Shown here: positions 1-64,000 of the stretch, one piece after another
Layout of the letters: each line of letters opens with the position of its first letter
How positions within the stretch are numbered: the first letter of the stretch is position 1
Assembly (NCBI GenBank): GCA_963794325.1
Contig: CAWCDG010000003.1
Span: 1-64,000 of the forward strand
Length of the DNA: 64,000 nt
Direction of reading: 5' to 3'
Source: an uncultured delta proteobacterium
GTDB lineage: Bacteria; Desulfobacterota; Binatia; Binatales; Binataceae
Translations under genes and position numbers: made by a program
The notes under the pieces: model-generated
What the model was told of the DNA's origin: nothing
Databases searched by the model: none
What the model saw: only the letters and a program-made list of their open reading frames with translations

Positions 1-449
1 GCGATGAACGCCAGGAGCAGGGAAAGGAACGCCAATATTGATAACACGAAGGTAGCGACACGCCCGCTATAGGACAATCCAGTGGAAGTGCGAATATAGA
101 CCATGGCGGCGACAATGAAGGGAGTTATCGCCGCAACAAGAGAAATCGTCGCCGTTGACTTTCTCTCTAACTTCTCCTGCCGAGCTTCCTCCGTTTCATA
201 GACGAGCTTGCATATTGAGAGCTGGTCTTTATCGATGGTGCCTTCAGGCTTAGCCTGCGTTATCGACTGAGGAGAGGGAGGAAGATCCTGATAAGAAGAG
301 AGGGTGTGAGAAAACAGGTGACGTACATTCTTACCCCATTGAGCAATGATCTGTCGTGAGATAGGCCGCCGCTCAGGGGATCCCGCAAAATATTGACGTG
401 CTCGTTCCCCTTCTCCATTTGCCTTCGATCGCTGCGATTCTTCGACCAT
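1..449 (-). CDS. Hypothetical membrane protein, 3'-truncated by the window edge
   Basis: Manual translation from ATG 449: MVEESQRSKANGEG...ETEEARQEKLERKSTATISLVAAITPFIVAAMVY...VATFVLSILAFLSLLLAFI, with two hydrophobic helices. Starts 18 bp after the ATP-grasp stop; absent from the ORF track. Confidence 0.7.
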   Translation of the reverse strand, partial: MVEESQRSKANGEGERARQYFAGSPERRPISRQIIAQWGKNVRHLFSHTLSSYQDLPPSPQSITQAKPEGTIDKDQLSICKLVYETEEARQEKLERKSTATISLVAAITPFIVAAMVYIRTSTGLSYSGRVATFVLSILAFLSLLLAFI

Positions 450-467
450 CTTTGTTGAGTTCGGTTA

Positions 468-1404
468 CTAATAAAACAGTTTCACAAAAGCCTTCCGCAT
501 CGGTAGGCCAAGCGTCTGTTCGAGCCAAGCCCACTCGCCGGTCGGGTTCACCTCGAGGAAGAATAAGTCGCCATCAGGAGATCGAACAAAATCGAATGCT
601 CCATACGATAGACGAAGACCTCGAAGAAGCTGCCGACAGCGATCTCGATTCCCGCAGGAATCTTGACCGACCGATAGCGGAGGTGTTCTCCGGGACGGCG
701 CCAATCAAGAGGCTTTGTATCCGGCGAATCGATTTCAACAGCGAACACTTCTCTACCAATAAATGTTACGCGGATATCTGTTCCTTTTGGAACGCGCTTT
801 TGGAGGAGTGTCGGGCACGCCCGGAGCTGTTCGTCGTCACAAAGTTCGTCAGATTCCACTTGCCTCGTGTACACCGCATATCTTTCGCCGCCCTGAGAAA
901 CCAGACCCTGATAGATTGGCTTGCAAATCACACCATCGCGATAAGTAGATTCAAATTCGCGAAGCAAGTCGGGATCGTTGGTGACTATAGTAGGCGGAAT
1001 CATGAGCCCGAGTTCCTGCGCCAGTCGCAATTGGAACACTTTTCTTTCGGCGATTGGTACGCATCGATCGGGTTAACCCAAAGAATTGAGGGATCTAAAA
1101 TCAGCCCTTCGATTAGATGACGGAATTCACCGGCAACGAACGGTCGTTGTGCCGAATAAATGACTTCCGCGCTGCGCGGCGATATCATTCGTCGATACCA
1201 CACACTTCGGATGCTATTCAGGTCCACGCTCCGTCGGCCGATTGTATATCGACGCACCGTCTGAAGGCCGTTCGTCGAAAACAAGTATTCTGCCGCGTTA
1301 AGTTCTTCGGAATTGATCCGGAAGTAGGGGTGACCGGTTTCCATCAAATGGGCGATCAGGAAATCCGCGGTCAGATCTTCTTTGTTCGTAACTATGAGCA
1401 ACAT
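468..1404 (-). CDS. MvdC/MvdD-family ATP-grasp RiPP (graspetide) ligase, split by two apparent frameshifts (~1060, ~645)
   Basis: Three overlapping ORFs join into one protein: [14 protein letters not shown]...VWYRR...WVNP / [23 protein letters not shown]...KP...[14 protein letters not shown]...DWR / YGAFDF...[14 protein letters not shown]. Confidence 0.88.
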
Positions 1405-1425
1405 CGCGAGGGCTTAACCGGATAC

Positions 1426-1857
1426 CTACGACAAATCTTCCGACCAGTGGGTGACGCCAGGTTCTGCAGAATCCGTCGCGTGCTCTGTCTGATCCACCCC
1501 CTCTCTAGTCTCTGTGAGAGTGGTTTCACCGAACTGCGAAGACCTGAGACCTTCCGTCTGATCCGTCCCTTCCCGAGTTCGCGTCAGGACGGTTTCCCCA
1601 AATGACGAAACAGTGCTTGATTCAGATTGGTCTGTTCCCTCGCGAGTTTTCGTAAGAGCTGTTTCGCCGAATTCGGTTGTAGAAAGAGCATTCTCGCCCT
1701 GGACATAGGCCCGTTGAACAAGGGGCGCGCCAGAGTTGGCGTCTATCCACAACTGACGGTCGTTGTCGTAAATCTCCCAAGATCTCGGAGCCTTTTCGGG
1801 GAGTAACAACTGCTTGTTCTTGAGCACAAACGGCTCGATTTTCCCATCAGGTTGCAT
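1426..1857 (-). CDS. Multicore graspetide precursor (leader plus three TxxTxxxExxD cores)
   Basis: GGGAGG RBS before ATG 1857; leader with EPFVL and YDNDRQLW; cores FGETALTKTREGTDQSE, FGETVLTRTREGTDQTE, FGETTLTETREGVDQTE; directly upstream of the ATP-grasp gene. Confidence 0.88.
   Translation of the reverse strand: MQPDGKIEPFVLKNKQLLLPEKAPRSWEIYDNDRQLWIDANSGAPLVQRAYVQGENALSTTEFGETALTKTREGTDQSESSTVSSFGETVLTRTREGTDQTEGLRSSQFGETTLTETREGVDQTEHATDSAEPGVTHWSEDLS
1483..1671 (-). repeat. Three coding repeats with an exact 69-bp (23-aa) period
   Basis: The FGET Phe codons begin at 1671, 1602 and 1533. Confidence 0.9.
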
Positions 1858-2059
1858 GGCAGTACCTCCCATTCGAGGGCATCATTTTAGGTTATCAAGT
1901 TTCAATCCGAGTCCGAAGGAGCATCCGGCCCAACAAACCGGACTGACAGGCATGATGAATCTGTCGCAACCGACGAATTGGATGGTGGTCTCATTTTGCC
2001 GCCGAATAAGAGGTGAGCGCCAGAGACGAGTATGTAAGGACCGATCTTCGTCAAAATTG

Positions 2060-2297
2060 CTACGGTGTAGTGCCACCCTTCCGGTCCGACCGGACAAAAA
2101 ACTCTGCCACTTGAACGTCGAGGGCTCTCGGCGAGCTTCACGATGGTCGCCAACGAAGGGCTGCGCTTGCCGCGCAGGATCTGCGACAAGTGCCCTTTCG
2201 AGAAATCTGTTTCAAGATAGAAGCGATCCAGCGAGCCGTATTTCTGGATTACGATCTCGCGCAGCCTTCGGCGGAATAGAGCCTCCTCGTTTGCCAC
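2060..2297 (-). CDS. XRE-family HTH regulator with an apparent frameshift at ~2128
   Basis: SKGHLSQILRGKRSPSLATIVKLA; removing one base continues RALDVQVAEFF...TP* to TAG at 2060. Confidence 0.7.
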
Positions 2298-2408
2298 ATC
2301 GCGCGTGTAGCAAAAGCAGGCTGGCCCAGCGTTTGCAATTGCAAACGCTGGATACTGTCAGCGATGAGTGAAACGATCAATGGCCCCGCGACGCGAGGCG
2401 AAGTTTCT

Positions 2409-3389
2409 TCACGAGCTACCATTGCGCCCGTTACGATAAGGGTGTCCGTTGAGATGCCCATTCGTTTCGTGCACTTCGTAGCGTTGAAGCCGATTGTAGA
2501 GGTTCCGTCGGCTCATTCCGAGAAGATTGGATGCGCGAGCCTTATTTCCTCCGGCGAAGGCCAAGGTCCGGAAAATCAACTCGCGTTCGACCTCGCACAT
2601 TGCCGAGCCGACGCGAACCATGAAGTGCGCTTCTGCGGCATGGGAAGGAACGGACTCCATAGGCAGATCTCTTGCCGAGAGCATCGAAGAGGGGCACCTG
2701 ATAACTGCGCGTTGGACGACATTGCGCAACTCTCGAACGTTTCCGGGCCACGCGTGAGCTCGGAGGACATCGAGACAGTCTTGGCCCATGCCTTGGACTT
2801 TTTTCTTGTGTTCCCGATTGAATTCCTGGATGAAGTGCCCGACGAGCAAAGGCAAATCCTCGAGCCGGTCGCGCAGCGGAGGCAGCTCGACGGTGTAAAC
2901 GTTAAGACGGTAGTAGAGGTCCTCGCGCAATCGCCCCTCGCGGATCGCTTGATGCAGCGAACGATTGGATGCGGCGAAGACGCGCACGTCGATCGGCAGG
3001 TCTTTGCTTGCGCCGAGACGGAGAATTCTCTTCTCTTCGAGAACACGGAGCAGTTTGGCCTGCATCTCCGGCCGCATCTCGGTGATCTCGTCGAGCAGAA
3101 GGCTGCCGCCGTTCGCCCGCTCGAAGCATCCCTCGCGGCGGCGATCAGCGCCCGTAAAGGCCCCGCGCTCGTGGCCGAACAGTTCGCTTTCGATCAGGCT
3201 TTCAGGGACTGCCGCGCAATTGATTGCGACGTACGGTCGGTTTTGCCGCGGCGATCTGTCGTGGATCGCGCGTGCGGCCAGCTCTTTCCCCGTACCGCTC
3301 TCGCCAGTGATGATCACCGGCGCGCTCGTAGGAGCGGCTTCTTCAATCAGGCGTATGGCCCGGCGTATCGCTAGCGACTGACCAACCAA
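2409..3389 (-). CDS. Sigma54-dependent enhancer-binding protein (AAA+ plus Fis HTH) with no N-terminal sensor domain
   Basis: GESGTGKE, GAFTGA, LLLDE, REDLYYRL, WPGNVREL and C-terminal GNKARASNLLGMSRRNLY; the protein begins at the AAA domain. Confidence 0.9.
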   Translation of the reverse strand: MVGQSLAIRRAIRLIEEAAPTSAPVIITGESGTGKELAARAIHDRSPRQNRPYVAINCAAVPESLIESELFGHERGAFTGADRRREGCFERANGGSLLLDEITEMRPEMQAKLLRVLEEKRILRLGASKDLPIDVRVFAASNRSLHQAIREGRLREDLYYRLNVYTVELPPLRDRLEDLPLLVGHFIQEFNREHKKKVQGMGQDCLDVLRAHAWPGNVRELRNVVQRAVIRCPSSMLSARDLPMESVPSHAAEAHFMVRVGSAMCEVERELIFRTLAFAGGNKARASNLLGMSRRNLYNRLQRYEVHETNGHLNGHPYRNGRNGSS

Positions 3390-3457
3390 TGTTCGCTCGC
3401 GAGATACAAAATCACAACCCCCCGCCCCGCCGGCACGTTCGCAGAAAATAATCGGGC

Positions 3458-3466
3458 TGTGGATAA
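3458..3466 (-). promoter_or_regulatory. Perfect DnaA box (TTATCCACA)
   Basis: TGTGGATAA on the + strand, upstream of the bEBP gene. Confidence 0.4.
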
Positions 3467-3672
3467 GTTGTCAACAGGTTAATTTTGGTGACATTCTGCT
3501 GTTCACAGAATCTTAATAGTAGCGTCAGCTACTCTTGGCGACGGCTTCCTTTCCGTCCTAACTCGGACTCCAGGGAGCGATATCGTCAAATCATCGTGTT
3601 TCCATTTGATCGCTCAACCTCTCCACCCGCGCCACAGGCGCAATCTAGACTGTTCCGCCGGACGCCGTGCTC

Positions 3673-3763
3673 TGTGTGCAAAGTTTGCACACATGTAGGA
3701 GAGCAAGCCAAATTCCGAAATCGCCACGGACACTTACGATCGTGTGTGCAAAGATTGCACATG
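3673..3763. promoter_or_regulatory. Pair of palindromic operator/UAS sites, TGTGCA-N5-TGCACA
   Basis: TGTGTGCAAAGTTTGCACACA (3673-3693, perfect palindrome) and TGTGTGCAAAGATTGCACATG (3743-3763), 70 bp apart. Confidence 0.7.
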
Positions 3764-3868
3764 CACACATGCATTTTGGCCGTTTGATCGCCGAATCGGT
3801 CCACACCTCCGTCTCGATCAGAACGGCCTGAACATGAACGGTCATGCCTTGCGCATAGAATCCAAAAG

Positions 3869-3884
3869 CGGCACTGCAGTTGCT
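3869..3884 (+). promoter_or_regulatory. Sigma54 -24/-12 promoter upstream of the excisionase-like gene
   Basis: CGGCACTGCAGTTGCT (GG-N10-GC, close to consensus TGGCACG-N4-TTGCW), about 60 bp before ATG 3945. Confidence 0.65.
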
Positions 3885-3944
3885 CAATGACGCGTCGGAT
3901 GAGTGTGTGTGGTTGCGGGGATCTTTCGATGCCGGGGGTCTTCT

Positions 3945-4349
3945 ATGTCGTACCAACCGCCGCACCAAATCACTTCGCGGACAACATTGTCGTCCGCGAC
4001 TATCGAGGAACTCCTCACAGATCCATCGCGTACAAGAGGGTTGGTCCTCGAATCGGTGCCCGAACTTCTAACGCAAGTTGCGTCGCGCGTCGCGTCGCTG
4101 AAAACACTCGAGGGCGCGCTGCTCGCCCTGATGCTAAGTCAGCGGGTCGCGAACGGCGGCGCCAGGAACGTCGGCAGTGCGCTTCTGGCTGCGCCCGAAC
4201 TCGCCAAGCTCTTCTGCGTCCCGGAATCGTGGGTCAGAGAACAGGCTCGCCTCGGCAACCTTCCATCGTTCAAACTCGGCCACTACGTTCGCTTCCGGAT
4301 TGAAGAAGTCGAACGCTACCTCACAGAACGCGCCAATCAAGCCGCTTGA
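3945..4349 (+). CDS. Excisionase-family (HTH_17-like) DNA-binding protein
   Basis: C-terminal LLAAPELAKLFCVPESWVREQARLGNLPSFKLGHYVRFRIEEVERYL; GGGGGT RBS; upstream of the integrase. Confidence 0.75.
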   Translation: MSYQPPHQITSRTTLSSATIEELLTDPSRTRGLVLESVPELLTQVASRVASLKTLEGALLALMLSQRVANGGARNVGSALLAAPELAKLFCVPESWVREQARLGNLPSFKLGHYVRFRIEEVERYLTERANQAA

Positions 4350-4366
4350 CTTCCGCTTCTGTCGTG

Positions 4367-4383
4367 CTATACGCTGCGTATAG
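4367..4383. promoter_or_regulatory. Palindromic operator CTATACGC-T-GCGTATAG, overlapping a likely sigma70 promoter of the XRE gene
   Basis: Perfect 8-1-8 inverted repeat ending just before ATG 4385; TTGACT at 4346. Confidence 0.6.
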
Positions 4384-4384
4384 T

Positions 4385-4576
4385 ATGACTGCGGTGGAAA
4401 TTCGTGCGCTCAGAGAGAAATTGGGCTGGACTCAGATGGCCTTGGCCGAGGCCGTGGGAGTAACCTCGAACACCGTGGCTCGCTGGGAGCGCGGCGAAAT
4501 GGCGATCTCCGAACCGGCCTCCAGACTGCTCCAAAAAATCGCCGCCGAAGAAAAGTTGCGGATTGGGAAGAGGTGA
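4385..4576 (+). CDS. XRE-family HTH regulator
   Basis: IRALREKLGWTQMALAEAVGVTSNTVARWERGE. Confidence 0.85.
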   Translation: MTAVEIRALREKLGWTQMALAEAVGVTSNTVARWERGEMAISEPASRLLQKIAAEEKLRIGKR

Positions 4577-4583
4577 GGGCGCC

Positions 4584-5848
4584 ATGGCTTCAATCAAACG
4601 GTTCCACGAGAGCGGATGTAAGGGCGAGAATTGCGAGTGCGCGTGGCGGCTTGACTACCGGCCTCTCGGAACTAGGGGGCCACGCAAGCGGCTTTATTTC
4701 CCGACCAAGAAGGCGGCTGAGAAGCATCTTGCCCAGACATCCATAAAGGTCACGCGCGGCGAGTATCTCGACCGCAGGCAAGTTCCCACATTCGCCGTCA
4801 CGGCGGGGCAATGGCTCGAGTCCAAGATGGACCGCAGGCCCAGCTACACCGAGGCGCTGCGCGCCCGCCTCAACATTTATCTTCTGCCGCGCTTCGGCCC
4901 TCTGCGTCTCGACCAAGTTTCCGTCGCACCCATCGAAAAGATGCGCGACGACATGCGCGAGCTCGGCCGCTCCACGATTACGATCAACGCGACCATCCGA
5001 ATGATTGGCGGCATTTATCAAATGGCAATCCGCCGCGGCCTCTGCACAGCCAATCCCGCCGACCGCGTCGAACGCGCCTTCGCGGGAGACCGAGAACTCA
5101 ACGGCGGCGAAGATATCCAAGCCGACCAGGCAACCCCTGAGACGGTGCTATCGCCGGAAGAAATCAGCGTCATGCTCGGCAACGCCGATCCCGGCCTCTA
5201 CAAAACTCTCCTCACGTTTCTTGCCGCAACGGGCCTGCGCTCCGGGGAGGCGCTGGCCCTGCGCTGGTCCGATTGCCAGCTCGGCGGACCCGAGCCAAAG
5301 ATTTTTGTCCGGCGCTCCCTCTCCTGGACGCGCGTTCATGGCGAGGACGTGCGCCCGCGCTTCTATCCACCGAAAACAAAATCCGGCCACCGAGCGATCA
5401 CCATCCCGCCGGAACTCGCGACCGTCCTCAAAAAATGGCAGCTACAGTGCCCTCCGGGAGAACACGAGCTTGTCTTCCCAAATCCGAAGGGAAGCCCCTG
5501 AGGCGGTCTGTAGCCCTCCGGCGCGGCCTCTGGCCCGCGCTCCGTAGGGCAGGGCTCCGGCGCGTCAATATCCACAGCCTACGGCATTCGTTCGCATCCG
5601 CCCTGATCGCGGCAGGCAGCCCCGTCACAGAAGTGCAATCCATCCTTGGTCACAGCTCGCCGGCGATCACCCTAAACGTCTACGCGCATTGGTTCCGCGC
5701 GACCAAGACGACGGCTATGGCGAGCGTCGTCCGAAACCTGCTTAAGACCGGACCGAAAAAAAGTGGGCAAAAAGTGGACAAAAATAGAGTGCCGAGCATC
5801 GCGCCCGGCGAGGGGCGCCTCGCCCAGATTTCTCAAAACCCCTTATAA
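4584..5848 (+). CDS. Tyrosine recombinase/integrase with an apparent frameshift at ~5485
   Basis: GLRSGE, PKTK, then (second frame) HSLRH, LGHS and VY catalytic residues; adjacent to the tRNA. Confidence 0.9.
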
Positions 5849-5866
5849 TACTTGGTCTAAAAGAGA

Positions 5867-5950
5867 TGGTGCGAGAGGGGGGACTTGAACCCCCACGCCT
5901 TGCGGCACTGGATCCTAAGTCCAGCGCGTCTGCCATTCCGCCACTCTCGC
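5867..5950 (-). tRNA. tRNA-Leu(TAG)
   Basis: GCGAGAG acceptor stem, CTGGA-CTTAGGA-TCCAG anticodon arm, long variable arm, GGTTCAAGTCC T-arm, CCA end. Confidence 0.97.
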
Positions 5951-6369
5951 GTGAGTTAGAAAATATTGGAAAACCGGGACCGGTTGAAGGGCCGCATTGC
6001 TATTGAGGCGGCTTCTTCACGACGGGGCTCTTGGCAACAGATCGGGGGGTCGGCGCGGACGCGTTCAGCCTTCGCGATAAGCGCGGACAGCTTCCGAAAG
6101 CGTGGGCGACTCGATCAGCAACGTCAACGTTCGGCTTCCGCTCGCCGGGCTCCATAGAGACAAACGTAGGGGTGTTGGATGCCGGGTGGAGAACGGCGGC
6201 CGGCTTGTCCAAAGCCATCACCTTCAGGAGCCGGCATTCAGGTCAAGACTCGCGACAGAGAGTCATGAATCGAAACTTCGCTCGATGACGTACTAGTTGT
6301 GGGTTTGTAAAAACCTAAACATTCATTCATGTCTGATTGTTTCGAAATGTCATCACGCTGAAGTCGACG

Positions 6370-6786
6370 ATGAAAGAGCGACAATTAGGCGACATCTTAA
6401 AAATTCTCCGCGAGAAAAGCGGGCTAACACAGCGCGAATTGGCGCGCAGCGTCAGGGCGACAGCTTCGCACATTGCTTTTATCGAGTCTGGCAGGCGGCG
6501 TCCCTCGCATTCTCTCCTATTCAGGTTGTCGCGTAGTCTGCAGGACAACCAGCAGGAACTATTCCTGGTCGCCTATCCCGAATTGGGACCGCTTACATTG
6601 CCCCACCCACGAACCGATAGGCGCGAGTCCACATGGCGCCGCTTCGTTGCCTGCGCGAGCCGATATTCGGTAACTCCTGAGGAGATGGCAGTTCTGCGGA
6701 AGATATCCCGGTTGAGCAAGATTTCGTCGCCGGATTCATATTTCTGGATTCTGAATTCGATCAGGCAGTCATTCGAAGAAGACTGA
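6370..6786 (+). CDS. XRE-family transcriptional regulator
   Basis: LKILREKSGLTQRELARSV...IAFIESGRRRPS. Confidence 0.8.
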   Translation: MKERQLGDILKILREKSGLTQRELARSVRATASHIAFIESGRRRPSHSLLFRLSRSLQDNQQELFLVAYPELGPLTLPHPRTDRRESTWRRFVACASRYSVTPEEMAVLRKISRLSKISSPDSYFWILNSIRQSFEED

Positions 6787-6842
6787 TTTCGACGGAAACA
6801 CAGTCGGCTGCCGCATCCCTCGCGTCGAGAGGGCAGCGTTTT

Positions 6843-7184
6843 CTATGCGTCATTGCGGTATTTTCCATTCTTGGGGAGGTGCGCGCGTGCGACTTCAAAT
6901 CGTAGGTCTTTGAGTCCGCGCACCATCCGGCGCAAGGCACGAGCCTCGCCAGTGAGAATCTTTGACACCTCCGCGTCGAACACGCTCTCGGCGGCGATCA
7001 TCGCTATCTCTGTTGCGCCGTTTTCGATCTCGTTTCCGACAAATTTCAGTTCCTTGACGAGAGCGTTCTGGTCCGCTTGAAAGCAGCTTCGTTCGCTATG
7101 CAGCTCAGACCTGATATGACTCCTTGTCTGGTTGTGTTTCGAATGTCGAATAGACACAAGCAACCCCCCTGAGTGTTTATGCAT
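6843..7184 (-). CDS. Small helical hypothetical protein, paralog of 7468-7731; start uncertain
   Basis: Shares TEI(A/S)M(I/V)AAE(S/N)VFD and AR.L.RM.R.L.DL with the neighbouring ORF. Confidence 0.6.
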   Translation of the reverse strand: MHKHSGGLLVSIRHSKHNQTRSHIRSELHSERSCFQADQNALVKELKFVGNEIENGATEIAMIAAESVFDAEVSKILTGEARALRRMVRGLKDLRFEVARAHLPKNGKYRNDA

Positions 7185-7299
7185 GACTGAAGTTATTTAA
7201 GTGCACAACTCAGTGTTTGACAATAAGGGACGTTTTTGACATTTAGTGGCATCTGTCGTAACAATTAGGTGATGCCGAAGCCTGGTCCGTAGCGCCAGC

Positions 7300-7449
7300 C
7301 TGACCGACTACCTCGAAGTCGTCGCCGAGATGCTCGGCTTCTCCGACTTGAGTGCGTTTTCGCGCTGGTTCAAGCGACGCTTGGGGCTCAGTATTTCGGT
7401 ATGGCGGGCGATCAATCAGACGAGCGGCAAATCTCAAACTGTGCTTTAG
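7300..7449 (+). pseudogene. AraC-family C-terminal HTH remnant
   Basis: Manual translation EVVAEMLGFSDLSAFSRWFKRRLGLS...*; no N-terminal part, in-frame stop just upstream. Confidence 0.65.
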
Positions 7450-7467
7450 GGTGCTGGGCCGGTCGCG

Positions 7468-7731
7468 CTACTTCCTCGCACGGTGGAATTTCGCCCAGGC
7501 CAGCCTCTTGCCCAAGTCGTCCAGGCGTCGGGCCATGCGGTCAAGCTCGCGCGCCTTTCGCTTGAGTTTTGCGGACAGGGGCTTGTCGAACACGTTCTCG
7601 GCCGCGACCATCGAAATTTCGGTCAGCGCACGTCGGATAGTGAGCTGAACATCCTTCACCTGACCGATGAGGACGCTTCGGTCGAATTCAAAGACATATC
7701 GTTCGCCTTCTATTTTGGATCCCGGTCTCAA
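7468..7731 (-). CDS. Small helical hypothetical protein, paralog of 6843-7184
   Basis: TEISMVAAENVFD motif shared with the paralog. Confidence 0.6.
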   Translation of the reverse strand: MRPGSKIEGERYVFEFDRSVLIGQVKDVQLTIRRALTEISMVAAENVFDKPLSAKLKRKARELDRMARRLDDLGKRLAWAKFHRARK

Positions 7732-8140
7732 TCACGAACCGCTTCCTTGGCGAACTTCGAGCCGCCAAACGGACGTGCCAATTGACCAAGGCGCCTAAAG
7801 CCAGCGCAGCAAACGAGCTGGTTTGGAGAACAACCGGACTATGACAAGTTGTCTGGCACAGCGGAAGAAGGCATGGAACACAAACAACATCGGCTCGACG
7901 AATCGAGTTGGAGATTTGCGACTTTGGCTTGACTCACTGTCGATCCAAATCCAGATCGAAATAGATGAGACGAAAATAAATACATAACCGTTTCCGGTTC
8001 TTGACGATGCCAGAGGAATGCTGCATCTAGTTCTCCAGGCTTGCGCAAATGTCGAGTATGCCCAAGGCTCTGGGCAGGTTTGGGGGGCGTTACTCACAGA
8101 AGAACGATGGGCAGGCTGATTGCCGAAACTAAAGACCACC

Positions 8141-8902
8141 ATGCGACTGAAAGAAAAAGTTGCGATTGTAACCGGCGCAGCGAGCGGCATCGGCCGTTCG
8201 ACAGCAATCCTCTTTGCTCGTGAAGGTGCGCGCCTCGTACTGAACGACATCGACGCGCAAGGGCTGAACGAACTCGTGCGGACGCTGCCGAACGAAGGTG
8301 TGCGCTGCGTCATCGGCAGCGTGGCGGACGAGGACGTTGCGCGACGGCTCGCGGGTGAGGCGATCGCGGCGTTTGGCTGTGTCGATATTTTGGTAAACAA
8401 CGCCGGTGTTCACTTCGTCAAGGACATCACCGAGATGACCGTCGAGGAGTGGGACCGGCTGATGGACGTCAATCTGAAAAGCATGTTTCTGTGCTGCAAG
8501 CATGTCATCCCGCACATGCTCGAGCGCCGGAAAGGAGCGATCGTCAATCTGGCGTCGATCTCATCGTTCATCGGACAGGAGATGAACGGCGCGAGCACTT
8601 TCGCCTACAACATCACCAAGGCCGGCGCACTGCAGCTCACGAAGTCACTCGCGACGCGTTACGCGTCCGACGGCATTCGCGTCAACTGTGTATGTCCCGG
8701 CAACGTTGAGACCAACATCCTCAAGCGGCCCACGCAGGCTGAAGTTGCGGAGTTCTGGCGCGACGCATCGCGCGCGGAGCCGGTCGGACGGAACGCGCAG
8801 CCCGAGGAGATCGCCAACGCAATTCTGTTCCTTGCGTCGGACGAGTCCTCGTTCGTTACCGGTACCCCGCTGATCATCGATGGCGGATATCTGGCGCGCT
8901 AG
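8141..8902 (+). CDS. SDR-family oxidoreductase
   Basis: TGAASGIG, NNAG, YNITK, IIDGG. Confidence 0.93.
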   Translation: MRLKEKVAIVTGAASGIGRSTAILFAREGARLVLNDIDAQGLNELVRTLPNEGVRCVIGSVADEDVARRLAGEAIAAFGCVDILVNNAGVHFVKDITEMTVEEWDRLMDVNLKSMFLCCKHVIPHMLERRKGAIVNLASISSFIGQEMNGASTFAYNITKAGALQLTKSLATRYASDGIRVNCVCPGNVETNILKRPTQAEVAEFWRDASRAEPVGRNAQPEEIANAILFLASDESSFVTGTPLIIDGGYLAR

Positions 8903-8920
8903 AAAATCCGGCGGGGCTTC

Positions 8921-9910
8921 CTAGCGCCCCAGCTTCGCAAACAGATCAGTCTCGGCCTTCGCAACCGGCGATTCGTGCACCTCGCCCAGCAACTGATGAA
9001 ACTTCGGCGAGCCGGCTGCCTGCTCCGCCGCCCAGCGTTTCGCGAAAGCACCGTTGCGGATCTCGTCGATCGCTTTACGCATCAACGCTTCCGCATCGTC
9101 ACCGATGAACTGTGCGCCGTGTGTGAGTTGTCCGAACTGGCTGGTGTGCGAATGCAACTTGAGCTGGTTCCAAATCCCCATCGACGCCATCGCACGGCCG
9201 ATCTCGCCCAACTCGCCCGATGCGTACAGTTCCAACAGCGCGACCTCGGAACTCACTCCGGCCTCGGTCAGAAGTTTGTAAGCTCGTTCAAGCAGAAAGA
9301 GCATCGCGCCGGCCCACGTGTGCTCGGAGAACAGATCGACCAGCGTCTCCTCCTCGAAGCTCGACTCCACCACTGCGCCATGCGGCAGAAAGGCGCCGAT
9401 TCCGTGCGCGATCGCCAAGGTCGTTGCGAGGGCGCGGCCGGAGGCGTCCTGCTTGACGCCGACCAGCACAGGAAATCCCTCGCCGCGTGCGGGCAGTTCG
9501 AGCACGCCCTGGCCAATCATCCGCGGCGCGACGAGCGCGACGTCGACCTCTGCGGGCGGCACAATGAATTTGTAAGTGATGTTGTAACCGCTGGCGAAGA
9601 CCAGCGTTTTGCCGCGGCTCAGATGCGGTTCGATCATGCGCCGGTAGATGTCGGGTGCGATCTCGTCGGGCAACAGCAGTAGGATGACGTTCGCACGATC
9701 GGCGGCCGCGTCCATCGCGAGCGTCTCGAAACCGTCGGCCTTCGCCTGGCGCCAACTGTCGTCCTCCTGGTTGCCGACGACTACCTGATGACCTGCCCGG
9801 CGCAGATTGATAGCCTGCGATCGTCCCTGATTGCCGTACCCGATTATCGCGATGGTCCTGCCGCTGAGGACCGCGGGATCTGCTTCGTTCGCGGCAAAAA
9901 ATCTGGCCAT
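8921..9910 (-). CDS. ilvC: Ketol-acid reductoisomerase (class I, divergent)
   Basis: IIGYGNQGRSQAINLR, LLPDE, VAPRMIG, ETLVDLFSEH, HSHTSQFG. Confidence 0.88.
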   Translation of the reverse strand: MARFFAANEADPAVLSGRTIAIIGYGNQGRSQAINLRRAGHQVVVGNQEDDSWRQAKADGFETLAMDAAADRANVILLLLPDEIAPDIYRRMIEPHLSRGKTLVFASGYNITYKFIVPPAEVDVALVAPRMIGQGVLELPARGEGFPVLVGVKQDASGRALATTLAIAHGIGAFLPHGAVVESSFEEETLVDLFSEHTWAGAMLFLLERAYKLLTEAGVSSEVALLELYASGELGEIGRAMASMGIWNQLKLHSHTSQFGQLTHGAQFIGDDAEALMRKAIDEIRNGAFAKRWAAEQAAGSPKFHQLLGEVHESPVAKAETDLFAKLGR

Positions 9911-10072
9911 TTCTTGTCCTCTCTTGGGTGGAAGCTTACGCCAAGCGCAGAATTTGGAGTAGATCACGCGCAGGCGGGAACTGGCCATTTGCGCTCGGGC
10001 TCGATTTCCAGAAACGGGGTCCGTGCGGCCTTGGCTCATCTCGAGCCTTGCGCGGAGCAAAGCGGTGATACT

Positions 10073-10513
10073 ATGAGGTCAGGCGTGGCTGGCGAACGTC
10101 CGGATGCGGAGATCATGGCGCCGATCGAGCGGATCGCGCGGTTCATGGAAAGTCTCGATTCCCAGTTTCTCAACGAGGCCTTCGCGGACGGGGAGGTCGT
10201 GCTGATCGAGAATTTCCCGCCCTACGTTTTCGAGGGCGGCGATGCAGTTGCGCGCTGGGCGAAGGGTTTCGCGGAGCATGCGAAAAATATCACGGAGCTT
10301 CGACATTCTTTCGGCAACCCGCACGATTTTCAGCTGGACGGCGAGCTTGCGTTCCTTTCCCTGCCGACGACCTGGCGAGGCACAATCGGCGCAAGCTCAT
10401 TCATCGAAACCGGCGGCTGGGCCTTCGTGCTCGTGAAGCACGCAGGCGGCTGGCGCGTGCGGAACTACGGTTGGGCAGTGACGGGCATCGCCATGAAGGC
10501 CCACGCCGACTGA
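10073..10513 (+). CDS. NTF2/SnoaL-like protein
   Basis: About 146 aa; IENFPPYVFEG...WAFVLVKHAGGWRV. Confidence 0.65.
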   Translation: MRSGVAGERPDAEIMAPIERIARFMESLDSQFLNEAFADGEVVLIENFPPYVFEGGDAVARWAKGFAEHAKNITELRHSFGNPHDFQLDGELAFLSLPTTWRGTIGASSFIETGGWAFVLVKHAGGWRVRNYGWAVTGIAMKAHAD

Positions 10514-10658
10514 TTCAAGCTGAAACGCGATGACCTAACGAATTCCCTCTTTTGGCAGACGTTGGTGCGAAGGACTTCACTTCGCTCTTGCACTGGTCTT
10601 TCGGCGCGCGATTTGGGAAACTTCGCCACGCGCGCACCCCGAGAGCAAATCCCACGCA

Positions 10659-12152
10659 ATGACATTCAGATCCTCTTCGCTCGCGTTTCTTCTCGTCTCC
10701 GCACTCGGGTTCGTGCTCCCGTCGCACGCATTTGCGCAGCTATCGATTCCGGGCAAGGTGATGACCTACCGAACGCTCGACCTTGATTCGGGAGAAGAAC
10801 TGGAACGCAGGCGGAGCTCGCAGGTATCGGATGCACAAGGCGCGCGCGAGCTGACAGCCACCACCTACCCGGTCGGAAGCGAGGTGATAAGCGAATGCAC
10901 GTTCGCAAAAGGATTCGCGCAGCCGGCCACGATGTTCCGATCGATCATGCGGAGCAAAACGGGCGAGCTCGAGCGCTCGGATTTTGACACGTTCGATCCC
11001 AGCTACTATCCGTTTCTCGCCAAGCCGATTGTCCGCGACGCACAACCGGGCGCGTGCGTGTCAAAGAGCGCCCTCGATTTGCCGACGCTGGTGCGGGGCG
11101 GTCAGATCGAGACGTGGATTTGGTCCGACGGCGGATCGGTCGGGGCCATTTTTCGACCCGAAGAGAACGAGAAGCTGACTGTCCCAGCCGGCAGCTTCGA
11201 TGCTTTGCGGGTTCGCATCGATCTCGACTTGAGCAAGGTTTTTCCGCACGTGCCAGATCTCTTTCTCAAGCTGGTCAAGCCGCATTTCACGATCTGGATT
11301 ACGCGCAGTGAACCTTACTACGTGCTCAAGATGGCGGGATTTGGCGCGTCAAACACCAAGCTGCACAAGAACACGGTGATCGAGCTCGCCTCGATTAGCA
11401 AACTGACCGCGAATGATTCGAAGATACCTGCAGAACTCGGGCAGGCCGCCTCTGCCGACCAACCGCCCAGTCTCCATGCGATCAACTCCGGCAGCTTCAC
11501 GCAAGGAGATCGCGCCGGTCACGTGACGTTCGCCAGCGCGTTGACACCCGCGGGCGAGGTGCTGGTAGCTCGTGTCGCATTCAGCAATGGGTTGGCGACT
11601 GAGAGTCGCACGTTAGTTGACCGCGGCGCATCGCCGGCCACGGTTTATCTGGACGATCGCAGCTATGCGTCGCGCGGTGCGATCGTGCGCAGGCATCTCA
11701 TTTTCTTTCGCAAGGCCGCCTTCCCTAACGATCCGCAAAAGGATCTTCCTGCTGACTTGTACGCGGCGGACATGACGCTCGGCGCGCTCCTGCCACGTCT
11801 GCTTCCCCAGGGAAGCGACGAGGCGAGTTTTCATGTGATGGATTTTTCAGGTGAGGTGAACGAGCTGACCATTCACCGCGACGGGATGATGACGGTTGCT
11901 CTCGGTGGCGACGACACGCGCGCGATTCATGCGAAGCTGACGCCGATAGTCGACACTCCGTTATTGCTGCGACCGCTGGCGTACTTCTTCGTACCGACAT
12001 TCGACGCCTATTTCGATTCCGGTTCGAGCCATCGCCTGCTTAAGTTCGAGGGGCCGCTCGGCCCGCCTGGCGTGCCGAACGCGACGATGCTTTCCGACGA
12101 GAGGTTGCCGGGCCCCGTGGAAAGCGTGCCGGCATTTCCCGCGAGTCAGTAG
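10659..12152 (+). CDS. Secreted hypothetical protein with two related, DUF3108-like halves
   Basis: Signal peptide (...SHAFAQ); EKLTVPAGSFDALRV motif; similar C-ends in both halves. Confidence 0.7.
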   Translation: MTFRSSSLAFLLVSALGFVLPSHAFAQLSIPGKVMTYRTLDLDSGEELERRRSSQVSDAQGARELTATTYPVGSEVISECTFAKGFAQPATMFRSIMRSKTGELERSDFDTFDPSYYPFLAKPIVRDAQPGACVSKSALDLPTLVRGGQIETWIWSDGGSVGAIFRPEENEKLTVPAGSFDALRVRIDLDLSKVFPHVPDLFLKLVKPHFTIWITRSEPYYVLKMAGFGASNTKLHKNTVIELASISKLTANDSKIPAELGQAASADQPPSLHAINSGSFTQGDRAGHVTFASALTPAGEVLVARVAFSNGLATESRTLVDRGASPATVYLDDRSYASRGAIVRRHLIFFRKAAFPNDPQKDLPADLYAADMTLGALLPRLLPQGSDEASFHVMDFSGEVNELTIHRDGMMTVALGGDDTRAIHAKLTPIVDTPLLLRPLAYFFVPTFDAYFDSGSSHRLLKFEGPLGPPGVPNATMLSDERLPGPVESVPAFPASQ

Positions 12153-12154
12153 TC

Positions 12155-13810
12155 TCAGACCAGGCGCTCGAGAGCTTGTTCGATTTCGGCGACGAGGTGT
12201 TCGCGCTGGCGAGTCGTGTCGATGCGCAGGAGGTTGCGCGGTGGGATCTCGCGAATTGGCTCGAACTCCGCGCGCTGCTTTTTGTATATCTTCGGCGTGG
12301 CGTCCGACACCTCACCTGCTTTCGACGCACGTTCGTTCAGCCGGCGTATCGCTTCATCCTCGCTGACGACGCATTCGACGAAGATAACCGGCACGCCATG
12401 CCGCGTTGCGAGTGCGAGCGCAAGCTGCCGATCGGCGGACGCCTTGAAAGTCGCGTCGAGAATCGCGCCGCATCCTTCGTTCAAAAGTTTTTCCGCCTCG
12501 GCGAGCATCGCGTCGTAGGAAATCTTGGTAAATCTGTCTGAATATATGTTCGCGCCGTAATCCGTGCGGACGTGCTCGTGCGGAGAGATTGATGCCAGCC
12601 GCTTGCGCACACGGTCCGAGTTGATCGCGTTGAATCCCTTGCGATGCTGCAGCGCGCGGGCGACGGTCGACTTGCCCGATCCCGACAGCCCGCAAATCAC
12701 GATTAGCGCAGGCGACGCGCTACGCGCGTAACGCGATGCCAGCGCGTAATAACTGATCGCGAGCTGGCGGGCGCGCTCGCGCTCAGAATCGCCGACTTCG
12801 CGCTCGAGGCTTCTCAGGCTCTCAACTTTGCCGCGCACCGCGGCGCGGTAGCACTTGTAAAACGGTACGAGCACCGCGAGCTCGTCATCGTGGGTGATTT
12901 CCGCGTATGACTCGACCAGCTCGTCGGCGAGTGCGGGCGTGCCTAGTCGATCGAGGTCCATCGCGAGGAATGCGATCTCCGACGCGACGTCGCCATAGCG
13001 CAGCCGCTCGCTGAACTCGACACAATCGATCACTTCGATCTGATTTTCGGATCGGTTGCTCTCGATACAGACGTGCTCGGCGCGCAAGTCGCCGTGTCCT
13101 TCGCGGACGCGGCCCTCGAGCGCCCGATTGTTCAGCGGCCGCCAATGAGCCGCGATGAAGCCGCGGCAGAAGGAGTCGATCCCGTCGAATTGCGATTGCT
13201 TCAGCGTATGCCCGATGAACGGCTCGTTCTGCGCGATGTCCTCGATCATGCCGCGCCAAATCGCCGCCGCCGAACCGTAGGTCCATGCACGATTCGACGG
13301 GGCGCTGGTATGAAATGCCGCGATGCGCGCCGCAATCGCGCGAACCTTGTCGATCCCCACCTGGCCCGCGGCAAGGAGCTGGTCGAGCATCCGGTCTTCG
13401 GGCAGCCGGCGCATCTTGACTGCGTACTCGACGGCCTCAGGATGTTCGGCGTCCACTTCGGGTCCGAGCACGAAGGAGTCGCCGCGTTTCAGAATCGCGA
13501 ACACGCCGAGATAAACACGCGGCGAAAGTCGCGCATTGAGCCGGACCTCCTCGCAGCAGAAGAGGAACCGCTGCGTGAGTCTGGAGCAATTTAGAAACGG
13601 GAAATGAACCGGCTTCTTCACTTTGTAAACGAAGTCGCCGGCGATGAAGACGTAGGAGATGTGCGTCTGCTTGAGCTCGACACGCGCGGGCGAATCCGGA
13701 TAGAACCCCGGCCGCGTCATCGCCTCAATCACTGGCGGCAAGCGTCCCGCTGAATCTGTCTCAGCTCCCGGCGTTGCGCGTGCTTCCATGGTTTCGGCGG
13801 CGAGGTTCAT
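12155..13810 (-). CDS. Aminoglycoside-phosphotransferase-like plus P-loop kinase fusion (Rv2004c-like)
   Basis: QTHISYVF, KVKKPV, REGHGDL, IDCVEF, then GLSGSGKST and DATF. Confidence 0.9.
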   Translation of the reverse strand: MNLAAETMEARATPGAETDSAGRLPPVIEAMTRPGFYPDSPARVELKQTHISYVFIAGDFVYKVKKPVHFPFLNCSRLTQRFLFCCEEVRLNARLSPRVYLGVFAILKRGDSFVLGPEVDAEHPEAVEYAVKMRRLPEDRMLDQLLAAGQVGIDKVRAIAARIAAFHTSAPSNRAWTYGSAAAIWRGMIEDIAQNEPFIGHTLKQSQFDGIDSFCRGFIAAHWRPLNNRALEGRVREGHGDLRAEHVCIESNRSENQIEVIDCVEFSERLRYGDVASEIAFLAMDLDRLGTPALADELVESYAEITHDDELAVLVPFYKCYRAAVRGKVESLRSLEREVGDSERERARQLAISYYALASRYARSASPALIVICGLSGSGKSTVARALQHRKGFNAINSDRVRKRLASISPHEHVRTDYGANIYSDRFTKISYDAMLAEAEKLLNEGCGAILDATFKASADRQLALALATRHGVPVIFVECVVSEDEAIRRLNERASKAGEVSDATPKIYKKQRAEFEPIREIPPRNLLRIDTTRQREHLVAEIEQALERLV

Positions 13811-13823
13811 AGATCACGCTGGT

Positions 13824-14642
13824 CTATTCGGGATGCTCAGTCCCGTGGGTGAGCGCTTCGAGCACATCGCAGGTGGTGATCACGCCGGCGAGCTTGCCAT
13901 TCTCGACTACGGGCAGCGCGCCGATCTTCCGCTCGCGGAGCAAACGCGCGGCCTCAGCGATATGACTCGTTGGCGCTACGGTAATCAGCGCTTCGCTCAT
14001 CGCCTTGAACGCCTCGGTTTGATCAAGGAATCCGGTGCGCTGACGGATGTCGCGATCGGTGACGATACCGACTGGAGCCCCGTCGCTAACGATCGTCACG
14101 GATCGAAAGCCTCCCGCGTGCATCTTTCCCGCGATGGTGTCGAGCTTCTCATGCGGCGTCGCGGTGACCGGATTCTTGGTCATCCAGGTGCTGACGAGAT
14201 CGTTCTGAGTCGGCGTGCATCGCACCGTCAGCACCGGGCAGTTGGATTCGCGCAGCACCAGTTCGGCAATGCTGCCGAGAAAGAAGCGTTTGAAGCCACG
14301 CCGCCCATGCGTCGCCATCACGATCACATCGGCATTGGTCTTTTTCTCGGCGTTCAGGATCGTGCCGGCCGGCTCTCCAGAATGAATCAGCAGTTCGTAC
14401 TTGATGTCCGCAAGCCGCCTTTGCGCAATCTCGAGCAGCTTGGTGCGAGCCGCGTCCTCCTGCCCTTTGTAGAGGTCGACATAGACCGGCATTCCGGTCG
14501 GTTCGATGATCATCGGCACGACGTGCAAGACGTAAACGGTGCCATTGCTCTCGCGAGCTAGATTCGCGGCGGTATCGAGCGCCTGCATGGAGTTGTCATC
14601 GAAATCCACCGGGCAAAGAATTCTGCGGAATTGCGCCGTCAT
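13824..14642 (-). CDS. Universal stress protein-CBS domain fusion
   Basis: ILCPVDFD...VMATHGRRG...LGSIAE...CPVLTV followed by a CBS pair (MTKNPV, GIVTDRD, IGALPVV). Confidence 0.9.
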   Translation of the reverse strand: MTAQFRRILCPVDFDDNSMQALDTAANLARESNGTVYVLHVVPMIIEPTGMPVYVDLYKGQEDAARTKLLEIAQRRLADIKYELLIHSGEPAGTILNAEKKTNADVIVMATHGRRGFKRFFLGSIAELVLRESNCPVLTVRCTPTQNDLVSTWMTKNPVTATPHEKLDTIAGKMHAGGFRSVTIVSDGAPVGIVTDRDIRQRTGFLDQTEAFKAMSEALITVAPTSHIAEAARLLRERKIGALPVVENGKLAGVITTCDVLEALTHGTEHPE

Positions 14643-14684
14643 AAAATTTCTCCTTCCTTGGTCTGCCGCATTCACCTTTTACTA

Positions 14685-14699
14685 GCGAATGCCGTGCCA
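14685..14699 (-). promoter_or_regulatory. Sigma54 promoter of the USP-CBS operon
   Basis: TGGCACGGCATTCGC on the - strand (GG-N10-GC). Confidence 0.75.
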
Positions 14700-14807
14700 T
14701 CGAGGAGATCAGGAATTTCTGTGGCGTATCGCGCCGGGCTGTATCCGATCGCGCCACTCATAGTTGGTAAGTGCGGCCAAACGGTCCGATTAATGCTCGA
14801 TTGCCGC

Positions 14808-14823
14808 TGGCAGACGAATTGCA
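14808..14823 (+). promoter_or_regulatory. Sigma54 promoter of the CBS gene
   Basis: TGGCAGACGAATTGCA (GG-N10-GC). Confidence 0.75.
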
Positions 14824-14856
14824 CTCGTTAATAGTGACCATGAGGAGAAGGAATCA

Positions 14857-15249
14857 ATGCAGATTGTCAATTTGATGACTACGGACCCGCTGACGATTAG
14901 CTCGGACGACACGCTGTCGAAAGCGAAGTGCATCATGGAAGCGGGCAACTTCAGACGAGTGCCGGTGGTCGATGACGGGCGACTGGTCGGAATTCTGACT
15001 GAGCGCGACCTGCACAAATATTCGGGCTTTCTGGAATCTACACGGGCGAACGCAGCGATGCGCACCGCTCTCATAACGATCACGCCGTACAACACGGTGG
15101 AAGATGCGACGCGCCTGATGTTGAAGCACAAGATCGGTGGGTTGCCGATTGTCGCTAGTGGCAGATTGGTCGGTATCGTTACCACGACCGATCTGCTCAG
15201 GGCGTTTCTGAACGTCGTGCAGGCGACCAACGAGATTGTGCAGCCGTAA
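14857..15249 (+). CDS. CBS domain protein
   Basis: MTTDPLTI, RRVPVV, GILTERDL, IGGLPIV, GIVTTTDL. Confidence 0.92.
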   Translation: MQIVNLMTTDPLTISSDDTLSKAKCIMEAGNFRRVPVVDDGRLVGILTERDLHKYSGFLESTRANAAMRTALITITPYNTVEDATRLMLKHKIGGLPIVASGRLVGIVTTTDLLRAFLNVVQATNEIVQP

Positions 15250-15278
15250 ACGCTAGCGAGAGGGAATGTCGCGGGTTG

Positions 15279-16805
15279 CTACTCGATACCGTACTTCGCG
15301 ATCTTTGCGTAGAGCTTTTTGCGCGAGATCTTCAGCAGCTTGGCGGCGCGCAGTTTGTTGCCGTCGGTCGCCTCGAGTGCGCCGCGGATTAGCGCCTGCT
15401 CTGCATCGGCAAAACTACCTACCGGAACTGCCGGCAGCGTAGATGCGCGTTCGGAGGAATGCGAACCGGCTATTGAGGCGGGCAGATCCTGCAATCGGAT
15501 CACGGGCGTGCGGCTGAACGTGAATGCGCCTTCGATCGCGTTGGCTAGTTCGCGCACGTTGCCCGGCCACGAATACTGGCGCATCGCCTCGAGAGCAGCG
15601 TCCTCGATTCCGGTGACGGGCACCGCTCGCATCTGGCGGGCGTTGAACACCTCGATAAAATGTTCGGCGAGCAGACTGACGTCCTCAAGGCGCTCCCGCA
15701 GCGGCGGTATCTGTATGACTCCGGCCTGGAGACGATAGTAGAGGTCGTTGCGAAGCCGTCCCGCATCGACTGCCTCCTGCGGATCGCGATTGGTCGAGGC
15801 GATGAGGCGCACATCCACCGCGACCTCCTTGGTAGATCCGACCGGACGCACGGTGCGCTCCTGGATAGCGCGCAGCAGTTTGCTCTGCGTATCGGCGCTC
15901 ATCTCGGTGACCTCGTCCAGGAACAGCGTGCCACCTTCCGCCGCGCGGAACAGTCCCAAATATTCGGTGTTCGCGCCGCTGAACGCGCCGCGCTTGTATC
16001 CGAATAGCTCGCTCTCGATGAGGTCCCGCGGTATCGCCGCACAGTTCAGCGCGACGAATGGCGCCGACGGCTGCTGGCTGCATTCATGGATAGCGTGCGC
16101 CACCAGCTCCTTGCCTGTGCCACTCTCGCCGACGATCAGAATCGTGCCGCGCGTCGCGCCCGCAGCTTCCACCCGGTCGTACATCTGACGCATTGCGCCA
16201 CTGGCGCCGACCAGGCCGTGGAACCGGCTGCGCGAATGTTTCGGAATCGCCGCAGCTTCGCGTTCGAGCGCCTGTATTCGCGCTCCCGCGACGGCGGTCT
16301 TCGACTGGAAGTAGGTATCGGCCAGCACGATCATTCGAATGTGACTCAGCTTGTCGAACGACTGGTAGATTCGCGGCATCAGGGGCGGAAACACCGGAAA
16401 TACGGTGGCCGCGCTTTCCTCGAACAGATGCATCGAGACGATCAGTTCCGAGAACGGCACGCCGCGCTCAGCCAGCAGCTCTCCGATTCGCGCGATGTCG
16501 GCGGCGAAGCGGTCCATGTCTTTGTCGAGTAAGTCCCTGAGCGTCGCATCGAGCTCGTTACCGAAGATCTCGACGAACTCGACGCGGCTCAGCGCGCGAG
16601 TATCGGCAAAGTGCAGCACGTAGAGTTGGTACCAATGGTCCAGCACGCGGTCGCGATTCTTCTGGACAGACTCCAGCACCGAACGGAGATCGTCGAGCTC
16701 CTCCTCCCACAACAAGTGAAAGTAACGGGGACGTCCGCTTGGCATTGAAGCGGGAAGAATCGGGGGGACGTCGGGCTTCATCTGGACTGGCTCGAAAGGC
16801 GTCAC
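15279..16805 (-). CDS. Sigma54 enhancer-binding protein with an N-terminal globin-like (RsbR-N/protoglobin-like) domain
   Basis: GESGTGKE, GAFSGA, WPGNVREL, Fis HTH; helical N-terminus RVLDHWYQLY...IGELLAERGVPF. Confidence 0.88.
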   Translation of the reverse strand: MTPFEPVQMKPDVPPILPASMPSGRPRYFHLLWEEELDDLRSVLESVQKNRDRVLDHWYQLYVLHFADTRALSRVEFVEIFGNELDATLRDLLDKDMDRFAADIARIGELLAERGVPFSELIVSMHLFEESAATVFPVFPPLMPRIYQSFDKLSHIRMIVLADTYFQSKTAVAGARIQALEREAAAIPKHSRSRFHGLVGASGAMRQMYDRVEAAGATRGTILIVGESGTGKELVAHAIHECSQQPSAPFVALNCAAIPRDLIESELFGYKRGAFSGANTEYLGLFRAAEGGTLFLDEVTEMSADTQSKLLRAIQERTVRPVGSTKEVAVDVRLIASTNRDPQEAVDAGRLRNDLYYRLQAGVIQIPPLRERLEDVSLLAEHFIEVFNARQMRAVPVTGIEDAALEAMRQYSWPGNVRELANAIEGAFTFSRTPVIRLQDLPASIAGSHSSERASTLPAVPVGSFADAEQALIRGALEATDGNKLRAAKLLKISRKKLYAKIAKYGIE

Positions 16806-16908
16806 GCCGGCCCCAAAACGCTCCCGGCGGGGACAAACCTATTTAACATACGTCTAGCCGAAACCAAAATTATAGGGATTTCAATGGCAATTTGGCGGGC
16901 GTCCGCAT

Positions 16909-16923
16909 TGGCATGCTTCAAGC
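16909..16923 (+). promoter_or_regulatory. Sigma54 promoter
   Basis: TGGCATGCTTCAAGC (GG-N10-GC), about 30 bp before ATG 16955. Confidence 0.55.
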
Positions 16924-16954
16924 AAGAGTAGAGCTTCGAGATGTTTGCAGGTCA

Positions 16955-17371
16955 ATGTTACGCGAGCAGAATCAATTGAACTCCGGATCGGCCGCGATCG
17001 AAACGCGCCCGGCGATAGCTGTTCTTTCGCGCGATGAATCGATCTTGAAAATGATCGCCGGAGGCTTCAACGATTCCTGGATCCTCGAAAAGTTCGACGA
17101 TCCGCACGAGGCGCGCCCCTTGCTGCTCAAGCCCGGCGTCAGGATTGTTGTGATCGACGACGAAGCGGTCGACGAATCAATGCGCGGATGGCTCCTCGAC
17201 CAGGTGCGGAAATGCGCCCCGCAGGCCCTCGTAGCCTACATCGCGGCTATTCACACTCCCGAGAATGAGCGGCGAGCGCGCAAATACCGCGTCCAGTACT
17301 ACACCTCGAAACCGATGGATCATGAACGCATCCTCAGAGTTCTACATTCGTTCGAACGCGCCTCGCAGTAG
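16955..17371 (+). CDS. Single-domain receiver-like protein (atypical)
   Basis: IVVIDD and YYTSKPMD receiver-like motifs. Confidence 0.65.
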   Translation: MLREQNQLNSGSAAIETRPAIAVLSRDESILKMIAGGFNDSWILEKFDDPHEARPLLLKPGVRIVVIDDEAVDESMRGWLLDQVRKCAPQALVAYIAAIHTPENERRARKYRVQYYTSKPMDHERILRVLHSFERASQ

Positions 17372-17483
17372 CAGAAGACCCCCCGGATGCCTTCGAAGTA
17401 GCGATCGGATTCACTGTGTGTCGATCGGAAACAACGCGCATCGCGTTGCGGGTGGTCAAATCAGGGTCTTTTGCAACTTATCG

Positions 17484-17498
17484 TGGCCCCATTCTTGC
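17484..17498 (+). promoter_or_regulatory. Sigma54 promoter
   Basis: TGGCCCCATTCTTGC (GG-N10-GC). Confidence 0.65.
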
Positions 17499-17545
17499 GC
17501 TCTATCTAAAGCATACGGATCCAAATCTCGCGGGAGGGTCAAAAA

Positions 17546-17932
17546 ATGCTTGTTCGGGAAAACATGACGAAAGAGCCAGTGACAGTGACGCCGCGCGATA
17601 CGTTGATCCGCGCCCACACCAGGATGCGGGCCGGCGGATTCCGCCGACTGCCAGTCATGGTCGGCGACAAACTGGTCGGCATCCTTAGCGAGTATGACCT
17701 GCGACGCTACCTCGAATCGTTGGACACGACGTTGGTGGAAGCCGCGATGACGCCAGATCCTGTCACCGTTTCACCGCGGGCGACGCTCGAACACGCAGTC
17801 GCATTGCTCAGATCGAACGAGATCGGCGCGTTGCCGGTGCTCGAGCATGGCCGGCTGATCGGAATCGTCACGGCGAGCAATCTGTGGATCCCGGAGCCGC
17901 GCCCGCTGCCGGAGTGGCAGAGGCATGTATAG
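17546..17932 (+). CDS. CBS domain protein
   Basis: MTKEPVTV, RRLPV, GILSEYDL, IGALPV. Confidence 0.92.
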   Translation: MLVRENMTKEPVTVTPRDTLIRAHTRMRAGGFRRLPVMVGDKLVGILSEYDLRRYLESLDTTLVEAAMTPDPVTVSPRATLEHAVALLRSNEIGALPVLEHGRLIGIVTASNLWIPEPRPLPEWQRHV

Positions 17933-17950
17933 CGTTTCGCTCGCGGCTTT

Positions 17951-18535
17951 TTACTGAATGATCTGCTGAGTCGGCGTCGGGGCCGCCTTGGGAGTTGCTC
18001 GAATGTGCTCGAATACCGTCTTGTTCGCGGTCGCGAGTTGACCCAGAGCGGTCAGAATTCTCTGCGACATTTCGTCGGTGGCGGTTTTGCCGACTCGAAA
18101 CACAGAGGAGTCTTCATACACTTCGCCGGGCAGCCGGTCCGCATAGATGGTAAACGTGACCGACACCGCGGACATCGTCCCGGCGAGCTTTTTGTCGATT
18201 CCCGGGAGTCCCGTGAACAGGTCCACGCACCACAGATGTACCCCGATGCCGAGCGTATCGGTGTGATCGACCAGCCGATACGCGGCCGAATCGCCGACCT
18301 TGTCCTTGAGCGCCGAGCAAAAATCTCCGCCGACCGGATCGCTGCAGTGACAATCCACAAAAACGCTGAGCTTGCTGTCGGATTCGTTTCCTGCCGCTCG
18401 CGCATGCGCCGGGAAGATGAGAAGAATCAGGGCGAGCATTCCGATTGATGATGCGAGATTGGTTTTCAAAGTAAATGGCAGGGTAGCGGAGTCATGGCGG
18501 CGCGGGCAAATGCATAATTTTTGGTATCGCGACAT
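17951..18535 (-). CDS. Secreted Cys-containing hypothetical protein; true start probably downstream
   Basis: Signal-like MLALILLIFPAHARA; DCHCSDPVGGDFC. Confidence 0.6.
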   Translation of the reverse strand: MSRYQKLCICPRRHDSATLPFTLKTNLASSIGMLALILLIFPAHARAAGNESDSKLSVFVDCHCSDPVGGDFCSALKDKVGDSAAYRLVDHTDTLGIGVHLWCVDLFTGLPGIDKKLAGTMSAVSVTFTIYADRLPGEVYEDSSVFRVGKTATDEMSQRILTALGQLATANKTVFEHIRATPKAAPTPTQQIIQ

Positions 18536-18596
18536 CGCCTCCGCCGCGTGCTAGTATTCGACGGTTATCTTCAATGAGGAGTTCGAACTTTATCCG

Positions 18597-19685
18597 ATGC
18601 AACTAAACACGAATCAGCCGGGGCGAAATCGCCTCGAATCCGGGTGGCGTATCGTTTTCGCTATTGCCGCCGTCGCAATCTGCGCGGCCGTCTCGTCACC
18701 GCGCGCATGGGCCGACGATGCTAACGCAACTGTCGCCACCGTCGGCGATCACAAAATCACCGCGAAAGATCTCGATGCGAAGGTGCAGCCGCAGCTCGTA
18801 CAGATGCGCGCGGCGCTCGAGAAGCGGGTCGACCAACTGATTGCCGACAAGAGTTTTGATCTGAAGCGCGAGACGCTCGAAACGATGACCGACGACTACC
18901 TGCTCCAGCAGGCCGCCGATCACGACAAGCTGAGCGTCCCGGATTACATCAAGAAAGAGTACAGCGGAAAATCGGCCGTCACCGACGCACAAGCGAAAGC
19001 GTTTTACGACAAGAACAAGCAGCCAGGCACCGCTCCTTACGACAAGATCAAACCGCAGCTGCTTCAAATGATGAACCGGCAGGCTCTGCTCGATCGCCTG
19101 CGCAAGGGCCAGCCGGTGAAGATTCTGCTCGAGCCCAAGCGCGTCGTCGTCGACAGCAGCGGGCATCCGGCGCTCGGCGGCAAGGATGCGCCCGTCACGA
19201 TCGTCGAGTTCACCGACTTCCAGTGCCCGTTCTGCAAGGCAAGCGAGGCCACGCTGAAACAGTTGGAGAAAAAGTACGGCGACAAGATTCGCCTCGTGCA
19301 CATGGACTATCCGCTGCCGTTCCATGCGCACGCGCATGACGCCGCGACCGCCGCGCGATGCGCCAACGAACAGGGCAAGTTCTGGGAATTCCACGACTCG
19401 CTGTTCGCCAATCAGGGCAAGCTGGCGCCCGCCGACCTCAAGGCGACCGCGAAAACGCTTGGGCTGAATTCCACGAAGTTTAATGAGTGCTTTGACAAGT
19501 CGAAGTTCGACGCTGAGATCAAAGCCGACCAGGCTGCTGGCGAGAAAGTCGGCGTCGATGGAACCCCGGCGTTCTTTATCGACGGCCGCCCGCTGACCGG
19601 CGCACAGCCCCTGCCGAAGTTCGAAGACCTGATCGACGACGAGCTGGCCAACGGCGGCAGCACTAATCAGGCCTCGGCAAAGTAG
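18597..19685 (+). CDS. DsbA-family thioredoxin-domain protein
   Basis: Signal peptide; FTDFQCPFC; GTPAFFIDG. Confidence 0.9.
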   Translation: MQLNTNQPGRNRLESGWRIVFAIAAVAICAAVSSPRAWADDANATVATVGDHKITAKDLDAKVQPQLVQMRAALEKRVDQLIADKSFDLKRETLETMTDDYLLQQAADHDKLSVPDYIKKEYSGKSAVTDAQAKAFYDKNKQPGTAPYDKIKPQLLQMMNRQALLDRLRKGQPVKILLEPKRVVVDSSGHPALGGKDAPVTIVEFTDFQCPFCKASEATLKQLEKKYGDKIRLVHMDYPLPFHAHAHDAATAARCANEQGKFWEFHDSLFANQGKLAPADLKATAKTLGLNSTKFNECFDKSKFDAEIKADQAAGEKVGVDGTPAFFIDGRPLTGAQPLPKFEDLIDDELANGGSTNQASAK

Positions 19686-19710
19686 AACATCCTCGACGCG
19701 ACCACTCCAT

Positions 19711-19743
19711 TCCGGCGCTGGCTCCATGCCAGCGCCGGACTTC
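19711..19743 (+). terminator. Probable rho-independent terminator
   Basis: TCCGGCGCTGGC-TCCAT-GCCAGCGCCGGA hairpin followed by CTTT. Confidence 0.6.
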
Positions 19744-19758
19744 TCGTTTCTCACCAAT

Positions 19759-19845
19759 CCGGCTCCCCTTCCCGCGCGGAAAATGTTTCCTCTCTGAAAT
19801 CCGGTTCCCCTTCCCACTATGGGAAGGGGTTAGGGGTTAGGTTCC
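19759..19845. repeat. REP-like palindromic element doublet (CCCCTTCCC-n-GGGAAGGGGTTAGGGGTTAGG)
   Basis: Degenerate copy at 19759 and full copy at 19801; the element recurs at 21602-21686. Confidence 0.75.
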
Positions 19846-19971
19846 TGTGATCGGCAACCCCCCGTACCAACCTCCAAAACGGCCAGCCGCTTGCCTTCCT
19901 TCCTCGTTTCACCCTAAATTCATTCAGTACTGATCAATTTCATCTGACAGACCGGCAGGGATATCGATTTT

Positions 19972-20409
19972 ATGGCGATTAGCTTTCCTTCGACCGAATA
20001 TTTCGAGGCGCTCAAAGCGCAGATGGCCGCGAACGAGGAAAAATTCCGGCGGCTCGGCTTTATCGACACCACCTTCGGCGTCAGCGTCGGCCAGAACGGC
20101 AAGGCCCGCAACTTCGTGCTCGAATTCGAAGTCTTCGACCTCAAAAACATCAGCGAAGTGCCGGCGATCGATCTGAAGAAAGTGGATTTCCAGATCCAGG
20201 GCGATTCGCAGGTGTGGCGCGAGATGATCGAGAACATCCGGCGCAACGGCGAGGCCGACTCATCGCACGACATCAATACGCTGGCGCATTTCGGCGAGCG
20301 TCTGAAAATTGTTTACGACGATCCCGACGGGCACGACAAACTTTACCGTTTCATGGAATCGATCCAGGAATTTTTCGACCTGTCGAGCAAGCTCGAAGTA
20401 AGTTTTTAA
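19972..20409 (+). CDS. SCP2-like (sterol-carrier fold) hypothetical protein
   Basis: FPSTEYFEAL N-terminus and DFQIQGDSQVWREM resemble SCP2-fold proteins; precedes the diiron pair. Confidence 0.6.
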   Translation: MAISFPSTEYFEALKAQMAANEEKFRRLGFIDTTFGVSVGQNGKARNFVLEFEVFDLKNISEVPAIDLKKVDFQIQGDSQVWREMIENIRRNGEADSSHDINTLAHFGERLKIVYDDPDGHDKLYRFMESIQEFFDLSSKLEVSF

Positions 20410-20443
20410 GGTTTAACTAAGCAGGCGCGGAGGCGCTCCGACG

Positions 20444-21589
20444 ATGGCATATCTTTCGACGACAGACTTCACCCAGGACAAGGACTTCATCGATAAGTGG
20501 CTGTACACGATAAGGACCGGCGAGATGGACCTGTCGTGGATGAAATCCGCGACTGAGAAAATCAGTCCCGAAGAGGCTAACCCGCGCCGCGGACTGACCT
20601 ATCGCGACCTCAACGTCGGCACCTATGGCTACACCGACATTCCGGAGAAGGTGCGCAACAATCGATCCTATGCGCCCCGCGGCGCCGAGATTCCCGAAGG
20701 CGTTCCCGATGCGCAGCCATGGGTCTCGCGCAAGAGCGAGCTATGGGCTTTCAACACCGAGAGCTATTACGAGGAAGCTGTGTCGCGTCAGTGGAACGCA
20801 ACCACTGACATTCCATGGGACAGGCTTGATGGCGTCGAGCTACCGGAAGTAACCGGCAAGGCGCTCTCGCAGTTGATGACGTTCCTGACTGAAGTGGAAA
20901 TGATCGCGACTGACACGCCTGCGATGTGGCTGCCGCGTCTCAATCCGGACTTTATCGAAGTGCGCGCGTTCATCGCGGCGCAGGCGATGGACGAGGCGCG
21001 TCACGCCGAGGTCTTCCGCAAGCGCGCGCTCACGACCGGATGGGGCCTGATGCAGGCGAGTCCTATCAACGAGATGGCGCTGAAGCATCTGCGCGACGCC
21101 GATTCTTTCAGCGAGATGTCCGTCGCGCTTCATCTTGTGGCAGAAGGCAACGTGCTGACGCTGTTCCGCTTCAGCGAATATCTGTCACCGACCGACGTGG
21201 ACAAGAAAATCTTCCGGCTCGTGATGCAGGATGAAGCGCGTCACGTCGGCTATGGCATGCAGCATTTCAAATACGTGCTCGAGCATTTCCCCGAGAAGCG
21301 CGAAGTATTGCACGCGCATCTCGACGAAGCCGAGAACATTTCGTTCGCCGGCGCCGCCGCAACCGAGCTGACCGAAGCTTTTATCATTCTCGCCGGTGGC
21401 GGACTGAAGAAAGAGAACATCGAGCAGGGCATCAAGATCACGACCCAGTTCAACCTGAAACAAATGCAGGAGCATTTCGAGCGCCTGGATAAGTGTGGGA
21501 TGCCCGAGCGTCGCGAGCGTTCAAAGCTCTATAAGATGTACGAGATGGGCCGAGCCGCCGCCGAAAACGCCGGCATCAAACTGAACTAG
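20444..21589 (+). CDS. Ferritin-like diiron enzyme (catalytic subunit)
   Basis: FLTEVE, MDEARH, VAEG and QDEARH form a complete carboxylate-diiron ligand set. Confidence 0.85.
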   Translation: MAYLSTTDFTQDKDFIDKWLYTIRTGEMDLSWMKSATEKISPEEANPRRGLTYRDLNVGTYGYTDIPEKVRNNRSYAPRGAEIPEGVPDAQPWVSRKSELWAFNTESYYEEAVSRQWNATTDIPWDRLDGVELPEVTGKALSQLMTFLTEVEMIATDTPAMWLPRLNPDFIEVRAFIAAQAMDEARHAEVFRKRALTTGWGLMQASPINEMALKHLRDADSFSEMSVALHLVAEGNVLTLFRFSEYLSPTDVDKKIFRLVMQDEARHVGYGMQHFKYVLEHFPEKREVLHAHLDEAENISFAGAAATELTEAFIILAGGGLKKENIEQGIKITTQFNLKQMQEHFERLDKCGMPERRERSKLYKMYEMGRAAAENAGIKLN

Positions 21590-21601
21590 GTCTCAAGCAT
21601 T

Positions 21602-21686
21602 CCGGTCCCCCTTCCCGCCGGGAAGAGGTTACTCTCCGCAGATTGGTTCCCCTTCCCTCGAGGGAAGGGGTTAGGGGTTAGGTTCC
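21602..21686. repeat. REP-like element doublet
   Basis: CCGGTCCCCCTTCCC-GCC-GGGAAGAGG and GGTTCCCCTTCCCTCGAGGGAAGGGGTTAGGGGTTAGGTTCC. Confidence 0.75.
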
Positions 21687-21688
21687 GA

Positions 21689-22807
21689 ATGGCATTTTAC
21701 GCTGACAAAGATTACACAGTAGACGAAACAGTCCTCCTAGCCGCCCAGAAGGTGATGGAGGGACACTTAGGCCTTCATTGGTACGACGCCAAGACTGAAC
21801 GCCTAGCCGGTCGCCCGTCAGATCCCAAGCGCGGACTCACCTACCAGGACTTGAACGTCGGCACCTACGGCTACACCAACATTCCGGAGGACGTCCGCAC
21901 CAGCCAGTCGATGGTTTCGCGCGGCAGTGAGAAAGTCGGCAAACTTCCCGACATGGGCTACGTCGTCAATCGCAAGTCAGACGTATGGTCCGACAACGTC
22001 GCGGAGCTTTACGAAGAGGTAAAGGCGCGGCGATGGGTTCCGGCGACCGATATTCCATGGACCGAGCTCCACACCAAGCCGCTTCCACATGACCTCGAGA
22101 TGGCCTGCGCACAGCTCTACACCTTCCTGCAGGAATGCCAGATCGTGTCGATGGACTTTCCATCGAAGTGGGTCGCGCTGATCAACCAGGACTTCCTCGA
22201 GCTCAAGAGCTGGATGTGCGCGCAGATGCTCGACGCGTCACGCTTGTTCGAAGTGTTCCGCAAGCGTGCGCTGTTCGGCGGCGCGGGCCTCGGACGCGCC
22301 AGCGCGACGGCGGAGCAGGGACTCAAGGAATGGCTGTGGGCGGATCAGTTCCCGCAAGGATCAGTCTCGATCAACTTGTCGCTCGCCGGATTTCTCCTCA
22401 CGCTATATCGCCAGGTGGGCGCGTTCGCACCGACCAACGTCGATCGCAAGATCATGCGCTATGCGATGCAGGACGCAGCGCGCCAAACCGCCTACGGTCT
22501 CGGCCAACTGCGCTACCATCTGAAGCATCGTCCGCTCGAAGCGAACGCGATCGAAGGCTACCTCGATCACACTGAGCACGCCTTGCTCGGATTGATCGGC
22601 AGCCCCGAGCTGCTCGAGCCGATGATCATCATCTGCGGCGGCGGACTCGAAAAGGCGCAGGTGGACAAGGGCCGCGCCGCGACCGCAAAGTTCATCAAGC
22701 TGGCCGTCAGCGAATACATGGAGCGAATCGCCGCCGCCGGCCTGACCGGTCACGCCAAGCGCAGCAAGATCCCCACGATGATCGATCGGATTTCGGCCAC
22801 CGCGTAG
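21689..22807 (+). CDS. Ferritin-like paralog lacking iron ligands (putative structural subunit)
   Basis: Shares RGLTY.DLNVGTYGYT.IPE with the upstream gene; both DEARH motifs are replaced (DASRL, DAARQ). Confidence 0.8.
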   Translation: MAFYADKDYTVDETVLLAAQKVMEGHLGLHWYDAKTERLAGRPSDPKRGLTYQDLNVGTYGYTNIPEDVRTSQSMVSRGSEKVGKLPDMGYVVNRKSDVWSDNVAELYEEVKARRWVPATDIPWTELHTKPLPHDLEMACAQLYTFLQECQIVSMDFPSKWVALINQDFLELKSWMCAQMLDASRLFEVFRKRALFGGAGLGRASATAEQGLKEWLWADQFPQGSVSINLSLAGFLLTLYRQVGAFAPTNVDRKIMRYAMQDAARQTAYGLGQLRYHLKHRPLEANAIEGYLDHTEHALLGLIGSPELLEPMIIICGGGLEKAQVDKGRAATAKFIKLAVSEYMERIAAAGLTGHAKRSKIPTMIDRISATA

Positions 22808-22860
22808 GCAGAACTTCTCTATTGTCATTCGGAGCCTCCGCGGCGAAGAATTCCGAATCT

Positions 22861-23096
22861 TAACCTCCCCTTGTCCGAGGGGAGGTCGGCGAAAGCCGCG
22901 AAGCGGTGTCGCCGGGCGGGGTGCAACGCACGACACCGCGCCAACATGGACTTGGACTCGTTTAATCTCAATGCAGCGAGACCAGTTCGCCGCTCGACAG
23001 CAGCGCAACGGGCGTTGTTGGAACAGTCTGGCGTTGCACCACTCCCGTCACTCACCTTCGGCTCGTGCCGACCTCTCCTCGGACAAGGAGAGGTTA
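22861..23096. repeat. REPIN/MITE-like element with 30-bp terminal inverted repeats
   Basis: TAACCTCCCCTTGTCCGAGGGGAGGTCGGC versus the reverse complement of 23067-23096: 28/30 identical; each end is itself a hairpin. Confidence 0.75.
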
Positions 23097-23140
23097 GGAA
23101 TGTGTTTTCTGGCATCTGCGCGACTGCTAAACTACGCCGC

Positions 23141-25171
23141 ATGCCAAATCGCAGTTCTGCAGTAATCGCCGGCGCGCCGGAGACGGTGGATTGTTCCTCT
23201 GCGGATCCGGCCGCCGCGTCCGACGATCCTGACCAACGTAGCCGCGGCTTTCTCGGGCGCATCTTCGACCGCGTCGTTCCGCGCACCGCGCTGGTGCGAT
23301 TTCTCGGTTACGTGCGGCCGCATCTATGGCTGGTGGCGGGCGGTTCCGTCATGGGTATTCTCAAGTTCACGCTGCCGCTCGCGTTTCCGCTGGCCTTCAA
23401 ATACGTCTTCGACGTTCTGCTGGTCCCGCAGCCGCATCTCGAGCATCTCAACTCGACGATCGATCGATGGTGTATCGCGATTGCGACGACGCTGCATCTC
23501 GGCGTGAGCTCTGCCGCCAAGCTTGAAGCCCTGACGGCCGCGCTGTTCGCGCTATTCTTGGTGCAGGCGATCGCGACCTACTACCGCAACTACTGGGCGG
23601 CCATGGCGGGTCATCGCCTGATCTTCGACCTGCGTTACGCGCTCTACAAGCACATGCAGCGCCTGTCGCATTCATTTTTTGATCGCACGACGTCCGGCGC
23701 GGTCGTCTCGCGCTTCATCTCGGACATCTCGATGGCGCAAAACTTCGTCGGCTCCGCCATGATCAACATCTGGATGGACGGCGTGTCGCTCGGCTTCGTG
23801 ATCTGGCTGCTGTTCTCTCTGAACGTGCGGCTGGCGTGGATTTCTTTGATCATCGTTCCGTTCTATGTCGCCGTGATCAGGATTCTGTCGCCGCGAATCA
23901 AGGAGACCAGCCACGACCTGCAGGAAGTGGTCGAGGAATTTTCCGGCGAGCTGCAGGAACGCGTCGCCGGCGTCTCGACCGTGAAATCGTTTGCGCGTGA
24001 GGCCGACGAGGCGCGCCGGTTCCATCAGCGAACCACCGAAATGTACGACCTGACGATCGAGAGCGTGAAGCTTTCGTCGACGCATCAGATGTTCACCGAG
24101 TTCATATCGCGCGGCGCACCTCTGATCGTTGTCTGGGCGGGCGCGCTGATGATCATGCGCGGCAAAATGACCATCGGAACCGTGGTCGCGTTCTTCGGTC
24201 TGCTCCCCGCGCTCTACCTTCCGCTGCAACGCTTCTCCGAATTGTCGGTGATTGTGGCGACCGCGCTTGCGGCGATCGAGCGTATCTTCAACTTCTTCGA
24301 CGAGACGCCCGAAGTGCACGACCTCCCGGGCGCGTCGGCGCTCAACCTGAAAAGCGGGACGGTCGAGATCGAGCATCTGCGCTTCGGCTACAAGCCGCTC
24401 GACGGCGGTCCGATTCGCATCACGCTCGACGACATAAACCTGAGGGTGCCTGCCGGGACGACGGTCGCGCTGGTCGGACGCTCGGGCGCCGGCAAGACCA
24501 CGCTGGCCGGCTTGATCCCGCGCTTCTACGAGTTGGCCGCCGGCCGAATTCTGATCGACGGCACCGACATCTCGAGCGTGACGCTCAAGTCGCTGCGCGA
24601 TTCGATCGGGATAGTGCCGCAGGACGCGATCCTGTTCAGCGCCTCGATTCGCGAGAACGTGCAATACGGGCGGCCCGGCGCGCCGGATGCGGAAATCTGG
24701 CGTGCGCTCGATCAGGCCAACATCCGCGACTTCGTCGATTCATTGCCCGACAAGCTCGACACGATGATAGGCGAGGGCGGTGTGCGTCCATCGACCGGAC
24801 AGCGGCAGCGGCTCGCGCTCGCGCGCGTGTTTTTGAAGAACCCGCCGATCCTGATTCTCGACGAAGCGACCTCGGGTCTCGATTCAGAAGTCGAAAACCT
24901 GATTCACGACGCAGTGCGCCGCCTGATGAAGGGGCGGACATCATTCTTGATTGCGCACCGGCTCGCGAGCGCCGTCGACGCCGACGTGATCGTCGTGCTC
25001 GATCGCGGCAAGATTGTCGAGATTGGACCGCACTCGGAGTTACTCAAGCGCACCGGCGTTTACTCGCAACTGTTCAACGAGCAGACCCGCAAGCTGCGCC
25101 TCAAGTCCGATCATATCGTGCGAGCCCCCGGCTCGCTGAGCCCCGCGCCGGTTACGGAGGGGAGTGAGTAG
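23141..25171 (+). CDS. ABC transporter permease/ATP-binding protein (MsbA-like exporter)
   Basis: TM domain plus GRSGAGKT, PQD, PSTGQRQR, ILDEAT, IAHRL; start moved downstream of the REPIN. Confidence 0.9.
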   Translation: MPNRSSAVIAGAPETVDCSSADPAAASDDPDQRSRGFLGRIFDRVVPRTALVRFLGYVRPHLWLVAGGSVMGILKFTLPLAFPLAFKYVFDVLLVPQPHLEHLNSTIDRWCIAIATTLHLGVSSAAKLEALTAALFALFLVQAIATYYRNYWAAMAGHRLIFDLRYALYKHMQRLSHSFFDRTTSGAVVSRFISDISMAQNFVGSAMINIWMDGVSLGFVIWLLFSLNVRLAWISLIIVPFYVAVIRILSPRIKETSHDLQEVVEEFSGELQERVAGVSTVKSFAREADEARRFHQRTTEMYDLTIESVKLSSTHQMFTEFISRGAPLIVVWAGALMIMRGKMTIGTVVAFFGLLPALYLPLQRFSELSVIVATALAAIERIFNFFDETPEVHDLPGASALNLKSGTVEIEHLRFGYKPLDGGPIRITLDDINLRVPAGTTVALVGRSGAGKTTLAGLIPRFYELAAGRILIDGTDISSVTLKSLRDSIGIVPQDAILFSASIRENVQYGRPGAPDAEIWRALDQANIRDFVDSLPDKLDTMIGEGGVRPSTGQRQRLALARVFLKNPPILILDEATSGLDSEVENLIHDAVRRLMKGRTSFLIAHRLASAVDADVIVVLDRGKIVEIGPHSELLKRTGVYSQLFNEQTRKLRLKSDHIVRAPGSLSPAPVTEGSE

Positions 25172-25324
25172 GAACCAAGTCAGGGCAGGGAAGGGGAAAT
25201 CACTTTATTGAATGTGAAACCCGCGGTGGGTTTCACGCTTCCTTCGGCAGGGGTGACCCCTGGACCCGGTGATAAGAAATCGCGAAATGTCGAGGACGAC
25301 CTTTCGCTCTCAGGTCCTGAGGAA

Positions 25325-25600
25325 CTAAAGCTCCGCAATTATGTAGGCGAACAGCGCGAAGAACGCCGCCCCAACGATCGCGTATTCCACGACTTTTCCT
25401 TTCGTGGTTTGCGTGGGAGCAAACGCCTTGTCGTGAGTCTGGTACTTTACGATGACAGGTGAGCCGGCGGGTCGTCGATTGCTCGAACCAAATACGGAGG
25501 GAGGATTGGCGATCTCGAGCACGTTAACTCGCGCGTTGGCGTGCTCAAGCCATTCTTCGTACTCGTCGGCGTTCGAGAATCGCTTTGTGAAAATAGCCAT
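25325..25600 (-). CDS. Small hypothetical protein with a C-terminal TM helix
   Basis: GGGGCTGAG before ATG; YAIVGAAFFALFAYIIAEL. Confidence 0.55.
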   Translation of the reverse strand: MAIFTKRFSNADEYEEWLEHANARVNVLEIANPPSVFGSSNRRPAGSPVIVKYQTHDKAFAPTQTTKGKVVEYAIVGAAFFALFAYIIAEL

Positions 25601-25699
25601 CTCAGCCCCCTGACAGCGCTCATTAGGTTTGGGCACCGCTAAGATAAGCTGAGCGTCAATCTAAATCAACTCACGTGGTCCAGCGAGTCTCTAATGTGG

Positions 25700-27013
25700 C
25701 TATCGGTATGGATAAAAAATGTAGAAAAGAAGCGACAAAATACACAAAATCCACAATCCTGCACGAATCTCCCGATACCGGCCTGCGGCAGTCTTGAGAA
25801 GCGGATAAAGCACCAGGCCGGCCGTGATGCCCACGCCGATATTGAAGGTGAAACTCATCAGCGCGATCACCGTGAACGCCGGAATCGCTTCGGTGTAATC
25901 ATCGAAATCGATTTTGACGACCGGCGCGACCATCATCGCGCCGACGATAATCAACGCAGGTGCGTAAGCTGCCGCGGGAATCGCAGCAACCAGCGGAGCG
26001 AAGAACAGCGACATCGCAAACAGTGTCGCCACCACCACCGCCGTCAGCCCCGTCCGCCCTCCGACCTGGACGCCGGCCGCAGACTCGATATACGCGCCCG
26101 CCGTCGTCGTTCCCGCCAGCCCCGCGAACATCGTGGCGACCGCGTCCGCGAGCATCGGGCGCTCGATCTGCGGCAGCTTGCCGTCGGCGTCGAGAAATCC
26201 TGCCCGCGCAGACACTCCAATCAGCGAACCCATCGTATCGATCAACGCCATCACGAAGATTGTCAGCATCACGCCGAAGAACCCGACGCTCAATGCGCCG
26301 CGCAGATCGATTTGCAGCATGATCGGTGCGGGATTGGGCGGCATGCTGACCCACGCCGAAGGCGGCTTCGCGACACCGGTGATAAAAGCGGTGGACGCCG
26401 AGATCAGAATCCCGAGCAGGATGGCTCCAGGCACCCGTCGCACGATCAGGAATGCGATCAGCGCGAAGCTGAGAATGGCGATCTCGACTGAAGGCGTCGC
26501 GAGATTCCCAAGCCTCACCGGCGCGCCCGGCACCCCGATCGCGACGATGCCGGATTCGTTGAGTCCGATGAAAGTCAGAAACAATCCGATTCCTACGCCG
26601 AAGCTGTAGCTGAGGCCCGGCGGAAGCGCCTCGACCATCCATGCGCGCACGCGCGCGACCGTCAACAGCGTGAACATCACGCCCGCGAGAAACACCGCCG
26701 CCATGGCGGTTTGCCAACTGTAGCCGAGGACCTTCACTACCGTGTATGCGACGAATGCGTTCTCGCCCATGTACGGCGCGATCGCGAACGGGCGGTTCGC
26801 GTAGAGACCCATCACGAGCGTTCCGACGATTGCGGTCATGATAGTCACGACCATCGAGGGTCCTTCGGGGATGCCGGCGGCTTTCAGAATCGCGGGATTG
26901 ACCGCGATTATGTACGACATCGTGACGAACGTCGTGACGCCGGCGATCATCTCGCGCCGAACCGTGGTGCCGGCGGCTTCGAGCCCGAAGTAATTTGATA
27001 TTCGCGATGCCAA
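25700..27013 (-). CDS. NCS2/AzgA-family purine permease
   Basis: EMIAGVTTFVTMSYIIAVNP, APYMGENAF, YIESAAGV.GGRTG. Confidence 0.92.
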   Translation of the reverse strand: MASRISNYFGLEAAGTTVRREMIAGVTTFVTMSYIIAVNPAILKAAGIPEGPSMVVTIMTAIVGTLVMGLYANRPFAIAPYMGENAFVAYTVVKVLGYSWQTAMAAVFLAGVMFTLLTVARVRAWMVEALPPGLSYSFGVGIGLFLTFIGLNESGIVAIGVPGAPVRLGNLATPSVEIAILSFALIAFLIVRRVPGAILLGILISASTAFITGVAKPPSAWVSMPPNPAPIMLQIDLRGALSVGFFGVMLTIFVMALIDTMGSLIGVSARAGFLDADGKLPQIERPMLADAVATMFAGLAGTTTAGAYIESAAGVQVGGRTGLTAVVVATLFAMSLFFAPLVAAIPAAAYAPALIIVGAMMVAPVVKIDFDDYTEAIPAFTVIALMSFTFNIGVGITAGLVLYPLLKTAAGRYREIRAGLWILCILSLLFYIFYPYR

Positions 27014-27121
27014 TCGAAGGCGTCCCCCAGCCCGTGCAAGTTGCTGTTCGTTATATTTGCTATATAAATGAGCGAACGCGAGCACACGCACTGCCGTCAC
27101 GCCCTCATCCAGAGTGAGCAA

Positions 27122-27889
27122 ATGAAAGAAGAAAACCCTGCAAAGACACAGGCCGGAAAGACTCAGGTCGCTCCCAAATCGATTACCACGCTGGCAGTTG
27201 ACGTTGGCGGGACTGGAATCAAAGCGGCCGCGCTCGACGAAAAAGGCAAGATGATCACCGAGCGGCAAAAGATCAAGACGCCGCACAACGCGACGCCCAA
27301 AAAAGTGATCGCGATCATACAGGAACTCGCGAAGATGGCGGGTGAGTTCGATCGCGTGTCGGTAGGATTTCCGGGTGTGATCAAAAGCGGCGTGGTTTAC
27401 ACCGCCGCAAACCTCGGCAAGGGATGGAAAGCCTTCAACCTCGAAGCGGTGCTGGAAAAAAAACTTAAGAAGCCGGTCCGCGTCGCCAACGATGCCGACG
27501 TTCAGGGCCTCGGATGCGTTACTGGCCACGGCGACGAGTTGGTAATCACGCTGGGGACCGGATTCGGATCGGTGCTGTTCGTTGACGGGCACCGGATTCA
27601 TCTCGAGCTGGGGCATCATCCGTTTCACAAGGGCAAGACCTACGAAGACGAACTGGGCATCAAGGCGTTCCGGAAGAAGGGCAAAAAGAAATGGAACAAG
27701 CATCTGCGCGAGGCGATTGACGAGCTGGCGAAGACCTTCAACTACGACCGCCTGTACATCGGTGGCGGGAACGCGGCGACGATCAATTTCAAACTGCCGT
27801 CGAACGTCAGGATAGTCAGCAACACCGACGGCCTGCTCGGCGGCATCAAGCTATGGCAGGATCAAGCGGTGGTGAAGAAAGCCGCATAG
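27122..27889 (+). CDS. ppgK: ROK-family sugar kinase, probable polyphosphate glucokinase
   Basis: DVGGTGIKA, NDADVQG, TLGTGFGS, ELGH, YIGGGN. Confidence 0.8.
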   Translation: MKEENPAKTQAGKTQVAPKSITTLAVDVGGTGIKAAALDEKGKMITERQKIKTPHNATPKKVIAIIQELAKMAGEFDRVSVGFPGVIKSGVVYTAANLGKGWKAFNLEAVLEKKLKKPVRVANDADVQGLGCVTGHGDELVITLGTGFGSVLFVDGHRIHLELGHHPFHKGKTYEDELGIKAFRKKGKKKWNKHLREAIDELAKTFNYDRLYIGGGNAATINFKLPSNVRIVSNTDGLLGGIKLWQDQAVVKKAA

Positions 27890-27950
27890 ACGTAGCGGGC
27901 AACGGCGATGTCGCACCGTCCGCGCAGATGCGATAAATCCTATAAATCCT

Positions 27951-28040
27951 GGAGGGGTGGCCGAGTGGTTAAAGGCACCGGTCTTGAAAACCGGCAGGGA
28001 TGAAAGTCCCTCGTGGGTTCGAATCCCACCCCCTCCGCCA
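27951..28040 (+). tRNA. tRNA-Ser(TGA)
   Basis: GGAGGGG acceptor stem, CCGGT-CTTGAAA-ACCGG anticodon arm, long variable arm, GGTTCGAATCC, CCA. Confidence 0.97.
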
Positions 28041-28131
28041 GCAAGTCTCCGAAGCAGAGAAATCCGGGCTTCCGCTGGCGAAAAGCCCACGCAGACGGCG
28101 AACAGAAAGCTGAAAGACCGCTTTCAACACC

Positions 28132-28575
28132 TCAATGGCGAGCGGGCTCGAACAGCTCAATCGGATTGCCGTCGGGATCTTCGATTTGAATCTGTTTGCC
28201 ACCGGGGCCGACCTCGATTTCATTTCTAAAACGCAGACTCGCCTTTTTCAGCTCCGCAATGCGCGCAGGCAAATCTTGGACCTGAAGGAGCACACGGTTC
28301 CATCCGCCGGGCTCTTGTTGACGGCCATCGCACATTGGTCGCGACCCAGATGCCCCAGGACCGCTCAAGATCAACTTGAGGCCACCTATTGAAACCTGGC
28401 CGAAAGCCGGCAAGTTCTGCATGTCCAGATTGAAACCAAGCGTCTGCGTATAAAAAGTAATTGCCCGCTGAACATCTTTGACCTGATATCGAACACCCCA
28501 AAGCCCCACAATGAAAGCCTGTGTCGTATGCGATGACTCCGAGTGTTGCTTCTCGCTCTCTTGTATTGAATTCAT
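28132..28575 (-). CDS. VOC/glyoxalase-family protein
   Basis: VRYQVKDVQRAITFY...GPGGKQIQIEDPDGNPIELFEP. Confidence 0.88.
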   Translation of the reverse strand: MNSIQESEKQHSESSHTTQAFIVGLWGVRYQVKDVQRAITFYTQTLGFNLDMQNLPAFGQVSIGGLKLILSGPGASGSRPMCDGRQQEPGGWNRVLLQVQDLPARIAELKKASLRFRNEIEVGPGGKQIQIEDPDGNPIELFEPARH

Positions 28576-28672
28576 AGGTAGACACTCCGGTCGCCGCTGA
28601 TTCGCCCTCGTGATTCCCATCCGATGTCGCTCGCACGGCGAGTTGCCGCAATTCGAATCAACCGATGCTCGT

Positions 28673-29617
28673 TCATTCGGGACCGCTTTCGTGTCGCGCC
28701 CGCATCAAGTGGCGTAACTTATCCGGATTGCGCACGATGTACAGCGCTCGAATGACGTCATCTTCAATCTCGAACGCCGCAGTTTGCACCGGACCCTCGG
28801 GTGCGTCCACGATGATACCGGGCAGGCCGTTGACGTTTGCAAAGCGTGTGCTGAACTCTTGGCGCCACCACGCACCTGGACGTTTGCGCGAGACTTCAAT
28901 CAGGAACCGCGCCGCGCGATCGGCACCTTCGATCACGTCCAGAGCCGCCCGCACTCTGCCGCCGCCGTCTGTCACGATGCGCACGTCGCTCGCCAGCAAC
29001 TGCGTGAGCGCATTGAGATCGCCTGACTGGGTTGCCGCCGCGAATGCGGACAGGAGTTGTGCATGCTTCGCATAGATCTCGCCCGGACGCGGCGTCGGCG
29101 TAGCGGCGCCGCGTGGTCGTAACGCGCGCACGTGAGCGCGTGCGCGGGTGGCCAGCTTCCGGCATGCGGTCTCGCTCCGATCCAATGTCGTGGCAACTTC
29201 GCTGAAAGAGAAATCGAACACGTCGTGCAGCAGGAAGGCGGCACGCTCGAGCGGTGACATTTGGTCGAGGATCAAGAGCAGCGCTATCGATAGGTCTTCA
29301 GCCAATTCCGTGCGGCTGTCGGGCGCGAGCGCTGGCGTGTCCAGAACCGGCTCCGGCAGCCACGGGCCGACGTACTCCTCGCGCCGGGCGCGAGCCGACG
29401 TCAGCATGTCCAGACAAATCCGTGTCGTCGTAGTCATGAGAAACGCCCTCGGGTCCAACACTCTGAGGCGGTCGGAGGCATGCCAGCGCAAGTACGTTTC
29501 CTGTACTGCGTCCTCGGCGTCAGCCATCGATCCGAGCATGCGATACGCAAGACCGAGCAAGCGCCGGCGATACGGCTGGAAGCTTTCGGCGGGACTCGAC
29601 AAGCTCGTGGAACTCAC
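28673..29617 (-). CDS. sigJ: ECF41 (SigJ-like) sigma factor with a SnoaL-like C-terminal extension
   Basis: AYRMLGS..DAEDAVQE, YVGPWLPEP, DGGGRV, RNPDKL. Confidence 0.9.
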   Translation of the reverse strand: MSSTSLSSPAESFQPYRRRLLGLAYRMLGSMADAEDAVQETYLRWHASDRLRVLDPRAFLMTTTTRICLDMLTSARARREEYVGPWLPEPVLDTPALAPDSRTELAEDLSIALLLILDQMSPLERAAFLLHDVFDFSFSEVATTLDRSETACRKLATRARAHVRALRPRGAATPTPRPGEIYAKHAQLLSAFAAATQSGDLNALTQLLASDVRIVTDGGGRVRAALDVIEGADRAARFLIEVSRKRPGAWWRQEFSTRFANVNGLPGIIVDAPEGPVQTAAFEIEDDVIRALYIVRNPDKLRHLMRARHESGPE

Positions 29618-30063
29618 GTCATTCGCTCGGGCTCTGCGGCAGTGCGGCGGCGGCGGGCCAGAGCCAGCCCGCCGAGGGCCAGGGCAATTATCCCCAACAC
29701 GAACGCCGCTGCGCCACCGACTACTCCATTGCCGGTGCCAGGACCACCTTTGGCGACGGCCAAATTCAGCCAGCCATTACTCACGGCGATTAGACCCGCC
29801 ACCAGGACCACAATGGCTCCGAGTCGCCCGGAGTCCGTACCGAAGCGACCGGCGGGACGAGCCAGAGCCAGCCCACCGATGGCCACGCCGACCAGTGCTA
29901 CCATGGCGACCGTGGTGGCCCAGAGTCTCCGCGCGGTAATGCCGTAAACTGTGACGGAGGCTGGCTCGGAAACGTGTGCGGCGACCAGCACACCATACAC
30001 AAGCCCCCCGAACAGGGCGGTTACAACCAGGGCGGCGAGTGCAATGGCGAAGTTTCGTTTCAT
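29614..30063 (-). CDS. DUF6223-like Gly-rich membrane protein
   Basis: Four hydrophobic segments; GGPGTGNGVVG; overlaps the sigma gene start. Confidence 0.75.
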   Translation of the reverse strand: MKRNFAIALAALVVTALFGGLVYGVLVAAHVSEPASVTVYGITARRLWATTVAMVALVGVAIGGLALARPAGRFGTDSGRLGAIVVLVAGLIAVSNGWLNLAVAKGGPGTGNGVVGGAAAFVLGIIALALGGLALARRRRTAAEPERMT

Positions 30064-30094
30064 AGATTTTCGAACCTCTAGCCTCCAATGGTTA

Positions 30095-30121
30095 GACGGG
30101 GTAGCCCTTCGAAATGTGACA
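30095..30121 (-). promoter_or_regulatory. ECF41 target promoter TGTCACA-N16-CGTC
   Basis: TGTCACA-tttcgaagggctaccc-CGTC on the - strand; matches the known ECF41 consensus. Confidence 0.85.
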
Positions 30122-30402
30122 TAGGTTGGCGGCGAAAACCTTATTCATTTTCTCGACGATCCGCCAAGATTCTTGCCATTCCTCTCTGTTTCGACTTTTC
30201 GGAGGGGACTTTGCGAACGTCTTAGAACTTACGAATCGGAAAGGGAAGAACGGCTCTTGGCGAAAGTCCCCTTCCGGCTCGAATGACTGCGCTCCGAGAG
30301 CAAAGTCCTCTCAGAGTCAGTCGCTCGGAGCGGTTGCGTTCCGGGACAGACTCTCGCTATGCGTCAAAGCCGAGTACGACGTCCAAAAAGCACGGTGTCG
30401 GC

Positions 30403-31221
30403 ATGAATTCCGAAGCATCGAACATCGAATATGAGCTTGATGATTCAATCGCTACTGTGCGGCTGAATCGGCCCGAGAAGCTCAACGCTTTCACGTTCGC
30501 GATGATCGATCAGATTCGCGATGCGGTGGAGCGCGCTGCCGCGGACGAAGGCGTGGTCGGAATCATTGTCACGGGAACCGGTCGCGCCTTTTCCGCCGGG
30601 CTCGATACAGAAGATCTCGCGCGCTCCACCAAGGGCGGCGCGCCGCCGAGCGCTCCCGATACTGCCCCGGATGAACTGCCGGCGCTGTTCAGCTATTTGC
30701 TGCGCGTGCCGAAGCCGGTGATTGCGGCAGTCAACGGCGTCACGGCAGGCGGCGGCTTCGTCCTCGCTATGATGTGTGATCTGCGGTTCGCAGCGTCCGA
30801 CGCGAGCTTCACGACCGTATTTTCGAAGCGCGGGTTGATTGCCGAGCATGGCACGGCGTGGCTGTTGCCGCGGATTGTGGGCACCAGTCGCGCACTCGAT
30901 CTGCTGTGGAGCTCGCGGCGCTTCGATGCCGCCGAGGGGTATCGAATCGGGTTTGTCGATCGCCTGGTGCCGCACGAAACTCTGCTCGACGAGACCAAGG
31001 CTTATCTGCGCGAACTCGCAGCGAACGTCTCGCCGAACTCGCTCGCCGTTATCAAATCCGAGGTGTATCGCCACTGGTCGCTCGCAATGGAAAGCGCGTT
31101 TCGCGACGCCGATGGCCTTATGAAAGTAGCGCTCATGCATCCCGACGCGACCGAGGGCGTCAAGTCATTCGTCGAGCGCCGCGCGCCACGATTCAAGCGA
31201 ATTAGAGGAGAAAAACCGTGA
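30403..31221 (+). CDS. Enoyl-CoA hydratase/isomerase family
   Basis: LNRPEKLNA, FSAGLD, AAVNGVTAGGG. Confidence 0.92.
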   Translation: MNSEASNIEYELDDSIATVRLNRPEKLNAFTFAMIDQIRDAVERAAADEGVVGIIVTGTGRAFSAGLDTEDLARSTKGGAPPSAPDTAPDELPALFSYLLRVPKPVIAAVNGVTAGGGFVLAMMCDLRFAASDASFTTVFSKRGLIAEHGTAWLLPRIVGTSRALDLLWSSRRFDAAEGYRIGFVDRLVPHETLLDETKAYLRELAANVSPNSLAVIKSEVYRHWSLAMESAFRDADGLMKVALMHPDATEGVKSFVERRAPRFKRIRGEKP

Positions 31222-31997
31222 GCAGCACTCGCCGCGATATCATCTATGAGAAGTCGGGCCCGGTCGCGCGGCTCACGATGAATCGTCCCGACCGGCTCAA
31301 CGGAATGACCAATCGGATGCTGGTCGAGACGCGCGATGCCCTCGCGGCCGCCGCCGAGGATCGCGAACTCAGAGTCCTGGTCCTGACCGGCGCGGGCAAG
31401 GGCTTCTGCCCCGGTGCCGACATCAGCCGGGTCGCGTCCGCGGCGCCGGACGATCCTCTCACTGCGGACGATTTTCGCGTACCGATTCTGCTGCACAACA
31501 TGCCGGCCGTAACGATCGCGGCGGTCAACGGTGCCTGCGCGGGGGCGGGTCTGGGATGGTCGCTTGCGTGCGACTTCAGATTTGCGGCGGAGTCGGCGCG
31601 CTTCAACGTCGCGTTTCTGGATGTTGGCGTTGCGGGCGATATGGGCGGGCCGTGGAGCCTCTCGCGAATCGTCGGTTCGGCGCGTGCCCGCGAACTCTAT
31701 TTCCTGCCCGGCAAGTTCGACGCGGCCGAGGCGCTGAGGATTGGATTGGTCACGCGTGTTTTCCCCGATGTTCGATTTCGCGATGAGGTCGATGCGATCG
31801 TGAACCGGCTTATCGATTGTGCGCCGATCGCACTGCGCACACTGAAGGCGAACTTTGTCGACTCGGAACGGATGGACTTTGCGGGGTATGTTGCGCTCGA
31901 AACCGAACGCCACTTCAGAATGTTCGAGACCGAGGACACTCGGGAAGCATTTGCGGCCAAAGCCCAAAAGCGCAAGCCCCAATTCAAAGGCCGGTGA
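31218..31997 (+). CDS. Enoyl-CoA hydratase/isomerase family
   Basis: MNRPDRLNG, FCPGAD, AAVNGACAGAG. Confidence 0.92.
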   Translation: MSSTRRDIIYEKSGPVARLTMNRPDRLNGMTNRMLVETRDALAAAAEDRELRVLVLTGAGKGFCPGADISRVASAAPDDPLTADDFRVPILLHNMPAVTIAAVNGACAGAGLGWSLACDFRFAAESARFNVAFLDVGVAGDMGGPWSLSRIVGSARARELYFLPGKFDAAEALRIGLVTRVFPDVRFRDEVDAIVNRLIDCAPIALRTLKANFVDSERMDFAGYVALETERHFRMFETEDTREAFAAKAQKRKPQFKGR

Positions 31998-32064
31998 CAG
32001 GATACCAATCTTCGGCGCGCTCCATCATCAATACGTCCTGGTTTAGGTGTTGACCAGGGACAAT

Positions 32065-33555
32065 ATGCGCCGCTTCAGCATTGCTCTTGCTCTTTCCACG
32101 TTATTGCTCCTGTCGGTCACTTCAGTCCGACAATCGGCCACCGCATCCGTTCCCATGGTGCCGCGCTTCGAGCCGGCGGCCTGCCCGGCACTGCCAGTAA
32201 AGGCTTTGGCCAACGCCAGCTGTGGCTACCTCGTAGTCCCGGAGGATCGGAGCCAGCCGCGCGGCCGCACAATCCGACTCATCGTCGCGATCATCCCCGC
32301 CCGCTCGGCGAGGCCGGAGCCCGACCCAGTCATCTACCTCGCGGGCGGCCCAGGCGGGATCGCTATCAATGAGGCGGACTTGGCCGTCGCCACCGGCCTC
32401 AACCACGACCGGAATCTTATCCTCATGGATCAGCGAGGTACTTTGTACTCCGAGCCGGCGCTGACCTGCCCGGAGGTTGACCAGTTCTTCGTGCGCAGCC
32501 TCGGTCTCGCCTTGGATGCTCCTTCGACCGGACGCCTCCATGCGGCGGCGGCGCGAGCCTGCTACCTTCGCTGGGCCGCGACCGGACGGAACCTCAGCGA
32601 ATATAACACGACCGAGAACGCGGCAGATTTCGCCGACTTACGCACGGTGCTCGGAATCACCGAGTGGAACGTGTTCGGGGCTTCTTACGGCACCAATCTG
32701 GCGCTCACGCTGATACGCGAGCATCCAGAGGGCATCCGCAGCGCTATCCTCGACTCAGTGCAACCGCCGTCGGTCGTAAACGTGGGAAGGTACTGGGGCA
32801 ACGCTCGCGAGGGATTCGACAACCTCTTCAGCGCGTGCGAGCAAAAGCGTGGCTGTTGGAGCCGTCCAACTGGCCTCAGCGAGACCTTCGCCCGCTTGGT
32901 GCGTGAGCTCGAATCCCATCCGATCACCACTAGCGTGATGCCGGAAAAGGGCAAGCCACCGGTGAAGGTGGTGATCGACGGTGGGAAGCTGGTGAACTGG
33001 CTCGTCGACATGTCCTTCGCGACAGCAGACTACACGCATGTGCCGGACTGGATCGGTGATCTCGCCAAGGGAAATCCGGAGAAAATCGCTTTGTCGATCG
33101 CAAAGCCCGTGTTGACCACTCCCGAAGGCTACATCGGCTACGGCCTGACATACGGCGTCATCTGCGGCGAGTGGGTGCCCTACGAGAGCGAATCCGACGT
33201 GCTGTTGCAGGGGCGGCGCGCTTTCCCAAGCTATCCGGACAGCGTGCTGGCGCCCGCCGTGCACTTCACCTATGTGTACAATGACTGCCGCGGCTGGAAG
33301 GTACACAAGGCCCCCCTGGCGCAACGCTCGGCTACGCGCAGCACCGTTCCAGCCCTCATCCTATCGGGCAGCTTTGACGCCATCACACCGCCAAGCTGGG
33401 GACAAATCGCGGCCCAAACGCTTCCCAACTCAACGGTCCTGGTCATCCCAGCGGTCGGACATTTCGCAGCCCCCGAGTCTCCACGCGCACAGTGCGAGAT
33501 CACATCGTTCCTCACCGATCCGAAAACAACTCGGCGACGAACTCATTGTCAGTGA
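32065..33555 (+). CDS. Secreted alpha/beta hydrolase (TAP-like peptidase family)
   Basis: Signal peptide; GGPGG, DQRG, GASYG, D.ITP, GH. Confidence 0.88.
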   Translation: MRRFSIALALSTLLLLSVTSVRQSATASVPMVPRFEPAACPALPVKALANASCGYLVVPEDRSQPRGRTIRLIVAIIPARSARPEPDPVIYLAGGPGGIAINEADLAVATGLNHDRNLILMDQRGTLYSEPALTCPEVDQFFVRSLGLALDAPSTGRLHAAAARACYLRWAATGRNLSEYNTTENAADFADLRTVLGITEWNVFGASYGTNLALTLIREHPEGIRSAILDSVQPPSVVNVGRYWGNAREGFDNLFSACEQKRGCWSRPTGLSETFARLVRELESHPITTSVMPEKGKPPVKVVIDGGKLVNWLVDMSFATADYTHVPDWIGDLAKGNPEKIALSIAKPVLTTPEGYIGYGLTYGVICGEWVPYESESDVLLQGRRAFPSYPDSVLAPAVHFTYVYNDCRGWKVHKAPLAQRSATRSTVPALILSGSFDAITPPSWGQIAAQTLPNSTVLVIPAVGHFAAPESPRAQCEITSFLTDPKTTRRRTHCQ

Positions 33556-33609
33556 TGACCCAAACTCAAGCCCAGCGGTGCACGCGAGAGATATTGAGAG
33601 GACAAAGTG

Positions 33610-35253
33610 TCAGCTTAAAAAAATACGGCCTAGATAGTCATGAAAGGCGCTTGCCGTTGCGGGCTCGCTGCGATAGCCCACGTAACCGTCGGGACGGATG
33701 AGGTACATGCATTCGGTTTCGGCGCCATAGCGGTAATGGAGCGAACGTTCGGGATCGAGGATGAGGCGTCCATGGAACTTCTCGTTCGAAGGAACGCTGC
33801 CTGCTTCGATGGCCACGAAGTAGATGTTAATCAGGTCGTGCAGACCGCCCTCGACCGACTGAGCCAATTCGGCCAGCCGGCCCCACGACTTAGCCTCATG
33901 GTCGGCGCCGGGGCACAGGAGCAAGGTGTGCTTTGGCCCGCGCATCAACTCGAACAGAGTCGTCGGGCGATTGTCGTATAGCAGCGGCTTGGCGTCGGGC
34001 GCCTCCTCACCCGGTCGGGGGCCGGCCGTGAAGCGCGTCTTTCCAAAGTGGCTGCCTTCGTGCTGATGGCATATCGGACTCTTCGTGTAATTCAGGTCCA
34101 ACTGCTCAATGTGTCGCGCCATGCGCTTGGCTACTTCCGGTGGCACGACCATATTGACGTACATCTGCTGGCGCTGTTCGGGTGAAAGATTGATGAACCC
34201 TTCGAAGCGGTCGGTCAGCACCTTGGTGGTGGCGAGTACGTCTTCGGCAACTGGCCGCCGCTCCTTCTCGTAGCTGTCGAGCAGGTCGGCCGACGCGCGG
34301 CCACGATGGACCAGCGCCAGCTTCCAGGCCAGGTTGTACGCGTCCTGGATGCCGGTATTCATGCCTTGCCCGCCCATCGGGCTGTGGATATGCACGGCGT
34401 CGCCGGCCAGAAAGATGCGTTCGTGGCGATAGTGGCGCGCGGCTCTGTAGTTGATGCGGAAGTAGGCCAGCCAGCGTGGGTCGCGGACACGGATGCCGGC
34501 CGGTCCCCGCTCGGATGCGATTGCCTGCACATCTTCCAGGCTGGGCTGCTCTTTGACCGCGTCGTGCTGCGTTGGCAGGTCAGCAGCCACTAACCACCGC
34601 GCGTTCGGCAGTGGGAAGAAGAAGAGCAGTCCACGGTCGGTCATGAAGGAGTGTATTTCGTCGGGCGCAAGTGCGCCTTCGATCAGCACATCGGCAAGGC
34701 AATACTGATGGAGGTCTTCCTTGCCTGGAAAGTGAATGTGGTTCAGATGGCGTACCCGGCTGTGGGCCCCGTCGCACCCGATGAGCCATGGAGTCTCGAC
34801 CACTTCTTCAGAGCCGGTGCCGCGGCGGATTGTTGCGAAGACCGCGTCGGGCCGCCCGGAAATCGCCACGAGCTCGGTGTCACGGTCGACTTGGATGCGG
34901 TACGTCCCGAGCAGGCGCTCCAACGCTGATTCCGTTTTGCATTGCTCGAGGTTCACGCTGAAGGGATATGGACCGTCGATCTCGCCGCCGCTGGAGTGCA
35001 TGAAGCGCTCGCCGTTGGCGTACTGGCTCATGCCGAGCACTTTGTGACCCTGGGCAAGAATCTCCTCGACGATGCCTAAGTCGTGAAAAATCTCCAGCGT
35101 CCGTGCGTGCACGGAGCACGCGCGGCAATGCGGATTGATTCCGGACTGCCTGTCGATAATGCGGACCGGTGCGCCATGACGAGCCAGTTCACATGCCATT
35201 GCGAGCCCGGTTGTGCCGGCCCCGACGATCAAGATGGGTGAGTTGTTAGCCAT
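33610..35253 (-). CDS. FAD-dependent monooxygenase (PheA/TfdB-like)
   Basis: GAGTTG, GCDGAHS, GDAVHIHSPMGGQGMN, IRPDGY. Confidence 0.92.
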   Translation of the reverse strand: MANNSPILIVGAGTTGLAMACELARHGAPVRIIDRQSGINPHCRACSVHARTLEIFHDLGIVEEILAQGHKVLGMSQYANGERFMHSSGGEIDGPYPFSVNLEQCKTESALERLLGTYRIQVDRDTELVAISGRPDAVFATIRRGTGSEEVVETPWLIGCDGAHSRVRHLNHIHFPGKEDLHQYCLADVLIEGALAPDEIHSFMTDRGLLFFFPLPNARWLVAADLPTQHDAVKEQPSLEDVQAIASERGPAGIRVRDPRWLAYFRINYRAARHYRHERIFLAGDAVHIHSPMGGQGMNTGIQDAYNLAWKLALVHRGRASADLLDSYEKERRPVAEDVLATTKVLTDRFEGFINLSPEQRQQMYVNMVVPPEVAKRMARHIEQLDLNYTKSPICHQHEGSHFGKTRFTAGPRPGEEAPDAKPLLYDNRPTTLFELMRGPKHTLLLCPGADHEAKSWGRLAELAQSVEGGLHDLINIYFVAIEAGSVPSNEKFHGRLILDPERSLHYRYGAETECMYLIRPDGYVGYRSEPATASAFHDYLGRIFLS

Positions 35254-35445
35254 GCGCGCCGGTTTCCCGAAAGTAATCCTGGAGAAGTAGATTATGCTTG
35301 TGCATGGACACGCTCTACAATCTGGAACATGACAAGTACGCGTCCCTCGACGCTGGTTTGGAAATCAGGTTTCTTGATGAAGTTCCCGTTGAAGACTCGA
35401 TTGCGAGAAACGCCCGACTCTCTTCACTAGACCACGGAGCGCAAG

Positions 35446-36273
35446 ATGCCAAAACCGATTCGAGTCCATCTTATCACCGGAGGATTTCCACCTGGTTCGT
35501 TCGCCGGCCATGACATGGATTACGCGCGGCTGCGTCTGCTCGGCCTGCTGCAGGAGAATTCGCAAGTGCTCACGACGAGCGCGAACGATTTTACGGATGT
35601 CGCGAAGTGGCTGCCCGGGAGCCAATTTCTAATCACCTATGTCGCCGGCCCGTTTCCGGATGACGCTCAGGATGAGATTATTCGCAACTTCCTCAAGTCG
35701 GGCGGGCGATGGCTTGCGCTGCACGGGACCAGCGGCGGAAAAGCGGCGCCGGTCGGCGACCAGCGCTACATCAGGAAAATGGTCAAAGGCCGCTATCACG
35801 ACACGCTCGGCTGTTTTTTCCTGAATCATCCGCCGCTGCGCAAGTTCCGCGTCGAGGTTGCGGATCGCGGGCACTTCATCACCAGGGGACTGCCGGCGTC
35901 CTTCGAGGTGATGGACGAGCTGTATCTAATCGAGCTTCAAGACCCGTCGGCATGCCAGACGCTGCTCACGACCGAACTCGCTACCGATCCCTCGCCCAGA
36001 GGATTCGGTTTCGTTTACGACCGAGACAGCTCGGTCATGCCCGATGGCAAGACGCGCGTACTCGGCTACACCCGCGAGGTCGGCGCCGGCGCGGTCACCT
36101 ATGTCGCGCTGGGCCACTGCCATTCGCCGATTAGTAACGTCCAGCCGTTTGTCGATTCGAGCGTCGAGCCTTCCGGCAAAACTCCCCAGGTGTTCCGCGG
36201 TTCATGGGAGACCGCGGAGTTCGAGATGCTGCTGCGCAACGCGATCGGCTGGGGGACCGGTGCGCGGCCGTAG
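35446..36273 (+). CDS. ThuA-like domain protein
   Basis: GGRWLALHG, HPP, DELY, YVALGH. Confidence 0.8.
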   Translation: MPKPIRVHLITGGFPPGSFAGHDMDYARLRLLGLLQENSQVLTTSANDFTDVAKWLPGSQFLITYVAGPFPDDAQDEIIRNFLKSGGRWLALHGTSGGKAAPVGDQRYIRKMVKGRYHDTLGCFFLNHPPLRKFRVEVADRGHFITRGLPASFEVMDELYLIELQDPSACQTLLTTELATDPSPRGFGFVYDRDSSVMPDGKTRVLGYTREVGAGAVTYVALGHCHSPISNVQPFVDSSVEPSGKTPQVFRGSWETAEFEMLLRNAIGWGTGARP

Positions 36274-36408
36274 AGCGCTGCCACGTCGAGCGGCGCGTGT
36301 AGCCTCGATCGTTGGCCGCTCAAGCGAGTGATTCAGGCGAGCTATATGCTCAGCGACATGACGCCAGGATTCGGCAAGGTGATCGATCACCTCGAATAGT
36401 CCGGCGCG

Positions 36409-36684
36409 CTAAATCATAAATCCGCCGTCAACGCTGATGACCTGTCCGGTCACCGCGCTGGCGGCGTCGGTTACTCGCTGGAGTCTCGCGAAGCTGGCGG
36501 GCAGCGGCCGCGGCCTCCGTTCGAGGAGCAATACTTCCTCGGCAAGTACGGAAATCCGTTCCCGCGCGATCCTAAAGTCGTCGAGGAACTGAAGAAATCC
36601 AGGATGCTGCAAACGCCGGCGCCGATTCCAGGGCGCAAGGAGGAACTCCGTCGCCTCGCCAGACAGCTGAATCTGCCGGAATGA
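36409..36684. pseudogene. Back-to-back 3' gene remnants (SDR tail on -, unknown gene tail on +)
   Basis: Minus strand DAASAVTGQVISVDGGFMI* (36409-~36468); plus strand YSLESREAGG...YFLGKYGNPFPRDP...NLPE* (36472-36684) with no start. Confidence 0.55.
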
Positions 36685-36691
36685 TCGCGGG

Positions 36692-37510
36692 TTACGAGCG
36701 ATCGTTGAAGATGCGCGCGTAGGTCTTTTGTGTTGCCGCCGCCTGCTCCTGCGCTTTTCTGCGCTCTTCCGGAGTAGCCATCTCAGCAATCAGTTTGCGC
36801 TCGAGAGCGAGAGCGTCCTTCAGCGGCAATTCGACCCCGCGATTGACTAACTGCTTTGCGGCTTTGAGCGCATACGCAGCCCGCTCGACATACACCCGCG
36901 CCATCTTCTCGCACTCGTTGAGCAACTCCGCTGACGAAGCGATGCGATTAACCAGCCCTACTCGAAACGCTTCTTCCGCGGTCCATGGCAGTCCGCTGAA
37001 AATCATCTCTTTAGCAACGCCGGCGCCGACCAGGCGTGGAAGCCGTTGCGTTCCACCGCCGGCAGGCAGAGCGCCAAACCGGATTTCCGGAAGCCCAATC
37101 GTCGCAGTGTCTGAAATGACCCTGACATCGCATGCCAGCGCGATTTCGCACCCGCCACCCATCGCTGCGCCGTTGATCGCGGCGATCACCGGCACGCGGG
37201 ATTCTTCGAGCGCACTGAACAGATCGCGCTGCGGAGTTACAAAGTCTCCACTGCCCCGACGCTCCGTGCCGCCAGCCGCTCGCTCGCGAGCGCGCTCAGC
37301 AAAGTCGCGCAGATCGGCCCCGCCGCAGAAGTGTTTGCCGGCGCCGGTGACAATGACGACACGGTACTCGGAGTCCGCTTCCGCCTCCTCCATCGCAGCT
37401 ACCACTTCTTTCATGAGTTGGAAGCTGATCGTGTTCGCGCGATCGGGACGATTCAGCGTCAGGTAGCCGATTCCTTCCTTGCGCTCGAAGATTATCGTTT
37501 CGTATTTCAT
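36692..37510 (-). CDS. Enoyl-CoA hydratase/isomerase family
   Basis: FCGGAD, GGGCE, LPE, GGGTQRLPR. Confidence 0.93.
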   Translation of the reverse strand: MKYETIIFERKEGIGYLTLNRPDRANTISFQLMKEVVAAMEEAEADSEYRVVIVTGAGKHFCGGADLRDFAERARERAAGGTERRGSGDFVTPQRDLFSALEESRVPVIAAINGAAMGGGCEIALACDVRVISDTATIGLPEIRFGALPAGGGTQRLPRLVGAGVAKEMIFSGLPWTAEEAFRVGLVNRIASSAELLNECEKMARVYVERAAYALKAAKQLVNRGVELPLKDALALERKLIAEMATPEERRKAQEQAAATQKTYARIFNDRS

Positions 37511-37525
37511 GCTGCTCTCCCTCGA

Positions 37526-38317
37526 CTACATCGCGAACGAATAACCGCCGTTGACTGGAATTGTTTGTCCCGTGATCCAGCTCGACGCATCGGAACTCAG
37601 AAAAAGGATCATATTGGCCGCATCCTCCGGCTCGCCCACGCGCTTGATCTGGTAGGCCTTCAGCATTCGCTTGACCGCTTCGGGATCGGACGTGGCGCGC
37701 TCGATAGCCGGCGTGCGCGTTGCGCCAAGGGCGACACAGTTAGCAGTGATTCCCGCACGGCCGAGGTCCTTGGCGACGGCTCGCATGAAACCCGCGGCAC
37801 CCGCCTTGGCTCCCGAGTAGATCTCAAGATTAGGCTCGCCCACGCGGCCCGCATCGGAGATCACGGTCACGATTTTGCCGTACTTGTTCGCGATCATCGC
37901 GGGTCCCGCCACTCGCACGCAGTTCAACACACCGAAAAGGTTGGTGCCGAGGAACGGCTCCCAGTCTTTAGGCTCCTGCTCCCAGAAAGGTTTGCGTGCG
38001 ACGGCCCTCGGATCGGCGCCGGCGTTGCCCGCATTGTTCACCACAATATCGACTTTGCCGAAGGCAGTTCGCGCTTTTTCAAACATCGCGGTGACCGACG
38101 CAAAACTGGTGACGTCGCACTGCGCCGCCAGAGCTTTGACGCCGAGCTTTTCAACTTCGGCGGCGACAGTTTCCGCACGCTCGAGACGGAAATCGTTGAC
38201 CACTACGCCGCCCGCGTTGTTCTCGGCGAAGCGAAGCGCGACCGCGCGGCCTACGCCTTGTCCTGAGCCGGTAACCAGGCCGACGCGTCCCTTGAGATCG
38301 AGGATGTTAACGCCCAA
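37526..38317 (-). CDS. SDR-family oxidoreductase (3-hydroxyacyl-CoA dehydrogenase-like)
   Basis: TGSGQGVG, NNAG, SDAGRVG, YSGAK. Confidence 0.9.
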   Translation of the reverse strand: MGVNILDLKGRVGLVTGSGQGVGRAVALRFAENNAGGVVVNDFRLERAETVAAEVEKLGVKALAAQCDVTSFASVTAMFEKARTAFGKVDIVVNNAGNAGADPRAVARKPFWEQEPKDWEPFLGTNLFGVLNCVRVAGPAMIANKYGKIVTVISDAGRVGEPNLEIYSGAKAGAAGFMRAVAKDLGRAGITANCVALGATRTPAIERATSDPEAVKRMLKAYQIKRVGEPEDAANMILFLSSDASSWITGQTIPVNGGYSFAM

Positions 38318-38343
38318 GTTTTCTCCTCCCGGTAATCTGCGTT

Positions 38344-39555
38344 CTAGACGAGCACTCCCGCCTCGCTCAATTGTGCGATTTCCGTCTCCGACATTCCCAA
38401 AACGGTCGCCAGCACTTGCTTCGTATGTTCTCCGATTCGCGGTCCCCGCCGAGTTGCGGGAAGGCGGGTGCGACCGAGCGAGAAGCGCGGCCCTTCGATT
38501 TCCGCTTCGCCGAAAACCGGATCGTCAATCTTGTTGAGGTGTCCTGCTTCGAGAAGATCGGCGTCGCGGGCGAGGTCGCTACTCCGGCTAACGACATGAG
38601 CCGGCACTCCCGCGGTTTGAAGGAGATGCTCGATCGCTTCGGCCTCCTGTTCGCGCGTCCAACCGGCGATAACTGCCTCCAGCTTGGCGCGATTGCGCAG
38701 CCGTCCGATGATGGTGTCGAAGTCCGCGTCGCGCAGCTTCCCACCGATCGCTGCGCGAAGTGCGTCCCAATGAGCCGGGGCCGAAGCATCGATCGCGATC
38801 CATCGATCTTCCCCGCTGCACCGGTACACGCCCTGTGGAATCTGCAGGGGCGATCCCGCGACTCCGCGGCGTTCCGGAATCGTTCCGTTCGCCGCGTACT
38901 CGTAATATGCCGGCATCATGAACTGAATTCCCGCTTCCGCTTGCGCGACATCCATATAACATCCCATTCCGCCGCGTGATCGGCGGTGGAGCGCCGCGAG
39001 GATGCTCGCGACGATAAACCTCGGCGTCACCGCGTCGGTCCATGGCCCAAAAGGTCCCGCTGGCTCACGATCGGGCCATCCGATTTGATACGTCGCACCC
39101 GACATCGCCGCACCCATCGTTCCGACGCCACTGGTGCCCTTCGCATACGGTCCGGTCTGTCCGAGCAGGCTCGTCGACGCCATGATGATCCGCTCGTTTC
39201 TTTGCCTTAGATCCGAATAGCAGAGATGAAGCGTCTCCAGCACGCCGGGTGTGAAGCTTTCCAGCACGATATCCGCCCATTGAGTAAGCCGGAGCACAAT
39301 CTCTCGCCCTTCGGGACGGCGGATGTCGATCGCGATGCATCGTTTTCCCGCATTGAGGTTGTGATAACTCACCGAGCGTTCGGGGCCCATCTTCCCGTCC
39401 TTGAACGGACCGAGCGTGCGAACCGGGTCGATGCGTTTCGAGCTCTCGACCTTGATCACATCGGCGCCCATATCGGCCAGGTAGCGTCCGCTGGCCGGTC
39501 CAACCATGACCCAGCTCAAATCGAGCACATGCACGCCCGCTAGCGGTGCTGCCAT
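38344..39555 (-). CDS. Family III (CaiB/BaiF) CoA-transferase
   Basis: VLDLSWVMVGP, GADVIKVE, NAGKR, catalytic-position Asp in PWTD. Confidence 0.92.
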   Translation of the reverse strand: MAAPLAGVHVLDLSWVMVGPASGRYLADMGADVIKVESSKRIDPVRTLGPFKDGKMGPERSVSYHNLNAGKRCIAIDIRRPEGREIVLRLTQWADIVLESFTPGVLETLHLCYSDLRQRNERIIMASTSLLGQTGPYAKGTSGVGTMGAAMSGATYQIGWPDREPAGPFGPWTDAVTPRFIVASILAALHRRSRGGMGCYMDVAQAEAGIQFMMPAYYEYAANGTIPERRGVAGSPLQIPQGVYRCSGEDRWIAIDASAPAHWDALRAAIGGKLRDADFDTIIGRLRNRAKLEAVIAGWTREQEAEAIEHLLQTAGVPAHVVSRSSDLARDADLLEAGHLNKIDDPVFGEAEIEGPRFSLGRTRLPATRRGPRIGEHTKQVLATVLGMSETEIAQLSEAGVLV

Positions 39556-39556
39556 C

Positions 39557-40801
39557 TCAGACTGCTCCTGCGACGAACAGCGCCTGGATCTCAGTTTTGG
39601 AAAGACCGAGTTCCGCTTCGAGGATCTCGGCGGAGTGTTCGGACAATTTCGGCGCGGGCCGTTTTATCTCGATCGAGTAGTTCGAGAATTGTGCAAATCG
39701 CGCAGGCGTATCGATTTCGCGGCCCGCCTCGATATTCACCGGCACAAAGAGTCCACGCTCGCGGTACTGCTCATAGCTGGCGACGTCCGCCATGTTCATC
39801 ACGGGCGCCGCCAGTAATCCAAGACGCCGCGAGAATTCTGCGATCTCAGCCTTGCTCTTGGACCGCGCGAGCGACTTGAGTCCGTCAACCAGCGCTTTCA
39901 GATCCGACGGTGAGGTTTTTCGCGCCGGCAGGTCGCCGATGAACGACGGCCAGCTTATCTCGGCGATTCGCCGATCCATGTGCCCCTCTTCAGAGGCCCA
40001 CGTCGCGAGCCGTTGCGTCATCTGCCCGAACACTGGACCGAAGCCTATCGTGATCAACGCGAACCCGTCCGCGCACTCGTAAACACTCGGCACTGGCACG
40101 CCCGCGATCACCATCGCGCCTTGCGTGCGTCTGGCTTCTGGATTGCCCGAGCCTGGAACAAGAGCCTGTCCGAATGCGGCCATCATCGCTGCGATCCTGG
40201 CCGACACCTCGGCGTGCTGTCCCGTCCCGTCGCGGTCGCGTGCGATGAGTGCCGCGAGCGTCGCGATCGCCGCATCGGCGCCCGCCTCCATCATCGCTTG
40301 CGGCACTGGGAAAAAGAGCGGTGGACGATCGAGGTCCCCGGTCATCGCCGGCGCGCCGCTTGCCGCCATCACGGTAAAATCGGTCGCCGCGTATTCGCTC
40401 TTGGAGTTGTTGGGCGTGAATGGAGTGATCGTGCATCGGATCGTGCGCGGCGCGAACTCAACCGAGTCGAGCAACGACTTTCTGCCCTCGCCCGACGCTT
40501 CGAGCACCATGTCAAATTTTCTGGCGAGGTCTCGGATCAGCGCCTTTCCGTCAGGCGACGCGAGATTAAGAGTAATTCCGCGCTTGTTGTAATTGAGCGC
40601 TTGCCAGGTGAGGCTCCGTTCGATTCCGGGAATGTCGCCGAGAAATGGAGCAAGCCGCCGTCCCGGCGATCCCGCAGGGGGCTCGACTGCGACGACATCC
40701 GCGCCCAGGTCCGCAAGGATTCTTCCCGCCATCATGGTCTCAGGCGCGGAGATTTCCAGCACGCGAACGTCATCGAGCATGAGGGCGGCTCCCGCTGTCA
40801 A
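39557..40801 (-). CDS. Family III CoA-transferase paralog, apparently lacking the catalytic Asp
   Basis: LADLGADVVAVEPP, NKRG; PVPQAMM at the Asp position. Confidence 0.88.
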   Translation of the reverse strand: MTAGAALMLDDVRVLEISAPETMMAGRILADLGADVVAVEPPAGSPGRRLAPFLGDIPGIERSLTWQALNYNKRGITLNLASPDGKALIRDLARKFDMVLEASGEGRKSLLDSVEFAPRTIRCTITPFTPNNSKSEYAATDFTVMAASGAPAMTGDLDRPPLFFPVPQAMMEAGADAAIATLAALIARDRDGTGQHAEVSARIAAMMAAFGQALVPGSGNPEARRTQGAMVIAGVPVPSVYECADGFALITIGFGPVFGQMTQRLATWASEEGHMDRRIAEISWPSFIGDLPARKTSPSDLKALVDGLKSLARSKSKAEIAEFSRRLGLLAAPVMNMADVASYEQYRERGLFVPVNIEAGREIDTPARFAQFSNYSIEIKRPAPKLSEHSAEILEAELGLSKTEIQALFVAGAV

Positions 40802-40916
40802 TTGCGGCGCGATGCGCAGGACTCGTCATCGGGCCGAAACATACATACATGCTGGTCACCATGCAAAATTGACGCAGACGAAAGTTTAGTCCTATCGTCT
40901 CCAGCGGGAGGCTATC

Positions 40917-41339
40917 ATGCCCAACCGCACGGCCGTTCATCCCGAACTCTACTCGCCAGGCTCCGCCGATAATCCGTCCCTGAGCGGCGGCAAATGCCGC
41001 GTGTGCGGCTATGTCTTCTTTCCTCCGCAGCGCTATGGATGCGAATCCTGCGGTGCGCAGCCCGACCAGCTCGAGCCAGTTCAATTGGCCGGACGCGGCA
41101 CGCTTCATTCATACGCAACTGTTCATCTGCATATGGGCAAGGACATCGAGGCTCCTTTCACGATCGGCCTGATCGTCCTCGATGACGGCCCTGCGGTTCG
41201 ATCCACGCTTACCAACCGCACAGACGCAGGCCTCGCCATCGGCGACCGCATGAAGAGCGTACTCGTTGCGGCTGGCACCGATGAGCAAGGCAAAGAGATG
41301 GTCGAGCTGCGCTTCGCCAAGGCAGAGGCAGACAAGTGA
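40917..41339 (+). CDS. DUF35 Zn-ribbon/OB-fold protein
   Basis: CRVCG...CESCG plus OB fold; overlaps the thiolase start. Confidence 0.9.
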   Translation: MPNRTAVHPELYSPGSADNPSLSGGKCRVCGYVFFPPQRYGCESCGAQPDQLEPVQLAGRGTLHSYATVHLHMGKDIEAPFTIGLIVLDDGPAVRSTLTNRTDAGLAIGDRMKSVLVAAGTDEQGKEMVELRFAKAEADK

Positions 41340-42487
41340 AAAAGAAACTTCGTGATATGCGTCCGGTTCATGTGGTCGGCGTCGGTCTGCATCGATATCA
41401 GCGCCTCAGCGAGACTCCATACGTGACGCTCGGTCTTACCGCGGTACGGGAGGCTCTTGCGGATGCTGCACTTGAATGGCGATCGGTCGAGTCGGCCTAC
41501 ACCGGCACGGCGCTAATCGGGATGGCGGCGTCGCGGCCGATGCTGCGTCACCTCGGCGCGACCGGAATTCCGATGGCCCAGGTTGAGAACGCGTCCGCTT
41601 CGGGATCGACGGCATTTCGCCAGGCGTGCATCGATGTCGCCAGCGGCCTGACTGATGTTTCGCTCGCGTTGGGAGTGGACAAACCGGGTCCCGTCGCGAT
41701 GGCGCCGGGTAAGACCCGGATGCGCGACCTGGTCGGTTCACGCGTGGTGCCGTTCACGCACTTCGCGCTGCTCACGCAGGAGTACATGACGCGCTTCGGC
41801 GTGAGCGCAGAACAAATCGCCCAGGTCGCCGTCAAGAACAACCGCAACGGCGCGAATAATCCGTACGCGCAGCGCCAAAAGGCTGTGACTCTGGAGGAGG
41901 TGATGGCCGGCCCGGCTATTTCTGGGTCGCTGACGCGCCTTCAATGCTGCCCCGTCGGCGAGGGCGCAGCCGCAGTGATCGTCGCCTCAGACGATGCGAT
42001 CGCGCAACTCGGAATCGATCGCAGTCGCGCGGTAAAAGTCATCGCGTCGGTCACAAGAACGGAGCAGGTCTACCGCGGAGCCAAGAATTTTGACGCGGAG
42101 CTGACCCGCGAAACGGTCCAGCAGGCGTTTGACGAGGCCGGCATAGGACCCGCTGACTTGGACCTCATCGAACTTCACGACGCGTTCACGATTGAAGAAC
42201 TGCTGTACCTGGAGGCAATGGGGTTGTGCGCGCCGGGCAAGGCCGCGGCCGCGATCGCCGCGGGCGAGTTCGATATAGGCGGCCGCTGCGCGGTAAGCGC
42301 GTCAGGAGGACTGCTCGCGATGGGCCATCCGATCGGACCGACAGGGGCCGGACAGATCGCCGAGATGACGCGCCAATTGCGTGGCGAAGCCGGCGTACGA
42401 CAACAGCCGAACGCGAAGACCGGACTTGCTCACATGGTGGGCGTCGGCGCCGTTTGCGTCGCTCATATTCTTGAGAAGGGCGGGTGA
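41336..42487 (+). CDS. SCP2-type thiolase-family protein with Cys replaced by Ser
   Basis: VENASASG, ELHDAF, GHPIGPTG. Confidence 0.9.
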   Translation: MKKKLRDMRPVHVVGVGLHRYQRLSETPYVTLGLTAVREALADAALEWRSVESAYTGTALIGMAASRPMLRHLGATGIPMAQVENASASGSTAFRQACIDVASGLTDVSLALGVDKPGPVAMAPGKTRMRDLVGSRVVPFTHFALLTQEYMTRFGVSAEQIAQVAVKNNRNGANNPYAQRQKAVTLEEVMAGPAISGSLTRLQCCPVGEGAAAVIVASDDAIAQLGIDRSRAVKVIASVTRTEQVYRGAKNFDAELTRETVQQAFDEAGIGPADLDLIELHDAFTIEELLYLEAMGLCAPGKAAAAIAAGEFDIGGRCAVSASGGLLAMGHPIGPTGAGQIAEMTRQLRGEAGVRQQPNAKTGLAHMVGVGAVCVAHILEKGG

Positions 42488-42571
42488 ACAGCCTTCGAGA
42501 AGCGTTTCGGTGAAGAAAGGAGTTCGCATCTGACTGCGTCCTCCGCCTGTCCGTCGAGCGGCACCTGATCG

Positions 42572-43960
42572 TCAGGGCCGATAGTTTGCTAAAAACCGTA
42601 CTGCTCGAATTCCCGGAACAAAAAAGTAGCCGCCCCCTTTCATCACAACAAATTGCGGAAGTCGGCGAAGATGACGGTTGATCGGCTTTGCTTGAATTGT
42701 GAATTCTCCACTGTTGGAACTATCGCCGACCAGCGGATCCCTATCGTTATCCAGCCCATTGAAGGACGGATCGTTAATCCATTGTTGCTGAACGAATTCG
42801 TACTGACGCCGGAGGTCAGCATTGAGCACTATAAAATACAGGCCTTGCTCGTTTTTGGGATTGTCTTTGGCTGAGCCCTTGGTTGGCGATGAAAACTTTC
42901 GTCCTCGCCGGATCAGGCGATGGCGCCTGGATATCAGAATTGATCTCGATGGCGGCATATCCAGCGAATCGCGCGGATTGGCACGTCGAATATGTGAACC
43001 GATCGGACACACCGTGCCGTCGGGATCGGTCTCCATGAAAAGAAAATCGTTGCGAGGTTCCGAGCCGGGCGCATCGGGCGATAACACCAGCGGAGCGCCG
43101 CTTCGCCATCGGCCAACTATTTTCGCGGCATTGAGCTCGCGCTGCTCCCGGGTAGCGGCGCTGTTGTCGATGTAGTTCCGGAATTCGTCAACCTTCTGAA
43201 TCAATTTCCGAAAAACCAGGTAAGTGCCGTTCAGTCCAAACGCACGTTTGCCGGGTCTCGAAGGATGATCGGCTAAATCGCCCAACGGATCAGCCCAACT
43301 CGCGATACTTGGAATTTGAGTCAGATGATTCAGCTCGTTCTCATAGCCGAGTACGAACTCTCCGGTACTTATCGGAGATTCGGCTTGTTTCCGTCGCCCC
43401 AGGAGTCCTTGCACGAGAGGCTGCGAAATTCCATCGCGGTAGCCGAAAGGTTCGGTTTCGTCGCCGGGCGGGATGACAGAATCCTGCTCCGCGATCACGC
43501 TCAGTCCTTGGCTAAATTGAGGAGAGCCAGTGACTTGGCCGTGCAACGATTGCAGATACTGATTAGTTGAAGCGTAAAGCATGAGTAGCACGTGCAGGGC
43601 AGGTTGCTTCTGCCGGCCGTACTCCCATTCATCTTCATTTTTATCGCCCAATACCAAGTCAGCGTCACTTCCGTTCATTCCCCTTTCGAACTCATGCGAG
43701 AAGTCTTGGAGATCGGGAACCAATGTTTTGAGTCCCGTCGAACCAAACGCGAGATTGACGCAGACCCCGGCCTTGTTATCGCCCGGATGCCGCGCGTTCG
43801 TGATTCGAGAAACAATGCCGGCTAGCCACTGTCTCGTCGCGTCGGGATCTCTGATCTCGAGAAGCACGAAACGGGAATAGTCCAGGTGGTCATATCCGCT
43901 GGCTACGATTCCCTGGATATCTTCGCGGTTCACCACTCTCGGGGTCGTTACTATGTTCAT
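42572..43960 (-). CDS. DyP-type heme peroxidase
   Basis: DIQG, FGYRDGISQP, GSHIRRANPRD, RRG, GGGYFFVP. Confidence 0.9.
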   Translation of the reverse strand: MNIVTTPRVVNREDIQGIVASGYDHLDYSRFVLLEIRDPDATRQWLAGIVSRITNARHPGDNKAGVCVNLAFGSTGLKTLVPDLQDFSHEFERGMNGSDADLVLGDKNEDEWEYGRQKQPALHVLLMLYASTNQYLQSLHGQVTGSPQFSQGLSVIAEQDSVIPPGDETEPFGYRDGISQPLVQGLLGRRKQAESPISTGEFVLGYENELNHLTQIPSIASWADPLGDLADHPSRPGKRAFGLNGTYLVFRKLIQKVDEFRNYIDNSAATREQRELNAAKIVGRWRSGAPLVLSPDAPGSEPRNDFLFMETDPDGTVCPIGSHIRRANPRDSLDMPPSRSILISRRHRLIRRGRKFSSPTKGSAKDNPKNEQGLYFIVLNADLRRQYEFVQQQWINDPSFNGLDNDRDPLVGDSSNSGEFTIQAKPINRHLRRLPQFVVMKGGGYFFVPGIRAVRFLANYRP

Positions 43961-43962
43961 AG

Positions 43963-45465
43963 CTATACCAAGGCCAATAGACTGCGAACTCGCCGGCGGA
44001 TTGGGCCTATAGCCATTTCGTCGAGGAGTCTGTCGCGAAACTCCACGTACCGCAGCAGATTAACTAAAGAGAAGTTGCGGTAGGCGGAGTAAAATACCGG
44101 CGCGGGCGCATAGTGCTCGGCTGCCTGCGTCTCAAAGCCTTCCAGATCATGGGCGCCGTCCAAGGTGATAAACTTTGTTTCCGGGAAACCGATCGTGTTG
44201 CCCCATACCAGGTTGACACCCCACGCTTCGTCTGAGAAATCGCTCAGATAAGAGGACCAGCTGCCATCATAGTTTGAAAAAAAGATTAGCTGTTGGTCGA
44301 TCAGCGTCCAGCGCGCGAAATGGATCGTACTCATCTGATCCAGTTTGCCAAGTATGAAAAAGTATTTGAACAGTACAGGTCCGAGCCATAGCGCGCGTCT
44401 AAGCACATACATTCTGAACCAGCCGGGCTTGACGGTTGCATAGGTACATATATGGTTCTGACGGCCCAGATCCAGAAGCCTGTATACCGGCGAATGCCAG
44501 GTTGGATCGAACAGTCCCGGACTCCGTTCCTCCCCATCCTCAAAATATCGCCCAGCAAGATTAATCACGATCCAACGACCGAAGTAGAGTAGTGGTAAGA
44601 GACACAGCAACGTCAGGCCCGCGACCATACCTATCTCGAACAAACTGGTGAGCCCTTTCCACCAACAGTACAAAGGACTCAAGACGATTGGGAACGCGAG
44701 ACACAGCAGTGTCAGGACCGCCATATTCATACCGAGTAGATGCCTGAGCCCGTTCTGCGTGACCGGAAATCGAATAGGCTTCTCCGGCGCCTTCGTTTTG
44801 AAATGCTCGATAAGACTGGATGCCAGCTTTTTCGGGTCGCTGCTCTTGTTCGATGGGTTATCGATGAAGTCCTTTGCTTCATCGTAAACGGCTATCGCGT
44901 TTCTTATATCCTTGAGCGATCGACCCGGTAACGCGACGTAGTAAGCGTAGGTATCTATTGAGGAATGCGGTCCGTTCCGATACTTGGCGAGCAAAAAAGC
45001 TTCGACCGACGGCGCGTCAGATCCTTTAGGCGGATAACCTGGAAAGTAGCTATAAACCTCATCGAGTTCCTGTCGGCAGTTGGCGACCAGGTCTTTGAGA
45101 TGATCCTCGAGGTTTCCGTCGTAGTTCGTTTCGAACGCAAGCTTCGCTGGTCCAGCAGGCTGTTTCGGATCAGGATTGTTAATTCCAGGGAGGATCATCC
45201 ACGCGGCGTAATGCACAGTCGCGGTGTTGTTAAACGAGACGTTTTGATTTCCATTGAGTCTGGTACGAATGTCTTCCAGCGTCTGAGATAGAGCGTCCTT
45301 CTTAGCTGGTTCGATATCCGTCAAAATCAGCATCCCGCTCTGCTGCACATAACCCGGTCGAAGACCGAGAAAGGATAGCTTGGACGCAAGAATATCGCCG
45401 GGACGTCGAAGAACGAGGGAGACAAGGAAACTGCCGACCTGACCTATACGATCGCGAAGAGTCAT
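43963..45465 (-). CDS. DyP-associated protein with duplicated NYDG domains and a central TM hairpin
   Basis: VHYAAW...FETNYDG and IHFARW...FSNYDG; two central hydrophobic helices; 2 bp from dyp. Confidence 0.8.
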   Translation of the reverse strand: MTLRDRIGQVGSFLVSLVLRRPGDILASKLSFLGLRPGYVQQSGMLILTDIEPAKKDALSQTLEDIRTRLNGNQNVSFNNTATVHYAAWMILPGINNPDPKQPAGPAKLAFETNYDGNLEDHLKDLVANCRQELDEVYSYFPGYPPKGSDAPSVEAFLLAKYRNGPHSSIDTYAYYVALPGRSLKDIRNAIAVYDEAKDFIDNPSNKSSDPKKLASSLIEHFKTKAPEKPIRFPVTQNGLRHLLGMNMAVLTLLCLAFPIVLSPLYCWWKGLTSLFEIGMVAGLTLLCLLPLLYFGRWIVINLAGRYFEDGEERSPGLFDPTWHSPVYRLLDLGRQNHICTYATVKPGWFRMYVLRRALWLGPVLFKYFFILGKLDQMSTIHFARWTLIDQQLIFFSNYDGSWSSYLSDFSDEAWGVNLVWGNTIGFPETKFITLDGAHDLEGFETQAAEHYAPAPVFYSAYRNFSLVNLLRYVEFRDRLLDEMAIGPIRRRVRSLLALV

Positions 45466-45484
45466 GGATCAGTTCCCCTGATTT

Positions 45485-45973
45485 CTAGCGAACGTCATAC
45501 ACCACTGAGTGTTGAGACGCCTTATACGCTCCTAAGACAATGAGCACACCGGGAAGAAATGACGTTGCGCCGCTCACTCCCACCAATACTATGTTTAGCC
45601 AGTTGAGAGGGAATGGTATGGCCATCGTCTGATGCCATTGATTCAGTGTCGCGTCGGGAGGATGGTGTGCGAAACCAGCAAAGAGCACTGCAAGCGCTGC
45701 GATGAATGTGTAACCGCTAATGACAAACGACCAGACAAGCCATGACACTCCCCTTGCGGTCAACTCCAGCAGAGGCAAAGCCATGCTCGCAGCTAGCATG
45801 AATATTCCGGTGACCAATAGGATGGCGTGCCCCTGCCTCAAATACTGGCGAACGGGATCGTTCAGGAAATGGAAAAAAGCTCTCGGAAGTCCAGGATAAG
45901 CGGCAAACATTGTGGAAATCAGTACGAAGACTCCGCCATGAAAAATCAGGCGAATCTGGCTGCGGCGTATCAT
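45485..45973 (-). CDS. Four-TM membrane protein, possibly styrene-oxide-isomerase (StyC)-like
   Basis: Four hydrophobic segments; LIFHG and RQGHAILL..G His motifs. Confidence 0.6.
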   Translation of the reverse strand: MIRRSQIRLIFHGGVFVLISTMFAAYPGLPRAFFHFLNDPVRQYLRQGHAILLVTGIFMLAASMALPLLELTARGVSWLVWSFVISGYTFIAALAVLFAGFAHHPPDATLNQWHQTMAIPFPLNWLNIVLVGVSGATSFLPGVLIVLGAYKASQHSVVYDVR

Positions 45974-46062
45974 CCCCTTTCCCTCCCTTTGAAAAAGACT
46001 GATTGCTAGGCGCGGCGCCAGCTACGGCCGGGCTATGTAAGTGGCAATTCTGTCGAACTACA

Positions 46063-49000
46063 CTAGCTCAAATCCGTGACAAGCTGCCTGGCATCTACGA
46101 TGTCGCGCGTATCGAGTCCCTCGGTGACGCTCTTAAGAAGAGGTTCGACAATTCCCTTCGCTTCGATAGCCTTTCCGCGCGCCAGAAGCAACCTTCCCAA
46201 GCTGGTAGCTGAGCGAATCGCATAAGGTTTCGCTCCGATGTCTATAGCCAGAGAAAGTGCAGTTCGGAAACTCTTCTCAGCCTCGTCCAGCGATGATTTG
46301 TCCAGCCGCAGGATTTGGACGATTCCCTCAGGACCGGCGTTTTTGAGAAGCAGTTCTCCTCTCAACCACCAAAGGTAGGAGAAATTCATAGGTTCCTGCA
46401 GCGCCAGATTGAGCCCTTGCTCTACTGTGGCGATCGCCTCTTCAGGTAATCCAGCGCATAAGAGCGCCTCCGCCAGAAAACCCAGGTAGGTTGCCATTCC
46501 GAGGCGATTGTCCGCCGCTTTAAAGCTCTCGATCGCTGCGCGCAAGCACGCCACGCCTTCTGCACCGCGTTCTTGTTTGGCGATCGCCCAGCCATACACA
46601 ATGCGGCTCGCGTCAAGGTAAAGCTGAATTGAATACTCGGTGGACCATTTGATCGATTTCTCGGAAAATTCCAGCGCTGGTCCTGGGTCCCGCATTAAGG
46701 CATGCAGGTACGCCGCATAGAAGCCGCAGCGTGCGAGCCCGAACGGCTTCTGAAGCCGGTCGCTAAGACTGAGCGCCTCCCGCATCCGACGGCGTGCGGT
46801 GTCGGCCATGCCGAGTTGCCACGCAGTCAGAGCCATGTATTCCAGCACCAGTATGCCGGGATCGTGCGGGTTCTTGCTGTGTTCTTCCTCCTGGTATTCC
46901 GAGTGCGCCTGACCAAGGAGATCCCAGGCTGACTCGAATTGCCCTCGATGGTACTGAACGACACCTGCAATATGATGACCCCAGATTTGTGTCTTCGACT
47001 TGCCGTGACGCTGGCTGGCCGCCAACGCCTGGTCGGCGATGGCCTTGGCGGCGTCAAGCTCTCCGCGCAGCAGGGGCGGCGTGACAAGTCCTGTGAGAGC
47101 GAGAACTACTTGCGTCGGATCGCCGAGCCTTTCGCCCAGATCGGACGCGCGCCGATATGCCGCGGCGGTCCTGGCATCGGCGTAACCCCGCGTCGCCATC
47201 AAGACCGCACCTACACTGAGCTGCAAGCCGAGTTCGAGTTGGTCTCGCTCGCGTGTATCCGCCATCCTTTTGAGTACCTGCAACGCGTCGCGATAGAGAT
47301 CTCCAGTTTCGGTCAGCGCACCTTGCAAGCGAGCCCGTCTGGCGGCCATCGACAAGAGTCGAACTGTTTTCGCACTGTCTGCGACCACACCAGCCTGATG
47401 CAGGTGATGCGCAAGATCGTTGACCCGCTCCTCCAGCGCGCCGGGGTAAACTCGCTCGATCGCTTCGGCGATCTGAAGATGCGATCGCTGACGCCGCGGC
47501 GCAGACATATCCGCGAGCACCGCTTTGCGGATAAGTTCGTGAGAGAACTGGAATCGCGCTTCAGGGAACTGCAGGGTCGAGGAAATCAGACCAGCCTTTT
47601 CTACTTCTTCGACCCGGTCGAGCAGTAGGTCCGGATCCACACCGGTTGCGGCTTCCAGCAGATCGAAGGTGAACGATCGTCCGATCACCGCCGCCGTACC
47701 GAGAATTTTCTGAGTCTCGCCGCCGAGGCGCGCCAGCCGCCGGCCGATTGCCAGCCTTAAACTATGCGGCACATCGACGTCCGCGAGTTTCAGATCGCGA
47801 AGGAACTCGCCGTTGGAATCCGTGAGTTGATCTCGCTCCGCCAGATGGCGATACAACTCTTCAACGAAAAACGGATTGCCCTCCGTGTTGGAGTGGATGA
47901 GGGTCACCAGGGCGGGCGGCGGCTCATGCCCGCTAAGAGCCTGAATCATCTCGGCGACCGCGTCCCTCGGAAGCCCGCGCAAACCGATGCGCTCGGAGAG
48001 GTGGAGGCGAGTCAGTTGGTCGAGTGTTTGCGCCAACGGTCCACCACCCTCAACTTCGTCGTCGCGATAGGTGCCGACGATTACAACCGGCATCTCGCCG
48101 AGTGACCGCGACACGTGGTTCAGCAGCGATAAGGTCCCTTCGTCAGCCCACTGCAGATCCTCCAGAAGCAGAAATACCGGACGCTCGCTTGCGTTACGGG
48201 CCAGGAATTCCCGGAATGCGTTGAACAAGAGCCGCCGCGATTCGCGCGACTGATCTGGTGGAAGCTCCAGGGGCTTGGGGATATCCGGGAACATCCGGCG
48301 GAGCTGGGGCACGAGCCGCGCCAACTCGGCGGCATCATGTCCGAGCGCCGCACGAAACGAGACCGGGCTGGCCGCCTGCGCCAGAGTCTCCAGAATTTCG
48401 ACGAATGGACAGAACGGGACCGAATCCTCTCTGTCGTAACAGCCACCGGCAAGCGTCAAGAAACCTCGCTGCGCAGCTTCTGCGCCGAACTCTTTCGCGA
48501 TGCGAGTCTTGCCCACACCGGGCTGGCCGCCGATCATCAACGCGCGCCCCTGTCCGCGTCGAATACCCTCAAGAGAGCGGCGCATCGCCGCGCGCTCCTC
48601 TTCTCTGCCTACGAACCTGGTTTGATCCTCAAGCTCGCGCAGGAAATCCGTTTCGCTGCGGAGGAGTAGAGGCGCCGTCATCTCATCCGCTTCAACCGTG
48701 TTTTTGATGCCTTCGAGTGAGAATTGCCAGCTGATTGGAGCGTGCGGGTCTGTGATGTAACAGCAGAACAGTCCGGTCCGGACGCTCCGATCGAGCATGG
48801 CTCCGAGCTCGGTTTGCTGTTCGGAGATTTTCTGCAGCGCAGTCTTGATAGCACGAGTGACGTTGAGCCGCGCGCGCTCCGCGGCCGAGCCCGCGCGCCG
48901 GTCGCGCCCACCCATTCCGACCGCGCGTGCCATCTCGCGGTTGAGAAAATCGATTTCAGACTCGATCCGTTCGGCGCGCGCGAGGTCGCCGCGCTCGTGC

Positions 49001-49398
49001 TGGTCTTCGAGTTCCTCGTTAAGTTCGCGCAGCTTGCGTTTGTATGCCTGCTTCGCTTGCGCGTCGAGCATCGGGCCGGAATCGCCGAGTCCGCCTACGC
49101 TGTGGGCACCCTCAATTCGTAGTGAAGTCCCATGATCGATCTGACTGTGGCTCATCGATTCTCGATCGTTCATCAGATCGAGTGAATGGAATTCCTCGCC
49201 CGGGTGCTGCAGCAAGCGCTGGATATAACTGAGACCCTTAACGTCCCTGAGCGAGAAGGTCGTGTCCCTGTAGCCGAGGGTCCAAAAGTCACCGCACGAA
49301 ACAAAAGTGCCAGTCGCCGCCGCTGCAATTCCGGGAGATTCCACTCCCCGTACACGGTCCTCTGACTCTCTCTCAATCGTCGCCAAAGAAACCCCCAA
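46063..49398 (-). CDS. STAND-type AAA ATPase/TPR regulator with an N-terminal putative DNA-binding domain
   Basis: FVGRE, GQPGVGKT, LEDLQWAD, GNPFF, FSHELIR, helical repeats. Confidence 0.85.
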   Translation of the reverse strand: MGVSLATIERESEDRVRGVESPGIAAAATGTFVSCGDFWTLGYRDTTFSLRDVKGLSYIQRLLQHPGEEFHSLDLMNDRESMSHSQIDHGTSLRIEGAHSVGGLGDSGPMLDAQAKQAYKRKLRELNEELEDQHERGDLARAERIESEIDFLNREMARAVGMGGRDRRAGSAAERARLNVTRAIKTALQKISEQQTELGAMLDRSVRTGLFCCYITDPHAPISWQFSLEGIKNTVEADEMTAPLLLRSETDFLRELEDQTRFVGREEERAAMRRSLEGIRRGQGRALMIGGQPGVGKTRIAKEFGAEAAQRGFLTLAGGCYDREDSVPFCPFVEILETLAQAASPVSFRAALGHDAAELARLVPQLRRMFPDIPKPLELPPDQSRESRRLLFNAFREFLARNASERPVFLLLEDLQWADEGTLSLLNHVSRSLGEMPVVIVGTYRDDEVEGGGPLAQTLDQLTRLHLSERIGLRGLPRDAVAEMIQALSGHEPPPALVTLIHSNTEGNPFFVEELYRHLAERDQLTDSNGEFLRDLKLADVDVPHSLRLAIGRRLARLGGETQKILGTAAVIGRSFTFDLLEAATGVDPDLLLDRVEEVEKAGLISSTLQFPEARFQFSHELIRKAVLADMSAPRRQRSHLQIAEAIERVYPGALEERVNDLAHHLHQAGVVADSAKTVRLLSMAARRARLQGALTETGDLYRDALQVLKRMADTRERDQLELGLQLSVGAVLMATRGYADARTAAAYRRASDLGERLGDPTQVVLALTGLVTPPLLRGELDAAKAIADQALAASQRHGKSKTQIWGHHIAGVVQYHRGQFESAWDLLGQAHSEYQEEEHSKNPHDPGILVLEYMALTAWQLGMADTARRRMREALSLSDRLQKPFGLARCGFYAAYLHALMRDPGPALEFSEKSIKWSTEYSIQLYLDASRIVYGWAIAKQERGAEGVACLRAAIESFKAADNRLGMATYLGFLAEALLCAGLPEEAIATVEQGLNLALQEPMNFSYLWWLRGELLLKNAGPEGIVQILRLDKSSLDEAEKSFRTALSLAIDIGAKPYAIRSATSLGRLLLARGKAIEAKGIVEPLLKSVTEGLDTRDIVDARQLVTDLS

Positions 49399-49774
49399 AA
49401 GAAAAGCAACGCGCCGCAGGTTTCGGCTGCGGTTCCGTTCCTTCGATCCGCGTCCAATCGCTCAGCCATTTCGAGATTGCGTTTGTGACCCGAAGGTAGC
49501 ACTCAGACAAACTAGTGTAAATCCACTGGAACTCGATTGAACTCGTTTGAGCTGACCTGCGCTTAGTCATCGCCGAGGGTCCGTATGAGCCACTGTCGCG
49601 ACACTGGGAGCTACGTGCGAGCTGTTAGCCACCCGTCCCACGGGATCGCACTAGTTCGCACAACATCAACCTGATCGGCAGCGGGTAGGTAATGGACCCA
49701 CATCGATGACGAAGCCGCCGGAGGATATGATCGCTCCGGCGGCTCAGTTCTACAAAGCTTCGGTCTGGATACGA

Positions 49775-50284
49775 CTAGCGCTCGGCAACAGTCTCTGACA
49801 GGAACCAGGTGCGGCGCTCGGTCTCGTCGATCCAGTTCTCGATAAGGCTGGCGGTGGCGACGTCGTCGAACTGCTCGCAAATTTTATGGGTGGATCGTAG
49901 CTCCCGGGTCAGCTGCTGATTGTCATCACGCAGCTCGACGAGCATGTCGTGCGGCTGGACGAATTCGGCATTGTTGTCTTTCAGACGTTGATGCTCTGCG
50001 ATGTCCTTGATCGAGTGCAGAGTCGTTGCGCCGATTTTGCGCGCGCGCTCCGCGATATCGTCGGTCATTGCGAAGATTTGTTCCGCCTGTTCATCGAGCA
50101 GCAGATGGTAGTCGCGGAAATGCTTCCCGCTAATGTGCCAGTGGAAGTTCTTGGTCTTCACGTAAAGCGTGAACACGTCGGCAAGTAATTTGCGCAGCGC
50201 TCCCGATATTTCAACCACCGCATCACCGGTCAGGTCGCTTGGTGTTTCCCAAAGAGTCTTGGTTCGAGCTGCAGAGCTTTTCAT
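49775..50284 (-). CDS. dps: DNA starvation/stationary-phase protection protein Dps
   Basis: KTKNFHWH, HLLLDEQ, DDIAER, W..ETERRTWFL. Confidence 0.93.
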   Translation of the reverse strand: MKSSAARTKTLWETPSDLTGDAVVEISGALRKLLADVFTLYVKTKNFHWHISGKHFRDYHLLLDEQAEQIFAMTDDIAERARKIGATTLHSIKDIAEHQRLKDNNAEFVQPHDMLVELRDDNQQLTRELRSTHKICEQFDDVATASLIENWIDETERRTWFLSETVAER

Positions 50285-50321
50285 TTTCTTTTCCTCGATT
50301 GATTGTTTCTCTTGAGACTGC

Positions 50322-51788
50322 TCATCGTGCCATCCGGTGCTTTGCCACCGCCTTTGCAACCTGATTGCCATACTGAGGATCAGCCTTGCGGAAATGCCCG
50401 ATCGAGCGTTCGATAATGTCCTCGCGGCTGACTTGCCCGAGGCTCGCCGCAATGTTCGCGACCAGTCTCCGCTGCTCCTCTTCGTTCATCAGCCGATAAA
50501 GATCTCCGGCCTGAACGAAGTCGTTGTCATCGCGATGATGCACCGGTGCATGATTTCCGGTGAGCCCCTCGACTTCGATTGGCGCCCACACCGGCTCGCC
50601 GGTCTGTTTGGGACCTCCGAAGCTGTTGGGCTCGTAGTTTTTCTCGCGCCCATGATTGCCATCCGCGCGCATAGAGCCGTCACGGCTGTAATTGTTCACG
50701 TGAGCTGCATGCGGCTCGTTGATCGGCAGATGCATGTGATTTGCGCCGAGGCGGTAGCGATGCGTATCGCCGTAGCTGAACAGGCGGCCTTGCAACATCT
50801 TGTCGGGGGAGGGACCGATGCCCGGCACGAAGTGCGCGGGATTGAAGGCCGCCTGTTCAACTTCGGCGAAATAGTTTTCCGGATTGCGATTTAACACGAT
50901 TCTGCCGACCGTAGTCAGCGGGTAGTCGCGATGCGACCAGACCTTGGTCACATCAAACGGATTGAAGCGGTACTTTGCCGCGTCGGCCGCCGGCATGACC
51001 TGCATCTTTAGCGTCCACGACGGATACTCGGCGCGATCGATCGCGCGCAGCAGATCGCGCTGATGATAGTCGGCGTCGTGGCCCGCGATGCGCGCCGCAT
51101 CGGCGGCGACGAGATTCCTGATCCCCTGGTCGGTCTTGAAGTGATACTTCACCCAGAACACTTCGCCTCGCACATTGACCCACTGAAAAGTATGCGAGCC
51201 GAAGCCGTCCATCGCGCGAAAGCTGGCGGGAATGCCCCTGTCGCTGAACAGAATCGTGAACTGATGCGTCGCTTCGGGACTAAGCGAGAAGAAATCCCAC
51301 ACGTTGTCAGGTTCCTGGATGTTGGTGTATGCGTCGCGCTTCTGCGAATGGATGAAGTCGGGAAACTTCAGCGGATCGCGGATAAAGAACACCGGCGTAT
51401 TGTTGCCGACCAGGTCGTAGTTGCCATCCTCGGTGTAAAACTTGATCGCGAATCCACGCGGGTCGCGCACCGTGTCGGCCGAGCCCTTCTCGCCGGCGAC
51501 GGTTGAGAAGCGCATGAAAACGTCGGTTCGCTTTCCGACCGGCGTTAGAAATTTGGCTTTCGTCCACTGCGTCACGTTGGCCAGTACTTCGAAGTATCCG
51601 TATGCGCCCGAACCTTTGGCGTGCACCACGCGCTCGGGAATTCGCTCGCGGTCGAAATGCGCGAGTTTCTCGATCAGGTGATGGTCCTCGACAAGGACCG
51701 GCCCGGCCGAACCCGCAGTCCGCGAGTTCTGATTATCGGCAACGGGCGCCCCATTATCGGTTGTCAGTGTCTTTCTGGAATCCATCAC
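50322..51788 (-). CDS. katA: Monofunctional small-subunit heme catalase
   Basis: [33 protein letters not shown]. Confidence 0.95.
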
Positions 51789-51819
51789 TCTCTCCGCTCA
51801 ATTTGCGGCAATCCATAAC

Positions 51820-51838
51820 GCGTGAAATCGCGCCGCAC
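51820..51838. promoter_or_regulatory. Conserved motif GCGTGA-N8-CGCAC, copy 1 (upstream of catalase)
   Basis: GCGTGA AATCGCGC CGCAC. Confidence 0.6.
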
Positions 51839-51906
51839 AAAGTCCGGGAGGTGGCGGGAGGCCCGAACCTTCTCCGCCGGCTCCCTGGGGTTCGTCCTTT
51901 TGCCAG

Positions 51907-52212
51907 TTACCAGACCCGGACCGGTTGAAGCGCGTCGTCAACCTGGTTCTGCGAGACCTGCTGCCCAGTCTTCATGCGCTCGACCAACTGATCGATTTGG
52001 TAGCTCTTCTGCGCAAAGGCGGGGTTGTCCTTGTTGCCTGTGCGGGCTTCGCGCTGCGCAGCTTCCGAGGCTTGCTGCAAGTCGGCAATCGTCTGCACGT
52101 CGGGCTGAGCGGTCGGGTAACTTCTCGAAATTCCGACGGGTCCCGCGAGAACCGGCGTCGAGAGCGCCAACGCCATCGTTCCTGCGGCTAAAATCGCTGA
52201 TAGTTTTTTCAT
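51907..52212 (-). CDS. Small secreted hypothetical protein
   Basis: AGGAG RBS; signal peptide MKKLSAILAAGTMALALSTPVLA. Confidence 0.75.
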   Translation of the reverse strand: MKKLSAILAAGTMALALSTPVLAGPVGISRSYPTAQPDVQTIADLQQASEAAQREARTGNKDNPAFAQKSYQIDQLVERMKTGQQVSQNQVDDALQPVRVW

Positions 52213-52294
52213 CTGACTCAATCTCCTTTTCAATTTTGCAACCGGATGCGGAAGCTTTCGCTTCCCACCTCATATTCGGCCTTCTGACATAAAG

Positions 52295-52313
52295 GCGTGA
52301 AAAATGGGCGCAC
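52295..52313. promoter_or_regulatory. Conserved motif GCGTGA-N8-CGCAC, copy 2
   Basis: GCGTGA AAAATGGG CGCAC. Confidence 0.65.
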
Positions 52314-52402
52314 AATGGAATTAGGCTCTATCCGGCGCAGGTGGTACGATTTTACAAACGCGCGGTTCGCCAGAAATTGGTCGAATCGTCCAGAGAACTC
52401 AC

Positions 52403-55400
52403 ATGGCACCTGATACGCGGAGCGCTCGATCGGCCGCGGCTGGAACGGGCGGGTCGGTGCAAAAAATCCATCCGGCGCAAAAGGGCATCTTTCGCAAAGA
52501 GGGTGAGTACTGGACTGTCGGTTACGGCGGGAAGTCCTTCCGTCTAAAAGACACTAAAGGTCTCGGGTACCTCGCCCATCTGCTGCGTCATCCCGCGGTC
52601 GAATTCCACGTGCTCGATCTGGTCGGCGGAATTGCGGGCCGGCATGACGAGGACGACAGCATCGGATCGGCGCACGGCTTGCCGCGCGGAGACGAGGATC
52701 TCGAAAAGGCCGGCATCCATATCGGCAGCCTCGGCGATGCGGGCGAGATGCTCGACGATCAAGCCAAGGTCGAATACAGACGCCGGCTTTCCGAATTGCG
52801 CGAAGAGCTCGAAGAAGCCAAGGAAGCGGGAAACGTCGAACGCGCCGAGCAGGCGGAAGAAGAGATCGAGGCGCTGACCAGGGAACTGTCGCGCGCAGTG
52901 GGACTGGGAGGACGTAATCGCAGGGCGGCGTCAGCTTCGGAGCGAGCCCGACAGAGCGTCACCAAGACGATCAAGGCGGTCCTGGAAAGAATCGAGCAGA
53001 GCGACGCGGCGCTCGGCGAGCTCCTATCGCGATCTATAACGACGGGCACCTACTGCTCCTACCAGCCCAATCCCGATTTTCCGATCGCATGGGAATTCGG
53101 TGCGGAAACTACGCCGCCTGACCCGGAGCCGGTTTCGAGTGTCGAGCCCGCGCCTTCGCGTATCGATCGTCCGCGGCCCTCGTCGCCGGTGTTACAGGTT
53201 TCGCCGTTCTCGCTCGCCGAACGGACTGCTTTCGTGGGGCGGGAAGCCGAGCGCAATCTGATTCGCACGGTGATCGATCGCGCGCTCGACGGCCACGGCT
53301 CAGTTGTGATGCTCGGAGGCGGACCCGGCGTGGGCAAGAGCCGCCTGGCGATGGAGATGGCCGAGTATGCGTCGCGAGTTGGCTTTCAATACCTCGTTGG
53401 GCATTGCTACGAACGAGACGAGCCTTTTCCATATCTACCTATCGTCGAGATTATCGAAAGCGGCCTGTCGCTGACGCCGAGCCTGGAGGAATACCGTCGG
53501 CGGATGGGCGACAACGCGCCCGAGCTTGCCCAGATCGCTCCCAGCCTTCGGCGAGTTTTTCCGGATATCCCGCCTCCGTTGGATCTGCCGCCCGCGCAGA
53601 AACGCCGCTATCTCTTTCAGAGCATCTCGGAGGGCCTGGCGCGCGCGTCTCGAACCCGTTCGTACGTGTACGTCATCGAGGATCTTCACTGGGCTGACGA
53701 ATCGACCTTGGCGCTTCTGATTCATCTGGCCAATCGCGTCGCTCAGCTCCCGATTGTGATCATCGGTACTTATCGCGACGGATATGCGGATCGGAACTCG
53801 ATGTTGGTCAGAACCCTCGAAGAGCTGATTCGGATGGGCAATCGTCCGCTGAAGCTGAGCGGTCTATCAAGCGAAGCCGTCGGACAGATGTTGCAGTCTC
53901 TCAGCCGGGGACAAGCTCCCCAAAGTCTGGTGAGCCTCATCTTTGAAGAGAGCCAGGGCTATCCTTTCTTCGTCGAGGAGGTGTACCGGCATCTGGTCGA
54001 AGAGGGGAAAGTTTTTGACGAGGCTGGCCAGTTCCGCACAGCGATCAAGATCGACGAGATCGACGTTCCGGAAAACGTGCGCTTGATCATCGGCCGCCGC
54101 CTCGAGCGGTTCGACGAGAACGAAAAGCGGGTGCTGGCCGCAGCAGCGATGATCGGGCGCGGCTTCAGTTTCCGACTCCTGACTCAGGTCAGCCAGATCG
54201 ACGTTGACGAACTCTTCACCGTCGTCGATAAGGCGCAGCAGATGGGAATCATCGTCGCCAGCTCCGAGGGACCCGAGAAACCGTTCACCTTCGCTCATCA
54301 ACTGGTGCGTCAGACGTTGCTGGCCGGTCTGTCGGTTCCGCGCAAACAACAAATGCACGCAGCGGTGGCCGATGCGATCGAGCTGGTCTTTCCCCGTTTC
54401 ATCAATGAGCGCGCCGGCGAGATCACTGACCATCTGCTCAAGGCAGGATCGTTCGCGGACGGCCGGAGATTGGTGCGTTACCTGATGCTGGCGGGCAAGA
54501 ACGCACTCGAAGCTGCTGCATTCGAGGAAGCGCGGCGCAGTTTTCGGTCGGCGCTGTCGTATGAAGGTGCGCTTGAGCAGCGGGAAAAAGCGGAGTTGTT
54601 GGCGAGCCTCGCGATTGCCGATCTAAGTCTTGAGCATTGGGACGCTGCGCTCACCAGTCTTCGCGAGGCACTCGAAATTTACACCAATCTCGGCGACCGG
54701 CAGATGATCGGCAAGAGCTTTGCCGAGTTGGCCGATGCATTTGTTTGGGTTGGCCGCTTCCGGGACGCGAGCGAAACCGCGCGTCGCGGACTCGACTACC
54801 TCGGCCAGGACGTCAGCGCCAACCGGCTGAACCTTCTCGCTGCGCTTGGCCACGCTAGCGCGGCGTCCGCGGGCCACGAAAAGGCTTGTGAGGCGCTGCG
54901 GGAAGCCCTGGATATTGCATCCAACCTTTCCGATCCAAAGCTTGAGGCCAGGGTGCTCGGCGCTCGGTGTATAGTAAATCTGCATTTCTTCCGATTGAAG
55001 GAAGCCGCCGCCGATGGACTTCTTAGCGAAAAGCTGGCTGGAGCGGAAGCGCCTCCGTGGCAGCGCGCCACGCAACTGCGAGTTCTACATCAGGCACTGT
55101 TAACTCTGGGGCGTTTGGACGAGGCTCTCAGAATAGCGGCAGTACTTGAGCCGCTGGCGACCAAGATAGGGCAAGCTTATTCCATCGCGCTTTGCCTGAG
55201 CACCCGAACCTGGCTCGAATTTGTCAGAGAGCCCAACCTGACCAAGCTCGATGCCGGCTTCCAGGAAGTGGCGAAGTCCGATGCGAAGGTGAGGTTTCCC
55301 TTTTGGGAAGTACTCTCCGAGGTACAACTAAGTGCGTTGGACTTTGTTCGCGGCGATTGGCCAAGCGCTCTAGCGCATGCTCGCAACGCTTCACGTATCG

Positions 55401-55963
55401 ATCCGCAAATGAGTTCAATCCAGGGCTTCGGTGAGGGAACTCTTTTTCGGCAGATGGCATATGCCGGCGATCGCGACGGTGCATTGGCATTGCTTGAAAA
55501 CCATCGCACCTCGCTGCCGGTCAGCGGCCGGGAGAATACCAGAGGATCGTGGTGGATGCTGGCGCTGGTGGTCGAGGGCCTTTTCATGCTCGGAGAGCAT
55601 GCGCAAGCCGGAGAGCTTTACCCGCTGGTTCGCGATTTGATCGACACTGGAGCAGTCGTAGTTTGGCCGATCCCACGCTACACCCAGACTGTCGCCGGCC
55701 TCGCCGCCGCTGGGGCACGTCAGTGGGAAGCCGCCGAAAAACATTTTCAGGTCGCGATGCGGCAGGCCGATTTCTTTCCGGATCGCCCCGAACAAGCTGA
55801 GATACACCGCTTCCACGCGATGATGCTCAGGGACCGCGCAGGCCGAGGCGATCGCGAAAAAGCGCAAACACTACTCAATGAGGCGCTCGAGACCTACACG
55901 CATATCGGGATGCCGCGCCACATCGAGATGATCCAGGCTCTCGCTAAACACCTGTCCGGGTGA
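52403..55963 (+). CDS. STAND-type AAA ATPase/TPR regulator, paralog of 46063-49398
   Basis: FVGRE, GGPGVGKS, IEDLHWAD, GYPFF, FAHQLVR; same N-terminal domain. Confidence 0.88.
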   Translation: MAPDTRSARSAAAGTGGSVQKIHPAQKGIFRKEGEYWTVGYGGKSFRLKDTKGLGYLAHLLRHPAVEFHVLDLVGGIAGRHDEDDSIGSAHGLPRGDEDLEKAGIHIGSLGDAGEMLDDQAKVEYRRRLSELREELEEAKEAGNVERAEQAEEEIEALTRELSRAVGLGGRNRRAASASERARQSVTKTIKAVLERIEQSDAALGELLSRSITTGTYCSYQPNPDFPIAWEFGAETTPPDPEPVSSVEPAPSRIDRPRPSSPVLQVSPFSLAERTAFVGREAERNLIRTVIDRALDGHGSVVMLGGGPGVGKSRLAMEMAEYASRVGFQYLVGHCYERDEPFPYLPIVEIIESGLSLTPSLEEYRRRMGDNAPELAQIAPSLRRVFPDIPPPLDLPPAQKRRYLFQSISEGLARASRTRSYVYVIEDLHWADESTLALLIHLANRVAQLPIVIIGTYRDGYADRNSMLVRTLEELIRMGNRPLKLSGLSSEAVGQMLQSLSRGQAPQSLVSLIFEESQGYPFFVEEVYRHLVEEGKVFDEAGQFRTAIKIDEIDVPENVRLIIGRRLERFDENEKRVLAAAAMIGRGFSFRLLTQVSQIDVDELFTVVDKAQQMGIIVASSEGPEKPFTFAHQLVRQTLLAGLSVPRKQQMHAAVADAIELVFPRFINERAGEITDHLLKAGSFADGRRLVRYLMLAGKNALEAAAFEEARRSFRSALSYEGALEQREKAELLASLAIADLSLEHWDAALTSLREALEIYTNLGDRQMIGKSFAELADAFVWVGRFRDASETARRGLDYLGQDVSANRLNLLAALGHASAASAGHEKACEALREALDIASNLSDPKLEARVLGARCIVNLHFFRLKEAAADGLLSEKLAGAEAPPWQRATQLRVLHQALLTLGRLDEALRIAAVLEPLATKIGQAYSIALCLSTRTWLEFVREPNLTKLDAGFQEVAKSDAKVRFPFWEVLSEVQLSALDFVRGDWPSALAHARNASRIDPQMSSIQGFGEGTLFRQMAYAGDRDGALALLENHRTSLPVSGRENTRGSWWMLALVVEGLFMLGEHAQAGELYPLVRDLIDTGAVVVWPIPRYTQTVAGLAAAGARQWEAAEKHFQVAMRQADFFPDRPEQAEIHRFHAMMLRDRAGRGDREKAQTLLNEALETYTHIGMPRHIEMIQALAKHLSG

Positions 55964-56990
55964 TAGCGAGCCTCACGGAATTCTGATCCGTCGCATTCGA
56001 ACTGCCGCGAGATGGCGGCGCCATGAATTCCGGGCCCACGGGCTTCTTGATGGTGTCGCGGACGATCCGATCGATCGCGCGAAGCGCGCTGGTATCGAGC
56101 GTCCATCCCATCACGTCGCCGACCGGGTCGAGCTGGTTCGGATGCCGGGCGCCCCACAGCGCGGCCGACACGCCCGGCTGATCGAGTACCCATCTCAGTG
56201 CGAGGTGGATGACTCGCTTGCCGTAATTTTTCTGTGCGAATTGATCCAGCAGCCTGACCGCCTCGAGGTACTGCTCGAATCGCGGCGGCTGAAATTTCGG
56301 ATCGGTTCGCCGCAGGTCGTCGCCTTCGAATTTGGTGTCACGATTCATCCGGCCGCTAAGCAGTCCGCGGCAGATTGCGCCGTAAGCGAAAACCGCGATT
56401 CCTTCCCACGCGCAGTGGGGCAGGACATCCTTTTCGATCTGGCGCTCGAAGAGATTGTAGGGCGGCTGCGCGGTATGAATCGGAGCGACCAGCCCGAATT
56501 CATTCATCTGCGCCGACGAAAAATTGCTCACCCCGATCGCGCGGATTTTGCCTTGGTGGAGCAGGGCGGCCATCGCGTCGGCAGTCTCGCTGATCGGAGT
56601 CATCGGATCAGGCCAGTGCACCTGGTAGATGTCGATCACGTCGGTCCTGAGCCGCTTCAGCGAGGCCTCGACCTCCGCAAAGATTCGGCTACGGGTCGCA
56701 TTGCGAAACGGCTGTTCGTTGGCCCAGTCGAGTCCGACCTTGGTGGCTATCGTTACGCGATTTCTCATACCGCCCAACTCGATCGCTTTTCCGACAATCT
56801 CTTCTGACCTGCCAAAACCGTACACCGGCGCGGTGTCGATCAGCGTGATTCCGCGATCGACCGCCGAATGGATCGTGCGGATCGATTCCGCTTCATCCGT
56901 GCCGCCCCACATCCATCCGCCCATTGCCCACGTGCCAAGACCGATGCGCGAAAACTGGAGATCCGCGTTTGGGATTCTGATGGTTTCCAT
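55944..56990 (-). CDS. Aldo/keto reductase (YhdN/general-stress-like)
   Basis: GLGTWAMGG, DTAPVYG, ATK, YQVHWPD, GVSNF. Confidence 0.93.
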   Translation of the reverse strand: METIRIPNADLQFSRIGLGTWAMGGWMWGGTDEAESIRTIHSAVDRGITLIDTAPVYGFGRSEEIVGKAIELGGMRNRVTIATKVGLDWANEQPFRNATRSRIFAEVEASLKRLRTDVIDIYQVHWPDPMTPISETADAMAALLHQGKIRAIGVSNFSSAQMNEFGLVAPIHTAQPPYNLFERQIEKDVLPHCAWEGIAVFAYGAICRGLLSGRMNRDTKFEGDDLRRTDPKFQPPRFEQYLEAVRLLDQFAQKNYGKRVIHLALRWVLDQPGVSAALWGARHPNQLDPVGDVMGWTLDTSALRAIDRIVRDTIKKPVGPEFMAPPSRGSSNATDQNSVRLAITRTGV

Positions 56991-57001
56991 TTTTTCTCCT
57001 T

Positions 57002-58192
57002 TCACGATTTACTTGGACTGTTCTCGACTGGTTGAACTGGTTCGCCGTCGCGTGCGGCCTCCCCGACGTTCACCGCGATCTGATCGCCCGCGCGAAGGTC
57101 GCCATTGACTTCGACCGTGTAACCGTCGTCATGGCCGAGCGTCACCTCGACCAGCTTGAGATGGTTCTCGCGCACCACCGGCAAATAGATTTTGTCATTG
57201 CGGAATACGAGCGCGTCGTCGGGCGCGGTCAGACCTGAGACCGTCACGTGTGCCGTCATCTTCATGTTCGCGTACATCCCGGGGGCCAGCGACCGATCCT
57301 TATTTGGCAGATCGACCTCGACCTGCATCGTGCGGGTGGTTTGATCGAGCGCCTCGGGATGACGCGTGACCGTGCCGGTAAAGGTGCGGCCCGGATAGTC
57401 GATGACGGTTACGCTGGCGGGATCGCCGTCTTCGATAAACGACGAAATGCTTTGCGGCACAAAAGCGTAAACCCGCAGCGGCGTCTGGCTTGACAGCGAT
57501 ACGATCGGCGTCGAGGTGCTGCTGGTGGAGTAGAAAACTGCGTTCGGCGTCGAAGAGACGGGCGCGGTGGCCGCCGGAATCAACGTGCCAGGATCGACGA
57601 AGCGCGCAGTTACGATGCCGTCGAAGGGCGCCCGCACTACCTCGTACCCTTGCATCGCTAGCTCTTGTTCGTAGGCCGCCTTGGCCTGGAGCATCGCGGA
57701 GTGAGTCATGTCGGCGGTCTGCTGCGGAACGACCTGCTGACGAACGAGTTCCTGATTGCGAATGTCGGTGACGTCTTGAATCCAATAGAACGAGCGCGCA
57801 TCCGCCACCAGCTTGTCGGTCTCAGGCGACTCGATGATTGCGATTACTTGGCCAGCCTTGACGTGGTCGCCCTTGTCCACGTTGATGGTCTTCATGTATC
57901 CGGCGACCTTGGCGTAGACCGGAGTCTCGATGTAGCCGTGGATGCTGGCCGGAAGCTCGATCGTCCGCGACGAATCGCCGCCCGACAATTGCGTCACCAG
58001 CACGTGCGGTCCGAGCGCGGCGGTCTGTGAAAGCTCCGTCGTTTGCCGTTGGATGAGTTGCTGCCGCGCCAGCACCAATCCCCCGGAGACGGTGAACGCG
58101 ATAATCACTGCCGCAAACAACGCGATCATCAGTAACCGGCCCGGCCTGCGTTGATTGTGGTTCTCTTCTGCCTGCGTATCGGTGGAACTCAT
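57002..58192 (-). CDS. RND efflux periplasmic adaptor (MFP)
   Basis: N-terminal TM; VYAKVAGY, RAPFDGIVT, TRTMQVEVDLPN; start at MSSTDT. Confidence 0.9.
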   Translation of the reverse strand: MSSTDTQAEENHNQRRPGRLLMIALFAAVIIAFTVSGGLVLARQQLIQRQTTELSQTAALGPHVLVTQLSGGDSSRTIELPASIHGYIETPVYAKVAGYMKTINVDKGDHVKAGQVIAIIESPETDKLVADARSFYWIQDVTDIRNQELVRQQVVPQQTADMTHSAMLQAKAAYEQELAMQGYEVVRAPFDGIVTARFVDPGTLIPAATAPVSSTPNAVFYSTSSTSTPIVSLSSQTPLRVYAFVPQSISSFIEDGDPASVTVIDYPGRTFTGTVTRHPEALDQTTRTMQVEVDLPNKDRSLAPGMYANMKMTAHVTVSGLTAPDDALVFRNDKIYLPVVRENHLKLVEVTLGHDDGYTVEVNGDLRAGDQIAVNVGEAARDGEPVQPVENSPSKS

Positions 58193-58194
58193 TG

Positions 58195-61100
58195 TTAGGC
58201 TCCTGGCTCTGAGATCGCTTGTACGCGTTGGTCGCGCTGAAGTTTGGTGATTAGTGTGCGGCTGAAGATCGAGTAGACCGCTGGCACCACGAACAGGGTC
58301 ATCAAGGTTGCCGCGAAAAGTCCGCCGATGACGGCGCGTCCCAGCGGCGCGTTCTGCTCCGACCCCTCGCCAATCGCGAGCGCCATCGGCAGCATCCCTA
58401 GAATCATCGCGAGCGCCGTCATGATGATCGGCCGGAAACGGACGTGGCCCGCTTCGATCGCAGCTTCGACCGGCCCCATCCCTTCCTCGCGCATCTCGTT
58501 GGCGAAAGTGATAAGCAGGTTGCCGTTGGCGACGCCGACGCCCACCGCCATGATCGCGCCCATCAGCGACTCGACGTTGATCGTTGTGCCGGTCAGCACC
58601 AGCATCCAGAGCACGCCGGCCAGCGCGCCCGGCACCGCCATAATGATGATGAACGGCTCGAGCCACGACTGAAAATTCGCGACCATCAGCAGATAGACCA
58701 GGACGATCGCCAGGATCAGCCCGAGGCCCATCGTCTTGAACGATTGGTTCATCGCCTGGCTCTGCCCGCGAATGACGACGTGGGTGCCGGCCGGCAGTTG
58801 GCCGAGACTGTCGATCGCCTTTTGCACCGCGCTGGTCGTGCTGCCGAGGTCTCGTCCACTGACGCCGCAATCCACGTCGATAACTCGCTGCACCGTGTAG
58901 TGCGCGACCACGGCGGGGTCGACGTTGTGACTGATCGACGCAACGTTGCCGAGAAATTGCACCGCCTGCGTGCTGGTTCCATTGGTGAGCGGCGTATTGG
59001 CAATTTGATCGACCGACGCAGTCGTCTCGATCGGCGCCTGGGTCACGACGTTGTAATTGACGCCGTTAACCGGATCGAGCCAGTAGTTCGGTGAGATAAG
59101 AGTGTTGCCGCTCAGCGACGACAGCAGCCCCGACGCGACTTGCTGCTCGGTCACTCCGAGCTCGAGCGCCTTGGCGCGATCGACTTTCACCTTGAAGGAC
59201 GGGTAGTCCAGCGGCTCCGCAATCCGCATATCGGTGACGCCCGGAATCAGCGCCATCTTCGCGGCGAGGCGCGCGGCGATCTGGTAGTCGGAGTGGAGAT
59301 CGTTGCCGTTGATCTGAGCGTCGATCGCTGCCGGAAGTCCGAAGTTCAGCACCTCGTTCACGATGTCGGCGGCCATGAAATAGCCCGTGATATTCGGGAA
59401 CTTCGTGCTCATCATTTGGCGGATGCGATCCATGTAAACGGCGCTCGGATGATGATTGGGCTTGAGCTGGATCAGGATTTCGCCGTCCTGCGGACCTATG
59501 TTGTCGCTCGGGAAAAACGCGATCGCATACGGCTGCGGCAGATCGATGTCGTCGCTTATCTGCTGCAGCTCATCGGGCGGAATGATCTTCCGGATCTCGC
59601 GCTCGATATCGTCGACAATCACCGCGGTCCGCTCGATGCGCGTGCCGCTCGGCGCGCGCACGTGAAACTTCATGAGCCCGGCGTCCACCGTCGGAAAGAA
59701 ATCCTCGCCGGTGACGTACAGCAGCGGGAGCGTGCCGAGAATCATCAGCGCTGCACAAGTGAGTGCGAGGCCGCGATGCGCAATGAAGGCGCTCACGCCG
59801 GACACATAATGCTTGCGGATGCGCTCGAAGCCGGCTTCGAATCCGCCCAGGAACCGGCGCCACAGACTGTTGCCCCCGACCTCCTGGTGCTTCTCCGGCA
59901 GCAGGTATGAGGCCATCGTCGGCACCAGCGTGCGCGACAGCAGGTACGAGGTCAGCATCGCGAACACGACCGCAAGCGCCAGCGGAGTGAACAGAAAGCG
60001 AGCGACGCCGGTCAGTAGGACGACCGGGAGAAACACGATGCAGATGGAAAGCGTGCCGATGAAGGTCGGCGTCGCAATCTGATGCGCGCCGTCCAGAATC
60101 GCAACCAGCAGCGGCTTGTTCATCGCGTGATTGCGATGGATATTCTCGACCTCGACCGTCGCGTCATCCACCAGCATCCCGACCGCAAGCGCAATTCCGC
60201 CCAGCGTCATCGTGTTGATCGTCTGACCCGCCAGGTGCAGGCAAAAGATCGAGGTAAGAATCGAGAGCGGGATCGACGCGATAACGATCAGCATGCTGGC
60301 CGGCGATCCGATGAATATCAGCACCATCAACGCCACCAGCGCCGCCGCGATCACCGCCTCGCGCACCACCTCCCATAGCGACGCGCGAACGAAAGCGGAC
60401 TGATCGAAGGTGAGCGCCACCTTGAGGCCCTTGGGCGCGACCGCGAGAATTTCCGGGATGCGCGCCCGCACCGCATCGACGACTGACAGCGTCGAGGCGG
60501 CCGCGTGCTTGATTACCAGCAGGAAGGTTGCAGGTCGCCCGTCGATACGCACGACGTTGGTCTGCGGCTGATGCGTGTCGCTGACCGGCGCGATATCGCC
60601 GAGAAAAATCGGGATGCCGTTGGTCACTCTGACCGGCAACCGGTTGAACTCGGACACCTTGGTCGGATTCATGTTGAGATCGACGTCGTACTCGTAGTTG
60701 CCCATGCGAGCGGTGCCCGACGGGATGACGACGTTGGTCGTCGAGAGCGCATTGCCGATATCCACCGGCGACAGGCCGTTGGCGTACATCTGTTTGGGAT
60801 CTAGGTTGACGACGACCGCGCGCTGTACGCCGCCGATCGGCGCGGGCGACGAAAATCCGGGTATCGTGAACAGTTGCAGTCGAATGAAATTCAAGCCGTA
60901 GTCAAAGAGCTGTTGCTGCGAGAGCGTCTCGCTATAGATGTTGAGCTGAGCGACCGGAACATTCGCCGCGTTGTAGGAAATGATATTTGGAGCGGTGGTG
61001 CCGAGTGGCGCCTGGCGCAGAATCGTTTCCGAAACCGCATTGATTTGCGCTATGGCGGCGCCGATATCCGTGCCCGGCTGGAAATAAACTTTGAGCACGC

Positions 61101-61371
61101 CGATCCCGAGAATCGACTCCGACTCGATATGCTCGATTCCGTCGACCGTCGTCGAATAAGCGCGCTCGCTGATGATCACCAGCCGGCGCTCCATATCAAC
61201 CGCGTTGAGCCCGGGGTAGCTCCAAACCACCATCACGACTGGCAAATTGATAGCTGGGAAAATATCGACGTTCATCATGGTGAACGACAAGGTACCCATC
61301 ACCAGCATCAGCAGAGCCATAACCGCCACTGAGAGCGGACGCCGCAGCGCGAGTCGTACTATCCACATCAT
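58195..61371 (-). CDS. RND efflux permease (AcrB family)
   Basis: 1058 aa; GMLVDDATVEVEN, RFRPIIMT, PLGRAVIGG. Confidence 0.95.
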   Translation of the reverse strand: MMWIVRLALRRPLSVAVMALLMLVMGTLSFTMMNVDIFPAINLPVVMVVWSYPGLNAVDMERRLVIISERAYSTTVDGIEHIESESILGIGVLKVYFQPGTDIGAAIAQINAVSETILRQAPLGTTAPNIISYNAANVPVAQLNIYSETLSQQQLFDYGLNFIRLQLFTIPGFSSPAPIGGVQRAVVVNLDPKQMYANGLSPVDIGNALSTTNVVIPSGTARMGNYEYDVDLNMNPTKVSEFNRLPVRVTNGIPIFLGDIAPVSDTHQPQTNVVRIDGRPATFLLVIKHAAASTLSVVDAVRARIPEILAVAPKGLKVALTFDQSAFVRASLWEVVREAVIAAALVALMVLIFIGSPASMLIVIASIPLSILTSIFCLHLAGQTINTMTLGGIALAVGMLVDDATVEVENIHRNHAMNKPLLVAILDGAHQIATPTFIGTLSICIVFLPVVLLTGVARFLFTPLALAVVFAMLTSYLLSRTLVPTMASYLLPEKHQEVGGNSLWRRFLGGFEAGFERIRKHYVSGVSAFIAHRGLALTCAALMILGTLPLLYVTGEDFFPTVDAGLMKFHVRAPSGTRIERTAVIVDDIEREIRKIIPPDELQQISDDIDLPQPYAIAFFPSDNIGPQDGEILIQLKPNHHPSAVYMDRIRQMMSTKFPNITGYFMAADIVNEVLNFGLPAAIDAQINGNDLHSDYQIAARLAAKMALIPGVTDMRIAEPLDYPSFKVKVDRAKALELGVTEQQVASGLLSSLSGNTLISPNYWLDPVNGVNYNVVTQAPIETTASVDQIANTPLTNGTSTQAVQFLGNVASISHNVDPAVVAHYTVQRVIDVDCGVSGRDLGSTTSAVQKAIDSLGQLPAGTHVVIRGQSQAMNQSFKTMGLGLILAIVLVYLLMVANFQSWLEPFIIIMAVPGALAGVLWMLVLTGTTINVESLMGAIMAVGVGVANGNLLITFANEMREEGMGPVEAAIEAGHVRFRPIIMTALAMILGMLPMALAIGEGSEQNAPLGRAVIGGLFAATLMTLFVVPAVYSIFSRTLITKLQRDQRVQAISEPGA

Positions 61372-61403
61372 GGCTGGATCACCTCCCTGTACGTCTCAGT
61401 TGC

Positions 61404-62342
61404 TCATCGCGCTGCTTGAATCTTTAATCTTGAAGTCAGGCTGGCCGGCTGAGGCTCATGGACGCGCGCGAGGCGTTCCATTTCGCTGATCACGCTCGAG
61501 AAATCCTCGTCGCCATTTACAGCGGTACGCGCCGCATTGATCTGAAGCGCGGCGGCAGTCACCGGCATCGGTGCGCCGACTTCGCCCGCCTTCTCGAGAA
61601 TCAATCTGAAGTCCTTGTTCATCAGGCGCAGCGGGAACTGAGGCGAATAGTCATCGTGCTCCGCACGCAGCAGCTTGTTTTGATGTGCCGGCGAAATGAC
61701 GGCCGTCTTGGCGAGGACTTCGAGCAGGCGTTTGCGGTCGAGGCCCGCCTTCTCTCCGAACGCGACGGCCTCCGCGATTGCCTGCATGTTCACCCCGAGC
61801 AAAGCATTGACCACCAGCTTCATCGCGGTCCCGGAACCGCTCGGCCCCATAAGAAAATACTGCTTCGCTATCGCGGCAAAGATCGGCTGGCATGCGTCGA
61901 ACACCTTCACATCGCCGCCACCGAGCAGCGTCAACGTCCCACTCTCTGCGGCGGGGGTGCTACCGGAAATCGCGACATCCAGGACTTCGATCCCGCGCTC
62001 GACGCCCATCCGATGGAGCACTCGCGACGTGTCCGGCGAGATGGTGCTCATCTCGATCACGACGGTGCCGGGATTCGCGCAGGCGATAACTCCTTCTGGA
62101 CCCTGATAGACGCTCAGCACCGCTTGGTCGTTGGGCAGGCACGAGATTATTACCTCTGACTTCCTCGCGAGCTGGCGAACGTTCGGGGCGGCGGTCGCTC
62201 CGTGGGCAACCAGCGCGCCAGCTTTACGACTCGTATGGTCGTACGCGACCAGTTTGAAGCCGCTGTTGAGAAGCCTGCGCGCCATTAGCTGTCCCATCGC
62301 GCCAAGCCCTACGAATCCAATCGTTGAATTTTGCGAAATCAT
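61404..62342 (-). CDS. 3-hydroxyisobutyrate-dehydrogenase-family NAD(P) oxidoreductase
   Basis: GFVGLGAMG, EMSTISP, DVAISGS, KLVVN, KD. Confidence 0.9.
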   Translation of the reverse strand: MISQNSTIGFVGLGAMGQLMARRLLNSGFKLVAYDHTSRKAGALVAHGATAAPNVRQLARKSEVIISCLPNDQAVLSVYQGPEGVIACANPGTVVIEMSTISPDTSRVLHRMGVERGIEVLDVAISGSTPAAESGTLTLLGGGDVKVFDACQPIFAAIAKQYFLMGPSGSGTAMKLVVNALLGVNMQAIAEAVAFGEKAGLDRKRLLEVLAKTAVISPAHQNKLLRAEHDDYSPQFPLRLMNKDFRLILEKAGEVGAPMPVTAAALQINAARTAVNGDEDFSSVISEMERLARVHEPQPASLTSRLKIQAAR

Positions 62343-62391
62343 GGTCTGGTCCCTCCAACGAAAAGCGAAAACGAAAATTCGCGAAAAATCG

Positions 62392-62541
62392 CTAAATGAT
62401 TGAGAAAGCCACCAACATCGAAACGACGGTCACGACCATCAGCGCCAGCCCGATCATCGCGAGAGCGAGTGCTGCGGTGTCCTCATTGTACGAGCCATAC
62501 GGAATCGCACGCGGGTGAACGATTTTCGTCTCGTGGGGCAT
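62392..62541 (-). CDS. Small single-TM protein
   Basis: 49 aa with a hydrophobic C-terminal helix; motif copy upstream. Confidence 0.5.
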   Translation of the reverse strand: MPHETKIVHPRAIPYGSYNEDTAALALAMIGLALMVVTVVSMLVAFSII

Positions 62542-62611
62542 AACCCTGGTAAAATGTCGGTAGTTTATGGGGAATTTCGTGTACATTGTTCTGAACCTCT
62601 CAACCAAAAAG

Positions 62612-62630
62612 GCGTGAAAAATCGGCGCAC
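62612..62630. promoter_or_regulatory. Conserved motif GCGTGA-N8-CGCAC, copy 3
   Basis: AAAGGCGTGAAAAATCGGCGCACGAT, 24/26 identical to 52291-52316. Confidence 0.65.
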
Positions 62631-62650
62631 GATCAGCGTGCTACGCGATT

Positions 62651-63010
62651 TCACCGAATTGGGCCGTGAAATGCGTATGCCGGGTGGAATCCGCCGGCCG
62701 GGATGCCCATCGAGTCGGGCGGTATCAAGGTCGGGCTGTCCGGGGACTCCGGCGGATGCCCAAACGGCTCGATTAGCCCGACGGGCGGCGGCGGCACATA
62801 CATCGATCCTGGTTCACTGTCTTCAGGTTGCGAGGGCGCCGGCGCCAAAACCGGGCCGTCCGCCCACGGCTCCTCGAATGAAGGATCGTAGGCGTCCCCA
62901 TCCGAGGAAGCTTGCGCCGCGGAACCGCCGTAGGTCTGCGCAAAGACCGGTTGAATAAACAGGAGCACCGAGGCTCCGACAATTGTCGCCGCTAATTTTG
63001 TGATTTTCAT
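62651..63010 (-). CDS. Secreted Pro/acidic-rich hypothetical protein
   Basis: Signal peptide MKITKLAATIVGASVLLFIQPVFA; Pro-rich tail. Confidence 0.65.
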   Translation of the reverse strand: MKITKLAATIVGASVLLFIQPVFAQTYGGSAAQASSDGDAYDPSFEEPWADGPVLAPAPSQPEDSEPGSMYVPPPPVGLIEPFGHPPESPDSPTLIPPDSMGIPAGGFHPAYAFHGPIR

Positions 63011-63089
63011 TTTCTTATACCTCAAGTCGGTTCGCTGGCCGCGTGGTTCGTTCGGAATTGCGGGCTAGCGTGAACCTTCATTAATCGAG

Positions 63090-63108
63090 GCGTGAGAAAC
63101 GCCCGCAC
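63090..63108. promoter_or_regulatory. Conserved motif GCGTGA-N8-CGCAC, copy 4
   Basis: GCGTGA GAAACGCC CGCAC. Confidence 0.6.
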
Positions 63109-63201
63109 GACGGGGATCACTGGCGTGGGGGTTGGCTCGAATTGACCTGGAGAGTCATTTCGCATCAGACTGCATCGTTCGCCGACGAGGACTGACGCGG
63201 A

Positions 63202-63855
63202 ATGATCTCCGGTTACGACATCGCCAATGCCTTTCTTCTCGTTTATGCGGGACTGTTCCCGATCATAAACCCAATCGGCGGCGCGCCGATTTTCCTCGGC
63301 CTGACCCGGCACTGTACCGACGAGGAGCGCAACGCGCTCGCACTCGGCGTTACGCTCAACAGCTTCTTCCTGCTGCTCGGCTCATTGCTCGTCGGCTCGT
63401 ATGTGTTCGAGTTCTTCGGTATCACCTTGCCGATCGTGCGGGTCGCCGGCGGACTCGTCGTGGCGGCAACCGGATGGAGCCTGCTCCAGGCGAGAGACGA
63501 GTTTGCCGACGACCGAACCGCCCATGAGCCGAAGATTCCAACCGACGCGTTTTATCCGCTCACCATGCCGATCACGGTTGGCCCCGGTTCGATCGCGGTC
63601 GCGATCACGATCGGCAGCCAGCGTCCGCGCGTGCCATTGCCCGAACTCGCGATCCTCGGCGCCGCTGCCTTCGCCGGTATCGTCGCGATCGCGGCCTCCA
63701 TATATGTCTGTTATCGATTTGCCGAACAGACCGTCGGAGCACTGGGCGAGTCGGGGACCAATGTGGTGGTGCGACTATCGGCCTTCATCCTGTTCTGCAT
63801 CGGCATCGAAATTATCTGGAACGGCTACAGCGCCCTCGCGCATATCGCTGGCTAA
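63202..63855 (+). CDS. MarC-family membrane protein
   Basis: IINPIG, RVAGG, PLTMPITVGPGSI. Confidence 0.9.
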   Translation: MISGYDIANAFLLVYAGLFPIINPIGGAPIFLGLTRHCTDEERNALALGVTLNSFFLLLGSLLVGSYVFEFFGITLPIVRVAGGLVVAATGWSLLQARDEFADDRTAHEPKIPTDAFYPLTMPITVGPGSIAVAITIGSQRPRVPLPELAILGAAAFAGIVAIAASIYVCYRFAEQTVGALGESGTNVVVRLSAFILFCIGIEIIWNGYSALAHIAG

Positions 63856-64000
63856 TCGCTAGATTAGAGTCGTTCGAACTGCTCCTGGAGAAAACGTAAA
63901 TGTCACTTCACAGAAAACATGACTCCGGCCGCAAAGCGTCGGACGTCATCTATGCTTCAAGCGATCTTTCCCTGTCGGTTCCCAAGCATCGAATCCCCCG

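Follow-up and report, generated by a model that had tools for sequence, protein, structure and literature searches.

In thuringinin, the group 3 graspetide, the core ends as TxxTxxxExxDxD; cores of the thuringinin type were also seen in the present analysis. The motifs and ester connectivities of the graspetide groups are reportedly set out by Lee 2020 and Roh 2019. The thuringinin locus of Bacillus thuringiensis has a multi-core precursor, a single ligase and TxxTxxxExxD spacing, and its cluster includes a membrane gene of unknown function, according to the portions of 10.1101/2021.05.19.444834 used here. A role in peptide transport has been guessed for the membrane protein of thuringinin loci, termed 'cluster 18' (PMC8939145, section 7). 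Group 4, which has few members in the portions of PMC8939145 used here and for whose membrane gene no role is put forward there, includes cluster2946 of Idiomarinaceae HL-53, cluster6751 of Xanthomonas NCPPB1131 and cluster6621 of Psychrobacillus; the supplement of that paper marks all three as known (Lee 2020, gr_04) and places the cluster2946 ligase in Branch_Thuringinin. A different class of system, Pycsar, combines the cyclase PycC with PycTM, an abortive-infection effector that disrupts membranes once a ligand activates it (PMC11224242, as far as used here).

For loci such as the one described below, both the class of peptide and the existence of a membrane gene have been published; what is added here is a putative link of the membrane partner to PycTM and to defence islands. 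A link of this kind for a thuringinin-branch membrane gene was not found in the mainly open-access literature consulted, and earlier publication is possible; in the supplements of PMC13097080, no Pycsar terms were found.

Gene order, precursor and ligase

The window, i.e. the whole 64-kb stretch of DNA that was analysed, begins with three genes, a precursor, a ligase and a membrane gene, recognised as open reading frames on the minus strand of positions 1 to 1857. The operon leaves the window at base 1, and its 3' end falls outside, so that the lack of a visible protease or exporter in the initial annotation applies to the visible part alone. The features of this part of the window are as follows.

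1426..1857, minus strand: graspetide precursor of 143 aa, with a leader of about 70 aa, three cores and a short tail
1747..1836, minus strand: leader motifs EPFVL and YDxxRQLW (here YDNDRQLW), predicted ligase-recognition region of the Phhxh type of PMC8939145 (portions used here)
1621..1662, minus strand: core 1, TxxTxTxExxDxxE
1552..1593, minus strand: core 2, TxxTxTxExxDxxE
1483..1524, minus strand: core 3, TxxTxTxExxDxxE
468..1404, minus strand: graspetide ATP-grasp ligase, about 312 aa in three frames, with breaks near 1057 and 641
1..449, minus strand: membrane partner, first 149 aa only, truncated by the window edge; 110 bits against the family profile
2063..2297 (3' end approximate), minus strand: small XRE-type HTH gene upstream of the precursor, with an HTH_3 match and a frameshift near 2128
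2409..3389, minus strand: sigma-54 activator (AAA and HTH), N-terminal sensor domain absent, GC host-like
3903..4576, plus strand: two genes of the integrative element, one excisionase-like (HTH_17) and one of XRE type
4563..5848, plus strand: tyrosine integrase, with a frameshift near 5480
5867..5950, minus strand: tRNA-Leu(TAG), likely attachment site

The precursor ATG is preceded at 7 nt by a GGAGG ribosome site, and the membrane ORF starts at 449, 18 nt past the ligase stop. The XRE-type HTH gene at 2063..2297 is a possible regulator; a scan for promoters and terminators gave a signal no better than chance.

The initial annotation had described a precursor with an EPFVL...YDNDRQLW leader and three cores of 23-aa period, followed by a ligase and a linked membrane gene, and every one of these elements was recovered. 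The first Thr codons of the three TxxTxxxExxD cores are at nt 1662, 1593 and 1524, giving a spacing of exactly 23 aa; among 100,000 shuffles of the precursor, three cores never occurred and two cores occurred in 10. Homologues of the precursor formed 151 clusters at E ≤ 0.01 among 263 candidates, the best of which was 94% identical over the full length, and motif counts rest on the 120 homologues listed of these 151. The leader motif P[FYC][VI][LI] was found in 106 of the 120 and Q[LIV]W in 119, GG stood ahead of the first core in 8, and the number of cores per precursor ranged among homologues from 1 to 5. A tblastn search of the precursor against plasmids gave no match. The C-terminus of the precursor, (Y/H)SHF, was considered as a functional motif, an [ST]H[FL] end being present in 81 of the 120 homologues; it was rejected because it is the alternative frame of the overlapping ligase start in all eight loci checked.

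Core repeats were collected on G-E-x8-G alone, which avoids circularity, and 429 repeats were obtained. The possible ester donors were conserved in 423 (T1), 400 (T4) and 402 (T6) of these repeats, and the acceptors in 416 (E8), 421 (D11) and 400 (E14). The family core is TxxTxTxExxDxxE, which offers three candidate donors and three candidate acceptors and so leaves room for as many as three esters in each core; the earlier expectation that about two waters would be lost per core may be too low, T6 and E14 being conserved as well. The formation of such esters would follow established graspetide chemistry. The core is nearly constant between phyla while its copy number varies, and this near-constancy suggests a fixed recognition partner rather than a fast-changing foreign target.

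The locus had been annotated as group 3 with a distinct new frame, and neither description was supported. Asp at core position 13, which gives the thuringinin DxD ending, was present in 2 of 397 homologue cores and in none of the three window cores; thuringinin cores end in D-x-D, whereas those of the window family end in D-Q-x-E and start with a fixed FGE. In the closest catalogued precursors, which are marked gr_04, the (S/D)(F/W)GET..T.T.EG.DQ.E frame is likewise seen on by-eye comparison. With the window family they share the leader pattern P..L...YD...QLW as well as the repeated GET..T.T.EG.DQ.E frame, a by-eye likeness that has no computed score; the few group 4 members of PMC8939145 compare with 151 precursor clusters here. 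The peptide is a fresh member of an already catalogued group, probably group 4, and not of group 3. The gene order in a thuringinin-like locus (L025) is ligase, membrane gene, precursor. In the ligase tree, which held no labelled group 4 ligase, the ligases of the 17 related loci described below (L001 to L017) were separate from those of plasmids and prophage.

The pieces of the window ligase match consecutive parts of TIGR04187 and TIGR04185, and the first piece matches PF21068, the MvdD pre-ATP-grasp domain; with the gene split, the pieces fall short of the NCBIfam cut-offs set for the full length. The two breaks were located by tblastn with the L001 ligase as query. Read with X at the breaks, the ligase is a stop-free protein of 312 aa that is 69% identical to the unbroken L001 ligase and retains 46 of the 46 residues invariant in 15 related ligases. 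With the family ligase profile, five solved graspetide ligases gave E values between 1e-47 and 1e-67 and a sixth gave 2e-17, against 2e-6 for RimK. One weak RimK-family match of the last ligase piece (E 6e-4), together with the RimK-like annotation of some plasmid homologues, is what could be said for a RimK-like housekeeping enzyme beside an incidental repeat protein; against it, graspetide ligase models and structures score far better and every one of the 17 loci has a ligase homologue behind its precursor, and we reject this reading as practically without chance. By its profile scores, the enzyme is an ATP-grasp ligase of the MvdC/MvdD clade and not RimK. Its placement outside the RimK-like group, on which the initial annotation of a thuringinin-type graspetide locus depended, is borne out by these E values, and the locus can be kept in the thuringinin branch.

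The integrase and the upstream XRE gene are frameshifted too, and four frameshifts fall within the first 6 kb, whereas the host part (8 to 64 kb of the window) shows no evident frameshift: its genes look mostly whole, 31 of 54 scanned ORFs have Pfam matches, and unbroken ORFs cover 44 of 56 kb. Such a concentration in 6 kb is also compatible with very recent decay, and it is the main argument that this copy is a decaying remnant in which ligase, XRE gene and integrase are truly broken, whatever the family does elsewhere. We regard a remnant as possible but doubtful. The breaks in the ligase and integrase sit at short base runs, as is typical of long-read errors, which suggests such errors in a poorly polished island. 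In addition, the ligase has no in-frame stop and keeps all its invariant residues, split cassette genes are seen in other MAG loci (L001, L012, and L016), and a 94%-identical precursor occurs elsewhere. Either sequencing errors account for the ligase breaks, or the breaks arose very recently.

The membrane partner

A GTDB scan gave 39 pattern matches, corresponding to 17 loci (L001 to L017) in many phyla; L004 and L016 are near-identical and were counted as one event, and several loci stop early at contig ends. A ligase homologue was found after the precursor in all 17 loci, and a partner homologue directly after the ligase in 14 of the 15 loci with DNA beyond the ligase. L012 is without the partner gene, and L010 and L013 end too soon to tell. 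The gene following the partner is not conserved among loci. This neighbourhood survey of homologues shows that the membrane protein, initially annotated as closely linked, is a true conserved partner. Across 19 loci, the identities of ligase and partner co-varied (Spearman 0.855, a value that none of 2000 permutations reached), which indicates joint inheritance, not physical contact.

A homologue search with the 149-aa fragment of the window yielded 38 candidates and none at E ≤ 0.01; the partner family was found via related loci and comprises 519 clusters at 50% identity (E ≤ 0.001). Three transmembrane (TM) segments were predicted in 118 of 146 members, and two in the 149 aa visible in the window. 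AlphaFold models the partner with confidence (pLDDT 89) as an assembly of long helices. In L006 the partner is fused to an OmpA-type domain, which would place the C-terminus outside and the conserved RRxxLExK, RA, and NxxxNDH segments on the cytoplasmic side. The partner profile also matched, at 28-45 bits, the gene next downstream of the ligase in five cassettes with other core motifs in their precursors, four on plasmids and one in a Leptospira prophage. L024 (9.4 bits) and a thuringinin-like Bacillus locus, through its membrane protein (7.2 bits), matched more weakly; among 37 unrelated multi-TM ORFs used as a control, the top score was 4.1 bits. In two loci with ligases of other clades, the downstream gene either had no match to the partner profile (L023) or encoded a methyltransferase (L027). 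A tblastn search of the L015 partner against plasmids found no match. The partner family presumably corresponds to cluster 18 of PMC8939145.

The resemblance to PycTM emerged from PADLOC. At E ≤ 0.01, 25 of the 146 partner members matched at least one of the three PycTM models (17, 13, and 8 members, respectively) and 121 matched none; the next PADLOC family was matched by 3 of 146. The best match was that of the L015 partner, which spans positions 4-152 of 160 in the PycTM model (E 4.4e-6). Among the downstream proteins of plasmid and phage loci, 3 of 7 matched PycTM at E ≤ 0.04, namely L018 (3e-5), L020 (1e-4), and L021 (0.04), while those of L019, L022, L023, and L024 gave no PycTM match. 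Of 41 proteins from the host part of the window, including several membrane proteins, none matched PycTM at 1e-3. The partner fragment of the window itself had no PADLOC match. The Pfam scan of the partner returned no consistent family, and no Pycsar family among the 25 families listed of 51. Foldseek with the partner model found nothing at E ≤ 0.001 in PDB and BFVD, VIA-align gave generic helical bundles only (best Z 10.9), and searching PDB sequences with the partner profile yielded a single, irrelevant match; these lists included no PycTM entry and carry no weight for or against the PycTM link. Relative to PycTM, the partner is longer at both ends, by an N-terminal segment of about 55 aa and by an extension at the C-terminus. 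Judged by the weak but repeated matches of its family to three PycTM models, the partner is probably a distant homologue of this Pycsar pore effector.

Defence neighbours and a proposed mechanism

The PADLOC scan of the surroundings covered 144 mechanically picked non-cassette ORFs from the 17 loci (142 at 1e-8, with two more added). Multi-gene defence systems were found within 8 kb in 5 of the 17 loci, as listed below.

L002 and L009: SIR2-HerA, within 8 kb (PADLOC)
L009 and L010: restriction-modification, within 8 kb (PADLOC)
L014: CBASS with E1/E2/JAB, within 8 kb (PADLOC)
L006: PDC-M30 candidate pair, within 8 kb (PADLOC)

Single PADLOC matches of mixed value were obtained at L001, L004, L005, L008, L015, and L016, and no credible PADLOC neighbour at L003, L007, L011, L012, L013, and L017. 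The background, a weak control drawn from one 56-kb host stretch, gave generic matches below 1e-8 for 3 of 41 proteins and no system. It should be borne in mind that mobile cargo of any function gathers in islands. Among the plasmid and phage loci, L024 is flanked by an annotated ABC three-component system on one side and an AbiE pair on the other. The intracellular defence role, which the initial annotation had offered as a guess, stays conjectural and now draws independent support from the PycTM matches and the defence neighbours.

We propose, with a probability of about 0.45, that the three-gene cassette is a cyclase-free intracellular anti-phage module in which a cyclised peptide controls a PycTM-like effector. 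The ligase would bind the PFVL leader and, driven by ATP, form esters between Thr hydroxyls and Glu/Asp carboxyls, two or possibly three per core. The resulting polycyclic protein would stay in the cytoplasm with its leader attached, as suggested by the lack of a double-glycine site and of a conserved protease or ABC exporter among the part of the locus neighbours checked; a protease and an exporter could both act from elsewhere in the genome. The three-TM protein, which weak sequence evidence suggests to be a distant PycTM relative, would expose conserved polar residues to the cytoplasm, and the cyclised repeats may replace the nucleotide signal. Pycsar differs in having a PycC cyclase, in whose place a peptide precursor and ligase are present here; no PycC-type cyclase was among the PADLOC matches listed for the 144 neighbouring ORFs of the 17 loci. 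A guard or antitoxin logic is favoured, by which a constitutive peptide would keep the effector shut, and loss, cleavage, or capture of the peptide on infection would free the effector, with membrane disruption and abortive infection as the outcome. The family ligases are plain enzymes of 310-320 aa that carry no additional sensor domain; constitutive production of the peptide is therefore probable, which favours this logic. If the guard model is right, a truly inactive ligase next to an intact partner should do harm, and the model therefore predicts either that the ligase breaks are sequence errors or that the partner, too, is damaged past the window edge. The effector of Panoptes is reportedly a TM protein as well, restrained by a constitutively made decoy nucleotide; this resembles the guard model in its logic, the ligand there being a nucleotide, not a peptide.

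The same genes could instead encode a secreted protease-inhibitor graspetide, with the membrane protein as exporter, scaffold, or immunity factor and the island location reflecting horizontal spread. This fits the transport role proposed for 'cluster 18' (PMC8939145, section 7) and the statement in the same source, as far as used here, that all characterised graspetides are protease inhibitors; strict co-inheritance suits an exporter equally well, and 6 of 17 loci have no defence neighbours. We nevertheless consider it less likely, since three TM segments are predicted in 118 of 146 partner members with no recurring transporter family among the listed Pfam matches, the recurring match of the partner is to an abortive-infection effector, and GG precedes the first core in 8 of 120 precursors. 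An opposite logic, in which the effector is off until a phage event yields the cyclic peptide as an activating multivalent ligand, appears clearly less probable again. A phage protease that frees the cores, or activation of the ligase, would be the trigger, and the peptide would be the counterpart of the Pycsar second messenger. The PycTM similarity and the neighbourhood data apply equally to this activator logic, PycTM is itself ligand-activated (PMC11224242, as far as used here), and the 1 to 5 repeated cores could cluster effector subunits; what argues against it is the plain 310-320-aa ligase without an extra sensor domain and the fact that the fuscimiditide ligase cyclises its precursor in E. 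coli or in vitro, free of phage (10.1101/2021.05.19.444834, portions used here). The guard model, in which the peptide restrains the effector, remains the one we prefer. Cyclisation in E. coli or in vitro, with no phage present, is also known for ligases of groups 3-6.

A described parallel among RiPPs is that of the lanthiphages, anti-phage class I lanthipeptide clusters, which likewise lie in defence islands and mobile elements, are mostly free of transporters, and act intracellularly; they were called defensive in 26.6% of cases versus 5.6% for other clusters, a comparison made by another method than ours (10.1101/2024.06.26.600839). They differ in chemistry and in reportedly acting on phage transcription with no host toxicity, and a membrane effector goes unmentioned in the portions of that report used here. 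Extended beyond the window family, our proposal would be that thuringinin-branch cassettes (groups 3-6, perhaps 7) are abortive-infection systems of a widespread type so far unrecognised, in which a repeated ribosomal peptide, enzymatically cyclised, gates a PycTM-related effector in place of a cyclic nucleotide, an extension that is tentative and for now rather doubtful. Were it true, the 'uncharacterised membrane protein' of thuringinin-branch clusters would be an effector, not an exporter. The weak, repeated PycTM similarity combined with defence-island neighbours provides a specific hypothesis for the natural role of thuringinin-branch graspetides; if correct, it would reveal a peptide-gated form of bacterial immunity and supply a function for hundreds of clusters, 519 being counted in the partner family.

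The integrative element

An integrase and an excisionase-like HTH gene sit on the 3' side of tRNA-Leu(TAG). A second copy of the tRNA-Leu 3' end, as expected of an att repeat, was not present within the 64-kb window, so the far boundary of the element is out of sight, and carriage of the cassette within the tRNA-Leu element is at most plausible. The cassette has a GC content of 0.50-0.53 and a GC3 of 0.50-0.56; the integrase and five host genes reach 0.59-0.62 and 0.68-0.80, respectively, a gap which indicates that the cassette is foreign even to the integrase. Signs of mobility at related loci include an integrase at L017, a relaxase at L009, location on plasmids, and one prophage.

Probable regulatory region of the integrative element, and the far flank of tRNA-Leu

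Two features lie between the cassette and the integrase gene of the element, and a third lies beyond the tRNA-Leu gene:
2409-3389 (-), sigma-54 activator beginning right at its AAA domain
3673-3691 and 3743-3761, two near-identical palindromic sites of 19 bp each (TGTGCA..TGCACA type)
6337-7731, XRE gene and two short ORFs, on the opposite side of tRNA-Leu from the integrase

The two palindromes are spaced 70 bp apart and are placed between the gene of the activator, which is sensor-less, and the divergent xis-like gene; they are probably an operator pair. The activator shares 44% identity with the host activator at 15279-16805, indicating that it is not a recent duplicate. GC is lower across 6337-7731, and the two short ORFs of this stretch, which resemble each other, matched no known family.

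Cassettes of related loci, prophage and plasmids

In eight of the GTDB loci with related cassettes (L002, L004, L005, L006, L007, L009, L011 and L013), the tail of the precursor overlaps the ligase start, and the (Y/H)SHF tail conserved at the precursor end was found to be an alternative frame of this overlapping start. In L006 (9423-10778), an OmpA-family domain is fused to the membrane partner, a fusion suggesting that the C-terminus of the partner is periplasmic. A cassette remnant was found in L012 (758-2017), in which the ligase is split and truncated and the membrane gene is missing. Immediately upstream of the L008 cassette is a four-gene operon (1692-7814) that, by eye, resembles GTPase-associated conflict systems and ends with a protein carrying a nucleoside-phosphorylase-type effector domain.

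The Leptospira phage KF114876.1 (L022, 4886-6580) is a prophage with a group 5-type cassette, and the membrane gene of this cassette is homologous to the partner family. The annotation of its precursor takes in only the last 37 aa. On a Rhizobium plasmid (L024, 77-7512), the cassette is single-core and has a membrane gene weakly related to the partner family; an ABC three-component system, named as such in the annotation, lies on one side of it and an AbiE toxin-antitoxin pair on the other. The thuringinin-like locus of a Bacillus thuringiensis plasmid (L025, 4572-7230) has the gene order ligase, membrane gene, precursor; an unrelated segment, adjoining an IS6 transposase, replaces the N-terminus of its ligase.

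Genes in the host part of the window

Four features were recorded in the host part:
20444-22807 (+), two paralogous proteins of ~375 aa
42572-45973 (-), three-gene block with GC 0.52-0.53
46063-49398 (-), large AAA_16 ATPase plus TPR protein
52403-55963 (+), large AAA_16 ATPase plus TPR protein

Neither the paralogues nor the three-gene block had a Pfam match at 1e-5. DEARH-type motifs, seen by eye in the first paralogue, suggest that the two may be ferritin-like di-iron proteins. The first protein of the three-gene block looks, on visual inspection, like a Dyp-type peroxidase. A ferritin gene and a catalase gene are located between the two AAA_16/TPR proteins.

Follow-up and report, generated by a model that had tools for sequence, protein, structure and literature searches.

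A sensor-less enhancer-binding protein and a predicted sigma-54 promoter at the recombination operon of a Binataceae conjugative element

An integrative and conjugative element (ICE) inserted in a tRNA-Leu gene of an uncultured Binataceae bacterium carries a module in which an activator encoded by the element itself probably fires a sigma-54 promoter in front of an operon for an excisionase-like protein, an XRE protein and a tyrosine integrase. The window, a stretch of 64,000 nt, belongs to a 4.45-Mb, 10-contig metagenome-assembled genome (MAG; G000), and its first 5.9 kb form the integrase end of the element. The layout is divergent, with the gene for a bacterial enhancer-binding protein (bEBP) on the minus strand, two palindromes and a -24/-12 site in the middle, and the HTH_17-XRE-integrase operon on the plus strand. 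The features that the first-pass annotation had described are all present, at coordinates that were exact or at most 2 bp off, and gene layout and Pfam domains agree with its placing of a bEBP divergent from an excisionase-like gene. The features are as follows:

2060..2297, minus strand: XRE2, a small XRE-type gene 3' of the bEBP gene (Pfam HTH_3)
2409..3389, minus strand: bEBP, 326 aa, with an AAA+ sigma-54 interaction domain, lid, Fis-type HTH and conserved C-terminal tail
3445..3474, minus strand: sigma-70-type promoter candidate for the bEBP gene, TTGACA-18-TATTTT (promoter scan, 10/12 positions matched)
3493..3511, no strand: candidate operator, inverted repeat ATTCTG-N7-CAGAAT / TGTT(C/A)ACA, a little upstream of the -35 element of the bEBP gene
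3675..3691, no strand: UAS1, distal palindrome TGTGCA-N5-TGCACA, TGTGCAAAGTTTGCACA, centred some 212 bp before the predicted start site
3745..3761, no strand: UAS2, proximal palindrome TGTGCA-N5-TGCACA, TGTGCAAAGATTGCACA, centred some 142 bp before the predicted start site
3785..3797, no strand: conserved block TGATCGCCGAATC between UAS2 and the promoter (alignment of relatives)
3869..3884, plus strand: predicted sigma-54 promoter CGGCACTGCAGTTGCT, -24 GG at 3870-3871, -12 GC at 3882-3883, transcription expected to start near 3895
3945..4349, plus strand: HTH_17 (excisionase-like) protein, 134 aa (Pfam HTH_17, 27.7 bits, barely over the cut-off of 27)
4385..4576, plus strand: XRE-family HTH protein, 63 aa (Pfam HTH_3, 46 bits)
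4584..5848, plus strand: tyrosine integrase, frame broken near 5483 (Phage_int_M and Phage_integrase; two ORFs in different frames)
5867..5950, minus strand: tRNA-Leu(tag), directly after the integrase (ARAGORN and Rfam)

In the proposed circuit the ICE would bring its own master activator, a receiver-less and sensor-less bEBP of the NtrC family, whose gene probably has a sigma-70-type promoter guarded by operator-like sequences. Once made, the protein would bind both 17-bp palindromes, whose centres lie some 142 and 212 bp before the start site, and contact sigma-54 RNA polymerase at GGCAC-N5-TTGCT, spending ATP to open the promoter. One operon would be transcribed, encoding the HTH_17 protein, the small XRE protein and the tyrosine integrase, and the products would recombine the 56-bp att repeats, upon which the ICE would be excised and then transferred via its Trb/VirB system. 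Since sigma-54 promoters are silent unless an activator remodels the complex with ATP, such a promoter would offer a tight off state, with near-zero leakiness and an all-or-none response. Furthermore, the operon includes the integrase, so that the switch would govern recombination as a whole and not only its directionality. Counting against the circuit is that an xis-like gene and int share one operon, which gives no ready account of integration without excision.

The activator had been read in the first pass as a sensor-less bEBP with only AAA+ (GAFTGA) and Fis-HTH domains, with which its domains, motifs and short frame agree. Pfam finds Sigma54_activat (PF00158, 231 bits), AAA_lid_14 and HTH_8 (PF02954, 45.5 bits, residues 266-304), and the translation contains GAFTGA, a Walker A motif (GESGTGKE) and a Walker B motif (LLLDEI). 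The AAA+ domain begins at residue 1, and Pfam detects no N-terminal receiver, GAF, PAS or V4R domain; the whole stop-to-stop frame comprises only 353 aa, with 27 in-frame codons 5' of the start before a stop, and the open frames of relatives span 331-335 aa. Soil metagenomes contain many homologues of 324-330 aa with about 61-94% identity, and the few that bear a taxon name are labelled Binataceae. Its nearest relatives are NtrC-type regulators from the same bacteria that do have a receiver (454-472 aa, 59-63% identity), and a captured regulator stripped of its receiver would, on a more tentative reading, be active whenever it is made. The HTH and the C-terminal tail are conserved among relatives, the HTH also at loci without the canonical gene set. 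The bEBP reaches none of the NCBIfam equivalog cut-offs, and it is not a PspF orthologue (TIGR02974, 267.4 bits against a cut-off of 443.55; NF008622, 222 against 529). Upstream of its gene, a perfect DnaA-box 9-mer, TTATCCACA, lies at 3458-3466 inside the spacer of the candidate sigma-70 promoter (one in the window, against 0.07 expected); this promoter/DnaA-box block is conserved in the alignment of relatives, and the candidate operator at 3493..3511 partly so.

The definition of a sigma-54 promoter used here calls for a GG at -24 and, at a distance of exactly 10 nt, a GC at -12. The near-consensus promoter annotated at 3869 is present, reading CGGCAC-TGCAG-TTGCT (3869-3884) against the consensus TGGCAC-N5-TTGCW, and its core GGCAC-N5-TTGCT, GGCACTGCAGTTGC, at 3870-3883(+) is the sole match in the 64-kb window. 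Since 0.67 such matches (about one) are expected per window by chance and 44/100 shuffles have at least one, the match alone is not beyond chance, and the site is credited as real because it is conserved across relatives. A simple scan of the plus strand found no sigma-70-like site upstream of the HTH_17 operon. The two palindromes, at 3675 and 3745, had been placed at 3673 and 3743, positions that take in an extra TG; the expected count of the strict palindrome in shuffles of the window is 0.00, and UAS1 and UAS2 are its only two matches across the 4.45-Mb genome. In this genome the module is also the sole place where a relaxed palindrome precedes a sigma-54-like motif at a distance of 40-320 bp. 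The genome encodes rpoN (Sigma54_DBD, 214.5 bits, contig C4), as do 145/151 genomes of the family and all 95 of the high-quality ones (95/95).

Upstream regions of the operon were compared in the window and 28 relatives, giving 29 distinct regions after 10 exact duplicates had been dropped; the loci are kin within one bacterial family, so that the counts are not independent. The promoter motif GG[CT]A[CT]-N5-[TC]TGC[ATC] is found at -72 to -80 from the ATG in 28/29 regions, with at least 10 different sequences in the 5-bp spacer between -24 and -12. The palindrome core GTGCA-N5-TGCAC (at most one mismatch) is kept at the distal site in 25/29 and at the proximal site in 24/29, at least one copy being retained in 27/29; elsewhere in the 330-nt upstream regions it has no matches, and shuffles give 0.009 per region. 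In the alignment, islands of conservation coincide exactly with the palindromes and the promoter, while the flanks vary. The block TGATCGCCGAATC between them may be the site of a bending protein or a repressor.

Conserved bEBP-xis-int synteny, for which the first-pass annotation had suggested a genome search, was found in a survey seeded with HTH_17 that led from 185,579 species genomes to 71 loci, 25 of them with a full-length homologue. At these 25, the sigma-54 motif is present in 24, a divergent bEBP or bEBP fragments in 22 (two of the other three lie at contig ends), and XRE and integrase genes follow downstream in 25/25. By contrast, neither the sigma-54 motif (0/34) nor the palindrome (0/34) occurs at 34 outgroup loci, which match only the generic HTH_17 C-terminus. 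Exceptions are a mutated -12 (TTGG) in L051/L083, the lack of a bEBP within 5 kb in L079 and five loci with a broken bEBP. The module is paired with integrases that are 40-98% identical, and judging from these pairings it is exchanged among elements with different integrases. The comparisons make a strong case for a regulatory module and support the view that the bEBP, the two palindromes and the -24/-12 promoter are each held by selection across related elements; we infer that the bEBP binds the palindromes and that the operon depends on sigma-54. In close relatives, stretches of the HTH_17, XRE and integrase genes turn up in soil metatranscriptome contigs from two studies, which is weakly suggestive of expression of the operon there; the same contigs give no coverage of the bEBP or the promoter.

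The element is an ICE, with an integrase beside att, direct repeats, a type IV secretion system (T4SS) and a coupling protein. The att repeat comprises the 3' 56 nt of tRNA-Leu (5870-5925), and the second copy lies on contig C5 (G000:C5:6582-6637), the opposite end of the same ICE, where it adjoins the genes for VirB8/9/10 and a cut coupling protein. Because the window starts at a contig end, the ICE is cut there; neither this contig end nor the tRNA-Leu(tag) gene had been recorded in the first reading. The relative G107 contains a whole ICE of 81.4 kb, bounded by the same 56-bp tRNA-Leu direct repeats, with the module at its integrase end and genes for VirB8, CagX/VirB9, TrbI/VirB10, a T2SSE ATPase (VirB11), VirB4, TrbL/VirB6, the coupling protein T4SS-DNA_transf, ArdC and SSB, as well as for an ImmA/IrrE-like protein with HTH_3 and Peptidase_M78. 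Across these 81 kb, palindrome and sigma-54 motif are paired at the module only.

The copy in the window's genome may be a relic, that is, a decaying ICE in which the circuit moves nothing, a reading that concerns this copy only, is compatible with the proposed circuit and is in our judgement rather doubtful. Its integrase, XRE2 and VirB9 genes and, twice, its ATP-grasp gene are frameshifted, while the seven core genes next to the tRNA are all intact (7/7), so that either the ICE copy is decaying or the contig ends are badly polished; the two att copies differ at 2/56 positions. XRE2 loses its frame near residue 56, from where reading goes on in another frame to the stop at 2060, and is intact in seven relatives (70-77 aa). 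The integrase is 98.7% identical to that of a relative over its first 305 residues, and its frame break had gone unnoticed in the first pass. A DNA alignment with L046 places one missing C in a C run at this point, where all three soil DNA contigs covering it (3/3) have one extra base. Against decay stand the nature of this break, a single base lost from a homopolymer at which near-identical soil contigs keep the frame, the location of every frameshift close to a contig end of a 10-contig MAG, a place where errors in the consensus are frequent, and the intact state of the bEBP, HTH_17, XRE and every cis element.

The first-pass proposal that the element drives its own recombination-directionality gene through sigma-54 has gained conserved cis elements, rpoN and an ICE context, but that the HTH_17 protein acts in directionality is something we only infer, and the protein could instead be a transcription factor. 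It consists of an N-terminal helical domain (80 aa) and a C-terminal winged helix (AF2 pLDDT 80.8), whereas a textbook excisionase is a small single-domain winged-helix protein whose gene lies beside the integrase; the adjacency is found at 25/25 loci, while the size, 134 aa in two domains, is atypical. The protein scores 21.9 against NCBIfam 'excise' (TIGR01764), below the cut-off of 28.8, and its homologues carry the source name 'excisionase family DNA binding protein'. A fold search gave no whole-protein match at E<0.001, and local matches (E>0.05) to BldC, the best, and to the RdfS excisionase, whose structure (8dgl_B) matches the C-terminal domain with a probability of 0.96. The two-domain size, the score below the cut-off and the similarity to BldC, a developmental regulator, would suit a circuit that is real as regards sigma-54 and the bEBP, but in which a BldC/AlpA-like HTH_17 regulator serves mainly to time integrase production or to turn on other ICE genes and not excision as such, as would the distant element L061, where the palindrome-plus-promoter pair precedes a VirB8 gene and not xis/int. 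We consider this unlikely, given that the HTH_17 gene is directly upstream of the integrase at all 25 loci, that RdfS is likewise a local fold match, and that the G107 ICE has no second palindrome/sigma-54 site that would give the circuit access to other genes.

Very unlikely, in our estimate, is that the palindromes are operators of XRE or HTH_17, serving autoregulation or immunity, with the bEBP binding elsewhere or independently of sites. Palindromes of 17 bp are typical targets of the small HTH proteins of mobile elements, and the module holds two XRE-type genes; however, the distance of 80-200 bp from palindrome to -24 suits an enhancer and not a promoter-overlapping operator, the compared regions hold no other conserved palindrome upstream of the promoter for the bEBP to use, and the palindrome stays with the bEBP where XRE is absent and HTH_17 is only 20-35% identical. 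Indeed, L047, L048, L054 and L059-L062 have a short bEBP and, near it, a sigma-54 motif preceded at 80-160 bp by a palindrome, and lack both the XRE gene and the canonical HTH_17-XRE-integrase set. L048 and L054 have an integrase of a different family and HTH_17 proteins that share 35% and 20% identity with that of the window, and the target genes of L047 and L059-L062 are other or degraded. L056 falls outside this set, with the sigma-54 motif as the sole part of the palindrome-plus-promoter pattern. By its distribution, the palindrome evidently follows the bEBP, even without XRE and with another type of integrase. That promoter and palindromes are chance matches beside an ordinary host regulator is hardly credible, since, although about one GGCAC-N5-TTGC match is expected per 64 kb, 28/29 regions keep the motif position with varying spacers against 0/34 outgroup loci, the palindrome is unique to the module in the genome, and the bEBP gene is enclosed by the att repeats of the element.

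Returning to the proposed circuit, we tentatively suggest, as a possibility that goes beyond the circuit itself and is less secure, that sigma-54 is the master recombination switch of a family of Binataceae ICEs, in which a captured host NtrC-type regulator has lost its receiver. Excision would then be decided at the bEBP promoter with its DnaA box and operator-like repeat, so that mobility would depend on the state of replication or on a repressor of the element, and the switch would work in rpoN hosts only, which predicts that the host range of these ICEs is limited to rpoN-bearing bacteria. The module would illustrate a route by which a mobile element domesticates a host two-component regulator through receiver loss, and would supply a compact, orthogonal set of activator, enhancer and promoter from an uncultured lineage that could be tried out in a heterologous host. 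We know of no genetics in Binataceae, into whose biology the module would offer a tractable way.

PspF of Escherichia coli consists of AAA+ and Fis-type HTH domains only and is divergent from its sigma-54 target, with upstream binding sites. The bEBP shares with it the lack of a regulatory domain, the divergent gene and the upstream sites, but the module shows no PspA-like partner, and the target is the recombination operon of a mobile element. RteB of the Bacteroides element CTnDOT belongs to the NtrC family. It is a two-component response regulator and activates rteC, not the excision genes directly, whereas the bEBP is without a receiver and directly faces the xis-like/int operon. In CTnDOT, RteA/RteB act on RteC and this on xis2c-xis2d-orf3-exc, so that an ICE-encoded regulator heads the excision cascade (PMC3809561); the word sigma is absent from that paper, and another paper has it only for the sigma-70 reference gene (PMC1976400). 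A 2017 ICE review has RpoN only in its reference list (PMC5812530), and the literature searched contained no description of a sigma-54 switch of this design for any integrative element, in keeping with the first-pass remark that no such element was known. In ICEMlSymR7A of Mesorhizobium, according to titles and abstracts, which do not describe sigma-54 dependence, quorum sensing acts through FseA on the RdfS excisionase, FseA being a dedicated activator of the directionality factor; RdfS is small and single-domain, with the integrase outside its operon, whereas the HTH_17 protein has 134 aa and shares its operon with the integrase. ICEBs1 (ImmR/ImmA at Pxis) and SXT (SetR-SetCD) use repressor-based switches in which sigma-70 promoters are de-repressed, and, to our knowledge, all described ICE and prophage switches work by de-repression or activation of sigma-70 promoters. 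The module has XRE/CI-type proteins beside the integrase in common with ICEBs1 and SXT, but differs from them in the predicted enhancer-dependent sigma-54 promoter directly before the operon. A private sensor-less activator and sigma-54 in front of an xis-like/int operon would be a new wiring for the decision of a mobile element to move and, if the circuit is true, the first enhancer-dependent control of a mobile element's recombination module.

The first-pass annotation described a sensor-less sigma-54 activator (bEBP) divergent from an HTH_17-XRE-integrase operon, with palindromes and a -24/-12 site between them, and this layout proved accurate, every part being found in the window. The genome (G000) is a MAG of 10 contigs (4.45 Mb, 85% complete), of whose contig C3 the window forms the first 64 kb; homologues that carry a taxon name indicate Candidatus Binataceae. 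The module has the following parts.

Features of the module (coordinates, strand, description, with the source in brackets)
2060-2297, minus strand: XRE2, a small XRE-type gene, frameshifted in the window
2409-3389, minus strand: activator, 326 aa; AAA+, lid and Fis-HTH domains present, N-terminal domain absent (Pfam)
3474-3445: sigma-70-like site for the activator, TTGACA-18-TATTTT (promoter scan)
3675 and 3745: two palindromes, TGTGCAAAG(T/A)TTGCACA, termed distal and proximal
3869: sigma-54 promoter CGGCACTGCAGTTGCT
3945-4349, plus strand: HTH_17 gene (Pfam, ORF), separated from the activator gene by an intergenic region of 555 bp
4385-4576, plus strand: XRE gene (Pfam, ORF)
4584-5848, plus strand: tyrosine integrase (Pfam, ORF)
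5867-5950, minus strand: tRNA-Leu(tag) (Rfam and tRNA search)

The palindromes are significant (0.00 expected), and the sigma-54 promoter, with 0.67 matches expected per window, is not significant when the match is taken alone. On the strand of the HTH_17 operon, a simple promoter scan gives no sigma-70-like hit ahead of it, and Rfam detects the tRNA alone in 1-6200, with no RNA element in the 5' leader. A GTG at 3903 was ruled out as the HTH_17 start, because relatives differ there by 1 nt in length, which breaks the frame. Most of the ~50-nt leader before the HTH_17 ATG (3896-3944) is conserved, as is a block, TGATCGCCGAATC, at 3785-3797 between the proximal palindrome and the sigma-54 promoter.

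Conservation of the module was followed in two sets of loci, which are kin within one family, so that the counts describe conservation and not independent trials. The activator-seeded set comprises 20 of the ~40 short-frame loci listed, namely the best-scoring ones outside genomes flagged unpublished, and tblastn finds the full arrangement of the activator divergent from HTH_17-XRE-integrase in 12 of them. Three further loci (L048, L054 and L056) carry a variant in which the short activator and the sigma-54 motif are present, the HTH_17 protein (112-185 aa) is another one and the XRE gene is absent from all three; in L048 and L054 the palindrome is found and a 454-457-aa integrase of another type follows, while L056, in which no palindrome was found, stops at the contig end. 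The second, independent set was seeded with HTH_17 by a search over one genome per species (185,579 species), built on an alignment of 11 closer sequences, and yielded 71 loci. The bEBP-xis-int synteny for which a genome search had been proposed is conserved here: all 25 loci with a full-length HTH_17 homologue (at least 64% identity) have XRE and integrase genes downstream, and 22 of them have the activator or its fragments divergently upstream (17 of intact length, 5 broken), the remaining three being one locus without an activator within 5 kb and two at contig ends. A sigma-54 motif lies 72-78 bp before the ATG in 24/25, the exception being L083 with TTGG at -12. Another 34 loci match the generic C-terminal HTH_17 domain alone, mostly in Actinomycetota and Acidobacteriota, and hold no sigma-54 motifs and no palindromes (0 and 0) in the 450 nt upstream. 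The other loci are 10 intermediate, mixed ones (3 with the sigma-54 motif) and 2 without a tblastn hit at threshold.

The two sets combined, less 10 exact duplicates, gave 29 distinct upstream regions, with L055/L097 (gene lacking its first 43 residues, no motif), L096 (contig end) and L098 (truncated match) left out. The motif GG[CT]A[CT]-N5-[TC]TGC[ATC] is kept in 28 of the 29 regions (27/28 without L074, which seems to come from a genome flagged unpublished), and its 5-nt spacer takes at least 10 different sequences; since the spacers vary while the motif stays, selection acts on the -24 and -12 elements themselves. The palindrome core GTGCA-N5-TGCAC, with at most one mismatch, occurs at the distal site in 25/29 regions and at the proximal site in 24/29, at least one palindrome being present in 27/29, and there is no hit elsewhere in the 330-nt regions, for which shuffles give 0.009 hits per region. 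The conservation of both elements bears out the paired palindromes and the -24/-12 promoter as first described. A wider reach was considered for L104, a locus labelled Thermodesulfobacteriota with a short bEBP, HTH_17 and integrase at 47-49% identity, which was not counted because no sigma-54 motif or palindrome was seen there. One genome (G095:C1:1789715-1818689; L049, L051) carries two complete modules beside tRNA-Leu, equally oriented and 25 kb from each other; their integrases share 97% and 48% identity with that of the window, and the arrangement looks like a tandem accretion of two elements.

Across the compared loci, the palindrome travels with the activator. A palindrome of the TGTGCA-N5-TGCACA type is found in L047, L048, L054 and L059-L062, loci with a short activator and without the window's HTH_17-XRE-integrase set, and is placed 80-160 bp upstream of GGCAC-N5-TTGC near the activator gene. 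The HTH_17 proteins of L054 and L048, again without XRE, are 20% and 35% identical to the window's and differ in the putative recognition region. The strict palindrome occurs twice in the 4.45 Mb of G000, both times at this module, and of the 166 relaxed sigma-54-like motifs in this genome only the one here has a relaxed palindrome 40-320 bp upstream; likewise, the pair occurs once within 87 kb around the element of the relative G107. Because the pair is single in both settings, the activator looks like a dedicated one with a single target. In a more distant element (G113, L061 12781-13708), whose activator has 57% identity, a palindrome of this kind and GGCAC-N5-TTGCA precede an orphan VirB8 gene by 150 bp, so that in some elements the activator may drive transfer genes.

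The absence of a sensor domain, part of the original description, was borne out: the Pfam alignment to the sigma-54 interaction domain starts at residue 1 of the activator and at position 1 of the domain, no more than 27 open codons precede the start, and over 70 of 120 listed homologues, which are numerous in soil metagenomes, are 324-330 aa long (~61-94% identity). A remnant of a longer regulator is ruled out by these same-length homologues together with the stop codons 5-9 codons upstream of the start in relatives. Since same-length homologues are numerous and the next relatives are receiver-bearing proteins of 454-472 aa (59-63% identity), the short form is a stable architecture; it probably arose from a host NtrC-type response regulator that lost its receiver. 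The activator reaches none of the NCBIfam equivalog cut-offs, PspF included, and its HTH, GGNKxRAxxxLGxxRRxxY, is kept throughout the compared short-activator loci. After the HTH follows a conserved C-terminal tail (window 2409-2470), (H)ETNGHxNGxxYRNGRNG, exact as YRNGRNG in 11 of 21 short bEBPs compared and as a close variant in 7 more; bEBPs do not usually have such a tail, which may be a signal for partner binding or for degradation. Among the ~20 bEBP genes of G000, a second, longer one (15282-16214, minus strand; open frame of 519 aa, 45% identical) is found where the window belongs to the core genome.

The 134-aa HTH_17 protein had been called excisionase-like, a role with modest support: it scores just above the cut-off of Pfam HTH_17 and below that of NCBIfam ‘excise’. 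One source labels its homologues ‘excisionase family DNA binding protein’. In the AlphaFold model (pLDDT 80.8), the N-terminal part is helical and includes a helix of 35 residues, and the C-terminal part forms a winged helix. With Foldseek, no match of the whole chain reaches E<0.001; locally, the C-terminal domain matches best to BldC (probability 1.00, TM 0.73 over 51 columns) and the RdfS excisionase (probability 0.96). The predicted fold class agrees with an excisionase, but the function is inferred from the position of the gene.

The module belongs to a larger element, which is complete in G107, a single 4.58-Mb contig. The integrase there stands directly beside tRNA-Leu and shares 98.7% identity with the window's over the first 305 residues. 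The 3' end of the tRNA is repeated 81.4 kb away over 56 bp (1 mismatch), and between the repeats are VirB8, VirB9, VirB10, a coupling protein, a VirB11-type ATPase, VirB4, VirB6, ArdC and SSB, with the activator module at the integrase end. This element is an integrative conjugative element (ICE). Its other end in G000 is carried by contig C5, where an att copy (2 mismatches) adjoins VirB8 (98.6% identical), VirB9, VirB10 and the gene of a coupling protein, which the contig end truncates. On the other side of the tRNA, G000 and G107 share synteny in the chromosomal flank. A prophage was ruled out, since none of 35 pattern hits for the HTH_17 protein in the viral contigs of IMG/VR was confirmed as a relative. 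No empty attB or attP junction was seen among loose contig ends at the tRNA, compared by eye with the C5 flank. The gene for sigma-54, rpoN, is present in G000 and in 145/151 family genomes. As cargo, the ICE has a graspetide-like RiPP cluster (window 1-1872, minus strand), with a 148-aa precursor (1426-1872, minus strand) in which the unit FGETxLTxTREGxDQ(S/T)E occurs three times, an ATP-grasp gene of MvdD type (548-1404, minus strand) spread over three reading frames, and a further ORF running off the contig start. Elsewhere in the window, the 25188-25319 region holds a short repeat of ~130 nt with more than 25 matches in the G107 genome (82-97% identity), probably a dispersed repeat or miniature mobile element.

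In this copy the activator, the HTH_17 and XRE genes and every cis element are intact, and the integrase loses its frame near 5483, where one C of G107 is missing from the window. An extra base stands at this place in each of the three contigs of soil DNA that cover it (one is 1333 nt long, with 18 differences). Other ICE genes are broken as well, XRE2 being frameshifted, the ATP-grasp gene spread over three frames and VirB9 on C5 split, and 7/7 core genes right of the tRNA are full-length and in one frame against those of G107; this comparison was made at the protein level, as counts of 1-nt indels in nucleotide alignments with G107 are uninformative at 80-84% identity. Either the ICE is decaying here or the contig ends are poorly polished.

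The interpretation as an element-encoded sigma-54 circuit before the xis-like/integrase operon is supported by the comparative evidence. Activator hexamers on both palindromes would open the sigma-54 promoter, which would then drive the HTH_17-XRE-integrase operon, leading to excision at the 56-bp repeats and transfer. A sensor-less activator would be active whenever it is made, and control would therefore lie at its own promoter or with some inhibitor. The activator's promoter region is conserved, with an inverted repeat just upstream, and the spacer of the sigma-70-like promoter contains a perfect DnaA-box 9-mer, TTATCCACA (3458-3466, minus strand), the only one in the window against 0.07 expected and conserved in most relatives, which may couple the switch to DnaA or to the state of replication. 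The G107 ICE also encodes a 383-aa protein with HTH_3 and Peptidase_M78 (ImmA/IrrE-like; L064 3070-4218), a candidate repressor/anti-repressor layer above the activator. Metatranscriptome contigs from two studies cover parts of HTH_17, XRE and integrase of close relatives, with the activator and promoter outside, and point weakly to expression of the operon in soil; no public run contains half or more of the sequence words of the queried stretch.

The first-pass annotation knew of no described element switched this way, and no paper in which sigma-54 or a bEBP controls the gene of an excisionase or an integrase was found in the full-text literature searched, which leaves subscription journals largely uncovered. 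RteB is NtrC-like. In passages of the CTnDOT review (PMC3809561), RteB acts through rteC on the excision operon, sigma factors not being mentioned in these passages. In passages of the 2017 ICE review (PMC5812530), RpoN appears in the reference list alone, and a passage of the Gifsy-1/RtcR paper concerns prophage effects on a host sigma-54 operon and not the reverse. The proposed circuit combines two well-known systems, the pair of sigma-54 and bEBP and the recombination module of an ICE.

Follow-up and report, generated by a model that had tools for sequence, protein, structure and literature searches.

A directional 23-bp box before stress-type genes in a probable Candidatus Binatus genome, with STAND ATPases carrying a predicted winged helix as its candidate binders

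STAND-type transcription activators, of which MalT and GutR are the classical examples, oligomerise under the control of a signal and ATP and carry a TPR or SUPR sensor; MalT has its DNA-binding part, a LuxR-type helix-turn-helix, at the C-terminus. The Binatota are an abundant, uncultured soil phylum. In Streptomyces, AfsR and the large SARPs combine an OmpR-type winged helix and a BTAD with a NOD ATPase and TPR repeats; they bind direct repeats of 11 bp across the -35 element, the 3' one about 8 bp from the -10. The AfsR box is 22 bp long, consists of two 11-bp repeats, is centred at -29.5 and overlaps the -35 of a weak promoter (PMC10936776). In the literature consulted on Binatota, Binatia, Binatus and the AfsR/SARP proteins, only genome surveys were found for the phylum, and no experiments on gene regulation.

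The locus described here lies in a window of 64,000 nucleotides, the whole stretch of DNA that was analysed. One of its STAND proteins has the same domain order as AfsR and the large SARPs, namely a DNA-binding winged helix (here predicted), a STAND ATPase and TPR repeats, and its box of 22-23 bp is predicted to lie beside or over the -35 of promoters devoid of a good -10 or -35, as in the AfsR case (PMC10936776). Unlike in AfsR, a BTAD was not detected and a hairpin insertion is seen instead, the ATPase matches AAA_16, the N-domain has no sequence-level SARP match, the host belongs to the Binatota and not to the Actinomycetota, and the targets are stress genes, not antibiotic clusters. The two halves of the box are barely repeated, in contrast to the true direct repeats of SARP or OmpR sites. 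With MalT and GutR the protein would have the signal and ATP logic in common, its DNA-binding module being an N-terminal winged helix by prediction. Our main reading, to which we assign a probability of about 0.6, is that the box is bound by STAND-type transcription factors, which dock over the -35 to switch on stress genes in an AfsR-like manner.

The features of the window are as follows, scores being those of a position weight matrix (PWM).

46063..49398, minus strand: second STAND gene, 1111 aa, no box upstream
49775..50300, minus strand: Dps/ferritin-like gene, start not fixed
50322..51785, minus strand: catalase gene
51818..51840, minus strand: box 2, between the 101-aa gene and catalase, PWM 31.1
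51907..52212, minus strand: 101-aa secreted protein gene, without family match; in 5 genomes with a box in front
52280..52285, minus strand: purine-rich AGAAGG, +28..+33 of box 1
52293..52315, minus strand: box 1, best-scoring in the genome, PWM 42.0
52341..52353, plus strand: GGTGGTACGATTT, probable extended -10 (TGnTAnnnT) of the STAND gene's own promoter
52403..55963, plus strand: STAND regulator candidate, 1186 aa
55944..62342, minus strand: four-gene row downstream of box 3, syntenic in relatives
55944-57005, minus strand: aldo-keto reductase (AKR)
57002-58198, minus strand: membrane-fusion protein (MFP)
58195-61371, minus strand: RND pump
61404-62342, minus strand: NAD-binding dehydrogenase
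62392..62586, minus strand: 64-aa membrane protein gene, heading the dehydrogenase-RND-MFP-AKR row
62610..62632, minus strand: box 3, PWM 38.6; the ATG of the 64-aa membrane protein follows after 25 nt
62651..63011, minus strand: Pro-rich secreted protein gene, downstream of box 4
63088..63110, minus strand: box 4, PWM 28.6; the Pro-rich secreted protein gene follows after 78 nt

Box 1 faces the genes for the 101-aa secreted protein, catalase and Dps. On its other side the divergent STAND gene starts 85-89 nt away, and the spacer between them contains GGTGGTACGATTT, also conserved in the box-to-STAND spacer of relatives. Box 2, with CACGCG instead of CACGCC, stands 34 nt before the catalase ATG; box 3 has a partial second GTG-N11-CACGC unit 4 nt upstream; and at box 4, marC diverges on the opposite side. 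Contigs from two soil metatranscriptome runs match catalase, the 101-aa gene, AKR, MFP, RND and the dehydrogenase at 90% or above; most of these matches fall at 90-95% and therefore come from relatives, and the contigs give neither starts nor strands, such libraries possibly containing DNA. The low metatranscriptome cover over the STAND gene and over 62487-63900 is unusable as evidence.

The first-pass annotation had reported four copies of GCGTGA-N8-CGCAC in one orientation, and these are indeed present as exact matches at 51820, 52295, 62612 and 63090, all on the plus strand and all upstream of minus-strand genes, against a mean of 0.16 in 100 dinucleotide-preserving shuffles, none of which reached four. 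Allowing one mismatch yields just one extra match in the window, unrelated to these copies. The near-identity (24/26) that it noted between two copies holds for those at 52295 and 62612, and the GA(G)AGG that it placed behind three copies is found as GAAGG or GAGAGG, 9 nt after CACGCC, in three of the four; its distance of 35-85 bp to the minus-strand starts needs correcting to 25-82 nt, measured from the end of CACGC to the likely ATG, the upper value being that of box 1 and the 101-aa protein. The pattern belongs to a longer directional box of 23 bp, whose core it forms; on the gene strand this box reads TTGTGCGGnnAtTTTTCACGCCT, a block from T-2 to T+20 relative to GTGCGG (minus strand). Its consensus of 22-23 bp joins two 11-bp halves, TTGTGCGGnnA and tTTTTCACGCC(T), loosely alike as TTKTKCR and matching at 4-5 of their first 7 positions. 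Like the CRP/FNR site (TGTGA-N6-TCACA), the box has GTG and CAC cores; it differs, as the first-pass annotation had said of its spacing, in having GTG-N11-CAC and not N8 (3 bp longer), and also in its strict orientation and strongly asymmetric logo, where ATTTTT and GCCT stand on one side only. The left half does not behave as a free-standing element: GTG[CG]-N2-CGATTT occurs 35 times against 33-66 for spacing variants from N0 to N6, and the apparent excess of the left half over the reversed genome reflects a poor control.

Genome-wide, the exact pattern has 22 matches, about 11 of them in the box family. The genome-wide scan proposed at first pass sets the sites sharply apart, in that a 28-nt weight matrix gives 12 sites scoring 28.6-42, followed by one at 21.6 and then by none above 19, and all lie before gene starts. 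The genome total is 12-13 boxes, all facing stress-type genes; at 13/13 sites a gene start follows 2-250 nt downstream on one strand. At several boxes a long gene in the same direction terminates immediately upstream, so that reading on the opposite strand would run antisense, a test that is crude and noisy and was applied only where the co-directional ORF was long and of high GC3. Behind the box, positions +21..+27 are nearly information-free, and these 7-8 unconserved bp are followed by a weak hexamer, often tGA(A/G)G 8 nt behind the box; the purine-rich element starts at +28 to +30 in 47/69 boxes and may represent a -10 or a start-site element, and it does not serve as a ribosome-binding site in every case.

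The position of the box close to some coding regions also suits an action at the RNA level, in which the motif would work in the 5' leader, either through its structure or by binding a protein or sRNA, and so mask the GAGG ribosome-binding site. In 3/4 window copies GCCUUU pairs with GAAGGC in the minimum-energy fold; at the 64-aa gene, only about 10 nt separate the box from a GAGG, and 22-25 nt separate it from the ATG. We consider this reading very improbable, as folding z-scores of +0.55 to -1.25 are no better than those of shuffles, stems are no better than arms re-paired across sites (419/500 re-pairings at least as good), and no column pairing is found beyond column make-up, except weakly at +22/+29. 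The folding scores and arm re-pairing led us to reject the CCTTT-GAAGG hairpin itself. An Rfam search over 49000-64000 gave 0 matches at E <=1.

The boxes of this genome precede genes for catalase, Dps, fumC, an RND pump operon, a Mo-oxidoreductase and small secreted or membrane proteins. In 47 genomes of the same genus, probably Candidatus Binatus, the strict pattern has 123 matches against 4 for the reversed control. Conservation, which the first-pass annotation had put forward as a check, is borne out, the box preceding the same gene families in related genomes: in other species, it precedes the gene for the 64-aa protein at 8 loci, the 101-aa protein at 5, DUF1329 and catalase at 3 each and Dps at 2, with Dps directly behind a box in G004 and G013. 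The 64-aa gene occurs in 19/47 genus genomes, every one box-bearing, and in most its ATG follows CACGCC by 22-24 nt. The sequence comparison thus supports a small, conserved, oriented regulon signal. The initial description of an operator or promoter element of a general-stress regulon stands as regards an oriented, conserved signal at stress and detoxification genes, though the word 'general' fits less well, since the genes rather resemble an oxidative or electrophile-stress set.

Such a set, together with strict orientation and a weak second element at a fixed distance (tGA(A/G)G at +28..+33), could also belong to the promoter of an ECF or group-3 sigma factor that runs the stress regulon, the STAND genes being mere members or neighbours. 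ECF promoters have a GGAAC-type -35 and a CGT/GTC-type -10, 16-17 bp apart, and usually one also precedes the sigma gene. Adjacency and co-occurrence make one ECF sigma factor attractive as the reader of the box: its gene, with a zf-HC2 anti-sigma, is divergent to the top-scoring box at C4:764484, and its ortholog is present in 24/24 box-bearing genomes and in just 5 others, a comparison that covers this ECF sigma only, in a genome with 11 other sigma-70-family genes. The candidate was dropped because the sigma gene keeps a distinct conserved promoter of its own, of the classical ECF form GGGAATAA-N15-GGTCT, in 21/21 aligned loci, where the box faces away; 17/21 ECF sigma loci have no box nearby. 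The conservation moreover runs unbroken over 23 bp, unlike two elements of the -35/-10 type at a distance of 16-17 bp, with +21..+27 almost devoid of information, and a sigma-factor promoter in general appears unlikely. A 77-aa HTH_17 protein downstream of the top box was likewise rejected as the regulator: its family has 4-13 copies in each of the 47/47 genomes, and the box-linked copy is found in only about 8.

Subfamily A, defined as STANDs at least 59% identical to the N-domain of the query (the STAND at 52403-55963), is present in 22/47 genus genomes, the same 22 that have at least two strict-pattern matches, though G054, one of these, has two matches of which a single one is family-like. 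In two further genomes, G033 and G035, each with a single box, the fragmented assemblies (390 and 410 contigs) yielded no subfamily-A STAND. A box-like site lies within about 600 bp upstream, in divergent orientation, at 46/61 subfamily-A genes, and at none is there only a co-directional site; the background is 0.0035 matches per 700 nt. The box is 81-98 nt from the start codon in 33/43 measured pairs. In this genome, 3/3 subfamily-A STANDs are paired with boxes; in the whole set, 15/61 have none nearby. The left half of the box varies with STAND clade (TTGTGCGG, TTGAGCGG or cGGTGCCG) and the right half is constant; on the tree, the left-half labels require 17 changes against 24.2 when shuffled, and 0/200 shuffles are as low. 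A few clade-specific substitutions in the recognition helix accompany the box variants, and they are inseparable from descent. Shared descent and physical linkage could suffice as the cause of both the co-occurrence and the clade-to-site correlation, and the STAND gene could be a member of the regulon rather than its regulator. Box-bearing genomes have many accessory genes in common, among them the 64-aa gene and an ECF sigma factor. The rare sequence AAATCGTACCACC, seen upstream of some boxes (a single exact copy in this genome, three among the retrieved loci), was rejected as a second operator; it is the reverse strand of the STAND gene's extended -10 region.

Another factor may instead bind the box, for instance a monomeric AraC/XylS-type activator of the SoxS or MarA kind, which would reduce the STAND adjacency to a shared island. 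The box is about 20 bp long, asymmetric and orientation-dependent; the marbox is likewise an asymmetric 20-bp site, in which an A-rich element comes one turn after GCAC, and fumC, an RND pump and reductases recall the SoxS/MarA regulon. The islands of some genomes carry MarR, TetR, LysR or two-component genes, but none of these regulators is conserved across islands, as the STAND is, and of 3 full AraC-type genes in the genome, 0 lie near a box. The order of blocks is, by eye, reversed compared with the marbox, and the fixed 81-98 nt divergent pairing with STAND genes would be left unexplained, all of which makes such a factor improbable.

The preferred STAND candidate, at 52403-55963, has an N-terminal winged-helix-like domain (about residues 20-235), an AAA_16 ATPase (E 3e-23, residues 277-454) and TPR repeats, with TPR_12 and TPR_2 in the C-terminal part and a weak TPR_MalT match. 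In the AF2 model of the N-domain (mean pLDDT 83), helix 2 and the recognition helix are separated by a helical hairpin of about 60 residues and a disordered linker. Over 85-97 residues the model aligns to OmpR/PhoB-family DNA-binding domains with Z of 7.1-8.7, values that, by the tool's own note (Z 7-8.7), models with no true match can also attain: BaeR is best (Z 8.7, rmsd 2.9 A, 96 residues), followed by GlnR (8.1), CssR (7.8), VicR (7.6) and CadC, CpxR, AdeR, ToxR and KdpE (7.1-7.4). The top two Foldseek rows are AfsR chains, both weak (E 0.12-0.21). The modelled fold has the N-terminal sheet, helices, recognition helix and wing hairpin of this family, which includes BaeR, GlnR, CpxR, KdpE and the membrane forms ToxR and CadC; it differs in having no receiver domain, no Pfam Trans_reg_C match, a fusion to a STAND ATPase and a large insertion at the position of the transactivation loop. 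Pfam and NCBIfam found neither Trans_reg_C nor BTAD in the N-domain; for BTAD, residues 1-277 had no Pfam match at E <=1, and the model has a two-helix hairpin and no BTAD bundle. A PDB sequence search with the domain profile returned nothing relevant, and the ESM Atlas returned unnamed clusters only. On the model, the N-domain is probably a DNA-binding winged helix of OmpR/PhoB type with an inserted helical hairpin.

The second STAND (46063-49398) has the same type of N-domain, 48% identical, and the NCBIfam AfsR model matches only its TPR part; it belongs to a different subfamily that also occurs in box-free genomes. A third STAND, just beyond the window, is of the cyclase type. The early suggestion that the adjacent STAND proteins bind the motif is thus largely supported by computation for the protein at 52403-55963, with its predicted winged helix, co-occurrence and divergent pairing, and does not extend to that at 46063-49398, which is outside the box-linked subfamily and lacks a box upstream.

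In the proposed mechanism, the binders would be a paralogous STAND group, with an N-terminal OmpR/PhoB-like winged helix with a hairpin, an AAA_16 ATPase and TPR repeats, encoded divergently beside some boxes. The TPR/ATPase part would sense a signal, upon which the protein would dock on the box, which is predicted to overlie the -35 and spacer region of weak promoters, and docking would activate catalase-Dps, fumC, the RND efflux/reductase operon, the Mo-oxidoreductase and several small exported proteins. We infer that the STAND binds the box and activates rather than represses, and likewise infer the signal and where transcription starts. Should the conserved GAGG ahead of the 64-aa gene really act in ribosome binding, transcription would have to start within about 29 nt of GTGCGG, and the box centre would then be near -21, unlike the AfsR geometry.

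The N-terminal module of about 210 residues occurs in 12,514 sequence clusters, N-terminal or C-terminal in proteins of about 1100 residues or alone. A broader and more tentative proposal, possible but short of an even chance, is that it is a DNA-binding effector domain of very wide distribution that has so far escaped recognition, a winged helix interrupted by a helical hairpin, which would make NLR-like ATPases into box-paired transcription factors, acting in Candidatus Binatus in the manner of AfsR and with near-leaderless mRNAs. The present analysis provides a specific cis-element, a delimited stress regulon and a candidate regulator with a name, all of them accessible to work with synthetic DNA and recombinant protein even without culture. 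It suggests a function for a large STAND/NLR-like family whose end domain no database annotates, and bears on how many bacterial NLR-like ATPases are transcription factors as opposed to immune sensors. If the broader proposal is true, an entire class of these ATPases, at present annotated as 'TPR repeat protein' or 'AAA ATPase', would act as transcription factors gated by a signal, every one coupled to a divergent 22-bp box; in Candidatus Binatus, the STANDs would control an oxidative-stress island, replacing -35 recognition in the way of AfsR, and the resulting mRNAs would be leaderless or nearly so.

Four exact matches to GCGTGA-N8-CGCAC lie in the 64-kb window, each ahead of a minus-strand gene:

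51820, plus strand: before the minus-strand catalase gene, 34 nt to its ATG
52295, plus strand: before the minus-strand gene for a 101-aa secreted protein, 82 nt to its start
62612, plus strand: before the minus-strand gene for a 64-aa membrane protein, first in a dehydrogenase-RND pump-membrane-fusion protein (MFP)-aldo/keto-reductase (AKR) row, 25 nt to its start
63090, plus strand: before the minus-strand gene for a Pro-rich secreted protein, 78 nt to its start

These matches and gene positions agree with the first-pass annotation, which had described four same-orientation copies before minus-strand genes, and its finer observations, 24/26 identity between two copies and GA(G)AGG about 10 nt downstream in three, hold as well. 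Dinucleotide-preserving shuffles of the window (n=100) contained a mean of 0.16 copies and four in 0/100, and tolerance of one mismatch brought a single extra, unrelated match.

In the whole assembly, of which the window is C3:1-64000 (4.45 Mb, 10 contigs), the exact pattern has 22 matches, about half of which form one family. From these genome-wide matches a weight matrix of 28 nt was derived, which separates 12 sites, scoring 28.6-42.0, from a next best of 21.6 and noise of at most 19. The logo, read on the gene strand from 52-69 sites and numbered from GTGCGG, is T T G T G C G g n c A t T T T T C A C G C C T at positions -2 to +20, with a weaker tGA(A/G)G on its 3′ side, whose first base falls at +28 to +30 in 47 of 69 sites, and a faint GCACGC at -11 to -6. 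This 23-bp directional box is the signal of a small regulon; the regulon motif proposed earlier was real as a regulon signal, with 12 matrix-separated sites, while the motif itself has proved larger than the pattern then described. Immediately upstream of several boxes lies the end of a long co-directional gene and, since the opposite reading would drive antisense RNA through such genes, the direction stated here is the functional one. That the box acts as an RNA element is very unlikely, as an Rfam match and covariation of the arms are absent and folding is no better than that of shuffles.

First genes downstream of the boxes in this genome:
gene for the 101-aa secreted protein, then catalase and Dps
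catalase gene itself
gene for the 64-aa protein, then the RND operon
gene for the Pro-rich protein
cytochrome c gene, then 2Fe-2S/molybdopterin oxidoreductase
gene for a Gly/Tyr-rich secreted protein
class II fumarase gene
gene for a DUF1329 protein
gene for an HTH_17 protein
genes for small unknown proteins

The box-associated fumarase gene (C4:~819100-820530, minus strand; locus L039) reads as two overlapping ORFs of 333 and 173 aa, the result of a frameshift or else of an error in assembly. Catalase is fragmented in the island of the relative G013 (L022 4791-5355), in pieces of 131 aa and 68 aa, and at L029 a catalase start of 96 aa is followed by unrelated sequence; gene decay may be under way in some lineages, or there may be errors in the assemblies. 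The 64-aa protein (window 62392-62586; 19 genus genomes) has the consensus M.xK....YRHFT.V.PHETK.V.PRAIPYGSY.E, followed by one membrane helix, and found no match among protein families; its gene is among those most tightly linked to the box. In several genomes HTH_17-type genes are preceded by a conserved leader, ATCGCC(G)CCAAAAATCGCCCACA, 35-45 nt 3′ of the box (L033 7530-7560; L016, L026, L027).

Among 47 genomes of the genus, including two unpublished ones (G040 and G041, both negative), the strict pattern TGTGC-N6-WYB-TCACGCC yielded 123 matches, against 4 for the reversed control. At least one family-like match occurs in 24/47 genomes and two or more strict-pattern matches in 22/47; 12 genomes from other families of the class hold at most one family-like match each. 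At the fetched loci, the box keeps its place before the same gene families across species whose flanking sequence has diverged. Seven relatives share the island synteny: the 64-aa gene, dehydrogenase, RND, MFP and AKR; on the opposite strand, a gene for a STAND ATPase/TPR protein; and after it the 101-aa gene, catalase and Dps. Of the 47 genomes, 19 carry the 64-aa gene, every one box-bearing, and its ATG is mostly 22-24 nt past CACGCC. At two loci the ATG has shifted to +46 and +52 and tGAAGG has kept its position, which argues that the purine element is part of the box and not simply a ribosome-binding site.

Several proteins encoded near boxes were considered as readers. The highest-scoring box outside the window, C4:764484, is arranged divergently with the genes for an ECF sigma and a zf-HC2 anti-sigma, and an ortholog of this sigma occurs in 29/47 genus genomes, among them all 24 box-bearing ones. 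The adjacent ECF sigma is nevertheless an unlikely reader, because in 21 aligned loci its gene is preceded by a strongly conserved classical ECF promoter of its own, GGGAATAA-N15-GGTCT, and the box faces away from it and is found in only 4/21. A promoter read by another alternative sigma is possible, the genome encoding 11 other members of the sigma-70 family. The HTH_17 protein behind the C4:764484 box was rejected as non-discriminating, its family being present at 4-13 copies in every genome. It is also possible that the box is bound by some other factor; MarR, TetR and LysR genes and a two-component pair occur in some islands and are not conserved across them, and the few AraC-type genes are located away from boxes. 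STAND is the sole conserved island member with a regulatory architecture.

The sigma locus itself (C4:763834-765030; L033 6062-8030) encodes an ECF sigma of 176 aa and an anti-sigma of 257 aa, with the conserved promoter TCGGGAATAA-N15-CGGTCTG. Exactly two copies of this promoter exist in the genome, one before the sigma gene and one just past the HTH_17 gene, directed back through it, so that the HTH_17-plus-box module looks like an insertion between duplicated sigma promoters. Within the window, a fragment with an AraC-type HTH_18 match and an in-frame TGA (7240-7410, plus strand) is probably a gene remnant, and an ECF-type sigma of 314 aa with a SnoaL-like C-terminal extension (28673-30063, minus strand), preceded by a gene for a DUF6223 membrane protein, showed no link to the box.

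The adjacent STAND proteins had been proposed as binders, and the two types in the window fared differently. N-domains at least 59% identical to that of the STAND at 52403-55963 (1186 aa; subfamily A) occur in 22/47 genomes, the same 22 that hold at least two strict-pattern matches, whereas distant paralogs (42-55%), including the STAND at 46063-49398, are present in box-free genomes too. Close homologs of the STAND at 52403-55963 bear the NCBI names Candidatus Binatus and Binataceae. Two fragmented genomes, G033 and G035, carry a single box each, and a subfamily-A STAND was not found in them.

Subfamily A is also paired physically with the box. The strict pattern, at 85-325 nt upstream of 61 subfamily-A genes, revealed a divergent box-like site at 24; matrix scans of upstream regions gave 12 among a first batch of 20 genes and 9 among a second of 16, and the third STAND copy of the studied genome has the fumC box, for a total of 46/61. 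The background of matrix matches is 0.0035 per 700 nt, and a co-directional site alone was found at 0/61. The 15 genes without a site are mainly forms of ~700 residues whose match begins at query residue 17-25. When 48 loci were measured jointly, 43 had a site, and in 33 of these it lay 81-98 nt away from the start codon of the STAND gene. All three subfamily-A STANDs of the studied genome (C3:52403, C2:35236 and C4:820652) face boxes, which serve the 101-aa/catalase operon, the cytochrome c/Mo-oxidoreductase operon and fumC, respectively. STAND clades differ in the left half of their box (TTGTGCGG, TTGAGCGG, cGGTGCCG), TTTTCACGCC being constant; on a quick maximum-likelihood tree, the left-half labels require 17 changes against 24.2 when shuffled (as low in 0/200 shuffles), and the putative recognition helix carries a few clade-specific substitutions. 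Both observations are only suggestive, and the clustering is expected from descent alone, each site being physically linked to its gene.

Residues 1-277 of the STAND at 52403-55963 match no family in Pfam or NCBIfam and have no sequence relative in the PDB, and none of the family libraries names the domain. It belongs to a family of 12,514 representative clusters (E ≤0.001), with a conserved start (FRxEGxYWTIxYxGxxxRLKDxKGLxYxAxLLxHPGxEFHxLDL) and end (GGRDRRAxSxAERARLxVTRAIKxA...TGTFCSYxPDPxxPxxW). Besides the N-terminal position seen in this protein, it takes the C-terminal one in ~1100-residue proteins or makes up a protein of its own (~225 residues); in other lineages the same ~210-residue domain closes proteins of ~1100-1250 residues or is standalone (P0157, P0163, P0168 and others among the N-domain matches), so that it is a mobile module. 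The AlphaFold2 model (35 aligned sequences; mean pLDDT 83) runs from three strands and two helices through a disordered linker and a long two-helix hairpin to another helix pair and finally a beta-hairpin. In an exhaustive structural comparison, OmpR/PhoB-family DNA-binding domains stood at or near the top, namely BaeR (Z 8.7, rmsd 2.9 Å over 96 residues), GlnR (8.1), CssR (7.8), VicR (7.6) and CadC, CpxR, AdeR, ToxR and KdpE (7.1-7.4). These scores are middling, and the tool cautions that Z 7-8 is possible without kinship. Their alignments cover both N- and C-terminal parts (85-97 of ~100 residues); in the remaining high rows the match is confined to the inserted hairpin. The best two Foldseek rows are AfsR chains, at a weak E of 0.12-0.21. 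We read the modelled domain as a winged helix with a large insertion in the loop between helix 2 and the recognition helix, on the grounds of consistent hits covering the whole domain rather than the height of the scores. In a third STAND, just beyond the window (C3:65485-68802; L034 1485-4802), the place of this N-domain is taken by a double zinc ribbon together with an adenylate/guanylate cyclase domain, which points to one ATPase-TPR chassis bearing different effector heads within one island.

Of the systems already worked out, AfsR comes closest. In AfsR, a SARP, the winged helices dimerise on a 22-bp box made up of two direct repeats of 11 bp, which has its centre at -29.5 and overlaps a poor -35; the dimer touches both sigma region 4 and core enzyme ('sigma adaptation'), and activity is modulated by the NOD and TPR parts (PMC10936776). 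The Binatus box is of equal length, and its halves, TTGTGCG and TTTTTCA, are loosely similar. No BTAD, the defining feature of SARPs, was detected in the STAND protein, which should therefore be kept outside that class. In the spacer that separates the box from the STAND gene lies a conserved TGGTAnGAT, the probable extended -10 of the STAND gene itself, which indicates that this organism does have ordinary TAnnnT promoters. Box-side promoters have no TAnnnT element; 3′ of the box lie 7-8 unconserved bases and a weak hexamer, often with A second and T sixth. Taking this hexamer as the -10 would place the start near +40 and leave the 64-aa mRNA with no leader or almost none; taking the conserved GAGG as a true ribosome-binding site would put the start at or before +29, with the box centre near -21. 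Metatranscriptome contigs cover the genes and reveal no starts. From the AfsR analogy, and from box-side promoters lacking recognisable core elements, we infer activation rather than repression. The literature on the phylum, in listings and abstracts, and that on SARP/AfsR gave no account of the box, the regulon or the N-domain; the underlying principle, in which a STAND ATPase is combined with a winged-helix effector and a box that overlaps the promoter, is already known from AfsR.
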